DNA from: Nitrospirota bacterium
GTDB taxonomy: Bacteria > Nitrospirota > Thermodesulfovibrionia > Thermodesulfovibrionales > Dissulfurispiraceae
NCBI GenBank assembly: GCA_963780885.1
Contig: CAWAEO010000002.1
Coordinates: 889,665-953,664 of the forward strand
Reading direction: 5' to 3'
Length of the DNA stretch: 64,000 nucleotides
The notes under the pieces are model-generated. The model had not been told where the DNA came from and did no database searches. It saw only the letters and a program-made list of their open reading frames with translations. Positions 1 through 64,000 of this stretch are shown piece after piece. Position numbers and translations under genes: made by a program. How positions within the stretch are numbered: position 1 is the first letter of the stretch; every line of letters starts with the position of its first letter.

Positions 1-59
1 TTCTGCAGAACTATCATGATAAAATCCATATCGTTGGGATCATCTTCGACCAGGCATGG

Positions 60-656
60 TCATGCCTCTTTATACTTTGGGAGAGAAAAGTAAAACGTAG
101 CGCCCTGTCCCATAACACTTTCGGCCCAGACTCTCCCGCCATGGCGGGCAATGATGCGCTGCACATTTGCAAGACCGATACCGGTGCCTTCAAATTCGTT
201 TTGGGTATGCAGCCGTTGGAATACTCCGAAGAGCTTATCCACATATTTCATGTCAAATCCTACTCCATTGTCCGACACGGAGCAGGCGAAGCTATCTTCC
301 TCGTCTTTGCATCCCATCTTGATTTCAGCCTGCGGGCGAGTGCTTGTGAACTTGACTGCATTAGAGACGAGATTGACAAGCACAAGTCTTAATAGTGACT
401 TATCGCCCATAACGTCGGGCAGTTCATCTATCTCCCATCTGATCTCCCGTCCCTTCAGCTCTTCCTGAATCTCGCGGATAACTTCACGCACAAGGGTATT
501 TAAATTAACTTTTCTGTTCTTCATAGGCGCACTGCCAAGGTGAGAAAAATTCAGGAGGTCATCGATAAGCATACTCATTTTTTTTGAGGACTCGGATATG
601 GTGTCTATATAATTGCTGGTTTTGGCATTAGGGGTTTCACCCAGACTTTGTTGCAA
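60..656 (-). pseudogene. 5'-truncated sensor histidine kinase fragment (partial HisKA, complete HATPase_c)
   Basis: In ORF 60..800, residues from about 653 downward read NYIDTISESSKKMSMLIDDLLNFSHLG (second HisKA helix). The N box LVNLVSNAVKFT, DNGVGFD and GTGIGLANV (G boxes) follow. The phospho-acceptor His box and any sensor or TM part are missing. The upstream part of the ORF is merely antisense to a receiver-domain fragment. Confidence 0.7.
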
Positions 657-659
657 TAA

Positions 660-812
660 CAGGAGGAGCAGGACATTATCGAAGGGTATAAGCTGGGCAC
701 AAATGGCTATGTTGTAAAGCCTCTGGACTATCACAAGTTTGTCGAGACAGTCAAGCAAACAGGCATTTGGTGGGGTAACATTAATGTGCCGCCTTGTCAA
801 GGAAAAGGGTAA
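660..812 (+). pseudogene. C-terminal fragment of a response-regulator receiver domain
   Basis: My own translation of the + frame from 663 gives EEQDIIEGYKLGTNGYVVKPLDYHKFVETVKQTGIWWGN..., with the stop at 810-812. This is the typical alpha4-beta5-alpha5 end of a CheY-like receiver (GANGYVVKP motif). An in-frame TAA lies at 657-659 and there is no N-terminal part. Confidence 0.6.
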
Positions 813-902
813 AAAAAGGGACCGATTGCCGGCTGATCTAACGTGGTCACAACGTCGCTGTCGCCAGGGTCAGCATGATTCGGGACGTATTACCCAGTTA
901 TG

Positions 903-1199
903 AAATTATTTTATATCCTCCAACTCCTTCCCCGCCTTAATCAGTGCAAGCTCCAGAAGATCCAGAAGTTCATATGCTCGCATAAGTCTTCCTCTGTCCT
1001 CTACAGGCACCTTACTCATCTCTGCCTTTAGCGCGGCACAACGTTCCATCGCGTCCTCTAAAGCTTTGAAAGCTGCGTTACTACTCACGACTGCTCCTCC
1101 TATCCCAACATTCAATAAGCAGAACAAGAAAAAGTTTTGCCTGAAGCACCTATTACTGCGAACTACTCTCCGGTGCTTGTTTTGTCATGATAAGCATAT
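903..1199 (-). repeat. Copy 1 of a ~300-bp module (small ORF plus leader); continues at 2485..2518 beyond the IS insertion
   Basis: It aligns by eye with 38046..38432. The start aaattattttat..ccaactcctt is shared through ctgaagcacctatt..tgcgaacta. Homology resumes at agcatat / tatcatagttcgctgctattgaaaagtata. Confidence 0.85.
906..1088 (-). CDS. Conserved 60-aa helical protein of unknown function (paralog of 38050..38232)
   Basis: A GTG start at 1088 lies 6 nt after GGAGGA. The product is (M)SSNAAFKALEDAMERCAALKAEMSKVPVEDRGRLMRAYELLDLLELALIKAGKELEDIK. The second copy keeps the frame, the RBS and the GTG, with mostly conservative changes. Confidence 0.6.
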   Translation of the reverse strand: MSSNAAFKALEDAMERCAALKAEMSKVPVEDRGRLMRAYELLDLLELALIKAGKELEDIK

Positions 1200-1260
1200 A
1201 GAGGTGGACCCCATTGATTGGACAGTTTGATAGCTGATTTAAGGTGGAAGCCACCTGTCA

Positions 1261-2127
1261 TCATGCTACCAGTTTTACTGGATAACCTGCGCGTGGCAGT
1301 TTCCAGTATGCTTCATGCGGTGTTTTGTCGTCAAGGCTGGAATGAGGCCGCTCCTCATTGTACAGTCTGATCCACTTGCCGATGCCATTTCTTGCTTCGC
1401 TGCCAGTTTCAAATGCATTCAGATAGACACACTCATATTTCAGTGAGCGCCACAACCTCTCGACCATTACGTTATCTCGCCATCTGCCCTTGCCGTCCAT
1501 AGAGATTTTTACTTCAGCGTCCTTGAGTACCTGAGTAAAGTCATCGCTCGTAAATTGACTTCCCTGATCCGTATTGAATATTGCAGGCCTGCCGTATTTG
1601 GCCAATGCCTCCTGCAATGCAGCTATACAAAACTCAGTATCAAGAGAGTTGCTGAGCCTCCAGCTCAAAACTTTTCGGCTGCTCCAGTCCATTACTGCCA
1701 CCAAGTATAGGAAGCCTTTCCTCATCGGAATATAACAAATATCAGCACACCAGACTTGGTTCGGCTCTGCTATGTCCAGGCCTCTCAGCAGATAAGGATA
1801 AACTTTATGTTCAGGACTCGGCTTGCTGGTATTGGGCTTCTGGTAAATCGCCATAAGGCCCATTTTCTGCATCAGCCGATGGGCTCTCTTCCGGTTGACT
1901 TTATACCCCTGCCTGCGCAGATACCGGGCCATCTGCCGGGCTCCGTAATACGGCGTCTCCAGAAACTGCTCGTCTATCAGCCGCATGAGCGTCAAGTTCA
2001 ATTCGCTCTCCCCAAGTCCTTCGTAATACCATGAGGAGCGGCTGATCTCAAGCAAACTGCATTGTCTTGTAATGCTGAGCCCAGGATGCTCCGGTTCAAT
2101 CATACTTTTCCTCCGTTCGCGGCTCAT
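1261..2127 (-). CDS. IS3-family transposase OrfB (DDE rve integrase core)
   Basis: 288 aa. Contains HTH_21-like SITRQCSLLEISRSSWYY, the DDE region VWCADICYIP...FNTDQGSQFTS...ERLWRSLKYE, and a typical C-terminus YNEERPHSSL. Confidence 0.9.
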   Translation of the reverse strand: MSRERRKSMIEPEHPGLSITRQCSLLEISRSSWYYEGLGESELNLTLMRLIDEQFLETPYYGARQMARYLRRQGYKVNRKRAHRLMQKMGLMAIYQKPNTSKPSPEHKVYPYLLRGLDIAEPNQVWCADICYIPMRKGFLYLVAVMDWSSRKVLSWRLSNSLDTEFCIAALQEALAKYGRPAIFNTDQGSQFTSDDFTQVLKDAEVKISMDGKGRWRDNVMVERLWRSLKYECVYLNAFETGSEARNGIGKWIRLYNEERPHSSLDDKTPHEAYWKLPRAGYPVKLVA

Positions 2128-2435
2128 CGACCGAAGGCTTTCGCTAAAAAATCCTTCTCCACCGTTAATTGCCCAATCTTGGCATGCAGCTCTTTGACCT
2201 CCGACTCATGCGCGGCATCATTGCGATCCGCCTTGCCAGCAAACACATTCGTAAGCCCCTCAATCGCCTGTTTCTTCCACTCGCTTACCTGATTGGGATG
2301 GATGTTAAACCGTGCAGCAATCTCCGCAATGGTTGTATCTTCCTTGAGCGCTGCACGAGCCACCTTTGCCTTGAATTCCGCTGCATACCGTTTCCTCTTC
2401 GTCTTGCTCATCTCTGTGACTCCCCCTTCGTTCAT
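2124..2435 (-). CDS. IS3-family transposase OrfA (HTH)
   Basis: 103 aa. Contains KRKRYAAEFKAKVARAALKEDTTIAEIAARFNIHPNQVSEWKKQ and a leucine-zipper-like tail. It overlaps orfB by 4 nt. Confidence 0.9.
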   Translation of the reverse strand: MNEGGVTEMSKTKRKRYAAEFKAKVARAALKEDTTIAEIAARFNIHPNQVSEWKKQAIEGLTNVFAGKADRNDAAHESEVKELHAKIGQLTVEKDFLAKAFGR

Positions 2436-2525
2436 CGTATATTTTACACCTTATACGACTGTCCGAATTCCGGGGGCCACCTCTTATTATCATAGTTCGC
2501 TGCTATTGAAAAGTATAGAACAAAA

Positions 2526-3140
2526 TCACAACGGATTGATGTTCCTGTAGACAAACAGCGTAAAATCATACGCAATCCTGTCATGCCTGAGCGAGATAAT
2601 GGGGGAGAGATTTTCTGCTGCAAAGGCAACCATTTCTTCAGGCGAAGTGTAATGCAACTCAAAGTCTTTTTTAGGATTATGCGCGGAGAGGGCATTGAAA
2701 GCAAGCGCGCCGCGGCACCGTTTAAAAAGTTTAAGCAGGGTATTCCTGATCGTATCATCAAGTCCCTGGACATTCAGATTAAACACGCCGCACAGGAATA
2801 CATAATCAAAATTCTGATCAAGCGAATCCTTTTCTATATCGAAAACTCTGAAATCTGCCCCCGGGAACTTTTTCTTTGCCAGAGCAATAAGCGTCTCGTT
2901 AATATCAAAACCTGAATATTCAGCGTTAATACCCTTGTCTTGCAGGAACTGGTAGAAATCCCCTTTCCCGCATCCGTAATCGAGAATCCTGCTGCCTTTG
3001 ATATTTCCTATATCAAGAATACTTTCATAATGCAGACGCTGCCCTGCCTGCGACCACCTGAGGGCCTCGGGCCTGTCGCCGTGCATACCCAGTTGTCTAT
3101 TGAAAAAAGAAACAACGAATTCCTTCGCGAGGTCATCCAT
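2526..3140 (-). CDS. Class I SAM-dependent methyltransferase
   Basis: 204 aa. Motif I is ILDYGCGKGDF and the post-I acidic residue is in YSGFDIN. The fold-typical spacing of LCGVFN is present. Confidence 0.75.
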   Translation of the reverse strand: MDDLAKEFVVSFFNRQLGMHGDRPEALRWSQAGQRLHYESILDIGNIKGSRILDYGCGKGDFYQFLQDKGINAEYSGFDINETLIALAKKKFPGADFRVFDIEKDSLDQNFDYVFLCGVFNLNVQGLDDTIRNTLLKLFKRCRGALAFNALSAHNPKKDFELHYTSPEEMVAFAAENLSPIISLRHDRIAYDFTLFVYRNINPL

Positions 3141-3251
3141 AACTAATTATAAACTAAAATCAAAGGCGGGGTAGCGTAATGAATTTACATGGGGCTTACT
3201 TGTCTCGCATGTCATCAATAATTACACAGGAGCCTAATAACAGCGCAATTA

Positions 3252-3464
3252 GAAATCCAGTGGTAAGGATGAGTTTCAGGGAGCGAATCTCGGAGCTTTG
3301 GTAACGATTCCTGGCGAAATGAGCGTTAAACAGACGCTATGTCTGAGCCCGCCCACCCGCCAGGCGGGCCAATGGGCGAGTTTAGCGGCTGTAGCAAATG
3401 AGCCTTTGGAATCGTCAAAGCGGAGAGCCTGAGCGGAAGAAACTCGTCCTTACCACTGGATTTC
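3252..3464. repeat. Long imperfect palindrome (candidate structured RNA or MITE-like element)
   Basis: The outer arm gaaatccagtggtaaggatgagtttc (3252-3277) pairs with gaaactcgtccttaccactggatttc (3439-3464). An inner nested hairpin is cgcccacccgcc/ggcgggccaatgggcg. The 31-nt string aggatgagtttcagggagcgaatctcggagc (3266-3296) recurs exactly at 3477-3507. Confidence 0.7.
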
Positions 3465-3602
3465 GGTCTGTGTCATAGGATGAGTTTCAGGGAGCGAATC
3501 TCGGAGCCCTGGCAACCCAAAGTTATCGAAGCGGGCGGGTATTGCCTTTTTAGTGTTGAACATGTCATCATTTGCGGGAAGTTTCAGAAGTTTTTGCGCG
3601 AG

Positions 3603-3634
3603 GCCACAAAGACTTTTAGCTTTGTGGCTTTTTT
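3603..3634 (+). terminator. Intrinsic terminator/attenuator-like hairpin 47 nt upstream of the csp start
   Basis: The stem is gccacaaag / ctttgtggc with an 8-nt loop, followed by tttttt. Confidence 0.55.
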
Positions 3635-3680
3635 AATGCGTCTGCTGAGATTTTAGTTTATATGTAAGGAGGTTGAGAAG

Positions 3681-3881
3681 ATGCCAAAAGGAACAGTGAA
3701 ATGGTTTAATGATGCCAAGGGGTATGGCTTTATTACCAGCGAAGATGGCACTGATGTCTTTGTCCACCACACGTCCATTCAGGGCAACGGTTTTAAATCG
3801 CTGGCTGAAGGTGAATCAGTCAGCTTCGATATTGAAAAAGGCCCCAAAGGTCCTAAAGCAGTGAATGTAGTAAAAGCATAA
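3681..3881 (+). CDS. cspA: Cold-shock protein, CspA family
   Basis: 66 aa, [37 protein letters not shown]1 (KGYGFI) and RNP2 (VFVHH) motifs are present. The RBS aaggagg lies upstream. Confidence 0.97.
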
Positions 3882-3908
3882 TATCCGGTCACACACCTGC
3901 TTCTCAAA

Positions 3909-3942
3909 CAAAGGCGGACATAACCATGTCCGCCTTTGTTTT
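3909..3942. terminator. Bidirectional intrinsic terminator between convergent genes
   Basis: A 13-bp stem caaaggcggacat / atgtccgcctttg with loop aacc. It has a T-run on the + side and an A-run on the other side. Confidence 0.8.
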
Positions 3943-3965
3943 ACGGAACGCATGCAGCGCTGTTA

Positions 3966-4196
3966 TTATTTCTTCTGCTTCATCTGTTCCCCGCAGCATA
4001 TAATATCGCAGAAATCGGTGCACCCGCAGGGATTGTCCACGGTCATCGAGAGCCCGCAGGAATCACATACGTAACGCGCACCGGCTTTAAGCTCTTTCTG
4101 TTTTTTCGGGGCGGTCTTCTTAACAGCTTTTTTTGTTCTGGACAACACCGAAGCCTTCGTAGCCTTCTTAGGCTTTGCAACTTTCTTTAGTGCCAT
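3966..4196 (-). CDS. Small Cys-rich metal-binding protein: Lys/Ala-rich N-terminal tail plus desulforedoxin-type domain
   Basis: 76 aa. The C-terminus YVCDSCGLSMTVDNPCGCTDFCDIICCGEQMKQ fits the desulforedoxin pattern Y-x-C-x-x-C-G...C-C-G-x-x-M. The N-terminus is KKxAKPKK-type. Confidence 0.6.
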   Translation of the reverse strand: MALKKVAKPKKATKASVLSRTKKAVKKTAPKKQKELKAGARYVCDSCGLSMTVDNPCGCTDFCDIICCGEQMKQKK

Positions 4197-4484
4197 AGAT
4201 CCTCCTTATGATTAAGTTGTTTTTTAAGTATACCAAAATTATCACCGTTTGTCCCGCAAGCCGAAAAAAATGAAGTTGAGAGGTCATGGGTCAAAGAAAT
4301 AGAAAGTGACTTTTTGTTTTACCCATAACCAATGACCTATCACCTATAACCAGTATTTATATTTTTTGTTTGGATATTTGCATGCGGGAATGAGTATAAT
4401 ACCAACGATTGGTTGCAGTAATTTTTTAATTGGGTCTGCTGCCGGCAAGGATGCGCAGGCGGCATAATGGTTTAGCTGGTCAGA

Positions 4485-5273
4485 GTGAGAAAAAGTTTTC
4501 TGCTTTTATTGATGAGTGTCCTTCTGTTAGGGCTGCCGCCGGCGGAAGGGGCCGAAAAAGATACCTCCCGGGCTGCAGGGGTGTCTATTCTCCTTTATCA
4601 CCGCTTTGGTCCGACCGTTGCCGACAGCATGACTGTTACGACCGCTGTTTTCGAGTCAAATCTCAGGTACCTGAAAGATAATGGCTATACAGTCATCCCG
4701 CTTAGCCGGCTCGTTGATTACCGCCGGGGAAAGTCGACAGCTCCGCTGCCCTCAAAAGCAGTGGTGATTGTTTCGGATGACGGCCATAAATCAGTCTACA
4801 CCTATATGTTCCCCCTGATCAAAAAGTATCATATTCCCGTAACGCTGTTCCTCTACCCTTCGGCAATATCCAATGCATCATATGCTATGACATGGGACCA
4901 AATAAGGGAACTGAAGAGGACCGGACTGTTCGATATGCAGGGGCATACCTACTGGCACCCCAATTTCAAAATAGAGAAAAAAAGGCTTTCTCCCCCCGAA
5001 TATAACAAATTTGTCGACATGCAGCTCGGGAAATCGAAAGCAAAACTCGAAAAAGAACTGGGCGGTACGATCGACATGCTTGCCTGGCCCTTCGGTATTT
5101 ATGATGACCAGCTGGATAAGAAAGCCGCGGCGGCAGGCTACGTGGCTGCCTTCACTATAGAGCGCCGGCCGGTAAGGCCTTCGGACAACATAATGGAGCT
5201 TCCACGTTATTTGATGAAAAATACAGATAGCGGCAAGGCGTTTGCCGCAATTGTTGAGGGGGTGTCTCGATGA
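4485..5273 (+). CDS. Secreted polysaccharide deacetylase (NodB homology domain)
   Basis: 262 aa with a GTG start and a signal peptide. Contains VSDDGHKSVY (the D-D metal/catalytic motif), HTYWHP, and LAWPFG near the C-terminus. Confidence 0.8.
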   Translation: MRKSFLLLLMSVLLLGLPPAEGAEKDTSRAAGVSILLYHRFGPTVADSMTVTTAVFESNLRYLKDNGYTVIPLSRLVDYRRGKSTAPLPSKAVVIVSDDGHKSVYTYMFPLIKKYHIPVTLFLYPSAISNASYAMTWDQIRELKRTGLFDMQGHTYWHPNFKIEKKRLSPPEYNKFVDMQLGKSKAKLEKELGGTIDMLAWPFGIYDDQLDKKAAAAGYVAAFTIERRPVRPSDNIMELPRYLMKNTDSGKAFAAIVEGVSR

Positions 5274-5350
5274 ATTACTTTATTAAAGTTTTAGGCGGAT
5301 TTGCCGATGCTAATAATTACACAATCAATAATAACGAGGTGATATAAATA

Positions 5351-6658
5351 ATGAAAAAAAGAAACGGAAGGCCGGCCGCCTTCCTGATGGCAGTGCTTTT
5401 TGCATTAATCCCCTCCTACGCGATGGGATATACTGCAGGATGGGTTGCCGATGCCTACACTCAGAAGCCGGTTAGCGGCGCTATCATAACTATGAATTCT
5501 GAAGTTGTTCGGAGTGATGAAAACGGAAAGTTTACCCTGAAAGGGTCCGGAACTGCAATAGCCGTCAGGGCCTGCGGATACCTTAGGGCCTATCAGCCGG
5601 TCGTCCCGTCACTCCTTACCGCTCCGGTTGAAATAAGGTTGAGGCCTTTTGCGCCAAAGGCCCTATATCTCACTTATTACGGCATAGGCGACAGGACGCT
5701 GCGTGGGGCGGCGCTTAAACTTATAGAGCAGACCGAGATTAATGCACTGGTAATTGATGTTAAGGGAGACAGGGGAATTATTACTTATAAAAGTGACATC
5801 CCCCTTGTCTCACAAGTCGGCGCTCAGAAACAGGTTATCGTAAAAGATATAAAGAGCCTGCTTTCATCTCTTAAAGAGAAAGGTATTTATACTATAGCGC
5901 GTATTGTTGTGTTTAAAGACAATATTCTGGGCACGGCCCGGCCCGAACTTGCTATCAGGACCCAGGACGGCGGAATATGGCGGGACAGGGAGAACCTCAT
6001 CTGGATGGACCCTTCGAAGCGCGCGGTATGGGATTACAATATAGATATTGCCGTTGAAGCGGCCCGGAACGGTTTTGATGAGATACAATTTGACTATGTA
6101 AGGTTCCCTGACAGGAAAGGCCTCAAGTTCGGCGTGCCTAACGACGAGGAGAACCGGGTAAAATACATATCCGGGTTTCTTATGGAAGCCCGCCGGAGGC
6201 TTGCGCCCTACAATGTTTTTGTTGCCGCGGATATTTTCGGCTACGTATCCTGGAACCTTAATGATACACAAATAGGACAGCGCCTTGACACGATCGCGCC
6301 CTGTGTTGATTATATTTCACTTATGCTTTATCCTTCCGGTTTCCAGTTCGGGATACCGGGCTACAGGAACCCTGTTGCTCACCCATATGAAATAGTCTAC
6401 CTTTCGCTCAAAAAATCCCGCGAACGGACACAAATTCCCTCAGTCCGATTCAGGCCGTGGCTGCAGGCATTCAAGGATTATGCTTTCGACAAGAGGCATT
6501 TCAACGGCCCGGAAATCCGGTGCCAGATTAAAGCTGCGGATGAATTCGGAGCCGACGGCTGGATGCTCTGGAACCCCCGGAATGTCTATAATGCCGACGG
6601 ACTGAAAAAGCAGTCTGCAATTTCCAAGGTGCGAGCTAACCACAATGGTCCGGGGTAA
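5351..6658 (+). CDS. Putative glycoside hydrolase, GHL-type TIM barrel (DUF4015-like)
   Basis: 435 aa with a signal peptide. KALYLTYYG...EINALVIDVKGDRGIITYKS, FDEIQFDYVRFP and DYISLMLYPS are typical of this family as I recall it. Confidence 0.6.
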   Translation: MKKRNGRPAAFLMAVLFALIPSYAMGYTAGWVADAYTQKPVSGAIITMNSEVVRSDENGKFTLKGSGTAIAVRACGYLRAYQPVVPSLLTAPVEIRLRPFAPKALYLTYYGIGDRTLRGAALKLIEQTEINALVIDVKGDRGIITYKSDIPLVSQVGAQKQVIVKDIKSLLSSLKEKGIYTIARIVVFKDNILGTARPELAIRTQDGGIWRDRENLIWMDPSKRAVWDYNIDIAVEAARNGFDEIQFDYVRFPDRKGLKFGVPNDEENRVKYISGFLMEARRRLAPYNVFVAADIFGYVSWNLNDTQIGQRLDTIAPCVDYISLMLYPSGFQFGIPGYRNPVAHPYEIVYLSLKKSRERTQIPSVRFRPWLQAFKDYAFDKRHFNGPEIRCQIKAADEFGADGWMLWNPRNVYNADGLKKQSAISKVRANHNGPG

Positions 6659-9053
6659 GTCGCTGCTTTTAATGTTGTTGGCGGTCATCGGCGCCGTCGT
6701 TATGCCGGTTGCCGCTGAGGAGCATGCACCGGGCCCGCAACTGCTGGAAACAAAACATCAGCCCAAAATTCTCTCAGAACAATTCGCAGATCGACTGGGA
6801 CCTCTACAGGATATTGTCGAAAGGGAACTGCGCCAACACGAGCTCCCCGGCGCGGTTGTAGTTGCGGGAACACCTGAAGGAGTTGTTTACCGCCGCGCCT
6901 TCGGATACCGTTCCCTTGAGCCCAGACAGTTGCCTATGACCGTTGATACCATTTTTGATCTTGCATCCCTTACCAAGGTTGTCGCAACCACAACTGCGAT
7001 AATGCAGTTGGCTGAAAAAGGTAAGCTGCGTCTCGATGCTCCGGCTGCCAGGTATTGGCCGGGATTAAAGGCAAATGGCAAAAAAGACATTACTGTTCGT
7101 CAGTTGCTGACCCATTATTCCGGACTCAGACCCGACCTGGACCTGAAGCCGGGGTGGTCCGGCTACAAGGCCGCTATGCGCATGATTGTTCGGGAGAAGC
7201 CGGTTTGCCGTCCGGGTACATGTTTTATTTATAGTGACATCAATTTCGAAATTCTGGGTGACATCGTGCGGAGGGTTTCGGGAAAGCCGCTTAATGTATA
7301 TTGTTCAAAAAATATTTTTAAACCTCTCGGCATGTCCGATACGCTCTTTAACCCGTCACGGCGCTTGCGTGACCGAATAGCTCCGACCCAGTATTATGAG
7401 GGGAATATGCGCTGCGGTACGGTCCATGACCCTGCGTGCCTGAAGATGGGCGGCATGGCGGGCCATGCCGGACTTTTCTCCACTGCTGATGACCTGTCCC
7501 GTTTTGCCCTGATGCTCCTTAATGGGGGCAGAATTGGCCATGTGCGAATTCTGAAAGCTGCTACGGTTGAGACAATGACAACCCCTCAGTCACCGCCGGG
7601 CAAGGGGTCGCTGAGGGGCTTGGGATGGGATATCGGGCCTCCCCTCGCATCGAACCGCGATGAACTGCCTCCGGTAGGATCTTATGGGCACCTGGGCTAT
7701 ACGGGGACCGCGCTCTGGATCGATCCTGTTTCAAAAGTATATGTAATCGTGCTTACCAACCGGGTACACCCTGACGGCAATGGAGACGTAAAGGCGTTGA
7801 GGGCCGATATTAAGGCCCTTGTTGCCGATGCTATAGGGACCGTTTCCCCGGAGCAGATCATGACCGGGCAGCCGTTGCTGACCCGCTACTTTAATTTGCC
7901 GGATACTATTGCCTCGTTGAGCGAAGGCAGGGTATTGACAGGAATAGACGTGCTTGGCGAAGAAAATTTTTCATCCCTCCTGGGAAAGCGTGTGGGACTT
8001 ATCACCAATCATACGGGCCTGGATGCGGGGGGGAGGAGCACTCTCGACCTTTTTTACAGAGCTCCCGGAGTGCGGCTCGCTGCCGTGTTCAGCCCTGAAC
8101 ACGGGCTATCCGGCAAAGTTGATGAGAAAGTCGGTTCTTTCAGGGAGCCGAGAACAGGACTGCCTGTTTACAGTCTTTACGGTGAGGTAAGAAGGCCGAC
8201 CGACCGCATGCTCAATGGGTTGGATGCTCTGGTGTTTGATATCCAGGATGCCGGCGTCCGCTTTTATACCTACATCAGTACTATGGGATATGCTATGGAG
8301 GCCGCTGCGCAAAAAGGGATCGATTTTTATGTCCTTGACCGTCCTGACCCGATCAATAGCTCACTGGTGCAGGGGCCGGTTATGGACAGTAACCTGGCAT
8401 GTTTCACCGGCTACTTCCCGATGCCGGTGCGGTACGGTATGACTGTCGGCGAACTGGCAGAAATGTTTAACAATGAATATAAGATCGGCGCGAAGCTGCA
8501 CGTCATAAAGATGCAGGGGTATCGGCGCACCGATTGGTACGATGAGACCGGACTCAAATGGGTCAATCCATCCCCTAACATACGCAGTCTTACTGAAGCC
8601 ATCCTATATCCGGGCGTGGCAATGGTCGAGGGTGCCAACGTAAGCGTGGGCAGAGGGACCAGGACGCCTTTTGAGCTTCTCGGGGCCCCGTGGATAGATG
8701 CCGGCAGGTTAGTCCAATATTTAAACAACCGTAGAATTGCCGGTGTTCGATTCACGCCTGTCGATTTTATACCGGACAACGATATATATAAGAACAAAAT
8801 ATGCCATGGAATGAAGATTATGCTTATAGACCGCCGTGTACTTGACCCGGCTGTCATGGGAGTGGAGATCGTAGGCGCACTCTACCGGCTCTATCCGCGG
8901 GATTTCCAGCTTGATAACACATTGGGACTTATCGGCGCCCGGAATGTGCTGCAGGCCATAAAGCAAGGCAAGGACCCCCAATCCGTTGCGCTGCTTTGGC
9001 AGAGTCCGCTGGAACAATTCCTTAAACTGAGAGCCAAATACCTGCTGTATTAA
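6645..9053 (+). CDS. Fusion of a beta-lactamase-fold serine hydrolase with a DUF1343/NamZ-type exo-beta-N-acetylmuramidase domain
   Basis: 802 aa. The N-terminal half carries S-x-x-K (LASLTKVV), YSD/YSN-like YSDINF, and HLGYTG (KTG-like). The C-terminal half carries GKRVGLITNHTG, FSPEHG, VFDIQDAGVRFYTYIS, LDRPDP and GRGTRTPFE. Confidence 0.85.
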   Translation: MVRGKSLLLMLLAVIGAVVMPVAAEEHAPGPQLLETKHQPKILSEQFADRLGPLQDIVERELRQHELPGAVVVAGTPEGVVYRRAFGYRSLEPRQLPMTVDTIFDLASLTKVVATTTAIMQLAEKGKLRLDAPAARYWPGLKANGKKDITVRQLLTHYSGLRPDLDLKPGWSGYKAAMRMIVREKPVCRPGTCFIYSDINFEILGDIVRRVSGKPLNVYCSKNIFKPLGMSDTLFNPSRRLRDRIAPTQYYEGNMRCGTVHDPACLKMGGMAGHAGLFSTADDLSRFALMLLNGGRIGHVRILKAATVETMTTPQSPPGKGSLRGLGWDIGPPLASNRDELPPVGSYGHLGYTGTALWIDPVSKVYVIVLTNRVHPDGNGDVKALRADIKALVADAIGTVSPEQIMTGQPLLTRYFNLPDTIASLSEGRVLTGIDVLGEENFSSLLGKRVGLITNHTGLDAGGRSTLDLFYRAPGVRLAAVFSPEHGLSGKVDEKVGSFREPRTGLPVYSLYGEVRRPTDRMLNGLDALVFDIQDAGVRFYTYISTMGYAMEAAAQKGIDFYVLDRPDPINSSLVQGPVMDSNLACFTGYFPMPVRYGMTVGELAEMFNNEYKIGAKLHVIKMQGYRRTDWYDETGLKWVNPSPNIRSLTEAILYPGVAMVEGANVSVGRGTRTPFELLGAPWIDAGRLVQYLNNRRIAGVRFTPVDFIPDNDIYKNKICHGMKIMLIDRRVLDPAVMGVEIVGALYRLYPRDFQLDNTLGLIGARNVLQAIKQGKDPQSVALLWQSPLEQFLKLRAKYLLY

Positions 9054-9056
9054 TAA

Positions 9057-9224
9057 TTACTCAGCAATTATTGTCCTGTTTTTAATTACCGCCCATTTAA
9101 CATCAACGGACAGTTTGTTCGCCAAATGCTCCGCCAATACTCTTTCCGGCGTCTTTACCGTGTCAGGAATATTTACATCGAAAACCAGCTTGACCGTCAC
9201 CGTGACTTCTTTCCCCTCGCCCAT
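9057..9224 (-). CDS. Hypothetical 55-aa protein
   Basis: An internal ATG at 9224 is preceded by gggagg. There is no recognisable family. Confidence 0.35.
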   Translation of the reverse strand: MGEGKEVTVTVKLVFDVNIPDTVKTPERVLAEHLANKLSVDVKWAVIKNRTIIAE

Positions 9225-9315
9225 TCCTGCCTCCCATGTATCATTGAATAACAGAAATATAAAACACCTGGGATATTCACCGCAAGAGCCGAGCACTCAA
9301 CTCTAATTAACCCTC

Positions 9316-9468
9316 AAACCACAGAGGACACAGAGAAACTCATGGATTTAAGAAGACATAACATCAGATAAGGCCTTCATCTCTGTGCACTCTCCAGTGA
9401 AAGTTAAGTTTTGTCTCTTTTTCTCCGAGGCCTTGAGAGCACAGAGAAAACTCTGTGGTCTCTGTGGT
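9316..9468. repeat. MITE-like palindromic element, copy A (153 bp)
   Basis: The TIRs are aaccacagaggacacagag (9316-9334) and ctctgtggtctctgtggtt (9450-9468). The internal motifs tctgtgcactctc and gcacagagaaaa are shared with copy B. Confidence 0.8.
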
Positions 9469-9574
9469 TCGCTGTTTTAGGTGGTGGATTCTGCTTGAGC
9501 GCTTGGTTGTCAAACCGGGCAGGTTTGAATTAGAATTACGAGTGCTCATATGCGGCAGAAAAGGGAGGCGCTGA

Positions 9575-10621
9575 ATGTCCAAGATCAAATTTGAAACCAT
9601 TACATCTGATTTCAGGATACTGAACCCGTTTAAGAATTTTGCCGAAGAATCTCATCTGGTTGAAGTGAGAAGGGACCCCCTCCTCGGCGATACGAGTGTT
9701 TATAATCCCGTTTTCAAAAATAAGGCGAAATCTTTTTTTGGCGAGTGCGATGCCGAGCTCGTAAGAACATTGGCTGAGGCAAGCGCAAAGGGCTGCATAT
9801 TTTGCGGTGAAAATGTCGGTAAGGTAACGGCGAAATACCCGCCTGACCTGGTCCCGGATGGACGTATACGAGTGGGCGAGGCGGTGCTGTTTGCAAATCT
9901 CTATGCCTCCGGACAATACCATCCTGTTATTTCTCTAAGCAGCGCCCATTTTCTGAAGCTTTCCGAATTCACTCCTGAACTGATCGGGAATGGTCTCATG
10001 GCGGCGCAGAAATTCCTGGACCTGGTATACGTCAAGGACCCGTCGGCAGCATACTCGGTAGTCAGCGCAAATTATCTGTTTCCAGCAGGGGCCTCTTTAG
10101 TCCATCCCCACCTCCAGATGCTAGTTACGCCCGTCGCCTATTCATATCACGAAAGGCTTATCGATTCAAGCCTCGATTATTATCAGAAAAATACTTCGTC
10201 GTATTATTCTGATTTAATCGAAGAAGAAAAGAAAAACTGCTCGCGATACATAGAACAAAGAGGGGCATGGCACTGGCTTACACCCTTCTCCCCGATGGGC
10301 AGTAATGAGGTTATGGCCGTGCATGAAAGAGAGTGCGATTTCAGGATGCTTTCAGAAGCGGACTTACGTGATCTTTCCGGTGGTATTTCCAGGGTGCTCG
10401 CATTTTACGAAAGCCTGGGCCATCTGAGCTTCAACTTTTCACTGTTTGCCGCAGCTGAATCTTCAAAGCAGGGTTTCCATTGCCTGCTAAAAATGATCAC
10501 CAGGCAGAACCTTTATCCCAATTACAGGAATGATGATTATTTTCTCCAAAAAATGCTCCATTCTGAATTGATCATAAATACGCCTGAGGATTTGGCCCTG
10601 AAGATAAGGTCTCTCGAATAA
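9575..10621 (+). CDS. GalT-like HIT-superfamily nucleotidyltransferase (galactose-1-phosphate uridylyltransferase-like)
   Basis: 348 aa. Contains a Cys motif GCIFCGEN and the HIT-like histidine motif VHPHLQM. It has a two-half-barrel length. Confidence 0.6.
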   Translation: MSKIKFETITSDFRILNPFKNFAEESHLVEVRRDPLLGDTSVYNPVFKNKAKSFFGECDAELVRTLAEASAKGCIFCGENVGKVTAKYPPDLVPDGRIRVGEAVLFANLYASGQYHPVISLSSAHFLKLSEFTPELIGNGLMAAQKFLDLVYVKDPSAAYSVVSANYLFPAGASLVHPHLQMLVTPVAYSYHERLIDSSLDYYQKNTSSYYSDLIEEEKKNCSRYIEQRGAWHWLTPFSPMGSNEVMAVHERECDFRMLSEADLRDLSGGISRVLAFYESLGHLSFNFSLFAAAESSKQGFHCLLKMITRQNLYPNYRNDDYFLQKMLHSELIINTPEDLALKIRSLE

Positions 10622-10625
10622 ATTC

Positions 10626-11777
10626 TCATTGCATTTTCCTGATTTTTCCGCCTTTTAAAATCAGGTAGCGACCACCTCTCCAAAGCACTGCCGATCCTAA
10701 AAGACTCCAGATCCAGATGCCGAAGCCCAGTATATCTTTGACCGGCAGGAGGATAAGCCACCGGAGCCATTTTTTAGAACGTATGACGTTCTTACAGATC
10801 ACAAGGGCGAGGCACACTCTCAGACCTATAGCAGCGCAAAGAGCAGTTAATGAAACGATGTCAGGCCCTTGCAGGATAAATAGCAGGCAGGAAATGGGGA
10901 ATACGTAGGTAATGCCGTACCCAATGAAGCCCTTCGGCCTGCAGGCCCTATAGGTGCGGGCCCATCGCATCTGATGCTTCAGGTGCCCGGCTATGCTCAT
11001 TGCACCCGCCCTGTCCTCGAGTACATACCTGGAAAGGATGATCTTATATCCTTTCTGCCATAGCCTGTTGCCGATCTGGTAATCGTCAGCCAGGTAATCG
11101 GCAATAGCTTCAAATCCGCCTATTGCCTTAAGCGCCTCCCGCGAAAAAAGCATCGAAGCGCCTAATCCGAAAGTGACTCCCTCAAGCCGCCTTGCCACCA
11201 GCACAGAGGGGATGAGATCGAGGCCTATCGTAAGGGATTCAAAGGCAGCTCCCGCAGATGCCGGATCGGAAATTTTGTAAAGTGAGGTTACGAGGCCGGT
11301 ATTTTCCCCGCTGAAGTACTCCCCGGCAATGTGCTTTAAATAGGAACCGTCCACTCTCATGTCGCTGTCGCTCACGGCAAACAGAGGATAGCGCGCAGCT
11401 TCCGCCAGCCCATAGAGATTTGACACTTTGCGGTTCGTGCCAAGGCTTCTTTCGCTCACTATAATTTTTACGGCAGATTGTCGTTGCAATTTCTCAGTTA
11501 CGCTGAGCGCTTCATCCTTCGGATCGGTAACTCCCAGAAGAACTTCATATTCAGGATAGTCCTGCTCGCAGAAGCTCTGAATGTTTTCATATAATTCAGG
11601 GTCCTTGCCGCTCAGCGGCTTAAGGATCGAAATCGGAGCTATCGGAGCCGGGGGAATATCTTTCAGCGCCGGCTTCCCCGCCCGGAAGAACTCAATGACG
11701 CAAAAAAGGGCAAACAGACTATAGATGCCGGATGAGATGACCAGTAACAGCGGTATAACAGTGATATTTTGAGTCAT
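10626..11777 (-). CDS. Membrane glycosyltransferase, GT2/GT21 (ceramide-glucosyltransferase/HpnI-like)
   Basis: 383 aa. It has an N-terminal TM and ISILKPLSGKDPELYENIQSFCEQDYPEYEVLLGV. The D-x-D-like motif is VSDSDM, followed by QMRWARTYR (Q/RxxRW) and C-terminal TMs. Confidence 0.75.
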   Translation of the reverse strand: MTQNITVIPLLLVISSGIYSLFALFCVIEFFRAGKPALKDIPPAPIAPISILKPLSGKDPELYENIQSFCEQDYPEYEVLLGVTDPKDEALSVTEKLQRQSAVKIIVSERSLGTNRKVSNLYGLAEAARYPLFAVSDSDMRVDGSYLKHIAGEYFSGENTGLVTSLYKISDPASAGAAFESLTIGLDLIPSVLVARRLEGVTFGLGASMLFSREALKAIGGFEAIADYLADDYQIGNRLWQKGYKIILSRYVLEDRAGAMSIAGHLKHQMRWARTYRACRPKGFIGYGITYVFPISCLLFILQGPDIVSLTALCAAIGLRVCLALVICKNVIRSKKWLRWLILLPVKDILGFGIWIWSLLGSAVLWRGGRYLILKGGKIRKMQ

Positions 11778-11793
11778 CCGGAATCCACCGCCA

Positions 11794-11948
11794 AACCACA
11801 GAGATCACAGAGGAATTCATTAGTTTGATAAATAAAACCATCTAAATACTTCTTGAACTCTGTGCACTCTCTGATAAAAAAAAATTTTGTTGGTTCTTGC
11901 TTTAATGCTTTGAGTACACAGAGAAAAACCTCCGTGTACTCCGTGGTT
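11794..11948. repeat. MITE-like palindromic element, copy B (155 bp)
   Basis: aaccacagagatcacagag ... tctgtgcactctc ... tacacagagaaaa ... ctccgtgtactccgtggtt. It has the same orientation and architecture as 9316..9468. Confidence 0.8.
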
Positions 11949-12046
11949 GCCATCTTTTGATGGTGAGTTGCAGTCATGGTATACTTGATAACATTAATTT
12001 GATTGATTTATAAGCCTTTTATAGCAAAAATCCTATCAGCAAAGTA

Positions 12047-13432
12047 TCAGCGATCGTCGCCTTGTGATTCTTTTTCCAGCGGCACAACTTTTCCAACTTC
12101 ACGCCTTAAGTAATCAACTATTTTCAGTTTTGCGTATTTTCGTGTCATCTTGCTATCTGCGTGTCCCCACCACTGCTGCATCACCTCAACAGGTAATCCT
12201 TTGTTGACAAGTTGAGTGCCGAAAGAGTGTTTAACAAATTCGTACATAGTTATTTTCAGGCTGTTGTTAGTGGCCTTATTGAAACGCGCTAATCCTCTAG
12301 CAAAAGCACGTGAAAGCGTACAGTAGTTGTAAGGGGCACTGTTAAACTTAAAAACATAATCCAAATCAAAAGACCTCGCAGGCAGCACCGCGAGGGTTTC
12401 AGGCAATAAAGGGTTGTGAATTATCTCTCCCGTTTTTGTGCGCTCACTAAAGGTGTTAAGAGAAAAGCAACTTCGGTAGGTCACCATCATATTTATCAGG
12501 TCTACACATTCCCACTTTAAAGCCCTGGCCTCACACGGACGGCAACCCTGATAAACCATGTACAAGAATATGGGCTGATGTTCCTTTTCAATATATAGTA
12601 GTATGGACTCTTGCACATCCCTTGAGACAGTAACAGGTTCACGCTCAGGAATAACCTCAAGCTTCGGGAAAACAGGTCCGGGTGGAAGAAGTATTCTTTC
12701 GTCTTCAATTAGCCATTTAAAAAAACCACCGAGGTATACCATTTTGACATTCTTTGTAGATGTAGCTCCTCGAAGTGACTGATAGAAGTCCTTTGTATTA
12801 TGAATTTCCCTAACGTCCTTATTACCATAGAATGCAACAAACTGACGGCACTTACTAGCAAGCCCTGTTTTGGTAAATGTCTTTAATCGTGGCTGTTTCT
12901 CTTGTTCCCATCTTGCTATTAATCGGTCAAACTCAAATTCAATTGCTTTTTTGGCTACCCAAACATCAATGTTAAACTTGCCAGGTACGCTCTTCTGTGC
13001 CATGGCAAGGTCATAAAGCGACTGTGCCATATAGTGATTAGTGATCTTCTTACCCTCAAGTGTGGTGGTACGGGCAACTCGTTTACCCTCATCATTAAAA
13101 TAAACAGTGAACCGATCAGGTATCCGATTGAAGTGATTAGGACAGTGATAATACTTATTTTCAGCGTCCCATTTAAAACGCGAGCCACAGTCTTTGCACT
13201 TCCCGTCCGCTTGTATCCCCTTTGACACGGGTGTATACCCTCCACTACAGAATGGAGGAATTATAACCCGTTCAGTTATTCCAGTCAAATCCCCAGTCTC
13301 AACGAGTCGACCTGCTATATTTTTCGGCAGGTGATTGCCTGGACGGGAAGTATTATGTTTGTTTTCCACAATATATATTAGATTTTGATCGACTTGTTTC
13401 GTTGCGTCGTACCGTATTAGGGGAAATTTCAT
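12047..13432 (-). CDS. Tyrosine site-specific recombinase (phage-integrase family) with an N-terminal Cys-rich segment
   Basis: 461 aa. Contains CRPCEARALKWECVDL (Arg-I region), HSFGTQLVNKG and GHADSKMTRKY (the His/Tyr end). The N-terminal region has CKDCGSRF...YHCPNH. Confidence 0.8.
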   Translation of the reverse strand: MKFPLIRYDATKQVDQNLIYIVENKHNTSRPGNHLPKNIAGRLVETGDLTGITERVIIPPFCSGGYTPVSKGIQADGKCKDCGSRFKWDAENKYYHCPNHFNRIPDRFTVYFNDEGKRVARTTTLEGKKITNHYMAQSLYDLAMAQKSVPGKFNIDVWVAKKAIEFEFDRLIARWEQEKQPRLKTFTKTGLASKCRQFVAFYGNKDVREIHNTKDFYQSLRGATSTKNVKMVYLGGFFKWLIEDERILLPPGPVFPKLEVIPEREPVTVSRDVQESILLYIEKEHQPIFLYMVYQGCRPCEARALKWECVDLINMMVTYRSCFSLNTFSERTKTGEIIHNPLLPETLAVLPARSFDLDYVFKFNSAPYNYCTLSRAFARGLARFNKATNNSLKITMYEFVKHSFGTQLVNKGLPVEVMQQWWGHADSKMTRKYAKLKIVDYLRREVGKVVPLEKESQGDDR

Positions 13433-13572
13433 TTAATCGTATTTTACTGATTGGCTTTGTTAGATTTCTTTCCGATTGTATATTGTGTCGATCCTCAGGG
13501 GCGAGCAATTATCCCTCTACGTAAGCGCTCCACGGAATATGTCAATGACTTTGAGACACCCCTCGTCCACAT

Positions 13573-14589
13573 TTAGTGTATTTCCTCTTCAGGAACTGGT
13601 GCTGCCTTTGGCTTGTTAATCCATACGGCCTCAGGAAGTATCGGCGGCACAGGGATTTTTTTAACAAATCTCTCAGGATGTGCTTCATATGCAACGCGCA
13701 GAACTTCACCCCTGGCTATCTGTATTTCTTGTGCAAGGCCGTAATGTACAGCTTCCGGCGTATGCAGGCCGATGCCGGTATGTCGATGCTCTTTGTTGTA
13801 CCAAGGAAAGAAATCCTGGCAGAAGCTCCGAGAGTCTTCGATGCTACCAAACCGCTCAGGAAAGTCCGGCCGATATTTAAGTGTCTTAAACTGGGACTCT
13901 GAATAGGGGTTGTCATCGCTCGTATGCGGTCTGCTGTGGGTCTTCGTGATCCCAAGGTCGGCCAGGAGTAATGCTACAGGTTTGGATTTCATTGATGAAC
14001 CCCTGTCGGCATGAATCGTGAGCTGATCTCTCCCGATATTCTGCTTTGAACAGGTTTCTCCAATGAGCCTCTCTGCCAATACCGCCGATTCTGCAGGGGC
14101 TATCATCCAGCCGACAATATAGCGGCTGAAGATGTCCATGATCACATACAGGTAAAAGTATGTCCACTTTACCGGACCGAGAAGTTTCGTGATATCCCAG
14201 GACCAAACTTGGTTCGGGGCTGTAGCCAAAAGCTCTGGCTTGCTATACACCGGGTGACGCAACTGGTTTCTGCGCTCCTTGACCTCCTTGTTCTTATCGA
14301 GGATGCGATACATTGTCCGTATCGAGCAATGGTATTGGCCCTCGTCCAAAAGAGTTGCATAAACCTCATAGGGTGCCTTGTCCACAAATCTGTCGGTGTG
14401 GAGGATATCAAGTACTCCCTGCCGTTCCTCGGAAGACAGTGAACGAGGCGAGTTCCGATCCTGCACAGGCTCAACAAAGTGGGCATCTTTGCGTGCCTGT
14501 GTGCGGTAAAACCCGGCACGCGCAACATCAAGCGCTTCACATGCATGCTTGATCCCAACTTCAGAGGAAAGGGTCACTGCAGCTTCCAT
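13573..14589 (-). CDS. IS3-family transposase OrfB (DDE)
   Basis: 338 aa. Contains VWSWDITKL...IHADRGSSMKS...SESQFKTLKY and YNKEHRHTGIGL. Confidence 0.92.
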   Translation of the reverse strand: MEAAVTLSSEVGIKHACEALDVARAGFYRTQARKDAHFVEPVQDRNSPRSLSSEERQGVLDILHTDRFVDKAPYEVYATLLDEGQYHCSIRTMYRILDKNKEVKERRNQLRHPVYSKPELLATAPNQVWSWDITKLLGPVKWTYFYLYVIMDIFSRYIVGWMIAPAESAVLAERLIGETCSKQNIGRDQLTIHADRGSSMKSKPVALLLADLGITKTHSRPHTSDDNPYSESQFKTLKYRPDFPERFGSIEDSRSFCQDFFPWYNKEHRHTGIGLHTPEAVHYGLAQEIQIARGEVLRVAYEAHPERFVKKIPVPPILPEAVWINKPKAAPVPEEEIH

Positions 14590-15035
14590 CAGTCGGTCTC
14601 TCCTCCTTCGGGGATCGCAAGCGGGATTCCCAGTATCTCGGATACTTTTTTTTGGATATCTATTATGATCTCTGCCTGTCTAAGACGTTTGATAATCAGT
14701 TCATTGTCCCTGCGGAGCTTCTCATTTTCCGCAATAAGTGGATTGCGAACTGCTTCCTTGCGGCCTCGCTTCTTGGGCTTCAGGGCTGACAGGACTCCAC
14801 GCTCTCTTTGGGTGCGCCACGCATTGAGGTTCGAGGCATACAGTCCCTCACGGCGTAGCAGCGTTCCCATACTTCCGCGTCCCGTGCATGCATCGGCAAG
14901 GGTGAGGATACGCAGTTTGTATTCGGCAGTGAACCTCCGCCTGACTGCCTTATCCGGCACCTCTGGGTTCGGATGGGCTACCGTCAACTTGGCTCCCTCC
15001 ATTGTCTGTGTTTTATTGACCTTTGCAGCTATCAT
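14589..15035 (-). CDS. IS3-family transposase OrfA
   Basis: 148 aa. Contains RRRFTAEYKLRIL and a coiled-coil tail. TGATG stop/start overlap with orfB. Confidence 0.9.
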   Translation of the reverse strand: MIAAKVNKTQTMEGAKLTVAHPNPEVPDKAVRRRFTAEYKLRILTLADACTGRGSMGTLLRREGLYASNLNAWRTQRERGVLSALKPKKRGRKEAVRNPLIAENEKLRRDNELIIKRLRQAEIIIDIQKKVSEILGIPLAIPEGGETD

Positions 15036-15278
15036 TATGATTTTTCCTCCCCGGCCTTCTACTCTAATTTAGCATAAGGGAGGTGTCTCACTTATATTGA
15101 CACAGAGGGCCATCTGCAAAGTCTACTTTCACGGTTAGAGAAAGTTTCGATCCTGTAAAAAAAATGTGAAATTTTGGATAGACAGTTTTGTCGTCTCCAT
15201 TTCTTGACCCTAGTAAAAGAACCGACCATCTACATATAAGATAGCCGGTTCTCTGACCCCAAATATTATTTCTAATTT

Positions 15279-16481
15279 TTAAATATTGGACCCGTCGGAC
15301 GGTAGCGCCTCGATTGCTACCAGCCTGTCACTTATAAGCAGCTCTGTTGCATCAAGTTCTTTGAGTATGGCAGACCTCGCTTTATCCAAGGAGTCCTTCA
15401 TTATAAGCAAGTGTTCTTTTACTGGCGCCTTGCATTCAAGGGCCGCTACATCATCGTTGATAAGGCCAGCCGTATTTTTTACGTCTTTCGATAAGCGATG
15501 AATGAGCATAAATACATGGGTAGCCTGCTCTTGTAGGACATTATGAACCTTGTCAGCCATTTCCTGTAACGATTCGCGATTCTTCCTTTCAAGTTCAGCA
15601 ATTAGTTTCTCCTTTGCCTTGATATCATTTTTTAAAACCTTCTCGTTGTGTTCATGGACATCTTGCAGTCGCTTAACCTCTGCATTATTATCGCCGTGCT
15701 GCGCCAGAACATCCCTTAATCTATCCTGATTGATTTTAAGTTCCGTGGACATCTGTTCGGAGGCAATGAGCTTCTTTTTCAAGCTATCGACTTCTGACTG
15801 TAGGGTGGCAATATTATTGTCACGGTCCTGTATTTGTTGTTGCAGTTCAGGATCTTTTATGATGTCCCTGATCACATTCTTGTGCTCAGTAATGGTTACT
15901 TTTGAGTTATTGACCCCGGCAGCTATTGCTTGTTGGATTTCTATCGGCAGGGCGGTGAAGGCCGTGATAAGATCCGCATCTGACCGCATTTGGAAAACAT
16001 TTTTTTCTATGAGATACTGAAGCTCGGGAACACATTTTTGGCTTGCCCTTACTCGATAAGCTGTTCTTTTTGACCATATCTGATGTATTTTTTCTGTCTC
16101 ATTTATCTGCTGCAATAAGGAATACTGGGCTCGAACAAAGTTCTCGGTTTTCCATGCATCAATAATATCCTCGTCGCTTGAAAAATGCCGTATATAACAA
16201 GGGATTGACGTCCCCAGTTTCTTGGCAGTTTCCGTTCTGCGCCTTCCAATTATTCGGTGATACGTGCCGTCTGAGTTGGGCGTCACCACGATAGGCTGCA
16301 AAAATCCTCTATCTACAACTGACTCTGCCATTTTGTCCATGTCTGCAGATCCAATTGGAAATATCCCATGTTCTTCGAGATACGCAATAGCGGGATGAGG
16401 GTTAATACAGTTTGGGTCGAGATGAATTAGTTGCCCCTCCTGCAGTTCAACTGGTGTTTCGGACTTAGTTGTTTTTTCCAT
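15279..16481 (-). CDS. ParB/Srx N-terminal-domain protein with a long coiled-coil C-terminal region
   Basis: 400 aa. Contains LQPIVVTPNSDGTYHRIIGRRRTETAKKLG (a ParB box GxRRxxA-like motif). The C-terminal ~110 aa are paralogous to the C-terminus of 17323..17925. Confidence 0.7.
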   Translation of the reverse strand: MEKTTKSETPVELQEGQLIHLDPNCINPHPAIAYLEEHGIFPIGSADMDKMAESVVDRGFLQPIVVTPNSDGTYHRIIGRRRTETAKKLGTSIPCYIRHFSSDEDIIDAWKTENFVRAQYSLLQQINETEKIHQIWSKRTAYRVRASQKCVPELQYLIEKNVFQMRSDADLITAFTALPIEIQQAIAAGVNNSKVTITEHKNVIRDIIKDPELQQQIQDRDNNIATLQSEVDSLKKKLIASEQMSTELKINQDRLRDVLAQHGDNNAEVKRLQDVHEHNEKVLKNDIKAKEKLIAELERKNRESLQEMADKVHNVLQEQATHVFMLIHRLSKDVKNTAGLINDDVAALECKAPVKEHLLIMKDSLDKARSAILKELDATELLISDRLVAIEALPSDGSNI

Positions 16482-17094
16482 AATTTTCTCCTTTTTGAGT
16501 GTTATGGCAGAATGATATTCTGTATCTTCGGCTAATTGCTTCTAGTTTATTTTTTATGGCATTTTCGTTTAGGTGTTGTAATTCGATGCAGCTAATGTTG
16601 ATGAATTTGAGAAAATTACCATCCAGGCATAGGAAGAATTTTATGTATTCTAACTTTTGCATATTGAGAAGATCCTGAATTGTAAGCGATGAAAAATGAT
16701 ATTCAAGCGGTATTGAGCAAGTACTGAAGGCGTTAAGAACAATCCTTAAATTCTCCTCCTCATTGGTACCCAATAATTTGGCTAGGACATATTTTTTCTG
16801 TAAAGATGTGAATTTTGTTATTCGCAGTCCAGTTGCTTTTGCGATTTTACGGGCGGAAATCGATACTAATCCGCGCCCAATCAAATAAAACGCCTCATAA
16901 ATTTGTTGTTCTGAAGCTAATTTCATGGGTGCCCGGAATGCCTCTTTTGGAGTGAGCGTGTCACCCTCTGTTGTGTCCATTTTGTTTTTGGGCACACTTT
17001 GGGTGAGCGTGTCACTCTCATTTTGTACCATTTCGCTATCTGTGATTTTGTTCATTTTTTCACTCCTTTCCTTTGTCTCTCTATCGTTTTCCAT
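16465..17094 (-). CDS. Hypothetical protein, co-transcribed with the ParB-like gene (17-nt overlap)
   Basis: 209 aa with no family recognised. It contains two direct GTGAGCGTGTCAC 13-mers, at 16952-16964 and 17003-17015. Confidence 0.5.
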   Translation of the reverse strand: MENDRETKERSEKMNKITDSEMVQNESDTLTQSVPKNKMDTTEGDTLTPKEAFRAPMKLASEQQIYEAFYLIGRGLVSISARKIAKATGLRITKFTSLQKKYVLAKLLGTNEEENLRIVLNAFSTCSIPLEYHFSSLTIQDLLNMQKLEYIKFFLCLDGNFLKFINISCIELQHLNENAIKNKLEAISRRYRISFCHNTQKGENYGKNN

Positions 17095-17217
17095 GTCATC
17101 CTTTTCCCTTGGTTTGTTATGACCTGCTATTAGATATTGGTTTTTTAGTCTCCTGTTTAGTTCCAGTTCTCTGGCCCTACTGGCATAACACGTTGTAAAA
17201 CAAACACAATATACTTA

Positions 17218-17325
17218 TTGACAATAAATAGCATATACAGCGACACTATATTATATAGAGAAAAAGATAAGAAAAAACAAATATCAGTTGACAATAAATA
17301 TTGTGTAGAGCGACAATATGCTATG
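17218..17325 (+). promoter_or_regulatory. Tandem duplicated promoter/operator-like repeats; the second would give a leaderless transcript
   Basis: ttgacaataaatagcatatacagcgacactat begins at 17218 and ttgacaataaatattgtgtagagcgacaatat begins at 17288. TTGACA is followed after 18 nt by GACAAT, ending 5 nt before the ATG at 17323. No Shine-Dalgarno sequence is visible. Confidence 0.35.
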
Positions 17326-17925
17326 GGAAGAAAAAGAAAATACGAAACCAACGCCGAGCGGCATGCAGCCTACCGAAAGCGTAATAAAGAGAAAGGGAAA
17401 TTTGCTTATCTTTTTATTCCCAATAAAATCGCCAAAATAAAAGATTTCAAGCCGAGTCTGCTTGTTGAAAGATTCGATGAGATTGAAACTGCCTTGAAAA
17501 ATGAAAGGGAAATAATGGATCATAATGTTAAACTCTTGCAAACCGATATTAAGAACAAAGATAAACAAATTTTTGACCTCGAACAGAAAAACCGCGAGGC
17601 GGGACAGGAAATAGCGGACAAGGTTCATAATATCCTGCAAGAGCAGGCTAACCATGTATTTATTCTCATTCATCGCTTAGCAAAAGAGGTAAAAACTACG
17701 GCAGGCCTTATCAACGATACTGTATCGGCCCTCGAATGCAAACCGGCAGTAAAGGAACACCTACTGGTAATGAAGGACTCTCTGGACAAAGCGAGAACTG
17801 CGGTAGTTAAAGAGCTTGATGTAACAGAGTTGCTTATAAGTGACAGGCTGGTAGCAATAGAGGTGTTCGATTCCCACACGCTCCCGCCAAATTTTCTTGT
17901 TAAATCAATCGAACCATCGCCTTAA
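17323..17925 (+). CDS. Hypothetical coiled-coil protein sharing its C-terminal domain with the ParB-like protein
   Basis: 200 aa from the internal ATG (MGRKRKYETNAERHAAYRKRNKEKGK). The C-terminus QEIADKVHNILQEQANHVFILIHRLAKEVKTTAGLINDTVSALECKPAVKEHLLVMKDSLDKAR matches residues of the 15279..16481 product. Confidence 0.55.
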   Translation: MGRKRKYETNAERHAAYRKRNKEKGKFAYLFIPNKIAKIKDFKPSLLVERFDEIETALKNEREIMDHNVKLLQTDIKNKDKQIFDLEQKNREAGQEIADKVHNILQEQANHVFILIHRLAKEVKTTAGLINDTVSALECKPAVKEHLLVMKDSLDKARTAVVKELDVTELLISDRLVAIEVFDSHTLPPNFLVKSIEPSP

Positions 17926-18403
17926 ACATCATGTACATTTTATGTACGTATGAACAACAAGCAGAGGAGGTGATATTCGAACTCACCCTCACCCGCGCCA
18001 GTATTGGGTTTGCGGGAGCGTACTGAACGAGTTCTGAACGAGTAACCCTTTTTATTTAAAAACTGACCCATAGGTCAACGTAAGATCGATTGTCGGTTTC
18101 TGCTTATACGTCGTATAGTTTTTACCAGGGAGAATATTTTCCCTTTCTTCCTGTAATAAACATGACGATGATCTTGAGTAGTAGTGCATGTTTTAAGTGC
18201 AACTCAACACCAAAAGACAAACGTGCCTTGCTATGACAAGTTGGCTTTTGCTGGTAATTTCCGATCATATGCCAACTCCAGGCAGGTATTTATTTTATCT
18301 TTGCTTGATTTTAAAGAATTTTTATTGACCCTGTATACGACAGTGTGGTAGATTTCGGCAGAAAGGACAAGTTGGTATAGTAATATGTTCGACGATATAA
18401 ATA

Positions 18404-19747
18404 ATGGGAAAACATAAATTAAAGAAAGGCCTTGATATTATTGACGCTTTGCTCAGTCTCGGCAAAGCACTCCATTACGCCGCGATTCCAGAGATGCCAC
18501 TCGAAAAGAATCGGAAAAATGCAGAGGCTGTTGACGTAGCTTGGATGCTTGAAGCTGATCAGGAATTCCCCCTTATGGTCTTCGAAGTAGAAAGTAGAAC
18601 TGGGAATACAATTGCAAATAATCCAACCAAAATATATGGAAAAACGACCGTCAAATTTGAGAAACCTTTATTCTTCTTTCACATCTTGATAGATTCCACG
18701 AGTGAGGCATCTAAGGTAGACGTGCTGAAAACTCTTTTTGGAACCCATAACTATCGTATCTATGAACTAGCGCACGATGGTGAAATTAATGCTCTGATGA
18801 AGGATATTCTTTCGCAGCATCGCAGAATTACTAGCAAGTTCGACCTGCGAGAGTTCTATTCTGAATTAAATTCGAGCCACTGGACAGGGATAGATCAATC
18901 TGACATTTTGAAACATATCGAAACCATCGGCTTTGAAAAAAACAGGGGGCAAATACTCCCGGCGTATGCTGCAATAACAGCAGATGATTCATCATGTACA
19001 AAGCATTTTATTAGATATTTAGCATTTCGCGACCAACAAACGCCATCCTATACAGAAGCAGACCAATATCCTACATATATAGGTGGTACTTGGCATTATC
19101 CTCTTCATCTCGCAATTCTCGGCCATATTTCACCGGATAAAGAAGCAACAAAATATCTGGCCCGTCTTATCAATTGGCAGGAGAAGTCTTATTCTTTCAC
19201 TCAAATCGGTCCACATTTTAAGCTGTCAATGGACTATGATTGTTTTATTGTAGGCCAGGCTGGATTTCTCTGGGCCGTCATGGCTACCTTGTTCGCAGCA
19301 AATTCGGAGGCAGTCCAATATATTTCTAAGCAATGTCTCGAAATATTTGAGAGCATTAAAGACAAACACAAGATATTTTCATTTTACACAGCATTATGGC
19401 TTCTTCATATCTCGACCTTGACGCCCAAGACAACGCAGACCTATGAGCTCGCACGCGATCATATCAACAGCAACGGTGGCATTTCGGCCAGTGTGCTTTA
19501 TTATCCGCCGGGCATTATATACGTTGAGCAACCCGGTAACTGGTTGAGGGAAGAAGTCGATTTAATTGATGTGCCGGAATATGATCAATTTATCATGTCA
19601 AAAGAATTTATTAAGACTACGACCGATGACATATTGACACTAACGATTAAGGTATTAACAGATATACTTGGCCCTGAATCATATTCTGCTGATCTTGTCC
19701 GCAATATGAATAAGGAAGCCCGAAAACATCTGCATGAACTGCATTGA
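18404..19747 (+). CDS. Orphan 447-aa protein; the N-terminus is possibly a PD-(D/E)xK-like fold
   Basis: No family recognised. The N-terminal VDVAWML...PLMVFEVESRTGN...K resembles a D...E-x-(E/K) nuclease core. This is inference only. Confidence 0.5.
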   Translation: MGKHKLKKGLDIIDALLSLGKALHYAAIPEMPLEKNRKNAEAVDVAWMLEADQEFPLMVFEVESRTGNTIANNPTKIYGKTTVKFEKPLFFFHILIDSTSEASKVDVLKTLFGTHNYRIYELAHDGEINALMKDILSQHRRITSKFDLREFYSELNSSHWTGIDQSDILKHIETIGFEKNRGQILPAYAAITADDSSCTKHFIRYLAFRDQQTPSYTEADQYPTYIGGTWHYPLHLAILGHISPDKEATKYLARLINWQEKSYSFTQIGPHFKLSMDYDCFIVGQAGFLWAVMATLFAANSEAVQYISKQCLEIFESIKDKHKIFSFYTALWLLHISTLTPKTTQTYELARDHINSNGGISASVLYYPPGIIYVEQPGNWLREEVDLIDVPEYDQFIMSKEFIKTTTDDILTLTIKVLTDILGPESYSADLVRNMNKEARKHLHELH

Positions 19748-19818
19748 TTTATCAAATACAAACTCGAAATTTAAAAATGTCGGCTTTTGGCCAGCGTTCG
19801 ACTGAATAGGGAGAGAAA

Positions 19819-20319
19819 ATGACATCAGATTGGATATCTGCAATTAGCGCATTTGCCCAAGTATTAATTGGCATAGGCACCTTTGTATTATCATATGTTC
19901 TTTGGAAGAGCGCGGATCAAAGGTCAAAACTGGATTATATGCGGGGGATTCAACAAGACTGGATTGGATTAAATTCATTAATTCTGTCCAATCCTGAACT
20001 TGCCGAAATATCTGATAGCGTGTTTTTCGGTAACAAACTTCCGACCCAAAATAAGGATGAAAGACTCAAACGTTATATGCAGTACAAAATACTTAATATT
20101 ATTGAATCTGAATATATGGGGAGATGCGCCGGTTTAGTCTCTGATGATTACCATAATGCAATTAGTAACGTTATATTACAGTCAATGCTAACCGACAAAG
20201 ATTTGATTGAAATAATAAAAACTTCTGGATTTCATAATGAGTTTATTGCTCACTGTGAGCAATTGGTAAAGTCAGCAATAAAAGAGGTCGAACAATGTCA
20301 TCCAGCCGACCCGGAATAA
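19819..20319 (+). CDS. Orphan 166-aa protein with one N-terminal TM helix
   Basis: The RBS gggagag precedes it. The TM is ISAISAFAQVLIGIGTFVLSYVLW. The 3' end overlaps the repeat motif ccagccgacccggaataa. Confidence 0.5.
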   Translation: MTSDWISAISAFAQVLIGIGTFVLSYVLWKSADQRSKLDYMRGIQQDWIGLNSLILSNPELAEISDSVFFGNKLPTQNKDERLKRYMQYKILNIIESEYMGRCAGLVSDDYHNAISNVILQSMLTDKDLIEIIKTSGFHNEFIAHCEQLVKSAIKEVEQCHPADPE

Positions 20320-20445
20320 CCGCTTTTCGTTTTCAGTTTGGCGTAAACGTATACATGACTTATCAGGAGTTCAAAGATATCATTGTTAAAGGTTGTATTA
20401 ATGCAATCAATGATAAATTTGCACAAGGAAAAGAAAAGGTTAATC

Positions 20446-21015
20446 ATGGGCTTGTTTAATTTCCTTAAAAAAGACAAAGACAACGATTATAAGCATCACC
20501 TGCTTGATTACTCGGCTAAAATATTTGCTGACGTTTGGGCTACTGCTGAGCTTCTTCGTAAAGAATTGGAATTAGATCAGTTGCAGTGGTTCAAAGTCCT
20601 TTTTGAGTATTTAAATTTAGTTTTGAATCTCACAGACAGAGCAGCTTTCAACAAAATGAGCAATGAAAAAAGGAATAAGCTTATGTCCGAACTTGTAAAT
20701 GTAAGCATTCCATCTGCGGTGGACGCTATTTGTAATAAATGGTCGGCAGACGAGATTAAACAAACGAAAGAAGATTGTCTTTATAACTACAAAGTTTCGC
20801 TTTGGCATTGGGGTAAATATGAAATATTGTATGCCGAGAATGACAAGAAAATGGGCGAAACTGTTTTTTGGGAGTTTAGCAAATACGTCGCAAATTTGAT
20901 TGGCCATACAGATGATATTGCATTTATAATGAAGGCTTTGATTGCTGCCATGCGTGTTTACAAAGATTTGGATGCGTCATCATTCATAGAGAAAATAAAT
21001 AACAGCAGGCCATAA
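20446..21015 (+). CDS. Orphan 189-aa protein
   Basis: An internal ATG (MGLFNFLKKDKD) is chosen. No family recognised. The attC-like palindrome follows immediately. Confidence 0.45.
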   Translation: MGLFNFLKKDKDNDYKHHLLDYSAKIFADVWATAELLRKELELDQLQWFKVLFEYLNLVLNLTDRAAFNKMSNEKRNKLMSELVNVSIPSAVDAICNKWSADEIKQTKEDCLYNYKVSLWHWGKYEILYAENDKKMGETVFWEFSKYVANLIGHTDDIAFIMKALIAAMRVYKDLDASSFIEKINNSRP

Positions 21016-21098
21016 CACCAGCATCCAGCCGACCGCGAATAAGCGTGGTGTGTTTTCAGATTTGAGTCTGTGGCGCGTCGGCTGATGCATCTCGTTAT
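21012..21098 (+). repeat. attC-like imperfect palindrome (87 bp); alternatively a terminal hairpin of the adjacent IS91-family element
   Basis: The left arm is ATAAC-acca-GCATC-c-AGCCGA-c-CGCG. The right arm is CGCG-TCGGCT-GATGC-atctc-GTTAT. This gives 20 paired bp, two single-C bulges and a 4x5 internal loop next to the AAC/GTT boxes, with a 36-nt central loop. Confidence 0.55.
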
Positions 21099-21380
21099 AG
21101 TTTCTCTTGAAAATCTTCACTGCAGACTCTTCTAATAGACTGTTGGTTAGGAGGTGAAATATCGCGTTTCTCGGCCACGCGCATTCATGCGTGTTGCAGG
21201 AAGAAGAACTAAACCGCTAGCGCGGTAGCCCTTCGGTTTGCCGCATTTTATTTGCTCAAGACGAAATTAATTTCCAACCCCAAATAGCCTCTGTAAGCTT
21301 GTTACTGAATCTCGTTACAATCTCCTTTGTCGTACCGTCGGCATGCGCTGACGGAGATCAGTAGCAAGGGAGATTTTGTT

Positions 21381-22226
21381 ATGACAAAGCTCAGGGATCA
21401 AATGATTCAAGACCTTCAGTTGAAAGGCGCCACACAGCAAACTCAGAATATATATCTGAGAGAGGTAAGTAATTTTGCAAAGTACTTCAGCAAGTCCCCT
21501 GATGAGATAACCGAGGATGAGATCAAAGAGTATCTGCTTCATCTCAAGAAGGACAGGGATTTAGCGGATGGCACCTTTCGATTCTATGTGGCGGGCATTA
21601 AGTTTTTATACAGGACGACACTGCAAAAGGAATGGATGGTGGATAAGATCAAGTTTGGCAAACGTAAAAAGAAGCTGCCTGTAGTTCTGGATTTGTCCGA
21701 AGTGCAGGCTCTTTTTTCAGTCACAGAGAATATCAAACATAAGGCCATTTTGATACTCACGTATTCTTCGGGATTGAGAATAAGTGAAACATCACGTCTG
21801 AAAATAACCGATATCGACAGTAAACGCATGATGGTGTATATACGCCAGGGCAAAGGTGGTAAAGACCGTTACTCCATTCTGTCTCAGACCGCCCTGGAGT
21901 GTTTACGCCAATACTGGAGGGACTATCGTCCTAAGGAATGGTTATTTGAGGGACAGACCCAGGATAAGCATATATGCTTAACATCGATACGGAATATCTT
22001 TGTTGATGCCAAGAAGCGCGCCGGCATAACGAAACAAGTCTGTCCTCACACGCTCAGACACAGCTTTGCAACCCATTTGATTGAGGCAGGCACCAGCCTA
22101 CATCATGTTCAGTTGCTTCTGGGACATAGATCTCCTACTACGACAACCGTCTACCTTCATGTCAGCAAGGTGAATCTTGCTCAGGTAGCAAGTCCCCTGG
22201 ATAAAGCTTCCCAACAAACTGCATAG
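21381..22226 (+). CDS. Tyrosine recombinase of the type found paired with IS91-family transposases
   Basis: 281 aa from the ATG with RBS agggag. Contains SGLRISETSRLKITDID (Arg-I), HTLRHSFATHLIEAG and LLGHRSPTTTTVYLHV. Confidence 0.85.
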   Translation: MTKLRDQMIQDLQLKGATQQTQNIYLREVSNFAKYFSKSPDEITEDEIKEYLLHLKKDRDLADGTFRFYVAGIKFLYRTTLQKEWMVDKIKFGKRKKKLPVVLDLSEVQALFSVTENIKHKAILILTYSSGLRISETSRLKITDIDSKRMMVYIRQGKGGKDRYSILSQTALECLRQYWRDYRPKEWLFEGQTQDKHICLTSIRNIFVDAKKRAGITKQVCPHTLRHSFATHLIEAGTSLHHVQLLLGHRSPTTTTVYLHVSKVNLAQVASPLDKASQQTA

Positions 22227-22250
22227 GGCCGTAATTCACGCTCTCTACAG

Positions 22251-23441
22251 ATGCGCACCTCCAACGGCACCGAGGTGGCGGATATATTCCGCCAGTACGG
22301 TCATGATTACAGAGTATCCCATAATATGCCACTCAAGCATTTGCGGGCCATGGGTGCTATTGAGGCATGCAGGACATCACGTCTTGGCGGGCATAAGGAT
22401 AAGTGTGATAACGACGAATGCGGCCACATCGATATATCCTATAACTCCTGTCGTAACCGTCACTGCCCCAAATGCCAGTTCCTGAAGAAAGAGCAGTGGA
22501 TAGAGGCACGGTCTGATGATCTCCTCCCCATACAATACTTTCATGTGGTTTTTACTATCCCTTCTGAACTGAACACCGTAGCCTTAAGGAATCCCAAGAT
22601 TATGTATGATCTTCTTTTCCGCTCTGCTTCAGAAACACTAATAGAACTCGGCAATGACCGTCTCGGTGCCCGTATCGGATTCATCGGCATCCTCCATACC
22701 TGGGGCCAGAACCTTATGGATCATCCGCATATACACTGTGTTGTTACCGGCGGGGGGCTGTCCAGTGACGAGCAACACTGGGTGGCCTGCCGGAAAAAAT
22801 ACCTCTTCCCTGTGAAGGTTATGTCAGACCTGTTCAAGGGCAAGTTCCTCGATTACTTCAAAGAAAGCTATACTGCCCAAAAGCTTGAGCTGACAGGCAG
22901 TATCAGTCATCTGATGAAGCCCCATGTTTTCGAACTATTTATAGGAAAGCTCTACAATAAAAAATGGGTAGCATATTGCAAACCTCCGTTTAACGGCATT
23001 GACGGAGTTCTTCAGTACTTGAGCCGGTATACCCACAGGATAGCCATCAGTAATAACCGTATTCTGAAGGTTCAGGACGGCCAAGTAACTTTCCAGTGGC
23101 GTGACTACGCCGACAATGACCGTTTAAAAGTCATGACACTGGATGCTGATGAGTTCATCAGAAGGTTCCTTATGCATGTACTTCCTGATCGCTATGTAAA
23201 AATCAGACATTTCGGCCTGATGGCAAACAGAAAACGCAAACATAATATCGAGTTATGCCGTCTGCTTCTCGGCAGTGACAAAACAGAAACGATCAAATCT
23301 GAGCCTAAGACCTGGCAGGAACTTATGCTTGAAGTCTCAGGCGTCGATGTCACCAGATGTCCGGTTTGCCGGAAAGGCAGGATGGTGGCGATTGAGGTCC
23401 TGCATTACTTCAGATGCAACAGCCCACCGGGTCAATACTGA
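22251..23441 (+). CDS. IS91-family (Y2 HUH, rolling-circle) transposase
   Basis: 396 aa. It has an N-terminal zinc-binding region CRTSRLGGHKDKCDNDECGH...CRNRHCPKC. The HUH-like motif is HPHIHCVVTGGG and the tyrosine motif is YLSRYTHRIAISN. Confidence 0.88.
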   Translation: MRTSNGTEVADIFRQYGHDYRVSHNMPLKHLRAMGAIEACRTSRLGGHKDKCDNDECGHIDISYNSCRNRHCPKCQFLKKEQWIEARSDDLLPIQYFHVVFTIPSELNTVALRNPKIMYDLLFRSASETLIELGNDRLGARIGFIGILHTWGQNLMDHPHIHCVVTGGGLSSDEQHWVACRKKYLFPVKVMSDLFKGKFLDYFKESYTAQKLELTGSISHLMKPHVFELFIGKLYNKKWVAYCKPPFNGIDGVLQYLSRYTHRIAISNNRILKVQDGQVTFQWRDYADNDRLKVMTLDADEFIRRFLMHVLPDRYVKIRHFGLMANRKRKHNIELCRLLLGSDKTETIKSEPKTWQELMLEVSGVDVTRCPVCRKGRMVAIEVLHYFRCNSPPGQY

Positions 23442-23829
23442 TATGAACGTTGAGCTGAACATAAATCTGTACCTATGCGAAAACTTGATCGTTGGTCGCG
23501 ATATCGGCTTATTGTCAAAAATCTCACATTCCCCGGCGATCAAATCACACTGCGGCCCCTCTGGCCTACCTATATCACTTCCAATCCAAAAGAATCATCC
23601 AATTAAGTCCACAACAAATAAAAAAATAACAGATTCTTATCCAGCTTGGTAAGAACGGGCGATATTGAATCGCCATAACCCGCGGCATAGTTCTTCACAC
23701 GTCATTCCGCAACTTCGCAGCGGAATGACGCTTAACCGTACCAAAGACCTACCGGTACGATATATGGTGTGAGCAGGTATATCATAACGTCTCATCAGAT
23801 TGATCTCTAAGTGTCTCTTATATTAATTA

Positions 23830-24249
23830 TTAATTATCTTCAACCCAGAGCATATGTTTTCTTAATGAGGTTCCTTTGAGTGCATTATAAAGTTTGAGGT
23901 CGGCGGTCACCATCTGGCAATCGGTTTTTACAGCAAGAGCAACGTAGAGGCTGTCGTAAAAAGACCTTTTTGTCCGGCAAGCAATATCAAAGGCTTCATC
24001 CGAAAGAATGAAGCCTTCCCATATCTGCAGAAAATTCGACTGAAGCTCTCTCAGGATTGCAAATGCTATATTCCTGGAACATGCACTCGCTGTGACGCGC
24101 TTCCATAAAATATTTCCGATTTCTGAAAAGAGAAGGTCCGGGGCAAATAATTCATTCCCGGATTTAAGAAGCCGTTCAGCCTCTTCGGTATAGTTTTCAG
24201 GAAAATACCACTTGATTGCAACGCTTGCGTCGACAACAAACCTGTTCAA
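23830..24249 (-). CDS. vapC: Type II toxin VapC (PIN-domain RNase)
   Basis: 139 aa. Contains FVVDASVAIKW plus acidic residues in SEIGN, YDSLY and VTAD. The TTG start overlaps the antitoxin stop. Confidence 0.88.
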   Translation of the reverse strand: MNRFVVDASVAIKWYFPENYTEEAERLLKSGNELFAPDLLFSEIGNILWKRVTASACSRNIAFAILRELQSNFLQIWEGFILSDEAFDIACRTKRSFYDSLYVALAVKTDCQMVTADLKLYNALKGTSLRKHMLWVEDN

Positions 24250-24479
24250 CGCTCACGATCCTCACGGATAAGTTCAGCGCTATCAGAGAATTTTCTCTTG
24301 CCGAAGCTTGCACGAATTCTTGATGCCCGTTCCCTGACCTCTTCCATAGTCATCTTTTGTGCTGCCTCTTGCAGAATAAGTTTTGCTTCGCCCTGTAGAG
24401 AACGATGATGATTTTTTGCCCTAAGCTTGAGGCGATTGATAATATCGGTTTCAAGGTCTCTCACAAGTAATTGAGCCAT
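24246..24479 (-). CDS. vapB: Type II antitoxin (FitA/VapB-like ribbon-helix-helix)
   Basis: 77 aa, MAQLLVRDLETDIINRLKLRAKNHHRSLQGEAKLIL. It lies immediately upstream of and overlapping vapC. Confidence 0.8.
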   Translation of the reverse strand: MAQLLVRDLETDIINRLKLRAKNHHRSLQGEAKLILQEAAQKMTMEEVRERASRIRASFGKRKFSDSAELIREDRER

Positions 24480-24627
24480 CTCTTACCTCCTTGCATACAC
24501 TATGATAGCATTATGTTAGCAAATTGGATTAGCTATTGCAACCTTGTTTCGCACGAATGTCAGATTTCTAACTGATCCACTACCGATCAATCGTCGAGGC
24601 TGTCGCAGAGGCGCCGTATCATTGCCT

Positions 24628-24838
24628 GTCTCAAAAACACCTGATTATGAGACTCGTAAATCAGACCAGAGAAACGGCTTAAAATAAGGCTTCCAGTAAG
24701 TCATCTTTGAGGGGGATTTTGAGACAGCCTTCAGAGATTGGAAATTAACGGTGTCAGAAAATCAACGCCGAAGTTAACTTTGTCCCGTACCTGCGACCAT
24801 AGCGGAGTGTCTAAATAAATTTGATGCACCTGAAAACC
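24628..24838 (+). repeat. Conserved ~210-bp noncoding element, copy A, upstream of the Gabija-like operon
   Basis: It aligns by eye with the reverse complement of 52228..52455. The shared string includes gtctcaaaa.ca.ctgatt.tgagac ... acggct.aaaataaggcttccag.aagtcat ... gggggattttgagacag ... tcagagat.ggaaat.aacggtgtcagaaaatcaa ... ttaactttgtcccg.acctgcgacca.agcggag. There is one 6-nt indel. Confidence 0.85.
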
Positions 24839-25082
24839 CGCAAAAAGCTTCCACTCCGAAAAAATCCAGATCATCAAAAGTACCTGACACAATCCATTCA
24901 TAGGTACTTCTTTTGTAACTGAACGTGGCAATCTGTTAAAATGGTGCGTGGTACAACCAAAACCAATGTTTAACAATATCCGAAGGACACTATGTAATTC
25001 TGATGCGCATAGGCCTCCATCTCTTTTTTTTATGATATTGGTTGCGGTCTTTTTCGCCGCTAAGGAATAAGGGATAAAAGAC

Positions 25083-27401
25083 GTGAAAATTAAGTTTGTA
25101 GAAATTCAGAATTTCCGAAAGCTGAAATCGGTCAGGATTGAATTTGCTGACGAAACAACAGTATTTGTGGGAGCAAACAACAGTGGAAAAACATCTGCCA
25201 TGGACGCGCTAGATCGTTTTTTGGTTAACAAACGTGTTGATACTAATGATTTTACCCTGTCGAATTGGAGGCAGATCAACAATATTGGAAATGCCTGGGA
25301 GAAGCAATCAACACAGCCCGGCACAAAAATACCCACTCTGGATGAACTGGATAAAGTTTTACCAATCATGGACCTCTGGTTACAAGTTAAGGAAACTGAA
25401 ATTTATCATGTCATTAACCTTCTGCCAACATTAGATTGGAAAGGCGACTTAATGGGTGTCAGACTGAGGTTTGAGCCGAAAAACATCGAGGATTTTTACA
25501 AAGAATATCTCATCGCCCGGAAAGAAGCTGCAGAGACTATTGCGGAGATAAAGAAGAAGACCGCTGAATTTTCTATTGAGCTGTGGCCAAAAACCATGCG
25601 CGAATTTCTCGATAGACGATTGAACAGCTTATTTGCTGTCAGGGCTTACATATTAGACCCAACTAAGTGCGCTGAACCAAAAAAAGGCATAGCTTATCCC
25701 CAACCTTTACCCGGAGGCAGTGAATATTTGGATGGCGACCCCCTGCGGGGGTTAATCCGTGTTGACGGGATTACTGCTCAACGAGGGCTTTCAGATGTTG
25801 GCGACGAAAGAAGCCAATCTGAGAGCGATGGACAGCAACATCGTGAACGCGTCGATCGACGTAAGCTATCAGTTCAACTACGCGACTACTACGCGAAACA
25901 CCTCGATCCCTCTGAGTTACCTGATCCTTCTGATGTGGAAGCGTTGCGAGCCATCGATTCAGCACAGACATCATTTGATGGAAAGCTGAAAGCGGCTTTT
26001 AAAAAGGCCTTGAATGAATTAGAGAGCTTGGGATATCCGGGTATAACTGATCCTAAACTGACTATTTCAACTAAATTCCAACCCTTGGATGGTCTCAATC
26101 ATTCATCGGCGGTCCAGTTCGAGGTGATTGATCAGTGTGGTGAAAAGCAAGAAATTCCTTTGCGTCTGCCTGAGCAATATAATGGTTTGGGTTATCAAAA
26201 TCTGATCTCCATGGTTTTCAAGCTGATGAGTTTTCGAGATGGGTGGATGCAGGTTGGCAAAGCAGCCAAAAAAGCATTAACGAAACCAGAAGCATACATT
26301 CCACCGCTGCACTTGGTTTTGGTCGAAGAGCCGGAGGCACACTTGCATGCGCAGGTGCAACAAGTTTTTATCCGCAAGGCTTATGATATCCTACGCAACC
26401 ACGATGATCTAGGAAAAAAAAGTAACTTTGGAACCCAACTAGTTGTCAGTACCCATTCGAGCCATATTGCACACGAAAGCGACTTTTCTTGCCTTCGCTA
26501 TTTCAGGCGGTTACCAGCGCAAAAAAACGTAATGGATATTCCGACGTCGACAGTTGTTAATTTATCTGAAGTCTTCGGAAAGGGAAACGAAACTCAGCGC
26601 TTTGTAACCCGCTATTTGAAGACAACACACTGTGATCTATTTTTCGCCGATGCAGCAGTTTTGGTAGAAGGCCCTGCAGAACGAATATTAATTCCATATT
26701 TTATACGTCAACACTTTGAGGAGCTTAACCAGAGTTACGTGACGGTTTTAGAGATTGGCGGCAGTCATGCTCACAGGCTACGCTCCCTTATTGATCATTT
26801 AGGACTTATAACACTGGTTATTTCAGACCTGGATGCAGCGGAGTCAGCAAGTGACAAGTCTGTGCAGCCTGTCCGAGGCAAGAATCAAATCACACGAAAT
26901 AGTACTTTGAAAACATGGTGTCCTCAAAAAGAACTTATAGATGAACTACTAGACTTATCTTTCGAAGAAAAGGTCACAATAGACGACCCGTTGTTTTCGG
27001 TTCGCGTCGCTTATCAGCGTCCAGTTAATATCATGCTTAACCCTGAGAGTGTTGCTGAGGAAGCACTTTCCAATACCTTTGAAGACGCTCTTGTTTTTGA
27101 TAATATATCAATTTTTAGAGATTTAAAAGGGTCTGGCCTCATAAAGAAATTTAAGGATGCAATAAAGAATGCCAAGTCTTGCGCTGATTTGGGGCAGGCG
27201 ATGTTTGCTGATTTAAAGACAGGTAAAAAGGCCGAATTTGCGCTGGACATGCTTGATTTGCCAGAGCCTAATAAACTCAAAATTCCTACATACATTAACG
27301 AGGGTTTGTCATGGTTGCAGGAACAAGTGAGAATAAGACAGAAAGAAGTTATGGTACCGAGCGAAACTTGCGCTTTGGGGAGCAGCGGAACTCCTAGCTG
27401 A
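25083..27401 (+). CDS. gajA: Class 2 OLD-family ATPase/Toprim nuclease (GajA-like)
   Basis: 772 aa. Contains MKIKFVEIQNFRKLKSVRIEF...VGANNSGKTS (Walker A) and LVLVEEPEAHLH (Walker B). The Toprim region is LFFADAAVLVEGPAERILIPYF...VISDLDA. It is followed directly by a UvrD-like helicase. Confidence 0.85.
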   Translation: MKIKFVEIQNFRKLKSVRIEFADETTVFVGANNSGKTSAMDALDRFLVNKRVDTNDFTLSNWRQINNIGNAWEKQSTQPGTKIPTLDELDKVLPIMDLWLQVKETEIYHVINLLPTLDWKGDLMGVRLRFEPKNIEDFYKEYLIARKEAAETIAEIKKKTAEFSIELWPKTMREFLDRRLNSLFAVRAYILDPTKCAEPKKGIAYPQPLPGGSEYLDGDPLRGLIRVDGITAQRGLSDVGDERSQSESDGQQHRERVDRRKLSVQLRDYYAKHLDPSELPDPSDVEALRAIDSAQTSFDGKLKAAFKKALNELESLGYPGITDPKLTISTKFQPLDGLNHSSAVQFEVIDQCGEKQEIPLRLPEQYNGLGYQNLISMVFKLMSFRDGWMQVGKAAKKALTKPEAYIPPLHLVLVEEPEAHLHAQVQQVFIRKAYDILRNHDDLGKKSNFGTQLVVSTHSSHIAHESDFSCLRYFRRLPAQKNVMDIPTSTVVNLSEVFGKGNETQRFVTRYLKTTHCDLFFADAAVLVEGPAERILIPYFIRQHFEELNQSYVTVLEIGGSHAHRLRSLIDHLGLITLVISDLDAAESASDKSVQPVRGKNQITRNSTLKTWCPQKELIDELLDLSFEEKVTIDDPLFSVRVAYQRPVNIMLNPESVAEEALSNTFEDALVFDNISIFRDLKGSGLIKKFKDAIKNAKSCADLGQAMFADLKTGKKAEFALDMLDLPEPNKLKIPTYINEGLSWLQEQVRIRQKEVMVPSETCALGSSGTPS

Positions 27402-29314
27402 TGGAAAACTTTACCATCGTTGATGACAATCATTTTGATGATCATGTAGACGACGAAATCAACGATTACCTTTCTCTAGATAAACCAATCAGTTTTTTCT
27501 TATTTGCCGGAGCAGGTTCAGGGAAGACCATGTCACTTGTAAATGCGCTAAATCATCTGCGAAGGGTAAGCGCAAAAAGACTGCGCTTGCACGATCAAAG
27601 GGTGGGCGTAATCACCTATACCAATGCCGCCTGCGATGAGATTAAACGGCGGCTTGACTTTGATCCCTTGATCGAAGTTTCAACAATTCACAGTTTTATC
27701 TGGTCATTGATCGCGGGTCTAAATCCTAATATCAAAGAGTGGTTGAGGGCTAATCTGGAAAGCGAAATTGCCGATTTGATGGAAAAACAGAGGAAAGGAA
27801 AAGCCGGAACAAAGGCAGCGCTGGATCGCGAAAAAAGCATCGAGATAAAACAGAAGCGCCTTTCCGGTTTGGATGACATCAAGTGTTTCACATATAACCC
27901 CAACGGGGACAATCGAGGTCGGGACTCATTAAACCACAGTGAAGTTATCAAAATAGGAGCTTATTTCCTCAGGGAAAAACGACTCATGCAAAGCATATTT
28001 GTGAACAAGTACCCTATACTGCTGATTGATGAAAGTCAGGATACAAATAAACTCCTTATGGAAGCCTTCTTGGAAATCCAGCTGAAGCATAATAGCCGCT
28101 TTACACTTGGTTTGTTTGGCGATGTCATGCAGCGCATTTATGGGGACGGAAAGATTGATCTCGGCCAAAACCTACCCAGCGACTGGGCAAAACCAGCCAA
28201 GAAAATGAACCACCGCTGCCCACGGCGGATAATCAAGCTGATTAATAAGATTCGCTCCGCAGTAGACAACCATGATCAAAAGGCAAGAACTGACAGGGAC
28301 GAGGGTTTTGTTCGCTTATTTATTTTACCTGGTCTTACAACAGACAAATCTAACATCGAGCGTAAGGTCGCTGAACGGATGGCGATTATCACTGGTGATT
28401 CACTCTGGAGCGGCACCAATGCAGACATTAAAACTTTGACCATCGAACATCATATGGCTGCTCGGCGAATGGGTTTCTCAGAGATGTTCGAGCCACTGTA
28501 CAAAGAGGATAGCCTTAAAACTGGATTATTGGATGGCACGCTTCCCGGTCTGCGTTTGTTCTCACAATTCGCCTTGCCAGTAGTAAAAGCAAAACAGAAC
28601 GGCGATGATTTTACTGCAACAGCTATTTTGCGCAAAAATTCCCCGTTGCTTACCAAGTCGGCCATTAAAATCAGAGGGAAAGATCAACGTCTGCAGATCA
28701 AAAAAGCTCAGGAGGCTGTCACTAAACTGTTAGCCCTTTGGAACAAAGGGGGCCAGCCACGCTTTCTGGACGTTTTGCATTGTATCGCTGAAACGGATTT
28801 ATTTGAAATTCCCGAAAGTCTGCGACCAATTACATACAGAACCAAAATCGAGCAAGAAACCGTCGAAAAGAGCAGTGAAGAGCCTTTGTCAGAAGAGGAT
28901 TATCCAGATTTTGTTTTGGATGCCTGGGACAAGTTTTTGTTGACACCTTTCTCCCAAATTGCGCAATACGCTGCTTACGTGAGTGGACAGGCCCAATTTG
29001 AAACTCACCAGGGCGTTAAAGGTCTTGAATTCCCCCGTGTGATGATAATAATCGACGATAACGAGGCGCGAGGCTTTTTATTTAGCTATGACAAGTTATT
29101 TGGAGCTAAGGATAGAACAGCGACTGATGCAAAAAACGAAAGCGAGGGAAGCGATACAAGCATTGATCGCACTAGGCGACTGTTTTATGTGACTTGCAGC
29201 CGAACGGAAAAGAGCCTGGCAATCGTTGTCTATTCCACTACTCCTGAGAAAGTTCTCAACCATGTCTTGTCTGAGGGCTGGTTTGAAAATAACGAAGTCG
29301 AAACCTTAACTTAA
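27401..29314 (+). CDS. gajB: UvrD/PcrA/Rep-like superfamily 1 helicase (GajB-like)
   Basis: 637 aa. Contains FLFAGAGSGKTMS (Walker A), LLIDESQDT (motif II), HQGVKGLEFPRVMIII and YVTCSRTEKSLAIV. The start overlaps the gajA stop (TGATG). Confidence 0.85.
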   Translation: MENFTIVDDNHFDDHVDDEINDYLSLDKPISFFLFAGAGSGKTMSLVNALNHLRRVSAKRLRLHDQRVGVITYTNAACDEIKRRLDFDPLIEVSTIHSFIWSLIAGLNPNIKEWLRANLESEIADLMEKQRKGKAGTKAALDREKSIEIKQKRLSGLDDIKCFTYNPNGDNRGRDSLNHSEVIKIGAYFLREKRLMQSIFVNKYPILLIDESQDTNKLLMEAFLEIQLKHNSRFTLGLFGDVMQRIYGDGKIDLGQNLPSDWAKPAKKMNHRCPRRIIKLINKIRSAVDNHDQKARTDRDEGFVRLFILPGLTTDKSNIERKVAERMAIITGDSLWSGTNADIKTLTIEHHMAARRMGFSEMFEPLYKEDSLKTGLLDGTLPGLRLFSQFALPVVKAKQNGDDFTATAILRKNSPLLTKSAIKIRGKDQRLQIKKAQEAVTKLLALWNKGGQPRFLDVLHCIAETDLFEIPESLRPITYRTKIEQETVEKSSEEPLSEEDYPDFVLDAWDKFLLTPFSQIAQYAAYVSGQAQFETHQGVKGLEFPRVMIIIDDNEARGFLFSYDKLFGAKDRTATDAKNESEGSDTSIDRTRRLFYVTCSRTEKSLAIVVYSTTPEKVLNHVLSEGWFENNEVETLT

Positions 29315-29874
29315 TAATGAATGCTAAAGAGATTCTCAATCGGTCATTTCTATTTCCTGAAATAGACATGTTCATGAATTGGTCAAATAGAGCAAATTTC
29401 ACTGTAAGAAAGTTGGCGGATTGATGAGTTATGAATAAGGGGGGGGAAACACCCTGTCGTCAGGTGAAAGTTGTATCGCGGTAATATACTCAGCCACTGG
29501 AGACAATGACTTCTACTCTTTGTATCCCTATGTTGTTAAAGTGCCTTTGTCATTAATCCAATATTCCTTGCCCATATTCATATATCCAGGGGGTATCGGA
29601 TTTTTGGTGACACGGCGTTATAAATGGTAATAAAATCATGCCCAAGACCGATGCCCCCCGCTCAATGCGTATTCCGGACCATGCCGACCAGTCATTCCGG
29701 AGCAAGCCGACCACCTATTCCGGAGTATCCCGACCACTGAATCCGGTGTGAAGTCGACCACTTTTGGGCGATAACCGGAAAAAGCTGTTGGAAATGCTGT
29801 AGAGAGTATTTGCCGAAGCTGGATAATCAGAAAACAAAGATGTCATTGTTTTCCCTTACACCAAAGGAGGAACA

Positions 29875-31416
29875 ATGGCATCAGAGAGGTTATCCATGCG
29901 GAAGGTTAAATAAGTATTACGGCTTCATTTTGGTTTGGAGCTGGGCAAAAGACAAATTGCCAGATCGTGCAGTATATCGCACAGCACGGTTTTGGATTAT
30001 ATCAACCGTGCCAAAAAAGCTGGGCTGAGTTGGCCTCTTCCCAGTGCAGTTGATGATACGGCACTTGAGGCACGTTTATTTCCTTCAGACATCTGCCATA
30101 ACAATACATCAAGCCGTCCCGTTCCAGACTATCAAGCCATGCACAGCGATCTCAGTAAAAAAGGAGTGACGCTGCAGCTTCTGTGGTACGAGTATAAGCA
30201 GCAGTATCCTGAGGGCTATCAGCATACCCAATTCAGTGAGTTGTATAGACGCTGGGCAAAGACTCTTGACGTTAGCTTACGTCAGGAGCATGTGGCCGGG
30301 GAAAAAATGTTTGTGGACTTTGCTGGTAAAAACATACCCATAATCGATGCCCATACAGGGGAGATAAGCGAAGCGGAAATCTTTGTAGCTGTACTGGGGG
30401 CATCTAATTACACCTATGCAGCAGCAGTCTTGTCTCAGGACCTGCCGTCCTGGATAGAGTGCCATATCAGGACATTTGAGTACTATGGCGGTGTTACCGA
30501 GATCATCGTTCCCGATAATCTTAAGTCAGGGGTAACGAAAGCATGCCGGTATGAACCGGATCTGAATCCGACGTATCGGGATCTCTGCCAGCATTACGGC
30601 ACAGTTGTGATTCCAGCACGAGCTGGAAAACCAAAAGACAAGGCAAAAGTGGAAGCCGCAGTGCTCCTGGTGACCCGCTGGATTATAGCAGCGCTGAGAC
30701 ATCATACCTTCTTCAGCCTTACGGAACTGAATGTCGCCATAGAGGAACTGCTTGAAAGACTCAACACCCGCAAATTCCATAAGCTGGACTGTAGCCGGAA
30801 AGACCTCTTTGAACGGCTCGACAAACCAGCCCTGAAACCTCTCGTGGTTGAGAGGTACGAGTACGCCGAGTGGAAGAAATCTACAGTGAACATCGACTAC
30901 CACATAGAGATAGCGGGGCAATATTACAGCGTTCCCTATCAGCTTATCAGGCGGCAAGTTGAAGCACGCTTCACCAGCAGCGTTGTGGAGATACTGTACA
31001 AAGGCAAGCGTGTTGCTCTTCATCAAAGGAGTTATCAGAAGGGAAAGTTCACAACATGCGATGAGCACAGACCCAAAGCTCACCAAAAATATCTTGAGTG
31101 GACCCCGTCACGGATAATCGCCTGGTCGGCTCAAGCCGGGCCGCAGACGGCGGAACTCGTCGAAAGAATAACCGCCTCACGACATCATCCGGAACAGGCC
31201 TTCCGTTCCTGTCTGGGGGTAATAAGTCTGGGCAAGAAGTACGGCAATGACCGGCTTGAGGCAGCATGCGCACGGGCTCTGACCATAAAGTCCTATTCCT
31301 ACAAGAGCGTCAAGTCCATACTTGAGAGCGGCTTTGACCGGCTCTCTTTACCCAAACAGGAGGTGATGCCTATAGTTGAGCACGACAATATCAGAGGCGG
31401 CAGCTACTATAACTAA
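29875..31416 (+). pseudogene. istA: IS21 transposase IstA with an in-frame TAA at codon 13
   Basis: The RBS aaggagg precedes ATG 29875, giving MASERLSMRKVK, then TAA (29911-29913). VLRLHFGLELGKRQIARSCSISHSTVLDYINRAKKAGL continues in the same frame. The rest (493 aa) looks intact, including the DDE region. Confidence 0.8.
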
Positions 31417-31433
31417 AACAGTAAGGAGAAAGA

Positions 31434-32186
31434 ATGAACAATCAGACAATGGAGAAACTCTACCAGATGCGCCTGGGCACCATGGCCGAGGCGTTCAAAG
31501 AACAACTAAATGCCCCCTCACAGAGCAGCTTGAGCTTTGAGGAACGTTTCGGGATGATCATTGATGGTGAGTGGACAGCCAGGGAAAACAGAAAACTGCA
31601 AAGCCGCCTGAAAGCGGCACGGCTCAAACTCAATGCCAGTATCGAGGACATCGATTACCGCCATCCCCGGGGGCTGGATAAATCCGTTGTGTTGTCGCTG
31701 GCATCGTGCCAATGGGTAAAGGGCCACCACAACATCATAATCACAGGTCCCACCGGCATCGGCAAGACCTACATAGCCGAGGCATTTGCAAATAAGGCTT
31801 GCCGGGAAGGCTACAGTGCAACACGCTACAGAAGCACCCGGCTTCTTCGTGAGCTGGCGGTGGCACGAGGCGATGGCAGCTATATTAAGCTCCTCGCCCG
31901 ACTGTCAAAAGTAGACCTGATGATCATCGATGATTGGGGATTAACGCCACTGACTGAGGATGAGCGAAAAGACTTCCTGGAGGTAATGGAGGATCGGCAC
32001 GGGCTGAGGTCTACCATCATCACCAGCCAGTATCCGGTATCAAAATGGCATGATCTCATAGGGGAGCCGACCCTTGCCGATGCCATCTTAGATCGCATCG
32101 TGCATAATGCTCATAAGTTTACTTTGAAAGGAGAATCCTTGAGAAAGACAAAGGCAAAGTTGACTCATCCCGACCACCAAAAGTAA
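31434..32186 (+). CDS. istB: IS21 helper ATPase IstB
   Basis: 250 aa. Contains ITGPTGIGKTYIAEA (Walker A) and DLMIIDDWG (Walker B). Confidence 0.93.
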   Translation: MNNQTMEKLYQMRLGTMAEAFKEQLNAPSQSSLSFEERFGMIIDGEWTARENRKLQSRLKAARLKLNASIEDIDYRHPRGLDKSVVLSLASCQWVKGHHNIIITGPTGIGKTYIAEAFANKACREGYSATRYRSTRLLRELAVARGDGSYIKLLARLSKVDLMIIDDWGLTPLTEDERKDFLEVMEDRHGLRSTIITSQYPVSKWHDLIGEPTLADAILDRIVHNAHKFTLKGESLRKTKAKLTHPDHQK

Positions 32187-32321
32187 GATAAGAGCGTCCA
32201 GCTTCGCTATACTCCTCAAGTGGTCGCGATGCTCCGGAACAGATGGTCGCCATCACCGGAATACGCACTCAATGCGTCAACAACTGAAAACAGAAGTGCA
32301 CTTATGAAAAAGGTGACAAAG

Positions 32322-32390
32322 GGGATAGGCTACTTGTTTGGAGATAACTGAGGTAGAAGAGAAAAAGTAGCCTGTCCCTCTTTTCTTCTT
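32322..32390 (+). terminator. Long-stem intrinsic terminator candidate, probably the original Gabija-operon terminator displaced by IS21
   Basis: gggataggctactt (32322-32335) pairs with aagtagcctgtccc (32365-32378), followed by tcttttcttctt. Confidence 0.5.
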
Positions 32391-32748
32391 CACACGAGTT
32401 CCAACATTATTCTCCAGTCTCCAGGTTTATTCCTCACCTTTTTCAGTGACTGCTTTTAGAAGTCGACGGGCAATTTTGTACATACTACTTTCGGGCTATA
32501 TCCAAGCAAATACAGGATATGTTATAACACAGTGTTTATAGAGTTCGTCTATCATGAGGGTGATACGTACGAGATGAGCGGTATTACATTAGTTAAAACA
32601 TTGAGATAACGCCGTGAGCAAGAAAAGGCCCTATAGTTCTTATTGTAAACGGATTCCTTATGTTGGCCGTTGGCCAAAGCGCGCTTGTTCTCGGCCTCCT
32701 TTTTCTAGCGGGCGCTATCACACATAACGAGTAAAAAGACATACCACG

Positions 32749-33675
32749 ATGGAAAAAGAAAACTTTATCAAATGTCCCAAATGTGGAGCAGATGTTAGCG
32801 TACCCCCCCCCAAAGACCGCCCAATAGACGAAAATAGTCAGCCCGGAAAAGAAATAAACGTGGAAAATTATTCCGGTTTTTGCGAAGGCGATATTGAGCC
32901 ATCTCTGAGAAAAAAAATCCGGGAGCTATCGACGAGCGAGGATAACTTCATTGTATTCTTGGACGAAAATCTAACTATTCAATACTCGGTTAATGACGCG
33001 TATGGAGATATCAATAAAGAATTTGGTGAAGATTTCGGTTCAATTATGAATCAAGTAGTCCATTTAGAGGCTTTGTCTCAGGGCCACTTAGAGGAAAAAG
33101 AGCTGTTGACTTTCAAAAGAATACTAATAGAAAGCGTATCGCGCTTACTTGAGGAAAGGTCTGCAAAAAACGCCGCTTCAAATTTAAAGAAAGCCGAAGA
33201 ATATTTAATAAAAAGAACACGCGAGAAGGCTAGACTATGGTTTTTGTCGTCGTCGATTATTACAACCTCTTTCATAATATTTGTATTTTCTATTCTGTGG
33301 ACGTTCAGGGACGTATTGCTTTCTTATATCGGTTCAATCGGCTTTCAAACAATAATAGCGTCGCTGGTAGGATCAATTGGGGCGTTGATATCGGTTTTAA
33401 ACCGTTCTGATACCATTACCACGGATTTTTTTGCGGGCAGACCGATTCATTTTTTTGAGGGCGCTGTTAGGATTATCTTCGGAATTATGGGAGCGTTTAT
33501 CGTGGCTCTTGGGATAGAGTCGAACTTCGTCCTCGGAATAGCGAATCGTACAGATTATTCATTAGTTTTTCTTCTCTTTATTTGTGCGGCTGCCGGAGCA
33601 TCAGAAAGAATCGTACCTAATCTTATTAAACAAGTTGAGGACAGTTTTTTTAAGGCGACGAATAAGGATAACTAG
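32749..33675 (+). CDS. Zinc-ribbon protein with a four-helix C-terminal membrane domain
   Basis: 308 aa. Contains an N-terminal CPKCGADVSV. Four hydrophobic helices are LWFLSSSIITTSFIIFVFSILW, FQTIIASLVGSIGALISVL, AVRIIFGIMGAFIVALGI and LVFLLFICAAAGA. Confidence 0.6.
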   Translation: MEKENFIKCPKCGADVSVPPPKDRPIDENSQPGKEINVENYSGFCEGDIEPSLRKKIRELSTSEDNFIVFLDENLTIQYSVNDAYGDINKEFGEDFGSIMNQVVHLEALSQGHLEEKELLTFKRILIESVSRLLEERSAKNAASNLKKAEEYLIKRTREKARLWFLSSSIITTSFIIFVFSILWTFRDVLLSYIGSIGFQTIIASLVGSIGALISVLNRSDTITTDFFAGRPIHFFEGAVRIIFGIMGAFIVALGIESNFVLGIANRTDYSLVFLLFICAAAGASERIVPNLIKQVEDSFFKATNKDN

Positions 33676-33777
33676 ACTATATTTGAGGTCTGAAATCATG
33701 ACGGATGCGTCAGTTTTTTAGTCTTTTCAAGAGACGGAAGTAATTTTTTAAACAAAAGAGCACGGAGGTGACCGAGC

Positions 33778-34713
33778 ATGGCTGGAGCCTATACTCACTG
33801 GATGGTCGTAGAAAATGCAATAACAAATTTGCCGGACGGAGACGATGCTACCGTCTTAGGTGAAAAAACAAATTTTGTCCGAATAGGCGCCGTGGGCCCG
33901 GACTATCCTTATCTGAGCGAGCTCGAGGGCAAGTGGTTTAAGATACATAGCTGGGCTGACAGGATGCATTATGAAAAATCACTGGAGTTTGTGCAAAACG
34001 GGTTGTCGGGACTTCTGACAATGGATCCCGCAAGCGAGAAGTTCAAGATTTGTCTGTCATGGCTTTGTGGGTATGTATCTCACCTTTTAACCGATGCGAT
34101 CATTCATCCTGTCGTCAACGCAAATGTAGGGGGCACCTACATTTTCACCGCGCACGACCATATAATATGCGAGATGACTCAGGATGCTAAGATTTTCTTC
34201 GCGACAAAAAGCATCGATCTCTCAAACGCTGCATATATGAAGATTCTTTCGGATTGTTCGGACCCCACGGATGGTAACCGTATTAATGAGGCAATAAGAG
34301 ACTTTTGGCCTGACATCTTGAAAAAGACACATCTCGGGGCCGAGAAATATTTCGATAAGATAGACCCAGATAAATGGCACAAGTCATACCTGTCAAAGTT
34401 AGCCATGGCGTCAGACCCGATCCCTCTTTTCAGGCATGTCTGTGAAGAGGAAAGTCTTGCCTACAGAACAAATGATGAATTGAATGGAACCGAAGAGGAG
34501 AAGAAATATTTTTCTGAGATTAAACTGCCCCAGAGAAAAGCTACGGGGAACTTCAAGGATGATGCGTTTAATAAGGCCATCGATAAAGTGGTTGAAGTCT
34601 GGCAAGAAATATTCGCCGACTTAAAGGACAAAGACATTTCACATTGCTCAAACTATTTGAGGAACTGGAACCTGGATACGGGCTTGGACGAAGATGCAAT
34701 TTATTTCTGGTGA
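33778..34713 (+). CDS. Zinc-dependent phospholipase C-like protein (no signal peptide)
   Basis: 311 aa. Contains an N-terminal AYTHWMV, GAVGPDYPY, WADRMHYEKS and YVSHLLTDAIIHPVVN. This His/Asp spacing is as in the Zn_dep_PLPC fold. Confidence 0.6.
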   Translation: MAGAYTHWMVVENAITNLPDGDDATVLGEKTNFVRIGAVGPDYPYLSELEGKWFKIHSWADRMHYEKSLEFVQNGLSGLLTMDPASEKFKICLSWLCGYVSHLLTDAIIHPVVNANVGGTYIFTAHDHIICEMTQDAKIFFATKSIDLSNAAYMKILSDCSDPTDGNRINEAIRDFWPDILKKTHLGAEKYFDKIDPDKWHKSYLSKLAMASDPIPLFRHVCEEESLAYRTNDELNGTEEEKKYFSEIKLPQRKATGNFKDDAFNKAIDKVVEVWQEIFADLKDKDISHCSNYLRNWNLDTGLDEDAIYFW

Positions 34714-34735
34714 CAGACATTCCACGGGAGGATAA

Positions 34736-35206
34736 ATGAGACAAAAAATCATAGTAGTAATAATATCGCTCTTGTTGCTTTCAAGTTGTACCTGTCTGTT
34801 TAAGAAGCCGGAGGCATGCAATGATGAAAAGTACGGCCCGGTAGCAATCAGGCTTTCAGATTTTTCTAGTCAAATTATTTATTACTATCGCGACAAAAAA
34901 GAAAGTGTTCCCCCGGATTTCGACGGAGGTAAATTTATACAGATATTGAAACAGTTGCCTCCAGATCAGGTAAACCAAAAGGATGTCGATTCTATAACAT
35001 CCCAATTTAGGGTGGAGGCTCATTCCGTTAACAGCGGTTTTTCGGTAATGTTGTGCGAACATGGTAAGAAAATAATGGAGGACTTTGCCAGTTCTCGTGA
35101 TTCAGAATGCAGGTTCGATCTGAAGAGGGTGGAAATAACATCCTGGAATACAAGTGTGCCTTGTTCATTCGAGGTTAATTGGCAACAGTATTGCATAGAA
35201 CCATAA
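34736..35206 (+). CDS. Small lipoprotein of unknown function
   Basis: 156 aa with the lipobox LLLSSC. It starts 23 nt after the previous gene. Confidence 0.55.
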   Translation: MRQKIIVVIISLLLLSSCTCLFKKPEACNDEKYGPVAIRLSDFSSQIIYYYRDKKESVPPDFDGGKFIQILKQLPPDQVNQKDVDSITSQFRVEAHSVNSGFSVMLCEHGKKIMEDFASSRDSECRFDLKRVEITSWNTSVPCSFEVNWQQYCIEP

Positions 35207-35292
35207 TCGAATAGTGGATAGGGCCGAAAAACCGGAATTAGAATAAGACTATTAACACTCGTATCCTTTAGGGGTGTTAACCGGCTTTGAGT

Positions 35293-35420
35293 TTTGACCT
35301 GTTATCGGAGTCCAATCATGACCCGTCCAGCTTGCGACATAACTACTAAATAACAACGTGTTGCGATATCCAAAGCCGGGTCAATTTTGACTGCCGATAA
35401 CGGTCAAAGGTGAGTCAAAT
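35293..35420 (+). promoter_or_regulatory. Cluster of TTGAC/GTCAA-containing repeats upstream of the TPR-CHAT gene (operator candidate)
   Basis: tttgacctgttatcgg (35293-35308) is inverted relative to ccgataacggtcaaagg (35394-35410). Additional copies are gtcaattttgac and gagtcaaattg. Confidence 0.35.
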
Positions 35421-35461
35421 TGCCACGCCCTGTTAACAGAGCTTGCAAGGAGCAAGAAATA

Positions 35462-37978
35462 ATGGGCCAAGAAGATCTCTCCAAAAACGCGGAACAATCC
35501 TTTGAAAGGGCCTATTACGTTTACCGTACAAGTGACTTGAAGAATGCGTTACAAGAATTGGCCGTGGCAGAACGTCTATCTCTGGCTACGGGTAATAACA
35601 GTTTGCTTGTACACATCCTAATGCAACGCGCCGGCTGGCTGCGCGAAGCGGGACTCCTTGATGAACGTGAAGTAGTGTTGGATCGTATCGATAAGCTTTT
35701 GCCTAAATTGCGCGAAGAGGACAGGAGCTATGTGCTTTCATCTATTCTCATGGAACGAGGCATTGAGGCAAAACGAGCAACTAATTTTGTCTTAGCTGAA
35801 AAAATGCTGCGCGAGGCTGAATCTGAAGCGCGACGCCATGCGTGGGGAATGACTGTCCTCTCCGATATTCTGGCGAATCTCAGTGCAGTTTATCATGAAC
35901 TCGGACAGCTGGGACTGGCGCAAGGCATTTTAATAGAAGCTGTGGAAATTGACCGCAAAGTTATCGACCATCGCAAATTATCAAGTGACCTTAATATGCT
36001 CGGTTTGCTGTACGATGCCACTGGTGATCATTCTACCGCCGAACTTCATCTGGGAGAAGCTCAACAGATTGCCCTAGACAATGGATACGTCAAAGAGGCT
36101 GCTGATGCTGTTGGTAACTTAGCCACAATCAAGGAAAAGGCAGGTAACCTTGAGGCGGCAGAGGATGCATATAAAAAAGTGTTAGAGTTTTACGAGCAAA
36201 TAGGGTATAAAGTCGAGATAGTCAATACAAAAAGCAACCTCGCTGGCATTGCTTCACGAAAAGGTGATTATCAGGAAGCACGGCGGCTATTGATCGAATG
36301 TGTCGATCAACATCTGCAGTTGGGGAACAAAGTTCATGCTATTTACGACCTGCTTAACCTCGCGACAGTCGAATCAGCGCTCGGCGAAGTGCAAAATGCC
36401 TATAATCACGCGAGCAGCGCTCGTGACCAGGCCAAGTCTATGGGCATGCTAAATGTGTTATGGAAGGCACACTGGCTTGTGGCTCAAACGGGGGCTGCTG
36501 TTCTAAAAGCAACGACTGCCTATCAAGAACTATTCGAAGGAGTAATGAGCGTTTTAAAGAGTTATAGTGATGCTGCAGAAGTAATTGAGATGTTGCGGAT
36601 TGGGGTTGGTCGGCCAGAGGAGCGCGAGCTGTTGTTTGGAGATAAAGAGGATTTATATGGCGAAGCCATGCTTTTGGCAGGTAGTCTGGCTGGGAACGCT
36701 AGAAAAACGGACATCGCATTCATGTTTAGCGAACGATCACGAGCACGGGCTTTCCTTGATGTAATGGGAAGTCAACGTATACAACGAAGAGCTGTTGACA
36801 ATCCCTTAGTAACTCGTCGCGAGTTGTTGATAAAGCAGATTATGAATTTGGAAGAAGGGGACGAGAACACTGCCAGCAAACTATATGATGATCTTCGTCT
36901 TGTGCGCACTCAAATTTCTGCCGAACAGCCGTCTATCGCGGCCATAACGGATACCGCTATGCCATCATACCAAGACATTATAGAAGCGATACCAGAAAAT
37001 GCGGCACTTATCGAATTTTTTATCGGCCCAGGACAAAAGTTGACTATTTTTCTACGCTCATCTAAGAGTAAGATGGCCATGAAAACTTTTGATTTGGGAA
37101 AATACGATTTAGTGGCAAAAATTGAGCAGTTCCTCAACGAGGTGAAAAATGGGGTGGAAGGAGTGCCGACGGGCAGAGAACTTTGGTATATTCTTTTTCA
37201 TCCGATATGGCATCTTCTTGAATCGGTGGAACTGTTGTTAATAGTGCCTCACCACGAATTGCACTACCTTCCTTTCAGCGCTCTGTGGTTCAACGCTGAT
37301 AGTCCGGATGGCCCGGAGCGACTTTATCTTCACCAGTGTTTTGGGCATTCAATACTACCTTCAGCAGCATTCCTACCGATGTGCATGAAATTACAGCGTC
37401 CCGAGATTAAGAGAGGCAATTCGCTTGTGCTTGCCAATCCTTCAGGAGATTTGCCTTATGCAGAAAAAGAGGGAGAGGTTGTAGCAAAGCTTTTGGGAGT
37501 GGATCCTCTAATACATAAGAAAGCGACCCGTGAAGCGCTGATAGGTGAATATAGAGAATTAGCGGTGGTCCACGTGGCTTCGCATGGCACGTATAATGAA
37601 CATGATCCGTTACTTTCAGGCGTTGAAATGAGTGACGGATTAGTGACTGTAGAAAATATAATGGAGAGCAACTTATCTTCAAGTCTTTTAGTTCTAAGTG
37701 GATGTGTTACAGGATTGGCCAAACGGCAGCCGGGAGATGAACTTATCGGCCTTTCACGTGCCGCAGCTTTTGCTGGTGTTCTAAGCGTAATTACTTCACT
37801 TTTCGATGTTTGGGATGAATCGAGTTGTGAATTTTTCGAATACTTTTACCAGGCCCTCTTGCAAGGAGGCTCTAAATATACGGCTATCTCATACTCCCAA
37901 CAAATGCTATTGAGGCAGAAAAAATTCGAGCACCCTGTGCATTGGGCACCTTTTAGCCTGCTTGGCGATTGGAATTGA
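35462..37978 (+). CDS. TPR-repeat protein with a C-terminal CHAT (caspase-like) protease domain
   Basis: 838 aa from the ATG with RBS aggag. The N-terminal half has many 34-aa TPR-like repeats. The C-terminus has HVASHGTYN (catalytic His) and LLVLSGCVTG (catalytic Cys), followed by AGVLSVITSLFDVWD. Confidence 0.85.
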   Translation: MGQEDLSKNAEQSFERAYYVYRTSDLKNALQELAVAERLSLATGNNSLLVHILMQRAGWLREAGLLDEREVVLDRIDKLLPKLREEDRSYVLSSILMERGIEAKRATNFVLAEKMLREAESEARRHAWGMTVLSDILANLSAVYHELGQLGLAQGILIEAVEIDRKVIDHRKLSSDLNMLGLLYDATGDHSTAELHLGEAQQIALDNGYVKEAADAVGNLATIKEKAGNLEAAEDAYKKVLEFYEQIGYKVEIVNTKSNLAGIASRKGDYQEARRLLIECVDQHLQLGNKVHAIYDLLNLATVESALGEVQNAYNHASSARDQAKSMGMLNVLWKAHWLVAQTGAAVLKATTAYQELFEGVMSVLKSYSDAAEVIEMLRIGVGRPEERELLFGDKEDLYGEAMLLAGSLAGNARKTDIAFMFSERSRARAFLDVMGSQRIQRRAVDNPLVTRRELLIKQIMNLEEGDENTASKLYDDLRLVRTQISAEQPSIAAITDTAMPSYQDIIEAIPENAALIEFFIGPGQKLTIFLRSSKSKMAMKTFDLGKYDLVAKIEQFLNEVKNGVEGVPTGRELWYILFHPIWHLLESVELLLIVPHHELHYLPFSALWFNADSPDGPERLYLHQCFGHSILPSAAFLPMCMKLQRPEIKRGNSLVLANPSGDLPYAEKEGEVVAKLLGVDPLIHKKATREALIGEYRELAVVHVASHGTYNEHDPLLSGVEMSDGLVTVENIMESNLSSSLLVLSGCVTGLAKRQPGDELIGLSRAAAFAGVLSVITSLFDVWDESSCEFFEYFYQALLQGGSKYTAISYSQQMLLRQKKFEHPVHWAPFSLLGDWN

Positions 37979-38045
37979 CCCACGGTTTGAGAAGATAGAC
38001 AGGTGACCGGTGTAAAATGGGACATTTAGGAGGATAGAGTTTGTA

Positions 38046-38432
38046 CAAATTATTTTATTTCTTCCAACTCCTTCACCGCCTTAATCAGTGCAAGCTCCAG
38101 AAGATCCAGAAGTTCATATGCCCGCATAAGTCTTCCTCTGTCCTCTGCAGGCACTTTGCTCATCTCTGTCTGTAGCGCGGCACAGCGTTCCATCGCGTTC
38201 TCTAAAGCTTTCAAAGCTGCCTCACGACTCACGACTGCACCTCCTGTCTCAACATTCCATAAGCAGCACAAGAAAAGAAATAGTTTTGCCTGAAGCACCT
38301 ATTCGTGCGAACTAAGAACCTGACTCCGACTTCATAGCATTTGCCTGAAGAATCGAATCTCTCTTTAACTGTCCGGCTATTATTTCCTCGTGTTTAGCAT
38401 ATTATCATAGTTCGCTGCTATTGAAAAGTATA
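38046..38432 (-). repeat. Copy 2 of the ~300-bp small-ORF module (uninterrupted, with an 80-nt insertion/duplication in the leader)
   Basis: See 903..1199. The leader holds two cttcaggcaaa repeats versus one in copy 1, and a hairpin agttcgctgctatt...aatagcgaact. Confidence 0.85.
38050..38232 (-). CDS. Conserved 60-aa helical protein (paralog of 906..1088)
   Basis: The RBS aggagg precedes GTG 38232. The product is (M)SREAALKALENAMERCAALQTEMSKVPAEDRGRLMRAYELLDLLELALIKAVKELEEIK. Confidence 0.6.
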   Translation of the reverse strand: MSREAALKALENAMERCAALQTEMSKVPAEDRGRLMRAYELLDLLELALIKAVKELEEIK

Positions 38433-38533
38433 ACAAAATAGCGAACTGCCAATTTGCCTTCCGGGCATAGTGTGGCAGTATGTATAAAAAGGCGGCCCGC
38501 TGTTAATCTGCTCTGACCTAGTACATGTGCCAT

Positions 38534-39229
38534 TCAATGAATACCCACCAGAGGTCCATTATGCCTACACCCCTCAGCATCAAGTAACCCGGCCCTGTAG
38601 TCACTCAATATTCTGGCCGTAGTAGCCGGTGATGTTTTTGCGAGCTTTGCGACGATACGCACTGACCGGCTGGTATCCTGATCGTATATGGAAATAACCC
38701 GACTTATCTCGATAGGAGCCAGCCCCTTTCTACCGATTTTCTTCCCTTTCGCCCTTGCATGGGCGACGCCGGCACAGACGCGCTCGCGGATCAGTTCACG
38801 CTCGAATTCAGCCATGGCTGCTATCATGTGAAACATAAGACGCCCTGACGGTGTGGAGAGATCTATGTTCTCCTGATACGATATAAAGGACACATCAAGG
38901 CCGTTAAATTCATCAAGAGTGGTTACCAGGTGCTTAAGAGACCTTCCGAATCGGTCCAGCTTCCAGACCATAATGCAGTCTATGAGGCGCTTCCTGGTAT
39001 CGTCCATAAGTCTGTCGAGCTGAGGCCTACGATCTTTTTTACCGCTTTGTCCCACATCAACGTATTCGCTAAAGACAGCTAACCCACGGGCACTGCAATA
39101 CTCTCGCAAGGGCTTAAGTTGTACTTCCGGGTTCTGCCCCTTATCTACGGTGCTTACTCTGGCATAGATGGCAACCCGCAGCGAAGCTCTATTTTTATCC
39201 GTCATTACTTGCACGTTGGTTCTTTTCAT
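38534..39229 (-). CDS. Small serine recombinase (resolvase/invertase family)
   Basis: 231 aa. Contains VAIYARVSTVDKGQNPEVQ (catalytic Ser), VWKLDRFGRS, and a C-terminal HTH. Confidence 0.9.
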   Translation of the reverse strand: MKRTNVQVMTDKNRASLRVAIYARVSTVDKGQNPEVQLKPLREYCSARGLAVFSEYVDVGQSGKKDRRPQLDRLMDDTRKRLIDCIMVWKLDRFGRSLKHLVTTLDEFNGLDVSFISYQENIDLSTPSGRLMFHMIAAMAEFERELIRERVCAGVAHARAKGKKIGRKGLAPIEISRVISIYDQDTSRSVRIVAKLAKTSPATTARILSDYRAGLLDAEGCRHNGPLVGIH

Positions 39230-39495
39230 TTTGATGCTCCTCTGAGTTCCTTAAGATCGTTCAAAAAGGAAGGAGGCTATGCCCTCCCCTTCCTATCTGT
39301 ATTTTTGTCATTCGTCGCTTTTCTGCGCCTTTTTCTTCTTCCCAGGGAAATCATACTTGGCCAGAGGGTTCTCACTTTGAAATATTCTCTTTCGTCTTTT
39401 CCGGGCCGGTACGTCATATTGTGACATCCTCCTTGATATTATGTGGATAGTTAATCTTATCAAATCAAAAAATCACATTTTCCAGGGATTAATCC

Positions 39496-40506
39496 TTAGA
39501 AGAGGCTCAAGGGCCCTGCTAACTCAGCCATCTCCCTGACCTGATCCATTGCCTCTTTTAAAGGTTTCCTCTGATACATCTCGGTGGCAAAATACTTGTC
39601 GTATGAACTCCATGCCTGTTCAGGGTCTGAGTCCTTGAGAAGGCCGTGGAGGTGGTTCATCTTTGCATCGGTGTTCTCAATGTGGTGAAGCGCCAGCGCT
39701 TCAGGAGTGGCCGGCTTTACGGGGCTGCCGAATTCGAGGCTGCCATGGTGAGCTAGTATCATGTGCTTAAGCAACAGCCCGGTTTCAGCCGGCAGTTCTT
39801 TAATATCGCGAAGCTTCTCTTCCAGCATGATGAGGCCTATTGCTATATGGCCCATAAGCTTCCCTTCCGTGGTATAAGCTCTTGTTATGCTGCCGGTTAT
39901 TGCCCTGACCTTTCCAATATCATGGAGCAGTGAGCCGGTCAGCAGCAGGTCCCTGTCGAGGAGTCCGGGGTAATGTTCCACCATATGAACGGCATGCGAC
40001 ATCGTATTGACGGAATGCTCCAGTAGTCCGCCTGTGTAGTTGTGGTGCACCGTCAGGCCGGCTGGCGATAGTTTGAACGATTCGAAGAACTGAACGTCAG
40101 AAATAAATGAACATATGAGCGTATCGCAATTGCTGTCCCTGACAAGTCCAATATGGTCATACAAGCGCTCCTCCCAAAGTTCGATCCCACCGGGAACGAC
40201 CTGCAGGAAGTCGTTAACATCGATTTCTTTGTCGGCGGCTGGTTTGACGGATTCAATCTGTATGTTCAGGGTGCCATTATATCCCTTTGCAGTGCCCTTC
40301 ACATGTACGTAGGTGATGCCGTTCAGGCGGGCCTTTGTCTCTTCAGGATTGTTCCAGACATAGCCGTTGATCTGGCCGGTTTTGTCGCTTAGAGTAACGG
40401 TAAGATAAACTTTTTGGTTTTTGGCATTCCTGAGTTCTGCTGAGCCGAGCGCAAAAAAGGTATCAACCCTATCTGATGCTTTAAGGTCTGATTTCAGCTG
40501 TTTCAT
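39496..40506 (-). CDS. YhaM-like 3'-5' exoribonuclease (OB fold plus HD domain)
   Basis: 336 aa. The N-terminal OB fold (VYLTVTLSDKTGQINGYVW) is followed by HHNYTGGLLEHS and LLHDIGK (HD motifs). Confidence 0.8.
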   Translation of the reverse strand: MKQLKSDLKASDRVDTFFALGSAELRNAKNQKVYLTVTLSDKTGQINGYVWNNPEETKARLNGITYVHVKGTAKGYNGTLNIQIESVKPAADKEIDVNDFLQVVPGGIELWEERLYDHIGLVRDSNCDTLICSFISDVQFFESFKLSPAGLTVHHNYTGGLLEHSVNTMSHAVHMVEHYPGLLDRDLLLTGSLLHDIGKVRAITGSITRAYTTEGKLMGHIAIGLIMLEEKLRDIKELPAETGLLLKHMILAHHGSLEFGSPVKPATPEALALHHIENTDAKMNHLHGLLKDSDPEQAWSSYDKYFATEMYQRKPLKEAMDQVREMAELAGPLSLF

Positions 40507-40554
40507 TATTAGTCCTCTCCGGCACTACTCGGCATTTTGTCAGGGTCGGCATTG

Positions 40555-40797
40555 TTAGCTGGCCTCCTTGGCTTCCTTATACGCCTTCTTGATCATCGTC
40601 CTTGTTATGAACTCCCCGGGTTCGATGCCCCGCTCGTCAAAGATGCTGTCGTCCACCACATTGATCTTCCCTACTTCCTCTCCGATCTTCTTGCTTCCGG
40701 CTTTTCTGAGGATGGTTAGAAGCTTGCTCTTCTTTTCCTCATCGAGACTTTTACACAAACCTTGCAGATAGTCAAAGTCCTCTTGTTTGATGTACAT
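40555..40797 (-). CDS. Hypothetical 80-aa protein
   Basis: The ATG at 40797 is preceded by gggaggg. No family recognised. Confidence 0.4.
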   Translation of the reverse strand: MYIKQEDFDYLQGLCKSLDEEKKSKLLTILRKAGSKKIGEEVGKINVVDDSIFDERGIEPGEFITRTMIKKAYKEAKEAS

Positions 40798-40819
40798 GTT
40801 GCCCTCCCTATTGTTCAAT

Positions 40820-41821
40820 CTATTTATATCCTCGCAGCATCATCTGCTGGTCCCATGGCAGCCTTTTCCTTTGAGCCTCGGATAAATGTTGGGGATGCTG
40901 TGGCCCCGCAGTTTCGGGGGCCGGGTGGATAACAAATTCACTTCCCTTACCGAATGTTGACGTTGAATGATAAATAAATTCACTGGCAAGGTCTTGCCAG
41001 AAGGTCTTACGCAACCAAACCGAGGAACATGATGCGGATTTGCTGGGGATTATTTCGTGGCGATTTATACCATCCCTTGCGGGAAGACCAAACAGCTTTC
41101 TATAAGGCAGTTTTTTGCCTGCTTGAATTTCAATGCTGTCGGATAGGCCAATTCCAAGCCCGTGGCGGAGCAGTACAAATTTCGCAACAGTCGGCGAAAC
41201 GTCTATCCTCCTAAAAGGGATTGACATTCCAACAGATCCCGAATCCCGATATCTGAAATCCACAACATCTATAAGCACACCCGGTCTCTTTGCCCTGACA
41301 GTTACAGTCCACTGGTCAGTCTTAGGGTTGTACGACGGAGGGGGATCAAAAATTGCGCAGAAATCACGATATCCAAAATCCACTCCTCCTATCCAGCGGC
41401 CATGAAGCCCCCCACAATAACCGTATTGGGAATCCTCGTCCCTTTTCCATATTGAAGTGCCTGTTTTACGGGAAGTAACGACAGCCATAACAAGAGAAAC
41501 CAAAATTACTGCCACGAATATCCAAAGCAATATTTTACAGCCACTGGGCCTTGCCGGTATCGTGTCTTTGACATGGGTAGCATCTTTTGTTGGTTCCCCT
41601 GCATCTTTCGGAAAATCGCCAAATCTGCCCCTTGATGACTTCTTTGTTTTCTCCTCCGCTTCGTACTTGTCAAGCGCACTCATCGCCCAAGTGATAGCAA
41701 AGGGCCACCCTATTCGGGTTAGCTGCAGCAAGAGGCAGGCAATTCCCGCAAACGGTCTGCCAATGGTGAAAAATAAAAGCCATGGAATCCTAACTGACAG
41801 ATATGAACGACTTGACATCAA
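40820..41821 (-). CDS. Hypothetical membrane protein
   Basis: 333 aa. It has two N-terminal hydrophobic segments and a third TM (ILLWIFVAVILVSLVMAVV). No family recognised. Confidence 0.45.
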   Translation of the reverse strand: MMSSRSYLSVRIPWLLFFTIGRPFAGIACLLLQLTRIGWPFAITWAMSALDKYEAEEKTKKSSRGRFGDFPKDAGEPTKDATHVKDTIPARPSGCKILLWIFVAVILVSLVMAVVTSRKTGTSIWKRDEDSQYGYCGGLHGRWIGGVDFGYRDFCAIFDPPPSYNPKTDQWTVTVRAKRPGVLIDVVDFRYRDSGSVGMSIPFRRIDVSPTVAKFVLLRHGLGIGLSDSIEIQAGKKLPYRKLFGLPARDGINRHEIIPSKSASCSSVWLRKTFWQDLASEFIYHSTSTFGKGSEFVIHPAPETAGPQHPQHLSEAQRKRLPWDQQMMLRGYK

Positions 41822-42175
41822 TAACCACCCCTCATTACGAGCTGCATATCATAAATGTAACATAAGGGTTTCTTGACATTTTTTTGTGATTACAACGGCA
41901 GCAAAACAGATAAAAAGGCAGGATGGCCTTAAATATTGACTTCCTCATGACGCGCCTGATTATATCGGCGCTGCAAAATGAGCCAACTATCCAACCAGAG
42001 AAACGACGATTTTAAAGGGCCTCTGCCTTAGAAAGTTGGTAAAACAACGATTTTTCTGATCGTAACAGAGTTTCATGGGAAATATTAAATGTATCTCGGA
42101 AATTGGAAACTGGGGTATATGAGAAGGCAGATTAAGAAGCGTCTACCTTCTCATATAATTGATGAGTTGACAGGC

Positions 42176-43015
42176 TTACCTGTTGACTATTCTGGCTAAC
42201 TCCTGGTTAACACTCTTAATTTTTTCCCCCACGTCAATCGTGTTCTCACCATTCACCGATGCTAATGGCAGGGACACCCTTATGACAGCCTTTGAGCCAT
42301 TTTTATAAGGATAAGTTGCCACATATAATTTAGCAACACCCTTTTCTCCAAAACCAGTCTGAAGCATAAAAACGTCAGCAAATATTTTGCCGGTTACCGG
42401 ATCTCTGTAACCATTAGCAAAGGATTCACTTTTTAGTGACCGTTTAAAATTTGAATAAATCGATTCCGTATTGTATGGTGAATCAATCTCCGTTGTATAA
42501 TCTATACTGGGTTCAGACAAATAACGCAAGAGATCACTTGTTGAAGCATCAGGAATCGGAAAAGAGTTGCCATATGACCCGATTCCCTTTATTACTTGTT
42601 TTTCAATAGGCTGCAATGTTACGAGGAAATTATGATTGTTTTCGGATATGTTTACGGTGACAGTATAAACAACAGAAGAGGCAACCATACGCTGAATGTT
42701 TTGAGCGTCAACATATATCTCACCGTTATAAAAAGTGTATATCATTTTTTCGGGTGAGTTGCCCTCTGCTGCTGATATGCCGCTTATTGGCACTGGATTT
42801 CCCGGTAAGGCCGGCTGACCCCCCAGAACCTTGTCAGTATACCTCAGCCCTTTCAGGTTATCACCCGCATCAGTAATATTGGCATTTTTGGGCACAATAA
42901 AAGTAACTTTACCTGCCTTAATTGGTTCTTTTGATAATTGAGTAACACCGGCGCACCCCTGAAGAATCAGGGCAAGCATGCAATATAAGATGACACGACT
43001 TGAAATATTTTTCAT
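42176..43015 (-). CDS. Lipoprotein of unknown function
   Basis: 279 aa. The RBS aggaggg precedes it, and the lipobox is LILQGC. Confidence 0.55.
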   Translation of the reverse strand: MKNISSRVILYCMLALILQGCAGVTQLSKEPIKAGKVTFIVPKNANITDAGDNLKGLRYTDKVLGGQPALPGNPVPISGISAAEGNSPEKMIYTFYNGEIYVDAQNIQRMVASSVVYTVTVNISENNHNFLVTLQPIEKQVIKGIGSYGNSFPIPDASTSDLLRYLSEPSIDYTTEIDSPYNTESIYSNFKRSLKSESFANGYRDPVTGKIFADVFMLQTGFGEKGVAKLYVATYPYKNGSKAVIRVSLPLASVNGENTIDVGEKIKSVNQELARIVNR

Positions 43016-43224
43016 AAAACCCTCCTAGCAATTATTGGTAATTACGCCCTGTGGCGTAACAGACTACCGTCAATAAATATAACAGACCGGTTTTCAGTAA
43101 TTCTTGCGAATTGAATCTACGTAAGCATGAATTATAAAAAAGACCACTCTAAATTGGATGTTCAAAATGTCACGGACAACAAAAGCTGGGTAAAGTAACA
43201 ATTTGATAGGGGTTACAAGGAAAA

Positions 43225-43890
43225 TCAAAATCCCTTTGCCTCTCGAGCTCTCTTTTCTCTCCTGAGCCTTTCTTCCTCAACCTTGTGAGCCGCCAGTTTA
43301 TTTTTCTCTGCTGTATATTCTTCTGTGATTGACGTAGATTTGAACCAAAGAGCAAAAAAGATTGACACGCCTTCTCGTGCCAAGGTTATAGTTGTTGTTT
43401 TACCTTGCCAGTAAGCAGGAGGAGTACCCGGCATATCTGTATCTGCAGTTTGGGGAGTCCCGAATTTGCCGATAAGGATTTCAGCTAATTTATTAAAGTT
43501 TCCCTTTTTATCAACTAATTCGATACCAACACAAGCCAATTTTCCCTTCCAGAAATAATATGTTATAGACTTCAATTTTGCATCGCCGATAGCTAAGTCA
43601 TCGCCAACTTTAATAAATCTTTCCATGCCATCAAACGGCCAGACAGCATTTTTCATTGCCTTCATATCTTTCAATGTTGAGATATCAGTGCCCCATTTAA
43701 CACCTCTGAAGCCATCAGGTTCATTCTTGTAAGTAACATTTCCTCCGTTGTTATTATTATGAACCGATAACGTCTTACCGTCAGATACTTTTGCATTTTC
43801 CGTATTCTTGCTCCGACTGCAGCCGACAAGAATAAAACAGATTATTGTGAGTACCACCGTTGCAGTAAAACACTTCCTGATGTGTTCCAT
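43225..43890 (-). CDS. Lipoprotein of unknown function
   Basis: 221 aa from MEHIRKCF, with RBS aggaggg. The lipobox is ILVGC. Confidence 0.5.
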   Translation of the reverse strand: MEHIRKCFTATVVLTIICFILVGCSRSKNTENAKVSDGKTLSVHNNNNGGNVTYKNEPDGFRGVKWGTDISTLKDMKAMKNAVWPFDGMERFIKVGDDLAIGDAKLKSITYYFWKGKLACVGIELVDKKGNFNKLAEILIGKFGTPQTADTDMPGTPPAYWQGKTTTITLAREGVSIFFALWFKSTSITEEYTAEKNKLAAHKVEEERLRREKRAREAKGF

Positions 43891-44003
43891 GTCTACCCTC
43901 CTGCAATTATGGGTATCTACCTTACGTAAACTTGTCAAAATCCGGATAAATATAACATATATACCCTAATTAATAAAACAATATTACATTTAAAGGGTTT
44001 ATA

Positions 44004-44047
44004 GCATTCCCCTGAGAAAATATAATTCCAGTACCCAGGGGGAATGC
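44004..44047 (+). promoter_or_regulatory. Inverted repeat spanning a TATAAT box and abutting the XRE gene start (operator candidate)
   Basis: gcattcccctg (44004-44014) is separated by 21 nt, including tataat (44021-44026), from cagggggaatgc (44036-44047). The ATG follows directly at 44048. Confidence 0.4.
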
Positions 44048-44350
44048 ATGAACAAAAATATTCCAATAGATTTAGGCAAAAGAATAAGAACTCTGCGAAG
44101 ATTAAGAAAATTAACGATTGAAGAGTTAGGAGAAAAAACAGGCATCAGTTACAAATTTATTGGCGAAGTCGAGCGAGGTGTGGCAAATCCGAGTCTGGAT
44201 ACATTAGCCAAAATAGCTGACGCCCTTGGAACAACAATAAATGCATTGTTCCCCGGGACAAACGATGTCAACTATCAACTGTCGTCGGAGGATATCAAGC
44301 TTATAAAGAAGACTTTGCGGCTCCTGAACAAGAGTTTCTCGAAATTTTAA
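44048..44350 (+). CDS. XRE-family helix-turn-helix transcriptional regulator
   Basis: 100 aa, LGKRIRTLRRLRKLTIEELGEKTGISYKFIGEVERGVANPSLDTLAKIADAL. Confidence 0.85.
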   Translation: MNKNIPIDLGKRIRTLRRLRKLTIEELGEKTGISYKFIGEVERGVANPSLDTLAKIADALGTTINALFPGTNDVNYQLSSEDIKLIKKTLRLLNKSFSKF

Positions 44351-44367
44351 GAAGGAGGAAGCCATGA

Positions 44368-44577
44368 TTACTCGCCGCCTGAACAAGAGGACATCTCTTT
44401 TTCAATAATTATAAGCTCCTCTACTATATGCTCCAAGATCAACGTAAGTCCGTAATCGCCGCCAAGGGTGGAGAATTCAAAATGGTCGGACTGAGAAAAG
44501 CTGTCATGAAGAAAGGCCAGTTTCGCCCTCGCATGTTTCAGCCTCTCTACGTTATCCATCAGGCGCTCTTCATTCAT
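44368..44577 (-). CDS. Hypothetical 69-aa protein, last gene of the AAA+ cluster
   Basis: The RBS ggagggg lies 5 nt before the ATG. No family recognised. Confidence 0.45.
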   Translation of the reverse strand: MNEERLMDNVERLKHARAKLAFLHDSFSQSDHFEFSTLGGDYGLTLILEHIVEELIIIEKEMSSCSGGE

Positions 44578-44805
44578 ACATTCCCCTCCATATGTTATCC
44601 TGCATTCTTAAAAGATCAAACTCTTTCCCTGGCCGGATGTTATAAGGAAAGGGCAAGGGGTTACACGTTCTCCCCTTCGCTTTGCTCCCTGCCACTTTCC
44701 GCCTTCTCCTTATATAGATAGTTTTGGGCCATACGGGTCCATGCCCCCACTTAATCCTTTGCATCCCCGGTGGGTACGCAAGCCATTTCCTGTCCTCCTT
44801 TGATA

Positions 44806-46077
44806 TCACATCCTGAAGCCGTGGAGTCGCCTGTTTTCGTCCTCAAGTGGCTTATTGCCCGTTAGTATCTGCTGTTTGAGTACGTCAAGCGCTGCATAGA
44901 GGTCATTGTTTATGATTTCCTCCGTGCCCCTGTCAACGCTAATCATTGCCGAAAGCAGATAGAGCTCCTTAAGGTAAGCCATCGAAAACCCCTCGGTCTT
45001 GGCGACAAGATCCATCAATACCCCGTCCTCTATCGAGTCATTGAGGTACTTTTTCAGCATTCTGTGCCGGCAGTCCTCATCAGGGCTGTTAATGCGGAAT
45101 ACGCTATCGAACCTGCTGGGGCGGTTGCTCAAGGCGGCATCTATATCCTCGGGCTTGTTAGTTGTAGCAAGCACCATGATGCCATCCAGGGCCTCAAAGC
45201 CGTCTATCTTGTTGAGGAAATAGCTCAGCGAAATGTGGGACTTGTTTATTGAATCAAGGTCCTCAAAGCACAGTATCGCGGGAGCGAGATCTTGTGCCAG
45301 TTCAAAGGCACGGTCTATGTCATGGTCCGATGCGGAATCCGTCAGCGGAAACAGGACAAAGGGCAGATTGCATTGCCACGCTATGGCCCTGCATAGAAGA
45401 GTCTTGCCGTTCCCCGGTGATCCGGCAAGGAGAATGCCTCTCTTATAGGGAATGGAGAGACGCTCATAGATGTGCCTGCTTTTAAGGAAGCTTTCAATGC
45501 TGAGCCGTATTTTTCTATACATACTCTGAGGTAGAATGACATCCTCCCACCTGACCTCGTCCATGGTCTTTTCTTCACCATCGAAAATGATCTGTTTCTC
45601 CCGCTTTATTCTGGCGGCATAATTGAGCTTTACGCCCCTGATAAGTTCATTCACCGATTCAATGTTCCTGTATGCCACAAAAGTAAGGCGTTTTGACATT
45701 CTTTCAAAGGGGCCGTAAATATAGATAAAAATTTCGCCGGTGTTATCAGGGTTCAGGTGGAATATTCCGAAGTTAGTGACATTGTTGGCCTGACAACCTT
45801 CCACCACCAGGAATCCCCTTACCGGCAGTTCGCTGCAGTCAGGGGCGCTGAATCCCTTGACAGTGTAGGGGATGCCCTTGTCCCTCAGATAGTGCTCAAA
45901 ATTATCGATGACGTTATCATTTTCGTTCAGTGTGGCAAAGCTGTAGTCATGCCAGTCTTTGCCATAGAGGAATCCCAGGGCATTTATAAAATATCTGAAT
46001 ACCAGCTCATGCATTGACGAAGTCCCGACAGATGCGGACGCCTCGGCCAGAAGAGTTTCTAAAAGCTTTACGATCAC
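44806..46077 (-). CDS. Classical AAA+ ATPase (Cdc48/FtsH-type module) with a unique N-terminal domain
   Basis: 423 aa. Contains GILLAGSPGNGKT (Walker A), ILCFEDLD (Walker B) and VLATTNKPEDIDAALSNRPSRFD (sensor 1 / Arg finger region). Confidence 0.8.
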   Translation of the reverse strand: MIVKLLETLLAEASASVGTSSMHELVFRYFINALGFLYGKDWHDYSFATLNENDNVIDNFEHYLRDKGIPYTVKGFSAPDCSELPVRGFLVVEGCQANNVTNFGIFHLNPDNTGEIFIYIYGPFERMSKRLTFVAYRNIESVNELIRGVKLNYAARIKREKQIIFDGEEKTMDEVRWEDVILPQSMYRKIRLSIESFLKSRHIYERLSIPYKRGILLAGSPGNGKTLLCRAIAWQCNLPFVLFPLTDSASDHDIDRAFELAQDLAPAILCFEDLDSINKSHISLSYFLNKIDGFEALDGIMVLATTNKPEDIDAALSNRPSRFDSVFRINSPDEDCRHRMLKKYLNDSIEDGVLMDLVAKTEGFSMAYLKELYLLSAMISVDRGTEEIINNDLYAALDVLKQQILTGNKPLEDENRRLHGFRM

Positions 46078-46132
46078 TATATCCTCCTGTTGGTAGATTG
46101 TTGTTGAAGCCGATAATAGGAAATGTTAAAGC

Positions 46133-46861
46133 TCAGGGCTTTCTGATGGCTTTAATGCCGGCTATAATATCCGGTTCCCGCATAAACATCTCGGAAGTCA
46201 CAATAATATTCTGTTTAATGGCATGCACAAACGGATATAACCCCCAAACTATTGATCCAATAGCTCCCAGCGCATAAACCAGAATTGTTAGCCTATTGGT
46301 TGCAACGCCGTATTTCATGTCATCATACGTGTTGAGAACGGCGCTTATTTTCCGTATTGAGTCCACTTTCTCGGTTTTGGTCGTAAACTTCTGGTCAACC
46401 AGCATATCCATCACAAAGCCTTCCTTCAGCCACTTTACGGCTAAACGTGGACCTTCGGCTACAGCAATTAAAAACCACTTGGTTACTGATGCCGGGATAT
46501 CCGCAGAGTCATCCAGTTGGTACTTAGACGCATGCCAAACATACTTCCATGTAATCCATATGCTGACGATCACAAACAATAACAGGTTAGCCAGAAGCCA
46601 GAATGCTAACCCCTTCAGCATTTCCTCGGAAGAAAAACTCAGTATAACCGTCCAGGCGTCTTCAAGAAATCCGGCAATCCTGTCCCGCATATGAGCGCTT
46701 CCCAAAATCAGGGCCAAGATCAGAGCCGTGTACCCTTTAATCGTAATCGATAAAAGCATCTGCAACACCGAGGGGTCTGCCTCTGCAGCTTCCGATGACC
46801 TCTCAGCCAATTCTTCAAATGCCCTTATAACACTCACCTGTGTCGTCCCCCTTTTTATCAT
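46133..46861 (-). CDS. Hypothetical multi-pass membrane protein upstream of the AAA+ ATPase
   Basis: 242 aa with three to four hydrophobic helices. No family recognised. Confidence 0.5.
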   Translation of the reverse strand: MIKRGTTQVSVIRAFEELAERSSEAAEADPSVLQMLLSITIKGYTALILALILGSAHMRDRIAGFLEDAWTVILSFSSEEMLKGLAFWLLANLLLFVIVSIWITWKYVWHASKYQLDDSADIPASVTKWFLIAVAEGPRLAVKWLKEGFVMDMLVDQKFTTKTEKVDSIRKISAVLNTYDDMKYGVATNRLTILVYALGAIGSIVWGLYPFVHAIKQNIIVTSEMFMREPDIIAGIKAIRKP

Positions 46862-47137
46862 AAACTGCTCCTATTTTTAGCTTACAATATTGGTCCTGAG
46901 GCATTTTTTGAGGATTACCTTTTCATCACGGACAATATGGTTTTTTTGGGTGATAGGACTCAACCATCGTTATGTCCTCACAAACTTTACCGAACATCCT
47001 GATTACTTTGCTGGGTGAAAGTTGAAATGCTCAGCTATACGCGGAAAAACAAGTCTGAACATCCAGCCCTGTATCCAATGTGCGTAGATTCAAAGCGGTA
47101 TATTGCTTTTTCGACATGCTTTATATATATTCAGTCT

Positions 47138-47758
47138 ATGTGGCTAGTTCCGGTAATAAAATTATTTTTAATATTCGTAATTGTCATAGCGGTGTTCATG
47201 ATGTTCTTTGTTTTTTCAAAAAAAAGAGAACCGGAAGAACAAAAAACTATTCAACAAGGAAACGAAAACAAAAAAACGAAGGAGCGGGACGAATGGGAAT
47301 TCCTTCACTCTCCAGGAGCTGAGGAAATAAACGACCCGGCACTTGCGCCAACAAATGAGGATACACCATATAAGAAGGCGGCCTCACTTCTGACAACGAC
47401 AGAGGGAAAATTTCATTATGTGTTAGGTCTCGTGATTCAAGACAAGTATGTAATACAGTCAAAAGTGGGACTAAAAGATATTGTCAAGCTAAAGAACAAG
47501 GACGACATGACTAATTTCAACAGAATAGCCAAGAAGCACCTTGACTTCGTTATATGCAACAAGCGTTATTTAGAGCCACTATGTGCAATAGAATTGGACG
47601 ATCGTACTCACAGATGGGCGAGCTCAAAGAAAAGAGACGCAGTGAAGGACGAGGTCATGCAGATGGCAGGCATTCCCCTCTATCGTTTCAAGGTGCAACC
47701 ATATTATGATCAAGGGATGATAAAGGAACGCCTCAGGAAATCGTTAAGCGATATTTAA
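47138..47758 (+). CDS. Membrane-anchored DUF2726-like protein (restriction-endonuclease-like fold)
   Basis: The start is uncertain; the ORF opens at 47015 and I chose MWLVPVIKLF. The TM helix is followed by HLDFVICNKRYLEPLCAIELDDRTH, typical of DUF2726 as I recall it. Confidence 0.6.
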   Translation: MWLVPVIKLFLIFVIVIAVFMMFFVFSKKREPEEQKTIQQGNENKKTKERDEWEFLHSPGAEEINDPALAPTNEDTPYKKAASLLTTTEGKFHYVLGLVIQDKYVIQSKVGLKDIVKLKNKDDMTNFNRIAKKHLDFVICNKRYLEPLCAIELDDRTHRWASSKKRDAVKDEVMQMAGIPLYRFKVQPYYDQGMIKERLRKSLSDI

Positions 47759-48222
47759 AGATGCGCTTGCCACTTTTCTGGCGTTTGCCTTCGGCTCCCT
47801 ACTTAGCAGACGTTCATCACAGAATGATTTGCTCACAGAAGCCAATAGATTCAGATTGCCGCAACTGTGTGCAGAGTATTATCGGAAATGATTACCCTAG
47901 GTTGCGAAGTTAATAAGAAACAGATTTTATAAGTCGCTTCGGTTAAGCTGTACTCCCCATAATCGTGAACGAATCTCTTCGCACAAAAGTGTTCCTTTCA
48001 ACCGAAGTCAACACCTCGGCCAGCTCACCAAAAATGTTAACTTTGGAACTGTCAAAATCGGATTCTCGGGTATTTATAGGTCGCAAAAAAACATTCTTTC
48101 GAAAAATGCTGCATACTGCCCCTTTAAAACTAGCAGAATCAACATAAAACGTTATTTTCGATCTACAAAGCTGTTTTAATGATTCCCCTGGCTATGTATG
48201 GTTAGCTTGCCCAACCGAACCT

Positions 48223-50229
48223 CTATTCAGTATTCTTTTCTTTGATCCAAGAATCGGGGATTAGAAACTCCTCGTGACCCTTACGCCAGTTCCCTACGAG
48301 ATGAACGTGGGGAATCCCTTCCCAAGTGATAGAACCTGCATGTTCGGTCACAATCACCTGAAATTGATGCGCAACCACATCCATAAAATGAGATAGAGCA
48401 CTGAAGATACGGCGCACACCCTCAATATCCGGTGAACCATCAACTGTATCTCGTCCACTTGGAGTTTGTTCCATTGAAGGCCATGCCTCTGGGAAATAGA
48501 CTTGGCTTGGTTGATCGATGACAAGAAAGCGTGGCACCGGATTAAGACTGGACGTGAAGAAATACTCATGAAGGGCCAGCAAACCAGCGACGTGATATCC
48601 GACCCAGTTCTGCCCACTGCCAACTTCCCAAAGAAAATCGGTCCGGCCAGAAAGTCGGCCAAATTGTAGGCTCAGTTCACGAATGTTGAGGCGTACGTTT
48701 TCAGTCGCATGCTCGAGCTGTAGGAGTTTTGCATAATCCGAAATTTTAGCAGATACGGTGTCGACTGCGGCGTTCAACCGTTCGCGATGCGTACGAGGAT
48801 CAAGCTCCCGCTTTAGTTCGGCAATTTTGCGTGCTAACGTTTGCACCTTGGAGCGAAGTTCATCAACGTTGCGGCTAGCGCTTACATTCTCCAAAGCTTG
48901 CTCCACACGACCAACGAAAAGATAAATTTGTCTGACGTGTTGTCGCTGCGCAGACAACTCTGCCGAACGTCCCTCTAGAAATTTACGCTTTTTTGTGGCC
49001 TTGGAGATAGCGCCTTCACGCTCCCGGAGTTCCTGACGTAACACCGCAAGCTCCTGATCAAGCTTAGCGGGGGCTTGCTGCACGGACACAGTTAGCGACT
49101 TCAATTGTCGAGCCAACATTTGTAGCTCTGCAAGACGAGGATTGCCATCGGGGTGCACCGCAGCGCAAACTGGACACTCATGAGTGTTTTGCAGTTTTTC
49201 CTCAAACCAGCCAACGCTTTGCATCCGGTCTTCCTGGCTTGTGAGTGCCAAGCTGTATTCATCAACAGAAGACGAAAGCTGATCCAGCTTGCTCAGGCGG
49301 CGACGAATGGAGCCAATTTCCTGTGCCAGTCGATCCTCTTCGTTGATTAGAATGGTCAACTCAGTGACCGCAGCCTCGCTGGTCCCTTCCTGAATATCAG
49401 GTATGTCCATAGTACGGATAGTCTCAGGGACTTTTTGTAATTCCATAATGTATTTGTCTAAAGACCAGCCGGGTTCGGGTGTTTGTGAATTTGGTAGAAG
49501 TCCGAGAGTTCGCGCCTGCATGTAATAGCTTTCAATCTCCGCTTCCCACACGCGAGCTGCATTAAGACGGGCTTCTAATTCACGCCGAAGTTGATCATGC
49601 TCCCGCTCAGTGTCTTTTAACTCACGTTGTTTGGCAAGTGTGCTTGCATCAATGGCCCCGAGCACAAGAGGAAAAATTATGCGCAGTTTTTCACGATGCT
49701 CGGTGGTATCAGCTTTGTAGAAGAAAGTGTAGGGATTTGCCACAATATGTTGAGGCTGAAAGGTAAACGCTGCCATGTCACGAAAGCTTGGTCGCGCGCC
49801 AAACCCGACATACTCATCCGAAGAAAAATCAAGAGAAGGAAGATGAGATATTTGATTGAATCGATTTTTTAGGTCGTCTACGCGAGCATTTTTTTCGACG
49901 ATTATCGGGACAGATAACTTCAATCCCTCTGCCCAATAAAGATCACTCGTGGCTTGCTGATCCTCCGGATTGCGCCGAGCTACAATCATTTCGGTGTTGG
50001 CCAGTTGAAGGTGGAGACCAAACCAACCTGTCACATCACGAATCAAGCCGACTGGGATAGAGCATTTTCCACTGCCGAGACAATAGTCTATAATTGAGAT
50101 CAAGGTAGACTTGCCTGTTGCACTCTCTCCAGTAATAACATTGATCTTCCTAGGACTAAAAGGTATCACACGTGGGTTGTGTTTGACATCTTTCGGCCAA
50201 AGAATAATTTTTAGAATTGCGATTTTCAT
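48223..50229 (-). CDS. ABC-3C system ABC/SMC-like ATPase (DUF3732 type)
   Basis: 668 aa. Contains an N-terminal INVITGESATGKSTLISIIDYCLGSGKCSIP and a long central coiled coil. The C-terminal FLVIDQPSQVYFP is the Walker B/D-loop region. Confidence 0.8.
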   Translation of the reverse strand: MKIAILKIILWPKDVKHNPRVIPFSPRKINVITGESATGKSTLISIIDYCLGSGKCSIPVGLIRDVTGWFGLHLQLANTEMIVARRNPEDQQATSDLYWAEGLKLSVPIIVEKNARVDDLKNRFNQISHLPSLDFSSDEYVGFGARPSFRDMAAFTFQPQHIVANPYTFFYKADTTEHREKLRIIFPLVLGAIDASTLAKQRELKDTEREHDQLRRELEARLNAARVWEAEIESYYMQARTLGLLPNSQTPEPGWSLDKYIMELQKVPETIRTMDIPDIQEGTSEAAVTELTILINEEDRLAQEIGSIRRRLSKLDQLSSSVDEYSLALTSQEDRMQSVGWFEEKLQNTHECPVCAAVHPDGNPRLAELQMLARQLKSLTVSVQQAPAKLDQELAVLRQELREREGAISKATKKRKFLEGRSAELSAQRQHVRQIYLFVGRVEQALENVSASRNVDELRSKVQTLARKIAELKRELDPRTHRERLNAAVDTVSAKISDYAKLLQLEHATENVRLNIRELSLQFGRLSGRTDFLWEVGSGQNWVGYHVAGLLALHEYFFTSSLNPVPRFLVIDQPSQVYFPEAWPSMEQTPSGRDTVDGSPDIEGVRRIFSALSHFMDVVAHQFQVIVTEHAGSITWEGIPHVHLVGNWRKGHEEFLIPDSWIKEKNTE

Positions 50230-50717
50230 TAGAATTTAATCTCCAAGTGCTTGACAAGTTGAACAATTGAAAGTTCAGCAAAAGTTTGTCCGACCCGCTT
50301 TGCGGCTTTTAAAATAATTTTGACATCATCAGTGGTATGTGTGACTGGCGGTGCTTTCTTACCAGGGATCAACTGGCGCTGTTCGTCCTGATCTAACCTT
50401 AGAAGCCCGGTCGAGAAGCCGATAGAAAGTGCGTGAAAAGTGCGTTCTGATAACGCCTGCATCCGCATCTGGAGGCCAACAGTAATTTCACGATCATCAG
50501 CAAGTGCCTTGTAGATCGCTCCTGGTTGACTTTTGGCAGCCAATGCTGTCGCGGTGCGCTGGTGGAAGGTAAGCGGCAGGACAAGAAACACCAAAGGAAA
50601 GGGCACGCCCTCCGTTCGACCTTTACTTTCGTAAGCTTCATAAACTGCCTGCCAAATCGCTTCGGCTGCCAGGCCAGTGTTCTGGATTATCCGCTGTTCA
50701 AAAAGGACGTCGATCAT
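50229..50717 (-). CDS. ABC-3C middle component
   Basis: 162 aa. The stop and start overlap both neighbours. Size and position match the middle component of three-gene ABC-3C loci. There is no independent motif. Confidence 0.6.
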   Translation of the reverse strand: MIDVLFEQRIIQNTGLAAEAIWQAVYEAYESKGRTEGVPFPLVFLVLPLTFHQRTATALAAKSQPGAIYKALADDREITVGLQMRMQALSERTFHALSIGFSTGLLRLDQDEQRQLIPGKKAPPVTHTTDDVKIILKAAKRVGQTFAELSIVQLVKHLEIKF

Positions 50718-51904
50718 GACATATCCTTAAGTTCTCGCATAAGGTCCTCGAATCTAGGATGCCACCCGACCCGAAGCATATTTGCCAACTGATGATAGGT
50801 CCCTGAGGTCAGATATACCTGTTCGGTGTCAGTTCCAGCGAGTTTTTCACGGTGGTCTTCTGTAGTATCTGTAAAGATTTCAAAACCAACATCTTCTTCT
50901 GTTGTTGACTGAGACATTCGTATGACTCGCGCGCGTATTTTTTCCCACCGGGTCTTCAATGTGGTTTCAAAAGCCTTCCAATCGTCATCGGTGACATTCC
51001 CCTCCTTGGATAGGCGCATTTTTTCTATATTGCAGCGAAGAAATTCACGAATTGAGTTGTCTACGACGCTGTCATCGTCGGTCACTAAATAGATCTGCTT
51101 CACAAAAGGGCTCCCTTTCTCCTGCCCAATTTTTTCGTCCGGGACTGGTATGAGGTTCTCTGCCCGTTCACGTATAATTTGTCTTTTACGACGATAGATT
51201 GCGGCGTGAAGCTGGTTAACAAAATGATCCCGCTGAATCCAAGCTGGTTTGTTTTGCTGCCAAGCAGTTAAGGCCTCCCTATGTAACCATCCCAAAAGTT
51301 CATCGACAATTGAATCAGAATCTGCTGAGCACCATTCGGGTAGTTGTAAGAAACCGATGGTCTTCTTTCGTAGTTCCAGTCCAGCCGAATGATCCGATGC
51401 ATCTACCAATTCGCTTCGCTCAATGAGTTTTTTCAGGCTTGAGCGTGAAGTCGAGTTCAGAACACGTTGCATCAGCATGGAAATTTGTCTCGGTGGTGAT
51501 TTGGCCGCCGCTTCCAACTCTGCAATGCAGGCCATAACCTGCGCATCGGATTCAGCCAAGCCGATATTCCGAGCGATACATTGTGGCAACACCTTGTTCG
51601 TTACCATTAAGAATCTGGTTGTTTCGGCTTTAACTTCTCCGGTGTCCAATGCCTCAATCCAAATCGACAATGTGTTCCACAGATCCTTGGAACGGTCACC
51701 GAACGGCTTTACATTACCCTGAATAGAGTGCTTATCCTGTTCTAATAGCTGCGAACCGTCAGCACCTCGTCTGGCGACATCATCTTCGGTCTCAATTCCG
51801 ATTGCAAAGCCCGCCGGGCTCTTCGCCAACCAGAACAAGGCTCGTTCAAACTGGTATATGAAAGCTGCATTTGATCCGGGGGCTGAATGTTGTTGTAGTG
51901 TCAT
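50714..51904 (-). CDS. ABC-3C effector: N-terminal Cap4/DUF4297-like PD-(D/E)xK nuclease plus a C-terminal ABC-3C domain
   Basis: 396 aa. Contains GSNAAFIYQFERALFWL...IGIETEDDV...LLEQDKHS (a D/E...E-x-K-like core). Confidence 0.6.
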   Translation of the reverse strand: MTLQQHSAPGSNAAFIYQFERALFWLAKSPAGFAIGIETEDDVARRGADGSQLLEQDKHSIQGNVKPFGDRSKDLWNTLSIWIEALDTGEVKAETTRFLMVTNKVLPQCIARNIGLAESDAQVMACIAELEAAAKSPPRQISMLMQRVLNSTSRSSLKKLIERSELVDASDHSAGLELRKKTIGFLQLPEWCSADSDSIVDELLGWLHREALTAWQQNKPAWIQRDHFVNQLHAAIYRRKRQIIRERAENLIPVPDEKIGQEKGSPFVKQIYLVTDDDSVVDNSIREFLRCNIEKMRLSKEGNVTDDDWKAFETTLKTRWEKIRARVIRMSQSTTEEDVGFEIFTDTTEDHREKLAGTDTEQVYLTSGTYHQLANMLRVGWHPRFEDLMRELKDMS

Positions 51905-52227
51905 ATTACGCTTCTAACCTTATAGATGCATGATGGATCGCCTCCATCGACAGTGTTGGTACCGCGCTTCTTGCTTGTGAGCAGGTTTTGCATCAGGGAC
52001 ATTTTAAGGTGTTTTGTTTTGGCCAATTGTTATCCGTCCCCTTCGAGTCAAAAAACTGATTAATAATAATATGTTATGACGGTTAAAAACAAGACCTATT
52101 TGCAGATATGTCGGAACCTAAGGCGTTCCTGCCGTGTTGAGAGATTATGAGGGAGTTTTTCGTTGGAGAACTTTTCACGGACACTCTCAGTTAGCATCGC
52201 AAATCCGCAGCCCTGGGATGATCGTTT

Positions 52228-52455
52228 CAGTGAGGGTTAGCAGGGTGGAGCAAATTTAATCAGGCTCTCCGCTGTGGTCGCAGGTTCGGGACAAAGTTAA
52301 CAGTAAACGTCGGCCTTGATTTTCTGACACCGTTTATTTCCGATCTCTGAACACTGTCTCAAAATCCCCCTAAAAAATGACTTCCTGGAAGCCTTATTTT
52401 TAGCCGTTCCAACTGGTCTGTTTAAGTGTCTCAAAATCAGATGATTTTGAAACGA
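52228..52455 (-). repeat. Conserved ~210-bp noncoding element, copy B, upstream of the ABC-3C operon
   Basis: It is the reverse complement of 24628..24838 (see there). It contains a near-perfect hairpin gtttcaaaatca-tc-tgattttgagac. Confidence 0.85.
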
Positions 52456-52670
52456 TTTCTCTCGCTCAAGCCGACTTGTGATAGAGGATGAGTCGTAACC
52501 ACTATCGACAACAGACGAGGCTCCGCCATTCAAAATATTAGAAGCAAGAACGCGGCTTCCACCCTGAAAAACCGCACTGTGAATATCGGGCCGAATGCGC
52601 TTATTTCCGGGAAGAACTCCTCATTATGGACTCGGCGACGGACTATGGTGTTAGTGCTCACTAATAACCT

Positions 52671-55600
52671 CTAATGCCGATGATGGATTATTGACAACAG
52701 TATATCGAAGACCTTCTCCTGTATATCTTCGTCAGATGTCCGTTGTTCGATGAGTTCCCTGAGCCGTTCGTCACGTTCGTGGACAAAATGTGAATACTCT
52801 TCGAGCAGATGATGAGCATCCTCCCCCTTATGCGGTACCCGGGTGAGCCCGCGTATTCCGGCATTGGAAAGAAAAACGATTAACTCATCCTGACCAGCAT
52901 TCTTGGTCAGCACAAAGGCCAATTCCTTCTTTCCTTTCTTAAAGCGCACGCCATGTGTAGTGAACATATCTGCGACTATGGCCTCAGGAGTCCCAGCCGC
53001 AGGAATGTCGAAAGTGTCAAAAGGAGCACTTGCATCGAGGAAATCGGATTGGTAGGACTTCAGCAGATATCCCGCGTTGATCTCAATTTCTTTCAATATC
53101 TGATCAGCAAGCTCAGTTGGCGTCACCTTCTCTCGCCTTTTCGCTCTATTCTTGTTGGCGATTGCCTTTTCTTCCTTCCGGCGGACGAGTTCGAAGAATT
53201 GCCGTAAGTATGCATGGAGCTCATCTATTAGTTTATCTCTTTGCTTATTTGATTCTATACCGAGCAGTTCCAGTACCGCGTCGTCAAGTTCACGGCGATC
53301 CGGCATGTCGAGCTCGCATTCATCCGAAAGAGAGTCAAGTTCGGCTTCTTTGCCGGCTTGACGGTATGCCATTTCTCTGAGACGGTGCTCTGATAGGTAA
53401 TAAAGAGCAGTTCTTTCCTTCATCTTACTGAATACTTTAACCACATTCTGAATTGTTTTCTTATTTGCCTTTCGCGGATCCGGAACAAGCATCATATTGA
53501 CGTCAACTACCATCGTACTCCAGTTACCCTCGTTTCCCACTGGTCGCCCATACTGGTGGCTCGACAGAAGCACCCATGATGAATTGAGTATTCCTCCCCA
53601 AAGATCGGGGTCGTCAAGATTCTCAGGCGGGTAAATTTCGTATAATCGGCAGTTAGCAATAAGCCTCTCAGCATTTGCAGGAGCTATATGTCGATACTGT
53701 TTCTCCTTTGGCCAAAGGGCCGGTGCACGTCTATGACCAGTGAGGTCGTACCATTCCCTATCGCTGCCAACTCTTGAGGCACAAGAGACATTCCTATGGA
53801 AGTTATTCTTTTCTCCCCACCTGATATATTCGAAAACATGTGTGCCCTTGAGCTTCTCCTTGTTCCCGGATACAAGCAGAATTAGCTTCCCGCAGTCCGT
53901 TGAGTCGACGGAATACTTCTTTATCTCCATAAGGCTGTGAACTTCTGGCTCAAGATATTTCGATTCGATTGCGTGTAGCTCGCTGCCTTCCTTCCCCGAT
54001 AAAACCAGCTTGATCTTCCCCGATTGAAATGTCTTTCGCTCGTAGCCAGTCTCCTTTTCGAAGGCCTCCGAATCTTTGAACTTTTCAATATAGTCTTGAG
54101 TGACATCCTTCACATAAAAGAAATCGTCGCAGCCGGACTTCACTCCGTATTTCGTCTCAGCTATCTCCCCTAAGTGCGCCCATCTATAGCCCGTCGTGCT
54201 CTGCAAGTCAAACCAGAAATCCGGGGCGCGAAGATGAATGCCCCATTTGCCTCCGTAGTATCTATCACCTTCGCCCATTATTGCGCTGAGTTTGATGCCA
54301 TCAGCATATAGTTCCGACTGCCTGACCAACCGAACGCGATAATCGCTCATTGTCATAGTTGCTGTAAGGCTAAGAATTTTATCCCGGAAGGCGTTTGCAG
54401 CTTCAATCGCACCGGCTGTAGTCCCATCGTGCCCCAGGATCTCACTGATTGGTTGGCGAAGCTGAACGAAGCGGACGATATTTCCCGCACGTTTCTTTTC
54501 GTCCCGCTGGCGGCGAAGAATCGTCACCGTAGTAACAACTCGCGCTCCAACAAACCATGGCTCGTCTATACTCTCAAGGATGGCGACAATCTCGAAGTTC
54601 TTGAGTATCCACTCCTGCAGCGGAAACCCGTATTCTACATCCAGCCATTGGCTGGACGTCAAGAAGCACAGGTAGCCATCATCCTTGAGAAACGTTGCAG
54701 CGTGTGTCCAAAAATAACAATGGATATCGCTTCGCCCGCTCAACTCAATGCCCGCTTCCTTTTTTGCCAGATCGAGGTAATACTCCTTAGTGCCGTGCTG
54801 TACCCCCCCTTTGGTTTTTTTGCTCGAAGCCTTGGGAATGTCTTCCTGGCGGATATACGGGGGATTACCAACAACAGCATCGAGAGAAGGGACCAGGATA
54901 TCTCGGTGCTGTATCGCCCCAAGCCCTTTTGCCGCAATCTTGCTCGGGAGGCTAAGCAGCCGCTTGTGAGTCATGACCTCGAAGAAGTCGTTGCGAGCTA
55001 TCTGTGGATAGTTCTCATCATCGATCAGGTCGCGGGTTGCAAGGTTTATCGTTGTCAGGTGTGTTGCGAAATGTGAGACATCGACTCCGTACAAATCAGT
55101 CAGAATCTCACCGTGCCTTCGCTCAGGTGCAAGTTCGCGTTTCCTAGCGTATGCCCTGACGAGGAATGTGCCACCGCCACAGGCTGGGTCCATGACTTTC
55201 TCACGACCATTCACGATACAGAAGCTATTGATCAGATCCACAACCTCCGGACGGGTATAGAACTGACCGTACTTGTGCCGTTCTTCTGGAGAGATAAGCC
55301 GTTCAAAGATACTGCCGATAATCTCGTAGTCGAGCTTCGAGAAGTCAAAATCGTGGATTTGGTCTATAAGTGCACGCCAGTGTGGCACAGCGCTATCAGC
55401 ATAAAAAGGAATTCTATTTCCGATACTCGTATGTTCTTCGCCGAAAACGGTTTCGTAGTCCCTGGTGACTTGCTTCGCTTCAGCGAAAAAGCCCTCAAGG
55501 TGGGTTCTAAGGGCTTCAGCTGTATCTATGTGCTCAGGTACCGTAATTTTGTGCATCTTAGCACCGTACCTCTTCAGAAGTGCTTCATGGAATACCAGCT

Positions 55601-56420
55601 TATTGACGAGAGAGTAACAAGAAAATTGTGATACACGTTCCAGGTTTTCCCTGATTCCTTCCGGATCGTCGTAAATAATCCATCCCTGCTCATCACGCAT
55701 CCATTTATCAATATCTATTTTGAATTTTGACTTCTGGTATGCAGTCTCCAGATATTCGAGGGTCATAATGATGGGCATTTTTAGGGCAGACTCGAGAGCT
55801 GAGATGAATTTTTCATCAGGTGGCTGTATACCTATACTGAAGGTACCCTTAAGGACAGAAGCGAATTCATGAAGAAACTGAGCAAGCCACAACTGAATGG
55901 CACGAACTGTATGAGGGTTCTCAATATGACTGGCCTTGTGAATAGGAGGTTCAGCTACATTCCAAGCTGTAAATTTCCTTTCGGTCCGGGCTGTCTTTGC
56001 TTCGAAGGATTCCCAAAGCACAAACTCATTCACGTTCCAGGTAAAGAAATGCTTTGCCCCAGCCCTCTCCGCTTTCTTCCTGGCATCCTGAACTACTACC
56101 TCGTTGAATGGTGTGCTGCCGTCCTTGGCAAATGGGAGCTTTACCTCTCCGGTCAGGATGATTACCTTGTTCTTGTCATAAAGGGTGAGGTCACGACGCT
56201 TATTGCTGCCAGAGCCCCGCTGCTCGCATTTCGCCCGGAAGAAAGGCAAAGAGGGATTTTTTGCTAGGATCTCGTTGATCCAGCTGGCGACATCAGCGGT
56301 GAATTCCCATTCCGTGATAGGCTCCGTCATATGGTATTGATCTGATCGTTTCGGCTTAACATTGCTCTTCATTCTATCAAAAACCCCCCTAAATATGTAA
56401 GAAACGTCCAACTTGTCCAA
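52671..56420 (-). CDS. Type IIG restriction-modification enzyme (PD-ExK nuclease fused to a gamma-class N6-adenine methyltransferase and specificity region)
   Basis: 1249 aa. The N-terminus has RRDLTLYD...LTGEVKLP (D...E-x-K). Motif I is VMDPACGGGTFLV and motif IV is VVGNPPYIRQ. The start codon is uncertain (TTG at 56420 or a downstream ATG). Confidence 0.75.
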   Translation of the reverse strand: MDKLDVSYIFRGVFDRMKSNVKPKRSDQYHMTEPITEWEFTADVASWINEILAKNPSLPFFRAKCEQRGSGSNKRRDLTLYDKNKVIILTGEVKLPFAKDGSTPFNEVVVQDARKKAERAGAKHFFTWNVNEFVLWESFEAKTARTERKFTAWNVAEPPIHKASHIENPHTVRAIQLWLAQFLHEFASVLKGTFSIGIQPPDEKFISALESALKMPIIMTLEYLETAYQKSKFKIDIDKWMRDEQGWIIYDDPEGIRENLERVSQFSCYSLVNKLVFHEALLKRYGAKMHKITVPEHIDTAEALRTHLEGFFAEAKQVTRDYETVFGEEHTSIGNRIPFYADSAVPHWRALIDQIHDFDFSKLDYEIIGSIFERLISPEERHKYGQFYTRPEVVDLINSFCIVNGREKVMDPACGGGTFLVRAYARKRELAPERRHGEILTDLYGVDVSHFATHLTTINLATRDLIDDENYPQIARNDFFEVMTHKRLLSLPSKIAAKGLGAIQHRDILVPSLDAVVGNPPYIRQEDIPKASSKKTKGGVQHGTKEYYLDLAKKEAGIELSGRSDIHCYFWTHAATFLKDDGYLCFLTSSQWLDVEYGFPLQEWILKNFEIVAILESIDEPWFVGARVVTTVTILRRQRDEKKRAGNIVRFVQLRQPISEILGHDGTTAGAIEAANAFRDKILSLTATMTMSDYRVRLVRQSELYADGIKLSAIMGEGDRYYGGKWGIHLRAPDFWFDLQSTTGYRWAHLGEIAETKYGVKSGCDDFFYVKDVTQDYIEKFKDSEAFEKETGYERKTFQSGKIKLVLSGKEGSELHAIESKYLEPEVHSLMEIKKYSVDSTDCGKLILLVSGNKEKLKGTHVFEYIRWGEKNNFHRNVSCASRVGSDREWYDLTGHRRAPALWPKEKQYRHIAPANAERLIANCRLYEIYPPENLDDPDLWGGILNSSWVLLSSHQYGRPVGNEGNWSTMVVDVNMMLVPDPRKANKKTIQNVVKVFSKMKERTALYYLSEHRLREMAYRQAGKEAELDSLSDECELDMPDRRELDDAVLELLGIESNKQRDKLIDELHAYLRQFFELVRRKEEKAIANKNRAKRREKVTPTELADQILKEIEINAGYLLKSYQSDFLDASAPFDTFDIPAAGTPEAIVADMFTTHGVRFKKGKKELAFVLTKNAGQDELIVFLSNAGIRGLTRVPHKGEDAHHLLEEYSHFVHERDERLRELIEQRTSDEDIQEKVFDILLSIIHHRH

Positions 56421-57104
56421 CTCAAGGAAAGTAGTTTGGTAATGTTACCCCAAAATTACTCATTGATTATGAATCGCTAAAGCGACATTCCGCTTATTCG
56501 AGGATACTTAGGAGACAGAATTTATTGTTGGCTTTTGCCACCTGGCTGGACACATTGCGCCGGTGTTTCTTTAACAATTTCCGCTTGACTTCTCATAATC
56601 CTCATGTAGCCTGGCGGTATCGGTTTTCTGTGAGGATGTCGGAAAAGCAGATTGCCGGCCGGAACAATGCTCATTATCGATAAGATCGCAGAAATACTAA
56701 CAAATATCCGTCTAACAACCTGTCAACAGATAGTTTTTATCGATCCCACTATGAAAATCTTAATATTTTATCGAAAGGCGGTATAGCGGTATCAACAACA
56801 CTTTTCCCACCCCTATCATCGGCATAATATGCCGTTATGGTATTGTCCGGCTGTTTTTCAATGATGATTTTATGCATGCGGCATTGCTGTTGAAAAGAAT
56901 ATCCGTTATGCGTATGCTCAAGGATGACCCGAAGTTTTTCAATTATGGATGCGGTCAAATCAATGTCCCTTTTTCAGTCTCTTCAATATTCTGAGGAGGT
57001 GTCTTATTTTTGATTTTCCCTTTACTTCGTGGAGTGAAGGGTAAACTCGCAGCCAGCCGGACTTATCGGATTCTACAGATTTCTTTGTCTGTCTCATCTA
57101 AAAA

Positions 57105-57368
57105 TCAGTCCCGCCTATTCATCAAATCCCCGAGCAATCCCATGTCGGTAGATATAGAGAATATTTCGTCAGTGACCTTCTCAAGTGCCTGTAGACATTG
57201 GGGGCATAAGTCACTAAAACTCGATTCCTTAAAGCCCTTACACTTCCCGCCACATTGTCCGACTTAGCTCTCATGAAGGATAGCGTCGATAGTATCTTTA
57301 TTTTGGGCGACTTCTTCAGCCAGTTTCTCATTAAAAACGTGTTCTCTTTGTTCCCTGTTCATAGGCAT
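57105..57368 (-). pseudogene. Small Cys4 zinc-finger ORF (TraR/DksA-like?) interrupted by an in-frame TAA
   Basis: The RBS ggggagg lies 8 nt before ATG 57368, giving MPMNREQREHVFNEKLAEEVAQNKDTIDAILHES, then TAA (57264-57266). VGQCGGKCKGFKESSFSDLCPQCLQALEK... continues in the same frame to the TGA at 57105. Confidence 0.35.
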
Positions 57369-57494
57369 ATTTGTTTACCTCCCCTTAACCCACTCTGCTA
57401 TTTTGAAAGCAACCCCTATTACTTTTTCAGATTCCATATGCCTGGCCACCTGCACGTCAACACTGTCAATCACCAGATTGCTAAATTCAGGTTT

Positions 57495-58163
57495 TCACTC
57501 TTCTGATGGCAGTATATTTTCATCAGAATCAAATTTCGGCGAATTGACAACAGTAGACACACGGTACATATCCATTTCTTCTGAAGGATACGGACATAGG
57601 ATAGCTTTCAATGCCTCATAATCCTGACACCCCGGATCTAGCCAGATGTCCATCTTTTGTTCCGGAACAATCACCGGCATGCGGTTGTGAATAGACGAAA
57701 CTAAATCATTAGACTCTGTTGTTATGATTGCACAGCCGCAGATTTTCTCCCCATCAGTAGATGACGAATAATGATATAGCCCTGCAAAACCCATAGGTCT
57801 GCCGGATTTTAACCTTATATAAAAAGGGATCTTCTTCTGTTTCTCTCTCTTCCATTCGTAAAATCCGTCGGCAATGACTAAACATCGCTGCTTCTTAAAT
57901 GCTTCTTTGAAGTATGGTCTTTGATCAATAGTTTCAGCCCTCGCATTAATCACGGGGCTTCCCTCTGACAGGTCTTTAATCCATGACGGCAAAAAACCCC
58001 AACAACACTTTATCAATTCCCGCTTGCCTGTATCATTGATAATGATAATGTCCTGTGAAGGGGCTATGTTATAGCTCTTAGTTAGTTCAAATGACGCAGG
58101 GGAGGCATGGAATATCTCGACAACTGATGATACCGGACTGTTTCTGACAAATCTGCCGCACAC
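57495..58163 (-). CDS. yedK: SOS-response-associated peptidase (SRAP/YedK family, abasic-site sensor)
   Basis: 222 aa. It begins with the invariant MCGRF. Also contains NARAETI, RCLVIADGFYEW and RMPVI. Confidence 0.92.
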   Translation of the reverse strand: MCGRFVRNSPVSSVVEIFHASPASFELTKSYNIAPSQDIIIINDTGKRELIKCCWGFLPSWIKDLSEGSPVINARAETIDQRPYFKEAFKKQRCLVIADGFYEWKREKQKKIPFYIRLKSGRPMGFAGLYHYSSSTDGEKICGCAIITTESNDLVSSIHNRMPVIVPEQKMDIWLDPGCQDYEALKAILCPYPSEEMDMYRVSTVVNSPKFDSDENILPSEE

Positions 58164-58334
58164 TTAAGAATTAGCCGAGTAAAGAAAGAATAAGACCGAG
58201 AGAATAGCCGCAATAATGGCAAATCCTACAATCTTCCAGTTGAACTTATAACGCTTTTTCCCCGTACGAATTAGTCCGCCGTTGTCATAATCAATCCTGC
58301 TTTCTCGATACCAATCACGATCATACATTGACAT
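58164..58334 (-). CDS. Small single-TM protein directly upstream of the SRAP gene
   Basis: 56 aa from MSMYDRDWYRES, with the C-terminal TM IVGFAIIAAILSVLFFLY. Its stop abuts the SRAP start. Confidence 0.4.
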   Translation of the reverse strand: MSMYDRDWYRESRIDYDNGGLIRTGKKRYKFNWKIVGFAIIAAILSVLFFLYSANS

Positions 58335-58561
58335 AAATTTAATATAGATTAAGTATGAGGAAAAATTCAATTACAGGTGTTGACAGGCGTCGAATTTAGA
58401 CCCAGTATCGGCGTCCAATTCGACTTACTTAAACTTGCTGCATCAATGTAAATCAAAATGTTATAGATTAAGTGGGTCAATCTTCGATGCCAATACTGGA
58501 TCAAAATTGAAAGCCGATATACACTTTACACAGGCTATGCTTTTTATAGTAGAGTATCGCT

Positions 58562-59350
58562 ATGGGGAAGTCCGAGCCAAAAACAATCAGTCAATGGATA
58601 TGGTCATGGAGCGTGGTGGGGGGTATCGTTCTATTCCTTTTGGGAACAGGGGTGGCATTCATGACTTCTTCCCATCCCTATATCGCAGATTTATTTTTTT
58701 TAGCGGGTGCTGGCTTATTTTTAGTTAAATTTCTCTCCTGGGATTTATCTAAACAGCATCAGCAAAAAAAATCAATTCAAGGAATTGCAATTATTATTAC
58801 ATTGATTATTACTGCTGGTGTAATAGTTGGTAATCACTATATAAACCATATTTCGCCTTCATCTGCCGAAGTGCCAGAATTTGATTTTAAATTTGGTGCC
58901 ATTTATTCAGGACATATAAATAGACAGCCCCTCATTACAATTGGTGGTTTGGCGATAAACCGAACAGGGCCTCAAAGTGCGTTAACCGACTGGAAAATGA
59001 TTGTCGAATTTCCAAGTGGCAAAAAAATTGTGGGGGAGATACCTATGATTAATGCAAAGGATATCACGATACCAATGTCATCAATATCTTCAATCCCAGA
59101 CCTACAATTTACTTTTCGCGCTGATGCATACTTACCAAGGGCAAGTCATAATCCTATTATAGCTGGCGGCACTTTGGAGGGATGGTTACTGTCCATCTTT
59201 CCAAACTTAGACTTTCAAGAAGCCCGAGAACAACGTGCGTCCATAGTTATAGAATTTCAGGATGTAGTCAGCCGAACGATACATAGATTTTCATTTACAC
59301 CGAGCCGATGGGCAGGGGATCCGTCAGGTTCCAGCCAATTTGCTAATTGA
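58562..59350 (+). CDS. Hypothetical membrane protein (three TM helices plus a beta-rich C-terminal domain)
   Basis: 262 aa. No family recognised. Confidence 0.45.
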   Translation: MGKSEPKTISQWIWSWSVVGGIVLFLLGTGVAFMTSSHPYIADLFFLAGAGLFLVKFLSWDLSKQHQQKKSIQGIAIIITLIITAGVIVGNHYINHISPSSAEVPEFDFKFGAIYSGHINRQPLITIGGLAINRTGPQSALTDWKMIVEFPSGKKIVGEIPMINAKDITIPMSSISSIPDLQFTFRADAYLPRASHNPIIAGGTLEGWLLSIFPNLDFQEAREQRASIVIEFQDVVSRTIHRFSFTPSRWAGDPSGSSQFAN

Positions 59351-59828
59351 GCCACCAGCACTCAAACAGCAAGCACCGACCTATTGGATAGTGTTAGCCA
59401 TCTTCGGAGCAGTTATTTTTTGCTGGTGGCTATTTGGAATGAGCATAACTATTAAAGAGTTTAATGAAGCGGCAAAACTATTCAGAGACTCTTTCAAAGA
59501 AGAAATCGCTTATATTAAAACCCGTTCTAAAGGTGATACCCCAGACGCTGACCAAATCCTTGAAGAGTCCTTCCAGAAGCATCTCGCAGCGGTGAACGAG
59601 TTTCGTAATTTTCTATCAAAAAAGGAACTTCCAGCTTTCAATAAAGCTTGGGACGACTTTCATATAGTAGATGATGGATTTGGCGATATAGAAGAAAAAT
59701 ACCTAAAACAATATGCTGACGATTTTACGGGTTTCCATGATAAATATCCCCGCGATCCGCATTTGATGGCGATTGAAAGAATTGATGCACTATTAAAGTT
59801 TGCAGCACCTAAGAGGCTTTTTCCATGA
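59340..59828 (+). CDS. Hypothetical single-TM protein
   Basis: 162 aa. It overlaps the previous gene by 11 nt. No family recognised. Confidence 0.4.
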   Translation: MLIEPPALKQQAPTYWIVLAIFGAVIFCWWLFGMSITIKEFNEAAKLFRDSFKEEIAYIKTRSKGDTPDADQILEESFQKHLAAVNEFRNFLSKKELPAFNKAWDDFHIVDDGFGDIEEKYLKQYADDFTGFHDKYPRDPHLMAIERIDALLKFAAPKRLFP

Positions 59829-60174
59829 GTTCCTTATATTCCTTAGGAGAAAATTTACCTTGTGTCAAGTATATAATCACGCAAGTTTTCGCTTGACAAA
59901 GACAGAAAGAAGTGTGAGAGCGCGGACAAGGAGTAGATAAGGCGTATATAAAGCTTGCGCAGAAAATGGTTGAAGGATTGAATGCTAAATGGGGTTAGCC
60001 CTTGACATGGATGCCTCAATTTTTTAATAGAAACTATCACACTTCACGAAAGTCCACCGAGGCAAGAGTGCTGTGAGGATCTGAAATCATGAAGGGTGGC
60101 TGAATAAACTGCAGTTTAAAAGTTCCGCAACTATTGTGGAATTGCGAGAATAACTGTCAGAGTTTCTTGCAATG

Positions 60175-60800
60175 TTAAGCATAGCCTTTTCTTGCTTGGT
60201 CACGGACATGGCACTCATGATGAAGGAGTCGAACGTTGCCGTCAGTATAACCGAGAAAAGCTTCGATGCGATCAAGCTCTGAGTTCTTTTGCTCCACGGG
60301 TTTGCCACAAAGAGAGCATAGGCCTTGCTGAGCCTTCCATTTTAGTGCTTTCAGCTTGTTCCGCTCTGCAGTTGATGGGATTTCATATTTTAGTATGGAA
60401 CTGATGAGCAACCCGTGAGAGTCGCCGTATACTTCACTAGTCAAACAGTTTAGAGAGTTGACTACAAAGTCAATTTTATTATTTGTAACAGCACATAGGC
60501 CTCTGTTATCGGCCATTCTATCAGCCAAGCACGACATAATTATGTCCCCTGCTCGCCTATTCACAATGGAAAAATTGTCCTGCCCTAAAGAACGCGCTAT
60601 GTCATCTCCATATTTCTTGATAAGCTTATGTTTCCTAAGAAGTGACGCTATTTCTTTTGTTATTTTGTCATTATGAAGAAAAACATTATTAGCAATTTCG
60701 ATGTCGTTTGTCTTCTTATCTATTTTGAAAACAATTTCCGCATGCTTATCGTCTCCGTAACATTTTCTTATGCTCTTGAAAGCCTTATTGTTGTTTTTCG
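60175..60800 (-). pseudogene. 5'-truncated ORF with a C-terminal HNH-like motif
   Basis: The open frame runs from the stop at about 60806 without any ATG/GTG/TTG until 60564. The C-terminus is LCSLCGKPVEQKNSELDRIEAFLGYTDGNVRLLHHECH (CxxC...D-R/H...N...H). Confidence 0.4.
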
Positions 60801-60891
60801 GATTAATCCGGCCTAAGTTTTCTGATTATGCTGACCCTTTCGAATTAGACTGGCCTGTTGAGAAGGGGGCATCTCTGCCCCCGGCAGTGAA

Positions 60892-61444
60892 TCAGATGAT
60901 TTCAGTTGAAGCAACCCTGACATGATCCGCCGACACCGTCATGCATTTCTCTGCGGCTGCTGCAATCAGGGCACCGCGGGCAAGATTGTTGGCTCTTCTG
61001 AGTAGTCCTCCTGACCCCTGATGTATTGCTGTGACAGCCTGTTCTGAGAACAGATTCTTCTTGCATCCGGCGATATTTTGATGGTGCTGCAGATAAGCGG
61101 CCATATCATCAGCATTAAGAGACTCCATATGCCCTCGTGCGACGACCCGTGACGCCAGCGGCCTGGATTGACGAAACATCAAACTGTCCATAAGATTGTT
61201 CTGTCCGGCAAGAACTATTGGCAGGATAGATTTGGAATCTCCTTCAAACTGAACCAGTGTATGGAGCTCCGAAAAGACATCGAGCCGTATCAGTGATGCC
61301 TCATCAACAATAAGTACGGGTTTCTCTTTCTTGCTTACCATTTCCGCTATACAGCTTTTTATTGTCCTCATAAGAACGGCTTTGGAACTGCCCTTTATTT
61401 CTATGCTAAGTGCATGACATATCTGCTTATAGAGTTCTGCAATC
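60892..61444 (-). pseudogene. TniB/ExeA-like AAA+ transposition ATPase, C-terminal part (gene split by IS3 copy 2)
   Basis: Reading into 61444 gives IAELYKQICHALSIEIKGSSKAVLMRTIKSCIAEMVSKKEKPVLIVDEASL (Walker B) and so on. It joins in frame to 63025 once the IS and one ATC duplicate are removed. Confidence 0.8.
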
Positions 61445-61518
61445 CCCTCTGTGTCAATATAAGTGAGACACCTCCCTTATGCTAAATTAGAGTAGAAGGC
61501 CGGGGAGGAAAAATCATA

Positions 61519-61965
61519 ATGATAGCTGCAAAGGTCAATAAAACACAGACAATGGAGGGAGCCAAGTTGACGGTAGCCCATCCGAACCCAGAGGTGCCGG
61601 ATAAGGCAGTCAGGCGGAGGTTCACTGCCGAATACAAACTGCGTATCCTCACCCTTGCCGATGCATGCACGGGACGCGGAAGTATGGGAACGCTGCTACG
61701 CCGTGAGGGACTGTATGCCTCGAACCTCAATGCGTGGCGCACCCAAAGAGAGCGTGGAGTCCTGTCAGCCCTGAAGCCCAAGAAGCGAGGCCGCAAGGAA
61801 GCAGTTCGCAATCCACTTATTGCGGAAAATGAGAAGCTCCGCAGGGACAATGAACTGATTATCAAACGTCTTAGACAGGCAGAGATCATAATAGATATCC
61901 AAAAAAAAGTATCCGAGATACTGGGAATCCCGCTTGCGATCCCCGAAGGAGGAGAGACCGACTGA
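61519..61965 (+). CDS. IS3-family transposase OrfA (copy 2)
   Basis: Identical in protein sequence to 14589..15035. Confidence 0.9.
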   Translation: MIAAKVNKTQTMEGAKLTVAHPNPEVPDKAVRRRFTAEYKLRILTLADACTGRGSMGTLLRREGLYASNLNAWRTQRERGVLSALKPKKRGRKEAVRNPLIAENEKLRRDNELIIKRLRQAEIIIDIQKKVSEILGIPLAIPEGGETD

Positions 61966-62981
61966 TGGAAGCTGCAGTGACCCTTTCCTCTGAAGTTGGG
62001 ATCAAGCATGCATGTGAAGCGCTTGATGTTGCGCGTGCCGGGTTTTACCGCACACAGGCACGCAAAGATGCCCACTTTGTTGAGCCTGTGCAGGATCGGA
62101 ACTCGCCTCGTTCACTGTCTTCCGAGGAACGGCAGGGAGTACTTGATATCCTCCACACCGACAGATTTGTGGACAAGGCACCCTATGAGGTTTATGCAAC
62201 TCTTTTGGACGAGGGCCAATACCATTGCTCGATACGGACAATGTATCGCATCCTCGATAAGAACAAGGAGGTCAAGGAGCGCAGAAACCAGTTGCGTCAC
62301 CCGGTGTATAGCAAGCCAGAGCTTTTGGCTACAGCCCCGAACCAAGTTTGGTCCTGGGATATCACGAAACTTCTCGGTCCGGTAAAGTGGACATACTTTT
62401 ACCTGTATGTGATCATGGACATCTTCAGCCGCTATATTGTCGGCTCGATGATAGCCCCTGCAGAATCGGCGGTATTGGCAGAGAGGCTCATTGGAGAAAC
62501 CTGTTCAAAGCAGAATATCGGGAGAGATCAGCTCACGATTCATGCCGACAGGGGTTCATCAATGAAATCCAAACCTGTAGCATTACTCCTGGCCGACCTT
62601 GGGATCACGAAGACCCACAGCAGACCGCATACGAGCGATGACAACCCCTATTCAGAGTCCCAGTTTAAGACACTTAAATATCGGCCGGACTTTCCTGAGC
62701 GGTTTGGTAGCATCGAAGACTCTCGGAGCTTCTGCCAGGATTTCTTTCCTTGGTACAACAAAGAGCATCAACATACCGGCATCGGCCTGCATACGCCGGA
62801 AGCTGTACATTACGGCCTTGCACAAGAAATACAGATAGCCAGGGGTGAAGTTCTGCGCGTTGCATATGAAGCACATCCTGAGAGATTTGTTAAAAAAATC
62901 CCTGTGCCGCCGATACTTCCTGAGGCCGTATGGATTAACAAGCCAAAGGCAGCACCAGTTCCTGAAGAGGAAATACACTAA
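61965..62981 (+). CDS. IS3-family transposase OrfB (copy 2)
   Basis: 338 aa, with two amino-acid differences from copy 1. Confidence 0.9.
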   Translation: MEAAVTLSSEVGIKHACEALDVARAGFYRTQARKDAHFVEPVQDRNSPRSLSSEERQGVLDILHTDRFVDKAPYEVYATLLDEGQYHCSIRTMYRILDKNKEVKERRNQLRHPVYSKPELLATAPNQVWSWDITKLLGPVKWTYFYLYVIMDIFSRYIVGSMIAPAESAVLAERLIGETCSKQNIGRDQLTIHADRGSSMKSKPVALLLADLGITKTHSRPHTSDDNPYSESQFKTLKYRPDFPERFGSIEDSRSFCQDFFPWYNKEHQHTGIGLHTPEAVHYGLAQEIQIARGEVLRVAYEAHPERFVKKIPVPPILPEAVWINKPKAAPVPEEEIH

Positions 62982-63021
62982 ATGTGGACGAGGGGTGTCT
63001 CAAAGTCATTGACATATTCCG

Positions 63022-63278
63022 ATCGTTCCGGAGGTTGCTGTAATGTACAGCACTCGATATTCCGAAGGATGCAGCGTTGAGGATGCAAACCGCAATGCCG
63101 AGGATTTGCCGCTGCCTACATCGCCGGTGATTACTGCTATGGCGCCAAGATTCACAGCATACAATAAGCGTTCTTTTACGCCTATCAGTCCGGCATGTTT
63201 CATCATGTCTTCTACTCGTATGTCCGGGGAGAAGGGTTCTTTCTTGAATCCGAAGAACACCCTATATTGCTCTCTCAT
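63022..63278 (-). pseudogene. TniB/ExeA-like AAA+ ATPase, N-terminal part
   Basis: The RBS ggggagg precedes ATG 63278. The product is MREQYRVFFGFKKEPFSPD...ITGDVGSGKSSALR (Walker A)...YITATSGT, then the IS junction. Confidence 0.8.
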
Positions 63279-64000
63279 TGTCTTCCTCCCCTGAAACTTT
63301 GCCGAACAGTTTTCCTCCATCGTACTGCCTGTCTGGGTTATCACCGATCTCAAAGGTGTCTCTACCCTTGGTGCCTTTATCTCTTCTGACCCGGTAGTTG
63401 ACGTTTACATCGAGCATGACGGCGAATCCATGTGTTTTACCATCAAGAGTGATTTCCATCCTCGCAGGATCGTGCTTATGGTATAAGAGGGTTACCCGTT
63501 TGCCGACAAGCCCTACCGGCACTTCATACAAACGCCCCTCTATCGCAACTGTTCTGTCTTTTGCTACTGTCCTTTTTGCCGCCTTTCTGAAATGATCTTC
63601 AAGGTCTTTCGGTGCAGGCCGCACACACTCGATATTGCGGGTAAACCTTCTTATGGGTTCTTCCTTTGTAATGCTGTGAACTCTGTTGTTATAGGAATCA
63701 ACCCACTGTTTGAAAGATTCATTGAGCGCAGATAGTGTTGTTGCCTTGTGTATGCTTAAGAACTGTTCGCGCACTGTGCGAAAGATTCGCTCGCATTTGC
63801 CTCGACCTTCAGGCTGATAAGGTTTGCTATGGATAAGCACTATGCCCAGGGAGGCGCAAGTATGCTCAAGATGATGGCTCCTGAAGGCTGAACCGTTATC
63901 GACATATAGTTTCCTTGGAACCCCTCTTTTCAGGAGCGCCTTTCTGAAACTGTCCAGAAAACACTCCAACTTCTCATGCAGGTAGAACTCCGCATGCAAG
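63262..64000 (-). CDS. Mu/Tn552-like DDE transposase (rve core plus Mu-transposase-like C-terminus), 5' end outside the window
   Basis: Contains YVDNGSAFRSHHLE...PYQPEGRGKCERIFRTV (the DDE E region) and the C-terminal beta-domain VAIEGRLYEVP. It overlaps the ATPase start, as in tniA-tniB-type operons. Confidence 0.8.
   Translation of the reverse strand, partial: LHAEFYLHEKLECFLDSFRKALLKRGVPRKLYVDNGSAFRSHHLEHTCASLGIVLIHSKPYQPEGRGKCERIFRTVREQFLSIHKATTLSALNESFKQWVDSYNNRVHSITKEEPIRRFTRNIECVRPAPKDLEDHFRKAAKRTVAKDRTVAIEGRLYEVPVGLVGKRVTLLYHKHDPARMEITLDGKTHGFAVMLDVNVNYRVRRDKGTKGRDTFEIGDNPDRQYDGGKLFGKVSGEEDNERAI

Follow-up and report, generated by a model that had tools for sequence, protein, structure and literature searches.

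The segment between 18.39 and 21.10 kb of the analyzed window, a 64,000-nucleotide stretch of a Nitrospirota genome, is very probably a short array of integron-type gene cassettes in decay, a CALIN-like remnant without an integron integrase in the window. Elements of this kind are known, and the array leaves the established picture of integrons unaltered. The host lineage is an uncommon one for them: integron-type cassettes with a coherent attC family are here recorded in a lineage that, judging by the relatives identified, is related to Nitrospirota/Thermodesulfovibrionia, in which integrons have been little described. In an integron cassette, a gene lacking its own promoter is succeeded by an attC site. 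The attC is an imperfect palindrome, and the integron integrase acts on its bottom strand in folded form, cutting the 3' core site between G and TT. Three such units were recognized in the window, with one complete attC site and two attC fragments, and their genes (ORF1, ORF2, and ORF3) all run in the same direction. The cassette organization of the three ORFs, favored by the initial annotation as its primary reading, is upheld, with the third site alone being intact. The array lies inside a defense island flanked by two identical IS3-family copies, and the three orphan genes, none of which matched Pfam, NCBIfam, or PADLOC, are explained as cassette cargo within this island.

The repeated motif and the attC family

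The initial annotation described a motif, CCAGC(N0-3)CGAC(N1-3)GAATA(A/G), behind each of the three ORFs. This pattern matches exactly three times in 64 kb (19791, 20302, and 21025, all on the forward strand), with no match expected from 100 shuffles. All three copies are thus in place, but copy 1 is a cassette junction and not homologous to the other two. Copies 2 and 3 extend to a 46-nt direct repeat (20299–20344 and 21022–21067, 76% identity), and their motif combines the L'' arm CCAGCCGAC with the conserved loop start GAATAA of one attC family. Copy 1 differs from them in register, its elements CCAGC, GTTCGAC, and GAATAG being drawn from two units, and it resembles the motif because it spans the junction between these units. 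A search for further copies found the exact pattern in none of 93 related loci, whereas a generalized L'' box, TC(C/A)AGCCGAC, is common there. A chance likeness without shared origin could appeal to the post hoc definition of the pattern with its variable gaps, to the out-of-register copy 1, and to the 0 of 93 related loci with an exact match. It nevertheless has hardly any probability, as the shuffles predict no match, copies 2 and 3 have the 46 nt in common, and both have homologues 3' of orthologous genes elsewhere. Chance likeness is refuted for copies 2 and 3, whereas it probably accounts for the resemblance of copy 1.

Copy 3 is part of a complete attC site (21008–21102, forward strand), identified by folds, covariation, model scores, and alignment with attC_aadA1. 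It comprises R'' (CCATAAC, 21010–21016), an unpaired 5-nt spacer (21017–21021), the L'' arm (21022–21037) with extrahelical C21026 and C21034, a 36-nt loop (21038–21073), the L' arm (21074–21087) pairing with L'', an unpaired 6-nt spacer (21088–21093), and R' (GTTATAG, 21094–21100). Folds of both strands pair ATAAC at 21012–21016 with GTTAT at 21094–21098 and leave the two cytosines as single-base bulges, and the 87-bp palindrome at 21012–21098 proved to be built as first described, including its spacers, two bulges, and 36-nt loop. The attC core consensus is GTTRRRY at the 3' end, with the inverse core RYYYAAC at the 5' end. Both R' and R'' of the intact site agree with this degenerate consensus in 5 of 7 positions, and canonical R' boxes were found in relatives (GTTAGGC in locus L083; GTTAGCC and GTTAGCT in L086). 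The site displays the R''-L''...L'-R' palindrome of attC sites with AAC...GTT, together with extrahelical L'' bases and an unpaired spacer, matching the unpaired features that PMC5027507 reports in attC sites. The gain in folding energy over shuffled sequences is modest (z = -2.0 and -1.5); support for the intact site comes from comparison with other sites and not from thermodynamics.

When eight sites, attC_aadA1 among them, are aligned, pairing holds in 89% of cells and double changes occur in 9 of 17 pairs, a pairing and covariation score reached by 0 of 500 shuffles; sliding the partners lowers pairing to 24–52%. Covariation is upheld with 18 sites, where AAC/GTT is present in 16–17 of the 18 members, and both alignments display the compensatory changes expected of attC. 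Sites following the homologues of ORF2 and ORF3 are homologous to those of the window and carry compensatory stem changes as well. Two models were built, R1 from eight seeds including attC_aadA1 and R2 from 18 environmental sites only, with no class 1 site. R2 was then applied to a 12-kb class 1 integron stretch of plasmid pSE08-00436-1, a test that is not fully independent because the R2 members were selected with R1, itself seeded with attC_aadA1. Both attC_aadA1 (52 bits, E = 2.5e-13) and attC_dfrA1 (25.7 bits, E = 1.6e-5) were recovered on the correct strand, and the sole further match with E < 1 was the reverse strand of attC_aadA1. The intact window site, a seed in both models, reaches 85 bits under R1 and 79.8 bits under R2. 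Covariation, model test, core complementarity, and homologues with attC-type sites all agree with the attC-like site proposed behind the third ORF.

Mobile-integron attC sites are reported to show a bottom-strand purine skew. This skew is absent from the window attC family (mean GC skew -0.01), whose bottom strand is on average only 0.75 kcal/mol more stable, and it was dropped as an additional attC criterion. The missing skew would be compatible with palindromes that are generic intergenic structured repeats of the REP/MITE type, or terminators, and not substrates of an integron integrase. So would the loop, which is unusually conserved in sequence across the family and whose start forms a terminator-like hairpin with a T run (21032–21059), and the lack of an IntI within the window. 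We consider such an origin quite improbable, however, since the cassette start is complementary to the R'' of the same cassette, homology breaks exactly at G|TT, the bulges occupy the same arm (L'') as those of attC_aadA1, a model of environmental sites only recovers textbook attC sites, and the sites occur within arrays whose ORFs are small and co-directional and include toxin-antitoxin pairs.

Cassette units and their decay

ORF2 (166 aa, 19819–20319, forward strand) is the gene of cassette 2, which spans 19797 to ~20344. Its N-terminus is hydrophobic as judged by eye from the sequence, making a membrane segment possible. It has six homologues. In L083 (87% identity), in L086, where seven small ORFs form an array, and in L087/L088, the neighborhoods of the gene differ, with an attC-type site always located 3'. 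Copy 2 forms the left half of such a site (20285–20344, forward strand), with R'' GTCGAAC (20287–20293), the spacer AATGT, L'' CATCCAGCCGACCCGG (20299–20314), and the beginning of the loop, within which the site is broken at ~20343. Model R2 assigns it 19.4 bits (E = 0.006), with the left half alone matching, and its intact, near-identical equivalent in L083 terminates in GTTAGGC. After the G| cut, a cassette opens with TTRRRY, bases that are reverse-complementary to the R'' of the same cassette. Accordingly, the ORF2 cassette start G|TTCGAC (19796–19802) is the reverse complement of the R'' at 20287–20293 in 7/7 positions, and upstream of ORF2 the homology shared with L083 begins exactly at G|TTCGAC. 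The same complementarity is seen for ORF3 via L081, where GTTATGG, the reverse complement of the copy 3 R'' CCATAAC, is located 24 nt upstream of a two-gene cassette.

ORF3 (189 aa, 20446–21015, forward strand), the gene of cassette 3, has five homologues. In L081 and L082, the homologue is followed by a homologous attC in unrelated neighborhoods, between housekeeping genes in the former and among eight small co-directional ORFs forming an array in the latter, and ORF3 with its attC is thus found in three contexts including the window, which speaks for mobility. Relatives of ORF1 and ORF2 likewise combine gene and site with other neighborhoods (ORF2 in L083, L086, and L087; ORF1 in the L090 array), and the break in homology between the window and L083 is located at G|TT. 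Upstream of ORF3, positions 20343–20438 (forward strand) hold what is left of a 196-aa gene, its final 32 codons (72% identity over 32 aa in tblastn, E = 7e-11); in L081, this gene precedes the ORF3 homologue and belongs to its cassette. DNA homology with L081 covers 20343–21056 and starts where the 46-nt repeat stops, and the deletion cutting copy 2 also took ~85% of the next gene. The right arm of copy 2, which the initial annotation had regarded as decayed, is indeed missing, but it was lost by deletion, as evident from the 32-aa remnant and the L081 homology.

ORF1 (447 aa, 18404–19747, forward strand) combines an N-terminal PD-(D/E)xK-like domain with a C-terminal helical repeat domain. 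Its 118 homologues are spread across phyla, the closest one (52% identity) being part of the L090 array, in which attC matches follow the genes, one of them at the 3' end of the homologue. The AlphaFold2 model of ORF1 (pLDDT 92) yielded weak nuclease-fold matches only, and neither a PDB profile search nor Foldseek with this model returned a significant neighbor. ORF1 is predicted to be a fusion of a PD-(D/E)xK nuclease and a helical repeat domain and, as cassette cargo in a defense island, is a reasonable candidate for a defense or addiction function. On its 5' side, cassette 1 is putatively bounded by a core-type (R'-like) heptamer GTTCGAC (18387–18393, forward strand), which precedes the start codon of ORF1 by 10 nt. 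This heptamer also delimits the ORF2 cassette, and four of its seven occurrences in the window fall within 18387–20293. ARAGORN and Rfam at gathering thresholds identified no RNA in the window, and Rfam at E ≤ 1 gave no match over 17500–18400.

Behind ORF1, a putative decayed attC (19763–19802, forward strand) consists of an R''-like CTCGAAA (19763–19769), an L' heptamer GTCGGCT (19779–19785) with the same sequence as in the intact site, a 10-nt spacer, and the R' core GTTCGAC (19796–19802), with the junction G|TT between 19796 and 19797. Copy 1 (19791–19810) straddles this junction, comprising the R' core and part of the 5' UTR of the next cassette. Because the region shows no folding (z = +0.9 and +1.2) and goes undetected by R1 and R2, its nature as an attC remnant is what we infer from these boxes; a complete but degenerate attC was rejected, as the region neither folds nor scores.

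In the present array, a deletion has joined the attC loop of cassette 2 to the 3'-terminal 32 codons of the gene that opened cassette 3, a fusion that reduced the cassette 2 attC to its left half. Cassette 2 accordingly extends from TTCGAC at 19797 through ORF2 with this half-site alone remaining, cassette 3 consists of the gene remnant, ORF3, and the intact attC at 21008–21102, and the ORF1 unit retains on its 3' side only the L'-like heptamer and the core site GTTCGAC. We infer that an IntI recombined these sites in the past, and the order of the decay events is likewise a reconstruction. The array illustrates decay through internal deletions, which removed the right half from one attC and the left half from another, with an insertion sequence just downstream. 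With one complete site left and no IntI nearby, it has probably lost its mobility as a set, and the surviving attC could at most be used by an integrase encoded elsewhere. ORF1–ORF3 may be transcribed from a promoter-like site upstream of ORF1 (18325–18354). Beyond the intact attC, an orphan 101-nt segment (21101–21201, forward strand) contains a hairpin (21177–21194) and GTTGCAGGA just before the insertion sequence; it has no homologue among the related loci compared and presumably marks either the opening of a fourth cassette or the array end.

The IS91-family element downstream

The IS91-family insertion sequence downstream of the array is a later, independent insertion, unrelated to the cassettes. 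It covers 21202–23738 on the forward strand, with its left boundary uncertain by ~6 nt, and includes an accessory tyrosine recombinase. Its components are IRL (21203–21217), a left hairpin (21213–21226), the recombinase gene (21381–22226; Phage_int_SAM_4 and Phage_integrase in Pfam and NCBIfam), the Y2 transposase gene (22251–23441; Y2_Tnp and Zn_Tnp_IS91, 454 bits vs a cut-off of 125), IRR (23682–23696), a right hairpin (23700–23730) co-varying across the IS family, and the terminus CTTAACCG (23731–23738). The ends are set by eight near-identical copies with unrelated flanks in genome CAVSHF01, and the alignment with an 84% identical relative (L001) spans 21202–23738. The left end at ~21202 is located about 100 nt downstream of the palindrome (ending at 21098–21102), which hence lies outside the conserved ends. 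An IS91 element had been annotated at 21.0–23.7 kb; element and right hairpin are confirmed, but the left end is shifted to ~21202 and the palindrome is excluded.

As an alternative to attC, the palindrome had been proposed to be the upstream (ter-type) terminal hairpin of this element, with the earlier motif copies as surrogate ends, relics of gene capture by one-ended rolling-circle transposition. One-ended transposition of IS91 and ISCR elements mobilizes DNA upstream of the transposase gene, a co-directional Y2 transposase gene does lie immediately 3' of the palindrome, and, by eye, the motif CCGGAATAACCG weakly resembles the right-end hairpin arm GCGGAATGACGC. Yet the eight CAVSHF01 copies share exactly the equivalent of ~21202–23738, L001 aligns from 21202 onward only, and the insertion sequence owns a separate IRL/IRR pair and hairpins. 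The palindrome family, moreover, follows homologues of ORF1–3 in contigs without an IS91 gene, and it aligns and co-varies with class 1 attC sites. With the element ending at ~21202 and 23738 and the palindrome outside, the hairpin reading was therefore rejected as highly improbable, and the interpretation of the earlier copies as transposition relics falls with it.

Among 55 insertion sites of this IS family, G-R-T-T-A-Y at positions -11 to -6 is the only conserved feature. This target, ~10 nt before the left end, differs from GTTC/CTTG of classical IS91. The flanks of the eight copies in one genome contain TTTCC..GAAATAA-like strings; the repeated motif as a target signature of the IS family was dropped, as only G-R-T-T-A-Y is kept over the 55 sites. 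The attC models detected no site abutting any IS end, and the joined IS flanks, used as an empty-site query, had no match among the related loci compared. In ISfinder, one subgroup of the IS91 family carries an additional tyrosine-recombinase gene ahead of the transposase gene; the window element resembles this subgroup in gene order and in its subterminal hairpins, and it lies outside the motif system. In the literature, we found no paper on recombinase-carrying IS91 elements targeting attC. It is conceivable, albeit unlikely, that IS91 elements with an Xer/IntI-like recombinase are site-specific invaders of sites combining a hairpin with G-R-T-T-A-Y, cassette arrays included, and that, separately, the loop GAATAAaCGTGGTTTGaTTTT doubles as a cassette-insulating terminator. 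In that case, the recombinase and not the HUH transposase would pick the insertion position ~10 nt 3' of a GTTA-type core, and the IS91 element would act as a self-mobilizing "super-cassette".

Relation to known integron classes

A complete integron carries intI with the IntI-specific insertion, attI, and Pc beside its array; neither IntI nor attI nor a recognizable Pc promoter was found in the 64 kb. In tblastn searches of the window with IntI1, the recombinase of the insertion sequence was the only match (29% identity), and it is missing the IntI-specific insertion, bearing out the earlier statement that no IntI is adjacent. NCBIfam integron-integrase models score this recombinase at 182 bits (cut-off 265) and a 461-aa recombinase at 12047–13432 at 20 bits. 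A related Nitrospirota genome (L057) encodes a genuine IntI with the IntI-specific insertion and 42% identity to IntI1.

Like CALINs, the array combines attC-bearing cassette genes with no IntI in reach and an insertion sequence nearby, and its cassettes are unrelated to those of mobile integrons. By definition, a CALIN lacks IntI and has two or more attC sites within 4 kb, and IntegronFinder drops single attC sites without an integrase (PMC4889954). Since the array has one complete (79.8 bits), one half (19.4 bits), and one decayed, undetected site, its formal CALIN membership hangs on curated-model scores. Sedentary chromosomal integrons share with the array a homogeneous attC family and co-directional orphan ORFs, and with related arrays the toxin-antitoxin cassettes (a HicAB-like pair in L050) and defense-type genes (SduA_C and DUF4062 in L090). 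Unlike these integrons, the window harbors no intI, attI, or Pc and three units only, and the array is placed in an IS3-bracketed defense island instead of a stable platform.

With attC sites of mobile integrons, represented by attC_aadA1 (a "59-base element"), the intact site shares the box order R'', spacer, L'', loop, L', spacer, R', the outer triplets AAC...GTT, two extrahelical bases on L'', and a position 3' of a co-oriented gene. Their L'' arms are alike (CCAGCCGAC in the window, CAAGCCGAC in aadA1), and attC_aadA1 aligns column for column with the window family and is detected by the class-1-free model. The two differ in their loops, with 36 nt conserved in sequence within the window family compared with ~5 nt in aadA1, and in their extrahelical bases on the top strand (C and C, 7 bp apart, vs C and A, 6 bp apart). 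Mobile-integron attC sites furthermore have a perfect GTTRRRY where the window site has GTTATAG, and the window family is without their purine skew. Their cassettes carry resistance genes, whereas the cargo in the window consists of genes of unknown function.

Anatomy and identity of the attC-type sites

Three orphan genes, ORF1 (18404-19747), ORF2 (19819-20319), and ORF3 (20446-21015), none of which matches a family in Pfam, NCBIfam or PADLOC, are each followed by the motif CCAGC(N0-3)CGAC(N1-3)GAATA(A/G). This pattern occurs exactly three times in the window (19791, 20302, and 21025), always on the + strand and at the positions reported in the initial annotation, with no match expected in shuffled sequence. 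The kinship claimed there for all three copies holds for the second and third, which sit within a 46-nt direct repeat (20299-20344 and 21022-21067, 76% identity), and not for the first, which spans a junction. Folding of 21012-21098 on either strand reproduced the palindrome as described, with paired ATAAC/GTTAT ends, unpaired spacers of 5 and 6 nt inside them, a 14-bp stem broken by two single unpaired bases (C21026 and C21034), and a loop of 36 nt. Since its folding energy is only ~2 sd better than that of shuffles, the fold by itself is little proof.

Anatomical attC criteria were taken from PMC5027507 and PMC4889954. As reference query we used attC_aadA1 with the start of the 3' conserved segment, a sequence that matched 100% in >1,800 plasmids, and a class 1 integron region carrying intI1, dfrA1, and aadA1 (L089) was fetched for testing. 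MAFFT placed attC_aadA1 in column-for-column alignment with seven environmental sites, that of the window among them. Pairing holds in 89% of the cells of the R and L helices, and both partners have changed in 9 of the 17 pairs; none of 500 shuffles reached the observed pairing or covariation score, pairing fell to 24-52% in a slid-partner control, and the covariation result was repeated on 18 sites. The covariance model R1 retrieved further sites in L049, L050, L051, L082, L086, and L090, each time on the same strand as the adjoining ORFs. A second model, R2, built from 18 environmental sites only, although its members were chosen with R1, whose eight seeds included aadA1, found attC_aadA1 (52 bits, E = 2.5e-13) and attC_dfrA1 (25.7 bits, E = 1.6e-5) on the correct strand of the 12-kb plasmid region, the sole other match at E < 1 being the reverse strand of attC_aadA1. 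In the 64 kb, R1 and R2 detected no attC sites beyond the copies discussed here.

The terminal structure of attC sites is normally variable; the loop start GAATAAaCGTGGTTTGaTTTT is thus unusual in being conserved among sites from different metagenomes (window 21032-21059; L050:7032-7124, L051:7433-7528, and L082), and it folds into a terminator-like hairpin with a T run after it.

Homologues of the cassette genes in other contigs

ORF3 has only five homologues among 5.8 billion proteins, carried by two contigs. On L081 the gene is flanked by housekeeping genes, and on L082 it closes a row of eight small co-directional ORFs that lack Pfam families; in both, a palindrome homologous to that of the window lies 3' of it, and L082 holds more palindromes between ORFs, with ends (C)ATAAC...GTTATG. 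Six homologues of ORF2 were found. The one in L083 (87% identity) has an intact site after it, GTCGAAC-AATTT-CATCCAGCCGACCGCG-loop-CGCGTCGGCTGATG-ATTCGC-GTTAGGC, whose arms are identical to those of the third site in the window and whose core GTTAGGC is a canonical GTTRRRY. In L086 the ORF2 homologue is the last of seven small ORFs, the arms of its site are altered on both sides (AGCGGAC...GCCGCT), and another site of the array reads TCTAAC-...-CTCAAGGCCGAC...GTCGGCTTAG-...-GTTAGCT.

The ORF1 family is widespread (118 homologues). Its closest member (52% identity) lies in a long co-directional array, L090, with attC-model matches after most genes, one of them at the 3' end of the ORF1 homologue itself. 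Genes of this array (L090 1-11322) include DUF3800, the ORF1 homologue, DUF4062, HATPase_c_4, and a Shedu-type SduA_C, with attC matches between them, and a 92-aa Phage_int_SAM_4 fragment precedes it on the opposite strand; the stretch looks like an integron with defence-type genes as cassettes. The AlphaFold2 model of ORF1 is confident (pLDDT 92) and has no significant neighbour in PDB. Its predicted N-terminal domain resembles a PD-(D/E)xK nuclease, with D44, E61, E63, and K76 invariant and a weak match to NucS (2vld), and the C-terminal part is modelled as a helical repeat domain.

Cassette junctions and truncated sites

IntI recombines the folded bottom strands of attC at G|TT, leading to cassette excision and insertion, and the first six bases past this cut complement the inverse core site of the cassette itself. 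Upstream of ORF2, homology between the window and L083 starts at G|TTCGACTG(A/C)ATAGGGAGAGAAAATG, preceded by complete difference. The first box of the ORF2 site, R'' GTCGAAC (20287-93), is the exact reverse complement of GTTCGAC at 19796-19802; GTTCGAC also lies at 18387-93, 10 nt ahead of the ORF1 start, and of the seven occurrences in the window four are grouped between 18387 and 20293. Likewise, the third site has R'' CCATAAC, whose reverse complement, GTTATGG, occurs in L081, where it precedes the first gene of the homologous two-gene cassette by 24 nt. By most tests, the locus consists of integron gene cassettes and their attC sites, and it works like such a set; covariation, retrieval of attC_aadA1 and attC_dfrA1 by R2, and core/R'' complementarity bear out the cassette-like organisation with an attC-like third site first proposed.

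Copy 3 (21008-21102) is a complete attC. Copy 2 (20285-20344; 19.4 bits, E = 0.006) is the left half of an attC only. In L081 the ORF3 homologue is preceded by a 196-aa gene, and DNA homology to the window, which covers 20343-21056, begins within the 3' end of that gene; the window keeps a remnant of it (tblastn, 72% identity over 32 aa, E = 7e-11). Because the 46-nt repeat ends at 20344 and this homology starts at 20343, a deletion took the right half of the attC together with ~85% of the next gene. The right arm, described as decayed, is indeed incomplete, by truncation rather than decay.

Copy 1 (19791-19810) straddles a unit junction: the upstream unit closes with CCAGC, the core site GTTCGAC follows, and TGAATAGG belongs to the 5' UTR of cassette 2. 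Around it, the region after ORF1 gave no fold and was detected by neither R1 nor R2. Eleven bases upstream, GTCGGCT (19779-85) exactly matches the L' heptamer of the intact site and lies at the same distance from GTT (10 nt), which suggests an attC that kept its right half and lost the left.

Integrases, the IS91-family element, and surroundings

A 281-aa tyrosine recombinase (Phage_int_SAM_4 and Phage_integrase) and a 396-aa IS91 transposase (Y2_Tnp and Zn_Tnp_IS91; NCBIfam transpos_IS91, 454 bits, cut-off 125) are encoded downstream of the palindrome. With IntI1 as query, tblastn of the window matched only this recombinase (29% identity), which lacks the IntI-specific insertion and scores 182 bits against the NCBIfam integron-integrase model, below the cut-off of 265, its nearest models being Xer-type. 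Another recombinase of 461 aa (12047-13432) is unrelated to IntI by NCBIfam. Both earlier statements, that no IntI-type integrase is adjacent and that the 281-aa protein is not one, are thereby confirmed. A true IntI with the specific insertion (42% identity to IntI1) occurs in a related Nitrospirota genome (L057). In Nitrospirota metagenome-assembled genomes, intI genes adjoin copies of the IS family (L057 2038-2940 and L053 2-709, both - strand); the L057 frame is seemingly interrupted, and in L053 the IS begins ~30 nt from an intI fragment.

Alternatively, the palindrome had been read as the upstream terminal hairpin of the IS91-family element. Relatives of the transposase, sampled at one genome per species, gave 80 loci, mostly in metagenome-assembled genomes of Nitrospirota/Thermodesulfovibrionia, which suggests that lineage for the host as well. 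The closest (L001) aligns with 21202-23738 only (84% identity), and in a genome with eight near-identical copies exactly the corresponding segment is common and the flanks on either side are unrelated; the borders of the element are therefore placed at about 21202 and 23738. It carries inverted repeats (GAAGAACTAAACCGC, 21203-17; GAAGAACTATGCCGC, 23682-96, other strand), a small left hairpin (21213-26), and a right hairpin of 11 bp (23700-30), which shows covariation within the family. As the palindrome stops 101 nt before the left border, a role as IS terminal hairpin is ruled out. No attC abutting an IS end was found in the IS-family loci; another genome also has copies of the family within its cassette arrays (L050 and L051), where attC sites lie 0.2-1.1 kb to the right of the IS. 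Among the flanks of 55 insertion sites, conservation is limited to G-R-T-T-A-Y at -11 to -6 from the left end, often after a hairpin. Insertion of the IS next to the cassettes would be a separate event. In loci L001-L080, insertion sites show A at -1, right flanks opening with W-A-C, and many flanks ending in a hairpin; the classical IS91 target is GTTC/CTTG.

The array would thus be a fossil, with one usable attC left, no integrase nearby, and two sites presumably broken by deletions; the IS would have landed past the last site independently of the cassettes. The locus falls short of a complete integron, and formal CALIN status, which needs at least two attC sites, depends on the curated model; the window has one complete site, one half-site, and the undetected remnant after ORF1.

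Two IS3-family copies of 1577 nt (rve and HTH_Tnp_1 ORFs), 100% identical and inverted (13533-15109 and 61445-63021), bracket 46.3 kb with the cassette remnant, the IS91-like element, VapBC, an OLD and UvrD (Gabija-like) pair, ABC-3C genes, and a type IIG RM-like gene, which looks like a composite-transposon-like defence island. At 17863-17890, ggtgttcgattcccacacgctcccgcca is similar to a tRNA or tmRNA 3' end with a CCA terminus; ARAGORN and Rfam returned nothing there, and it could be an att-site fragment of the island. Other repeats comprise a 346-nt inverted repeat (15308-15653/17518-17863, 81% identity), one arm of which is a partial inverted copy of the 3' part of a ParB_N-domain gene (15279-16481), a ~165-nt inverted repeat (24673-24830/52244-52408, 86-90% identity) upstream of the OLD-family and RM-like genes, and a ~265-nt direct repeat (903-1165/38047-38314, 91-93% identity).

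Follow-up and report, generated by a model that had tools for sequence, protein, structure and literature searches.

Probable orphan res-like recombination sites upstream of Gabija and ABC-3C operons in a defence island of a Nitrospirota bacterium

A noncoding repeat that occurs as two inverted copies, copy A upstream of a Gabija-like operon and copy B upstream of an ABC-3C module, is best explained as a pair of diverged, orphan res-like recombination sites, that is, as relics or junction markers of mobile modules. We put the probability of this explanation at roughly 60%. Both copies lie in the window, by which we mean the whole 64,000-nucleotide stretch of Nitrospirota DNA that was analysed. 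As judged from sequence, reading the element as a recombination site is most likely on account of the geometry of the sites and of their counterparts next to serine recombinase genes elsewhere. Among the roles put forward in the original prediction for this DNA was a recombination or attachment site used for swapping defence cassettes; the recombination site itself is favoured by this geometry and by the recombinase-linked counterparts, while ongoing swapping is not shown.

BLASTN aligned copy A (24628–24842, forward strand) with copy B (52453–52231, reverse strand) at 82.6% identity over 224 columns (E = 2e-59), in agreement with the original prediction that one element is common to both loci and stands upstream in each. 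Each copy was then widened by 1 base, to 24627 and 52454 respectively, so that the first base of the outer half-site is included. The single 6-nt indel described earlier is replaced in a global alignment by a main indel of 7 nt and three indels of 1 nt, in addition to 29 mismatches. By BLASTN, the window contains these two copies only, which are mutually inverted and about 27.4 kb apart. The flanks of the two copies are unrelated on either side, with local alignment scores no higher than those of shuffled sequences, and the outer edge of site I is the exact point at which homology between the copies begins. With the widened and extended boundaries, copy A ends 240 nt before the gajA start (25083) and copy B ends 326 nt before the first ABC-3C start (51904); the distances of 244 and 323 nt reported previously are correct for the boundaries used then.

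The element is noncoding, because the substitutions are distributed 10/10/9 over the codon positions (n = 29) and the copies have no open frame in common; an ORF of 78 aa in copy B (52297–52533, reverse strand) is broken in copy A. The earlier statement that the conservation looks to be at the level of nucleotides and not of protein agrees with this. Transversions account for 20 of the 29 substitutions in the global alignment, and about 10 of the substitutions, counted by eye, are exchanges between A and T, a share that would fit constraint on DNA rather than on RNA or protein. Conservation is highest in the centre of the element and lowest at both edges: the first dinucleotide is TG in copy A and CG in copy B, and both copies end in CA. 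BLASTN retrieved no further whole-element copy from plasmids, E. coli genomes or phages, and exact-pattern scans with the best-conserved blocks across GTDB representatives, JGI metagenome contigs and IMG/VR gave chance matches only, as verified by BLASTN and nhmmer. The source genome is not among the GTDB representatives, where a pattern that fits both copies exactly failed to retrieve it. Recurrence at other defence genes, which had been proposed as a check by BLASTN or nhmmer, did not emerge, as no further whole copy was found in the collections searched.

Site I of the res regions of Tn3 and gamma-delta spans 28 bp and consists of two inverted 12-bp half-sites, each starting with TGTC followed by an A/T-rich stretch, and the res subsites have a 28/34/25-bp layout. 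Recombinase dimers bind paired half-sites, and strands are exchanged at the central dinucleotide of site I. DNA on the site I side is exchangeable between elements, and the recombinase gene is normally located on the accessory-site side. In all, three dimer-binding sites are contained within 114 bp of a res region (PMC2602789, PMC9943657). The element analysed here is a cluster of 12-bp half-sites with the consensus TGTCTCAAAAWC (Table 1). Matches to TGTCTCAAAATC with at most two mismatches occur four times per copy within about 140 bp, and the whole window contains 19 such matches against 8.5 expected; in 100 shuffles this number never occurred. At the outer edge of each copy, 28 bp are arranged as a 12+4+12 inverted repeat that has TGTC outermost on either side, so that two inverted 12-bp half-sites surround a short spacer in both A and B. 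The arms of this palindrome are complementary at 9 of 12 positions in copy A and at 10 of 12 in copy B, the two palindromes are identical to each other at 22 of 28 positions, and the central dinucleotides are CC in A and TC in B. The analysis also confirms the TTTTGAGAC-type motif of the original prediction and its 12-2-12 palindrome in copy B.

Inward of site I, a second 12+4+12 pair spans element positions 73–100 with a weak left half, and its right half (positions 89–100; 24715–24726 in copy A) has the same sequence in A and B. The half-sites at positions 89–100 and 126–137 are invariant between the copies, while the DNA between them varies. These two strong inner half-sites are oriented TGTC to TGTC with 25 bp between them, which is an unusual pairing, and their presumed partners are weak. 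A further half-site of copy A, at positions 182–193, is degenerate in copy B, and the inner 80 nt of the element are well conserved without any half-site. In our proposal, the outer 28 bp would be the crossover-type site and the half-sites at positions 89–100 and 126–137 would act as accessory sites, the whole array presumably being bound by a resolvase.

Table 1. Positions in the window of the two copies, their half-sites and the neighbouring features
Feature	Position	Strand	Remarks
Copy A of the element	24627–24842	+	216 bp; runs from site I to inner end; both ends sharply defined
Copy B of the element	52231–52454	-	224 bp; from BLASTN and global alignment with copy A
Site I-like palindrome, copy A	24627–24654	+	TGTCTCAAAAAC-ACCT-GATTATGAGACT; 24/28 identical to L049 site
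Site I-like palindrome, copy B	52427–52454	-	CGTTTCAAAATC-ATCT-GATTTTGAGACA; 24/28 identical to L049 site
Site II-like pair, copy A	24699–24726	.	Weak left AGTCATCTTTGA, GGGG, strong right GATTTTGAGACA
Site II-like pair, copy B	52355–52382	.	AGTCATTTTTTA-GGGG-GATTTTGAGACA
Inner half-site, copy A	24752–24763	+	TGTCAGAAAATC; identical in copy B; element positions 126–137
Half-site, copy B	52318–52329	-	TGTCAGAAAATC; from motif scan
Half-site, copy A	24808–24819	+	TGTCTAAATAAA
vapC (PIN) and vapB (FitA-like RHH) toxin-antitoxin pair	23830–24479	-	Transcribed away from site I
Gabija-like operon	25083–29314	+	GajA-like AAA_15/OLD-TOPRIM and GajB-like UvrD helicase; outside the element
Small serine recombinase gene	38534–39229	-	231 aa, Gin-like; the only one in the window; 11–14 kb from both copies
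ABC-3C three-gene module	48223–51904	-	Not part of the element
hsdS relic, last 94 nt	51905–51998	-	Homology to L036–L041
hsdM-upstream relic, 45 nt	52049–52093	-	Homology to L036–L041
Type IIG restriction-modification-like gene	52671–56420	-	Adjoins copy B on the site I side with its 3' end and a terminator-like hairpin

Palindromes of the same kind, up to 24/28 identical, are situated 145–195 nt upstream of small serine recombinase genes at six unrelated loci. When the viral contigs of IMG/VR were scanned for the palindrome, a strict pattern retrieved two loci (L048 and L049), both with a small serine recombinase gene nearby, and a relaxed pattern retrieved eight, seven of which were new; with both scans pooled, such a gene is found within a few hundred bp at five of nine distinct loci. 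In L049, TGTCTCAAAAAC-ATTT-GATTTTGAGACG is located 147 nt upstream of a gene encoding a 194-aa protein with Resolvase and HTH_7 domains and is followed by more half-sites. In L048, the palindrome is perfect and precedes, by 195 nt, a two-gene operon whose last gene encodes a 197-aa recombinase, and this site is divergent from a DndB-like/AAA_15 gene pair. L050 and L055 each contain two inverted sites 139 bp apart between the recombinase gene and a DUF6591 gene, and by its sequence this paired arrangement looks like a small invertible switch. Among the loci without a recombinase, L053 is nevertheless arranged like L050 and L055, with paired sites and DUF6591, and the remaining three of the nine viral loci (L051, L052 and L056) carry the relaxed palindrome with neither a nearby recombinase nor a recognisable switch, the palindrome being close to an XRE-M78 gene in L052 and to a Rha-like gene in L056. 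Palindromes of the relaxed type are thus not confined to recombinase loci.

Homologues of the L049 recombinase encoded on annotated plasmids are preceded by a similar site 150–161 nt upstream of the gene, and the plasmids concerned belong to Clostridium botulinum, Piscirickettsia salmonis and Legionella antarctica. On the L. antarctica plasmid pTUM19329-1 (L060), TGTTCCAAAAAC-ACCT-GTTTTTGACGCA lies between divergent genes for a Tn3-family transposase and a recombinase, and its ACCT centre is also that of site I in copy A. The sites of copies A and B are 21–24/28 identical to the recombinase-upstream sites of L049, L054, L048 and L060; the L049 site, at 24/28 to each, is closer to both copies than they are to one another. 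Sites of the L049/L054 type are carried by phage-like plasmids of the Bacillus cereus group (for example NZ_CP152430.1 and NZ_CP132071.1), where site I is 23–24/28 identical to A and B and is separated by nearly the same distance from the right half of the second site (positions 89–100 in A and B, 90–102 in the L049 and L054 res regions). Sequence similarity to these sites, however, ends at site I. Unlike A and B, the Bacillus cereus-group sites are followed by a recombinase start codon at +146 to +148, and their accessory half-sites are TGTATCAAAA-type motifs arranged > > < <, which is not the arrangement in A and B.

On the outer side of copy A, 148 nt separate site I from the start of vapB. 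In Tn3-family transposons that encode TnpR, toxin-antitoxin pairs are located next to res site I "in every single case" and tnpR adjoins site III, and res site I is a documented point of module exchange between transposons of this family (PMC7157771). Copy A together with vapBC reproduces the '<T <A res' layout of these transposons (PMC7157771), in which a toxin-antitoxin pair abuts site I and points away from it; this feature is frequent but not universal in Tn3 elements, and it was observed for copy A only. Gabija occupies the place expected for tnpR. No close VapC relative with a linked res and tnpR was detected by tblastn against plasmids or by a scan of viral contigs. VapBC pairs of at least 90% identity do occur on other contigs, P0304/P0308 on one of 89 kb and P0303/P0307 as a second pair. 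At the accessory-site end, neither copy is accompanied by a cognate recombinase gene: where such a gene would be expected, 140–210 nt of unrelated sequence are followed by the defence operon. A tblastn search with four recombinases found no recombinase gene or relic beside copy A or copy B, the only match in the window being the gene at 38534–39229, and a Pfam search of 58 selected ORFs, including all long non-overlapping ones, found no Tn3-type transposase in the window.

The element thus resembles the res regions of the Tn3 family (Tn3, gamma-delta, Tn21, Tn5501 and relatives) in its 28-bp site I and in the further half-sites located inward. It differs from them in that the array is longer, at about 190–216 bp against 114–130 bp, in the atypical pairing of the accessory half-sites, and in that the two copies are inverted and not direct. 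A Tn3-family transposon would carry 38-bp inverted repeats at its termini and a gene for a Tn3-type DDE transposase of about 1000 aa, whereas here neither tnpR nor tnpA is found anywhere in the window and no such repeats were recognised.

The left 12 kb of the window are ordinary chromosome, with genes for a histidine kinase, peptidoglycan-recycling enzymes and a glycosyltransferase, and a mosaic island starts at a tyrosine integrase gene (12047–13432). The integrase gene is followed by an IS3-family element, a ParB-like gene, an IS91-family unit with a XerC-like recombinase, vapBC, copy A and Gabija, then by an IS21-family element, a phospholipase C-like gene, a CHAT-TPR gene and the small serine recombinase gene, and further on by several unknown genes, ABC-3C, copy B, the type IIG restriction-modification-like gene and an SRAP gene, with a tniA/tniB-like pair split by a second, identical copy of the IS3-family element at the end. 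The closest relatives of the ABC-3C module (81% DNA identity; L036–L041) lie within a type I restriction operon with the order hsdM, ORF, hsdS, ABC-3C, hsdR, in which hsdS ends only 2 nt before the first ABC-3C gene, and the element is absent from them. ABC-3C is located near copy B because hsdM–hsdS has been deleted, with relics of hsdS and of the hsdM-upstream region left between the two. At the other locus, none of the closest public Gabija loci (GajA 78–79% identical at the amino acid level) carries the element upstream, and DNA homology with these loci begins at 25051–25063, that is, 20–30 nt before the gajA start; the sole promoter-like site upstream of gajA (24913–24942) is in the non-homologous spacer outside the element. 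Copies A and B probably derive from two related mobile modules, of the Tn3 family or of a plasmid or phage-plasmid resolution type, which were absorbed into the island, and the position upstream of Gabija and ABC-3C would then be an accident of island assembly.

The same neighbourhoods bear on the idea, raised in the original prediction, that the element is a regulatory leader or ncRNA shared by the two operons. Such a cis-regulatory region, whether a promoter/operator or a transcribed leader, would allow one regulator to coordinate Gabija and ABC-3C, with the half-sites as operators of a dimeric helix-turn-helix protein. The palindromic half-sites, the same orientation relative to both downstream operons, and the similar palindromes by the XRE-M78 and Rha-like genes, where no recombinase is nearby, are compatible with this role, but we consider it quite unlikely: unrelated DNA of 240 and 326 nt intervenes before the start codons, the element is missing from close relatives of either operon, and copy B became adjacent to ABC-3C by deletion, as seen from the hsdM-upstream and hsdS relics between them. 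The equal position and orientation at both operons was correctly observed, but as a clue to a leader it is a 1-in-2 coincidence, reached through deletion in the case of copy B. Moreover, no sigma-70-like site was found inside copy A or copy B, the stability of RNA folding is ordinary (z = -0.4 and -1.0 for the two copies) with no signal of RNA structure, and Rfam returned no match at the gathering threshold and nothing relevant at E values up to 10. A role as regulatory leader of these operons is thus improbable, and the case is a warning that a shared upstream repeat need not be one where the closest relatives of both operons do without it. An absence of function is unlikely as well. If the element were a functionless remnant of an old segmental duplication that had never been a protein-binding site, one might expect what is observed in part, namely two copies only, 17% diverged and without relatives in the collections searched, and a copy A palindrome that is partly decayed (9/12); however, the motifs are clustered far above chance, near-identical sites adjoin recombinase genes in unrelated organisms, and two half-sites are perfectly kept while the spacer varies. 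A decayed end of a mobile element had been suggested too, and in a loose sense this may be right if the element is the relic of the res region of a module. As the terminal segment of a DDE transposon (of the Mu, Tn7, Tn5053 or IS21 type) or of a miniature non-autonomous element, with the motifs as transposase-binding sites, it is very unlikely. In its favour, the first two bases of copy A are TG and the last two of either copy are CA, ends of this type commonly have several subterminal repeats (as does, within the window, the IS21-family element at 29666–32267), and a TniA/TniB-like pair is present at 60.9–64 kb. Against this, the element has no terminal inverted repeats, no target-site duplication could be read from the sequence under the boundary models checked, conservation is poorest at the tips, with CG in B in place of the TG of A, no partner end was found in the window, and the TniA-like homologues are 425-aa proteins on contigs of 2–5 kb, which look like compact insertion sequences and have no tie to the motif. 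Individual candidates within the island were also rejected. The tniA/tniB-like genes might have belonged to a Tn7- or Tn5053-like transposon with copy B as its left end, but this idea was dropped, as the homologues of these genes are IS-like and compact, no related motif occurs downstream of tniB and the tips of the element are poorly conserved; copy A is not the end of the IS91-family unit, which terminates at 23738; the ends of the IS21-family element consist of another repeat, ATTCCGGAG...CCGACCAC; and a 13-nt resemblance between the element and the IS3-family terminal repeat GACTTTGAGACAC goes no further.

The inverted arrangement of the copies, with crossover-type sites at their outer ends, brings to mind an invertible segment, in which A and B would be the crossover sites of a 27.8-kb block, possibly flipped by the Gin-like recombinase encoded at 38534–39229; inversion would place either Gabija or ABC-3C downstream of the type IIG restriction-modification gene. 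Of the explanations considered here, this is the least probable. It is favoured by the location of that recombinase gene inside the interval, by Gin being the nearest solved structure to its product, and by the palindrome type, which is that of the inverted pairs 139 bp apart beside a recombinase gene in L050 and L055. The catalytic domain of the enzyme is 45% identical to those of the L049 and L048 enzymes, in alignments that cover catalytic domains only and of which one stops at residue 182, before the recognition helix; the presumed recognition helix, read by eye, is unlike those of L048, L049 and L054, whose C-terminal helices have the motif R(A/S)(T/S)xYR(Y/H) in common, and no TGTC-type palindrome occurs near the gene. 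The hix, gix and cix sites of Hin, Gin and Cin also consist of inverted pairs of 12-bp half-sites with an A-tract, the pair in the element having been read as 12-2-12 in the original prediction. The two sites here are inverted and stand at the outer ends of longer inverted repeats, as do the crossover sites of the phage P1 C segment. However, invertase sites are without accessory half-sites and require identical central dinucleotides, whereas the presumed accessory half-sites of A and B point to a resolvase-type site, the interval measures 27.8 kb, CC in one centre stands against TC in the other, and no sign of inversion was found. For serine recombinases, unequal central dinucleotides block productive exchange. 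Because the copies are inverted and their central dinucleotides differ, recombination between A and B is unlikely, and we infer that the pair is presently inactive. When res sites are in inverted repeat, recombination between them is about 1000-fold poorer (PMC9943657). An independent assembly of the same strain, the Logan short-read assembly ERR10755942, traverses copy B without a branch, whereas towards Gabija the contig breaks off at 24624. Under the k-1 = 30 rule for contig ends, which was verified at two other contig ends of this assembly, the junction would be at 24623/24624 or 24653/24654, the two edges of site I in copy A. This is not the position expected for an A/B hybrid, and no hybrid junction was seen; the break may be a coverage gap, as the Logan assembly is without several other genes of the window, and its coincidence with the edge of site I is weak evidence. 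It is also highly improbable that the sites are still live, such that a small serine recombinase acting in trans, either the Gin-like enzyme or one encoded elsewhere, inverts the 27.8-kb block or swaps defence modules with elements bearing cognate sites; if this were true, it would amount to resolvase-driven shuffling of defence operons.

If copies A and B are indeed orphan res-like sites, the element records the route by which the defence island was assembled. Gabija and the composite of type I restriction-modification and ABC-3C would each be located on the recombinase-gene side of a res-like site, and the crossover side would hold the toxin-antitoxin pair at copy A or the type IIG restriction gene at copy B. 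Such sites would offer a signature, TGTCTCAAAAWC-N4-GWTTTTGAGACA, for finding junctions of this kind. Orphan res sites at the borders of defence modules would thus extend the site I module swapping of Tn3-family transposons to defence islands.

Several mobile elements lie in the island, and their coordinates are collected in the table together with those of the paired palindromes and the inverted repeat discussed below.

Coordinates of mobile elements and repeats (window positions, unless a viral-contig locus is named)
Feature	Position	Remarks
IS91-family unit	21202-23738	XerC-like tyrosine recombinase and Y2 transposase
IS3-family element, two copies	13533-15109 and 61445-63021	inverted to each other, 100% identical
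IS21-family element	29666-32267	istA, istB; inserted directly downstream of Gabija
Inverted repeat, 346 nt	15308-15653 and 17518-17863	81% identity
Paired TGTCTCAAAA...TTTTGAGACA palindromes	L050 7932-8096; L055 8134-8297; L053 2242-2405	inverted orientation

The ABC-3C module appears to derive from a larger operon. In loci of its relatives (L036-L041; 81% DNA identity), the three ABC-3C genes lie between hsdS and hsdR of a type I restriction operon. In the corresponding region (48207-52093) the window retains only a 94-nt tail of hsdS and 45 nt of the region upstream of hsdM, which indicates that the window ABC-3C is a stripped-down form of this RM-embedded system.

The region upstream of vapBC (24495-24540) contains the motifs TGATAGCA and GCTATTGCA. 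FitAB binds a TGCTATCA inverted repeat, and because the two motifs are similar to it, vapBC probably has an operator of its own, apart from the res-like element (copy A). A Logan contig (L001), from an independent assembly of the same strain, starts at window position 24624, and by the k-1 rule its break is placed at 24623/4 or 24653/4, at most 3 nt from one edge of the 28-bp site of copy A. Either the sample could contain a second context of this site, or the break could be no more than a gap in coverage. In the viral loci, the paired palindromes are separated by 138-139 bp. In L050 and L055 the pair has a gene for a 205-aa serine recombinase on one side and a DUF6591/zinc-ribbon gene on the other, and is probably an invertible switch; in L053 the sites and both neighbouring genes are present, but the recombinase gene is absent.

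Copies of the IS91-family unit in other assemblies (L044-L046) share 84% identity with it. Here, as in each of these three relatives, a toxin-antitoxin pair with a PIN toxin comes next, but the pair and its orientation differ; this could be target preference or coincidence. The IS21-family element has TGCGTATTCCGG termini, and its left end carries three tandem 23-nt ATTCCGGAG...CCGACCAC repeats.

A segment beside the small serine recombinase gene (38047-38314 and 38400-38432) recurs close to the window's left edge (903-1165 and 2485-2517; 91-100% identity), where an IS3-family insertion (orfA/orfB, 1261-2435) divides it. The left copy looks like a filled site and the recombinase-side copy like an empty one. 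The 346-nt inverted repeat overlaps the 3' part of a ParB-like gene and an unannotated ORF (17218-17925).

The right copy of the two identical IS3-family elements splits a tniB-like (AAA_22) gene, upstream of which lies a tniA-like (rve and Mu-transpos_C) gene. The two copies are spaced 46 kb apart, and most of the island could invert via homologous recombination between them.
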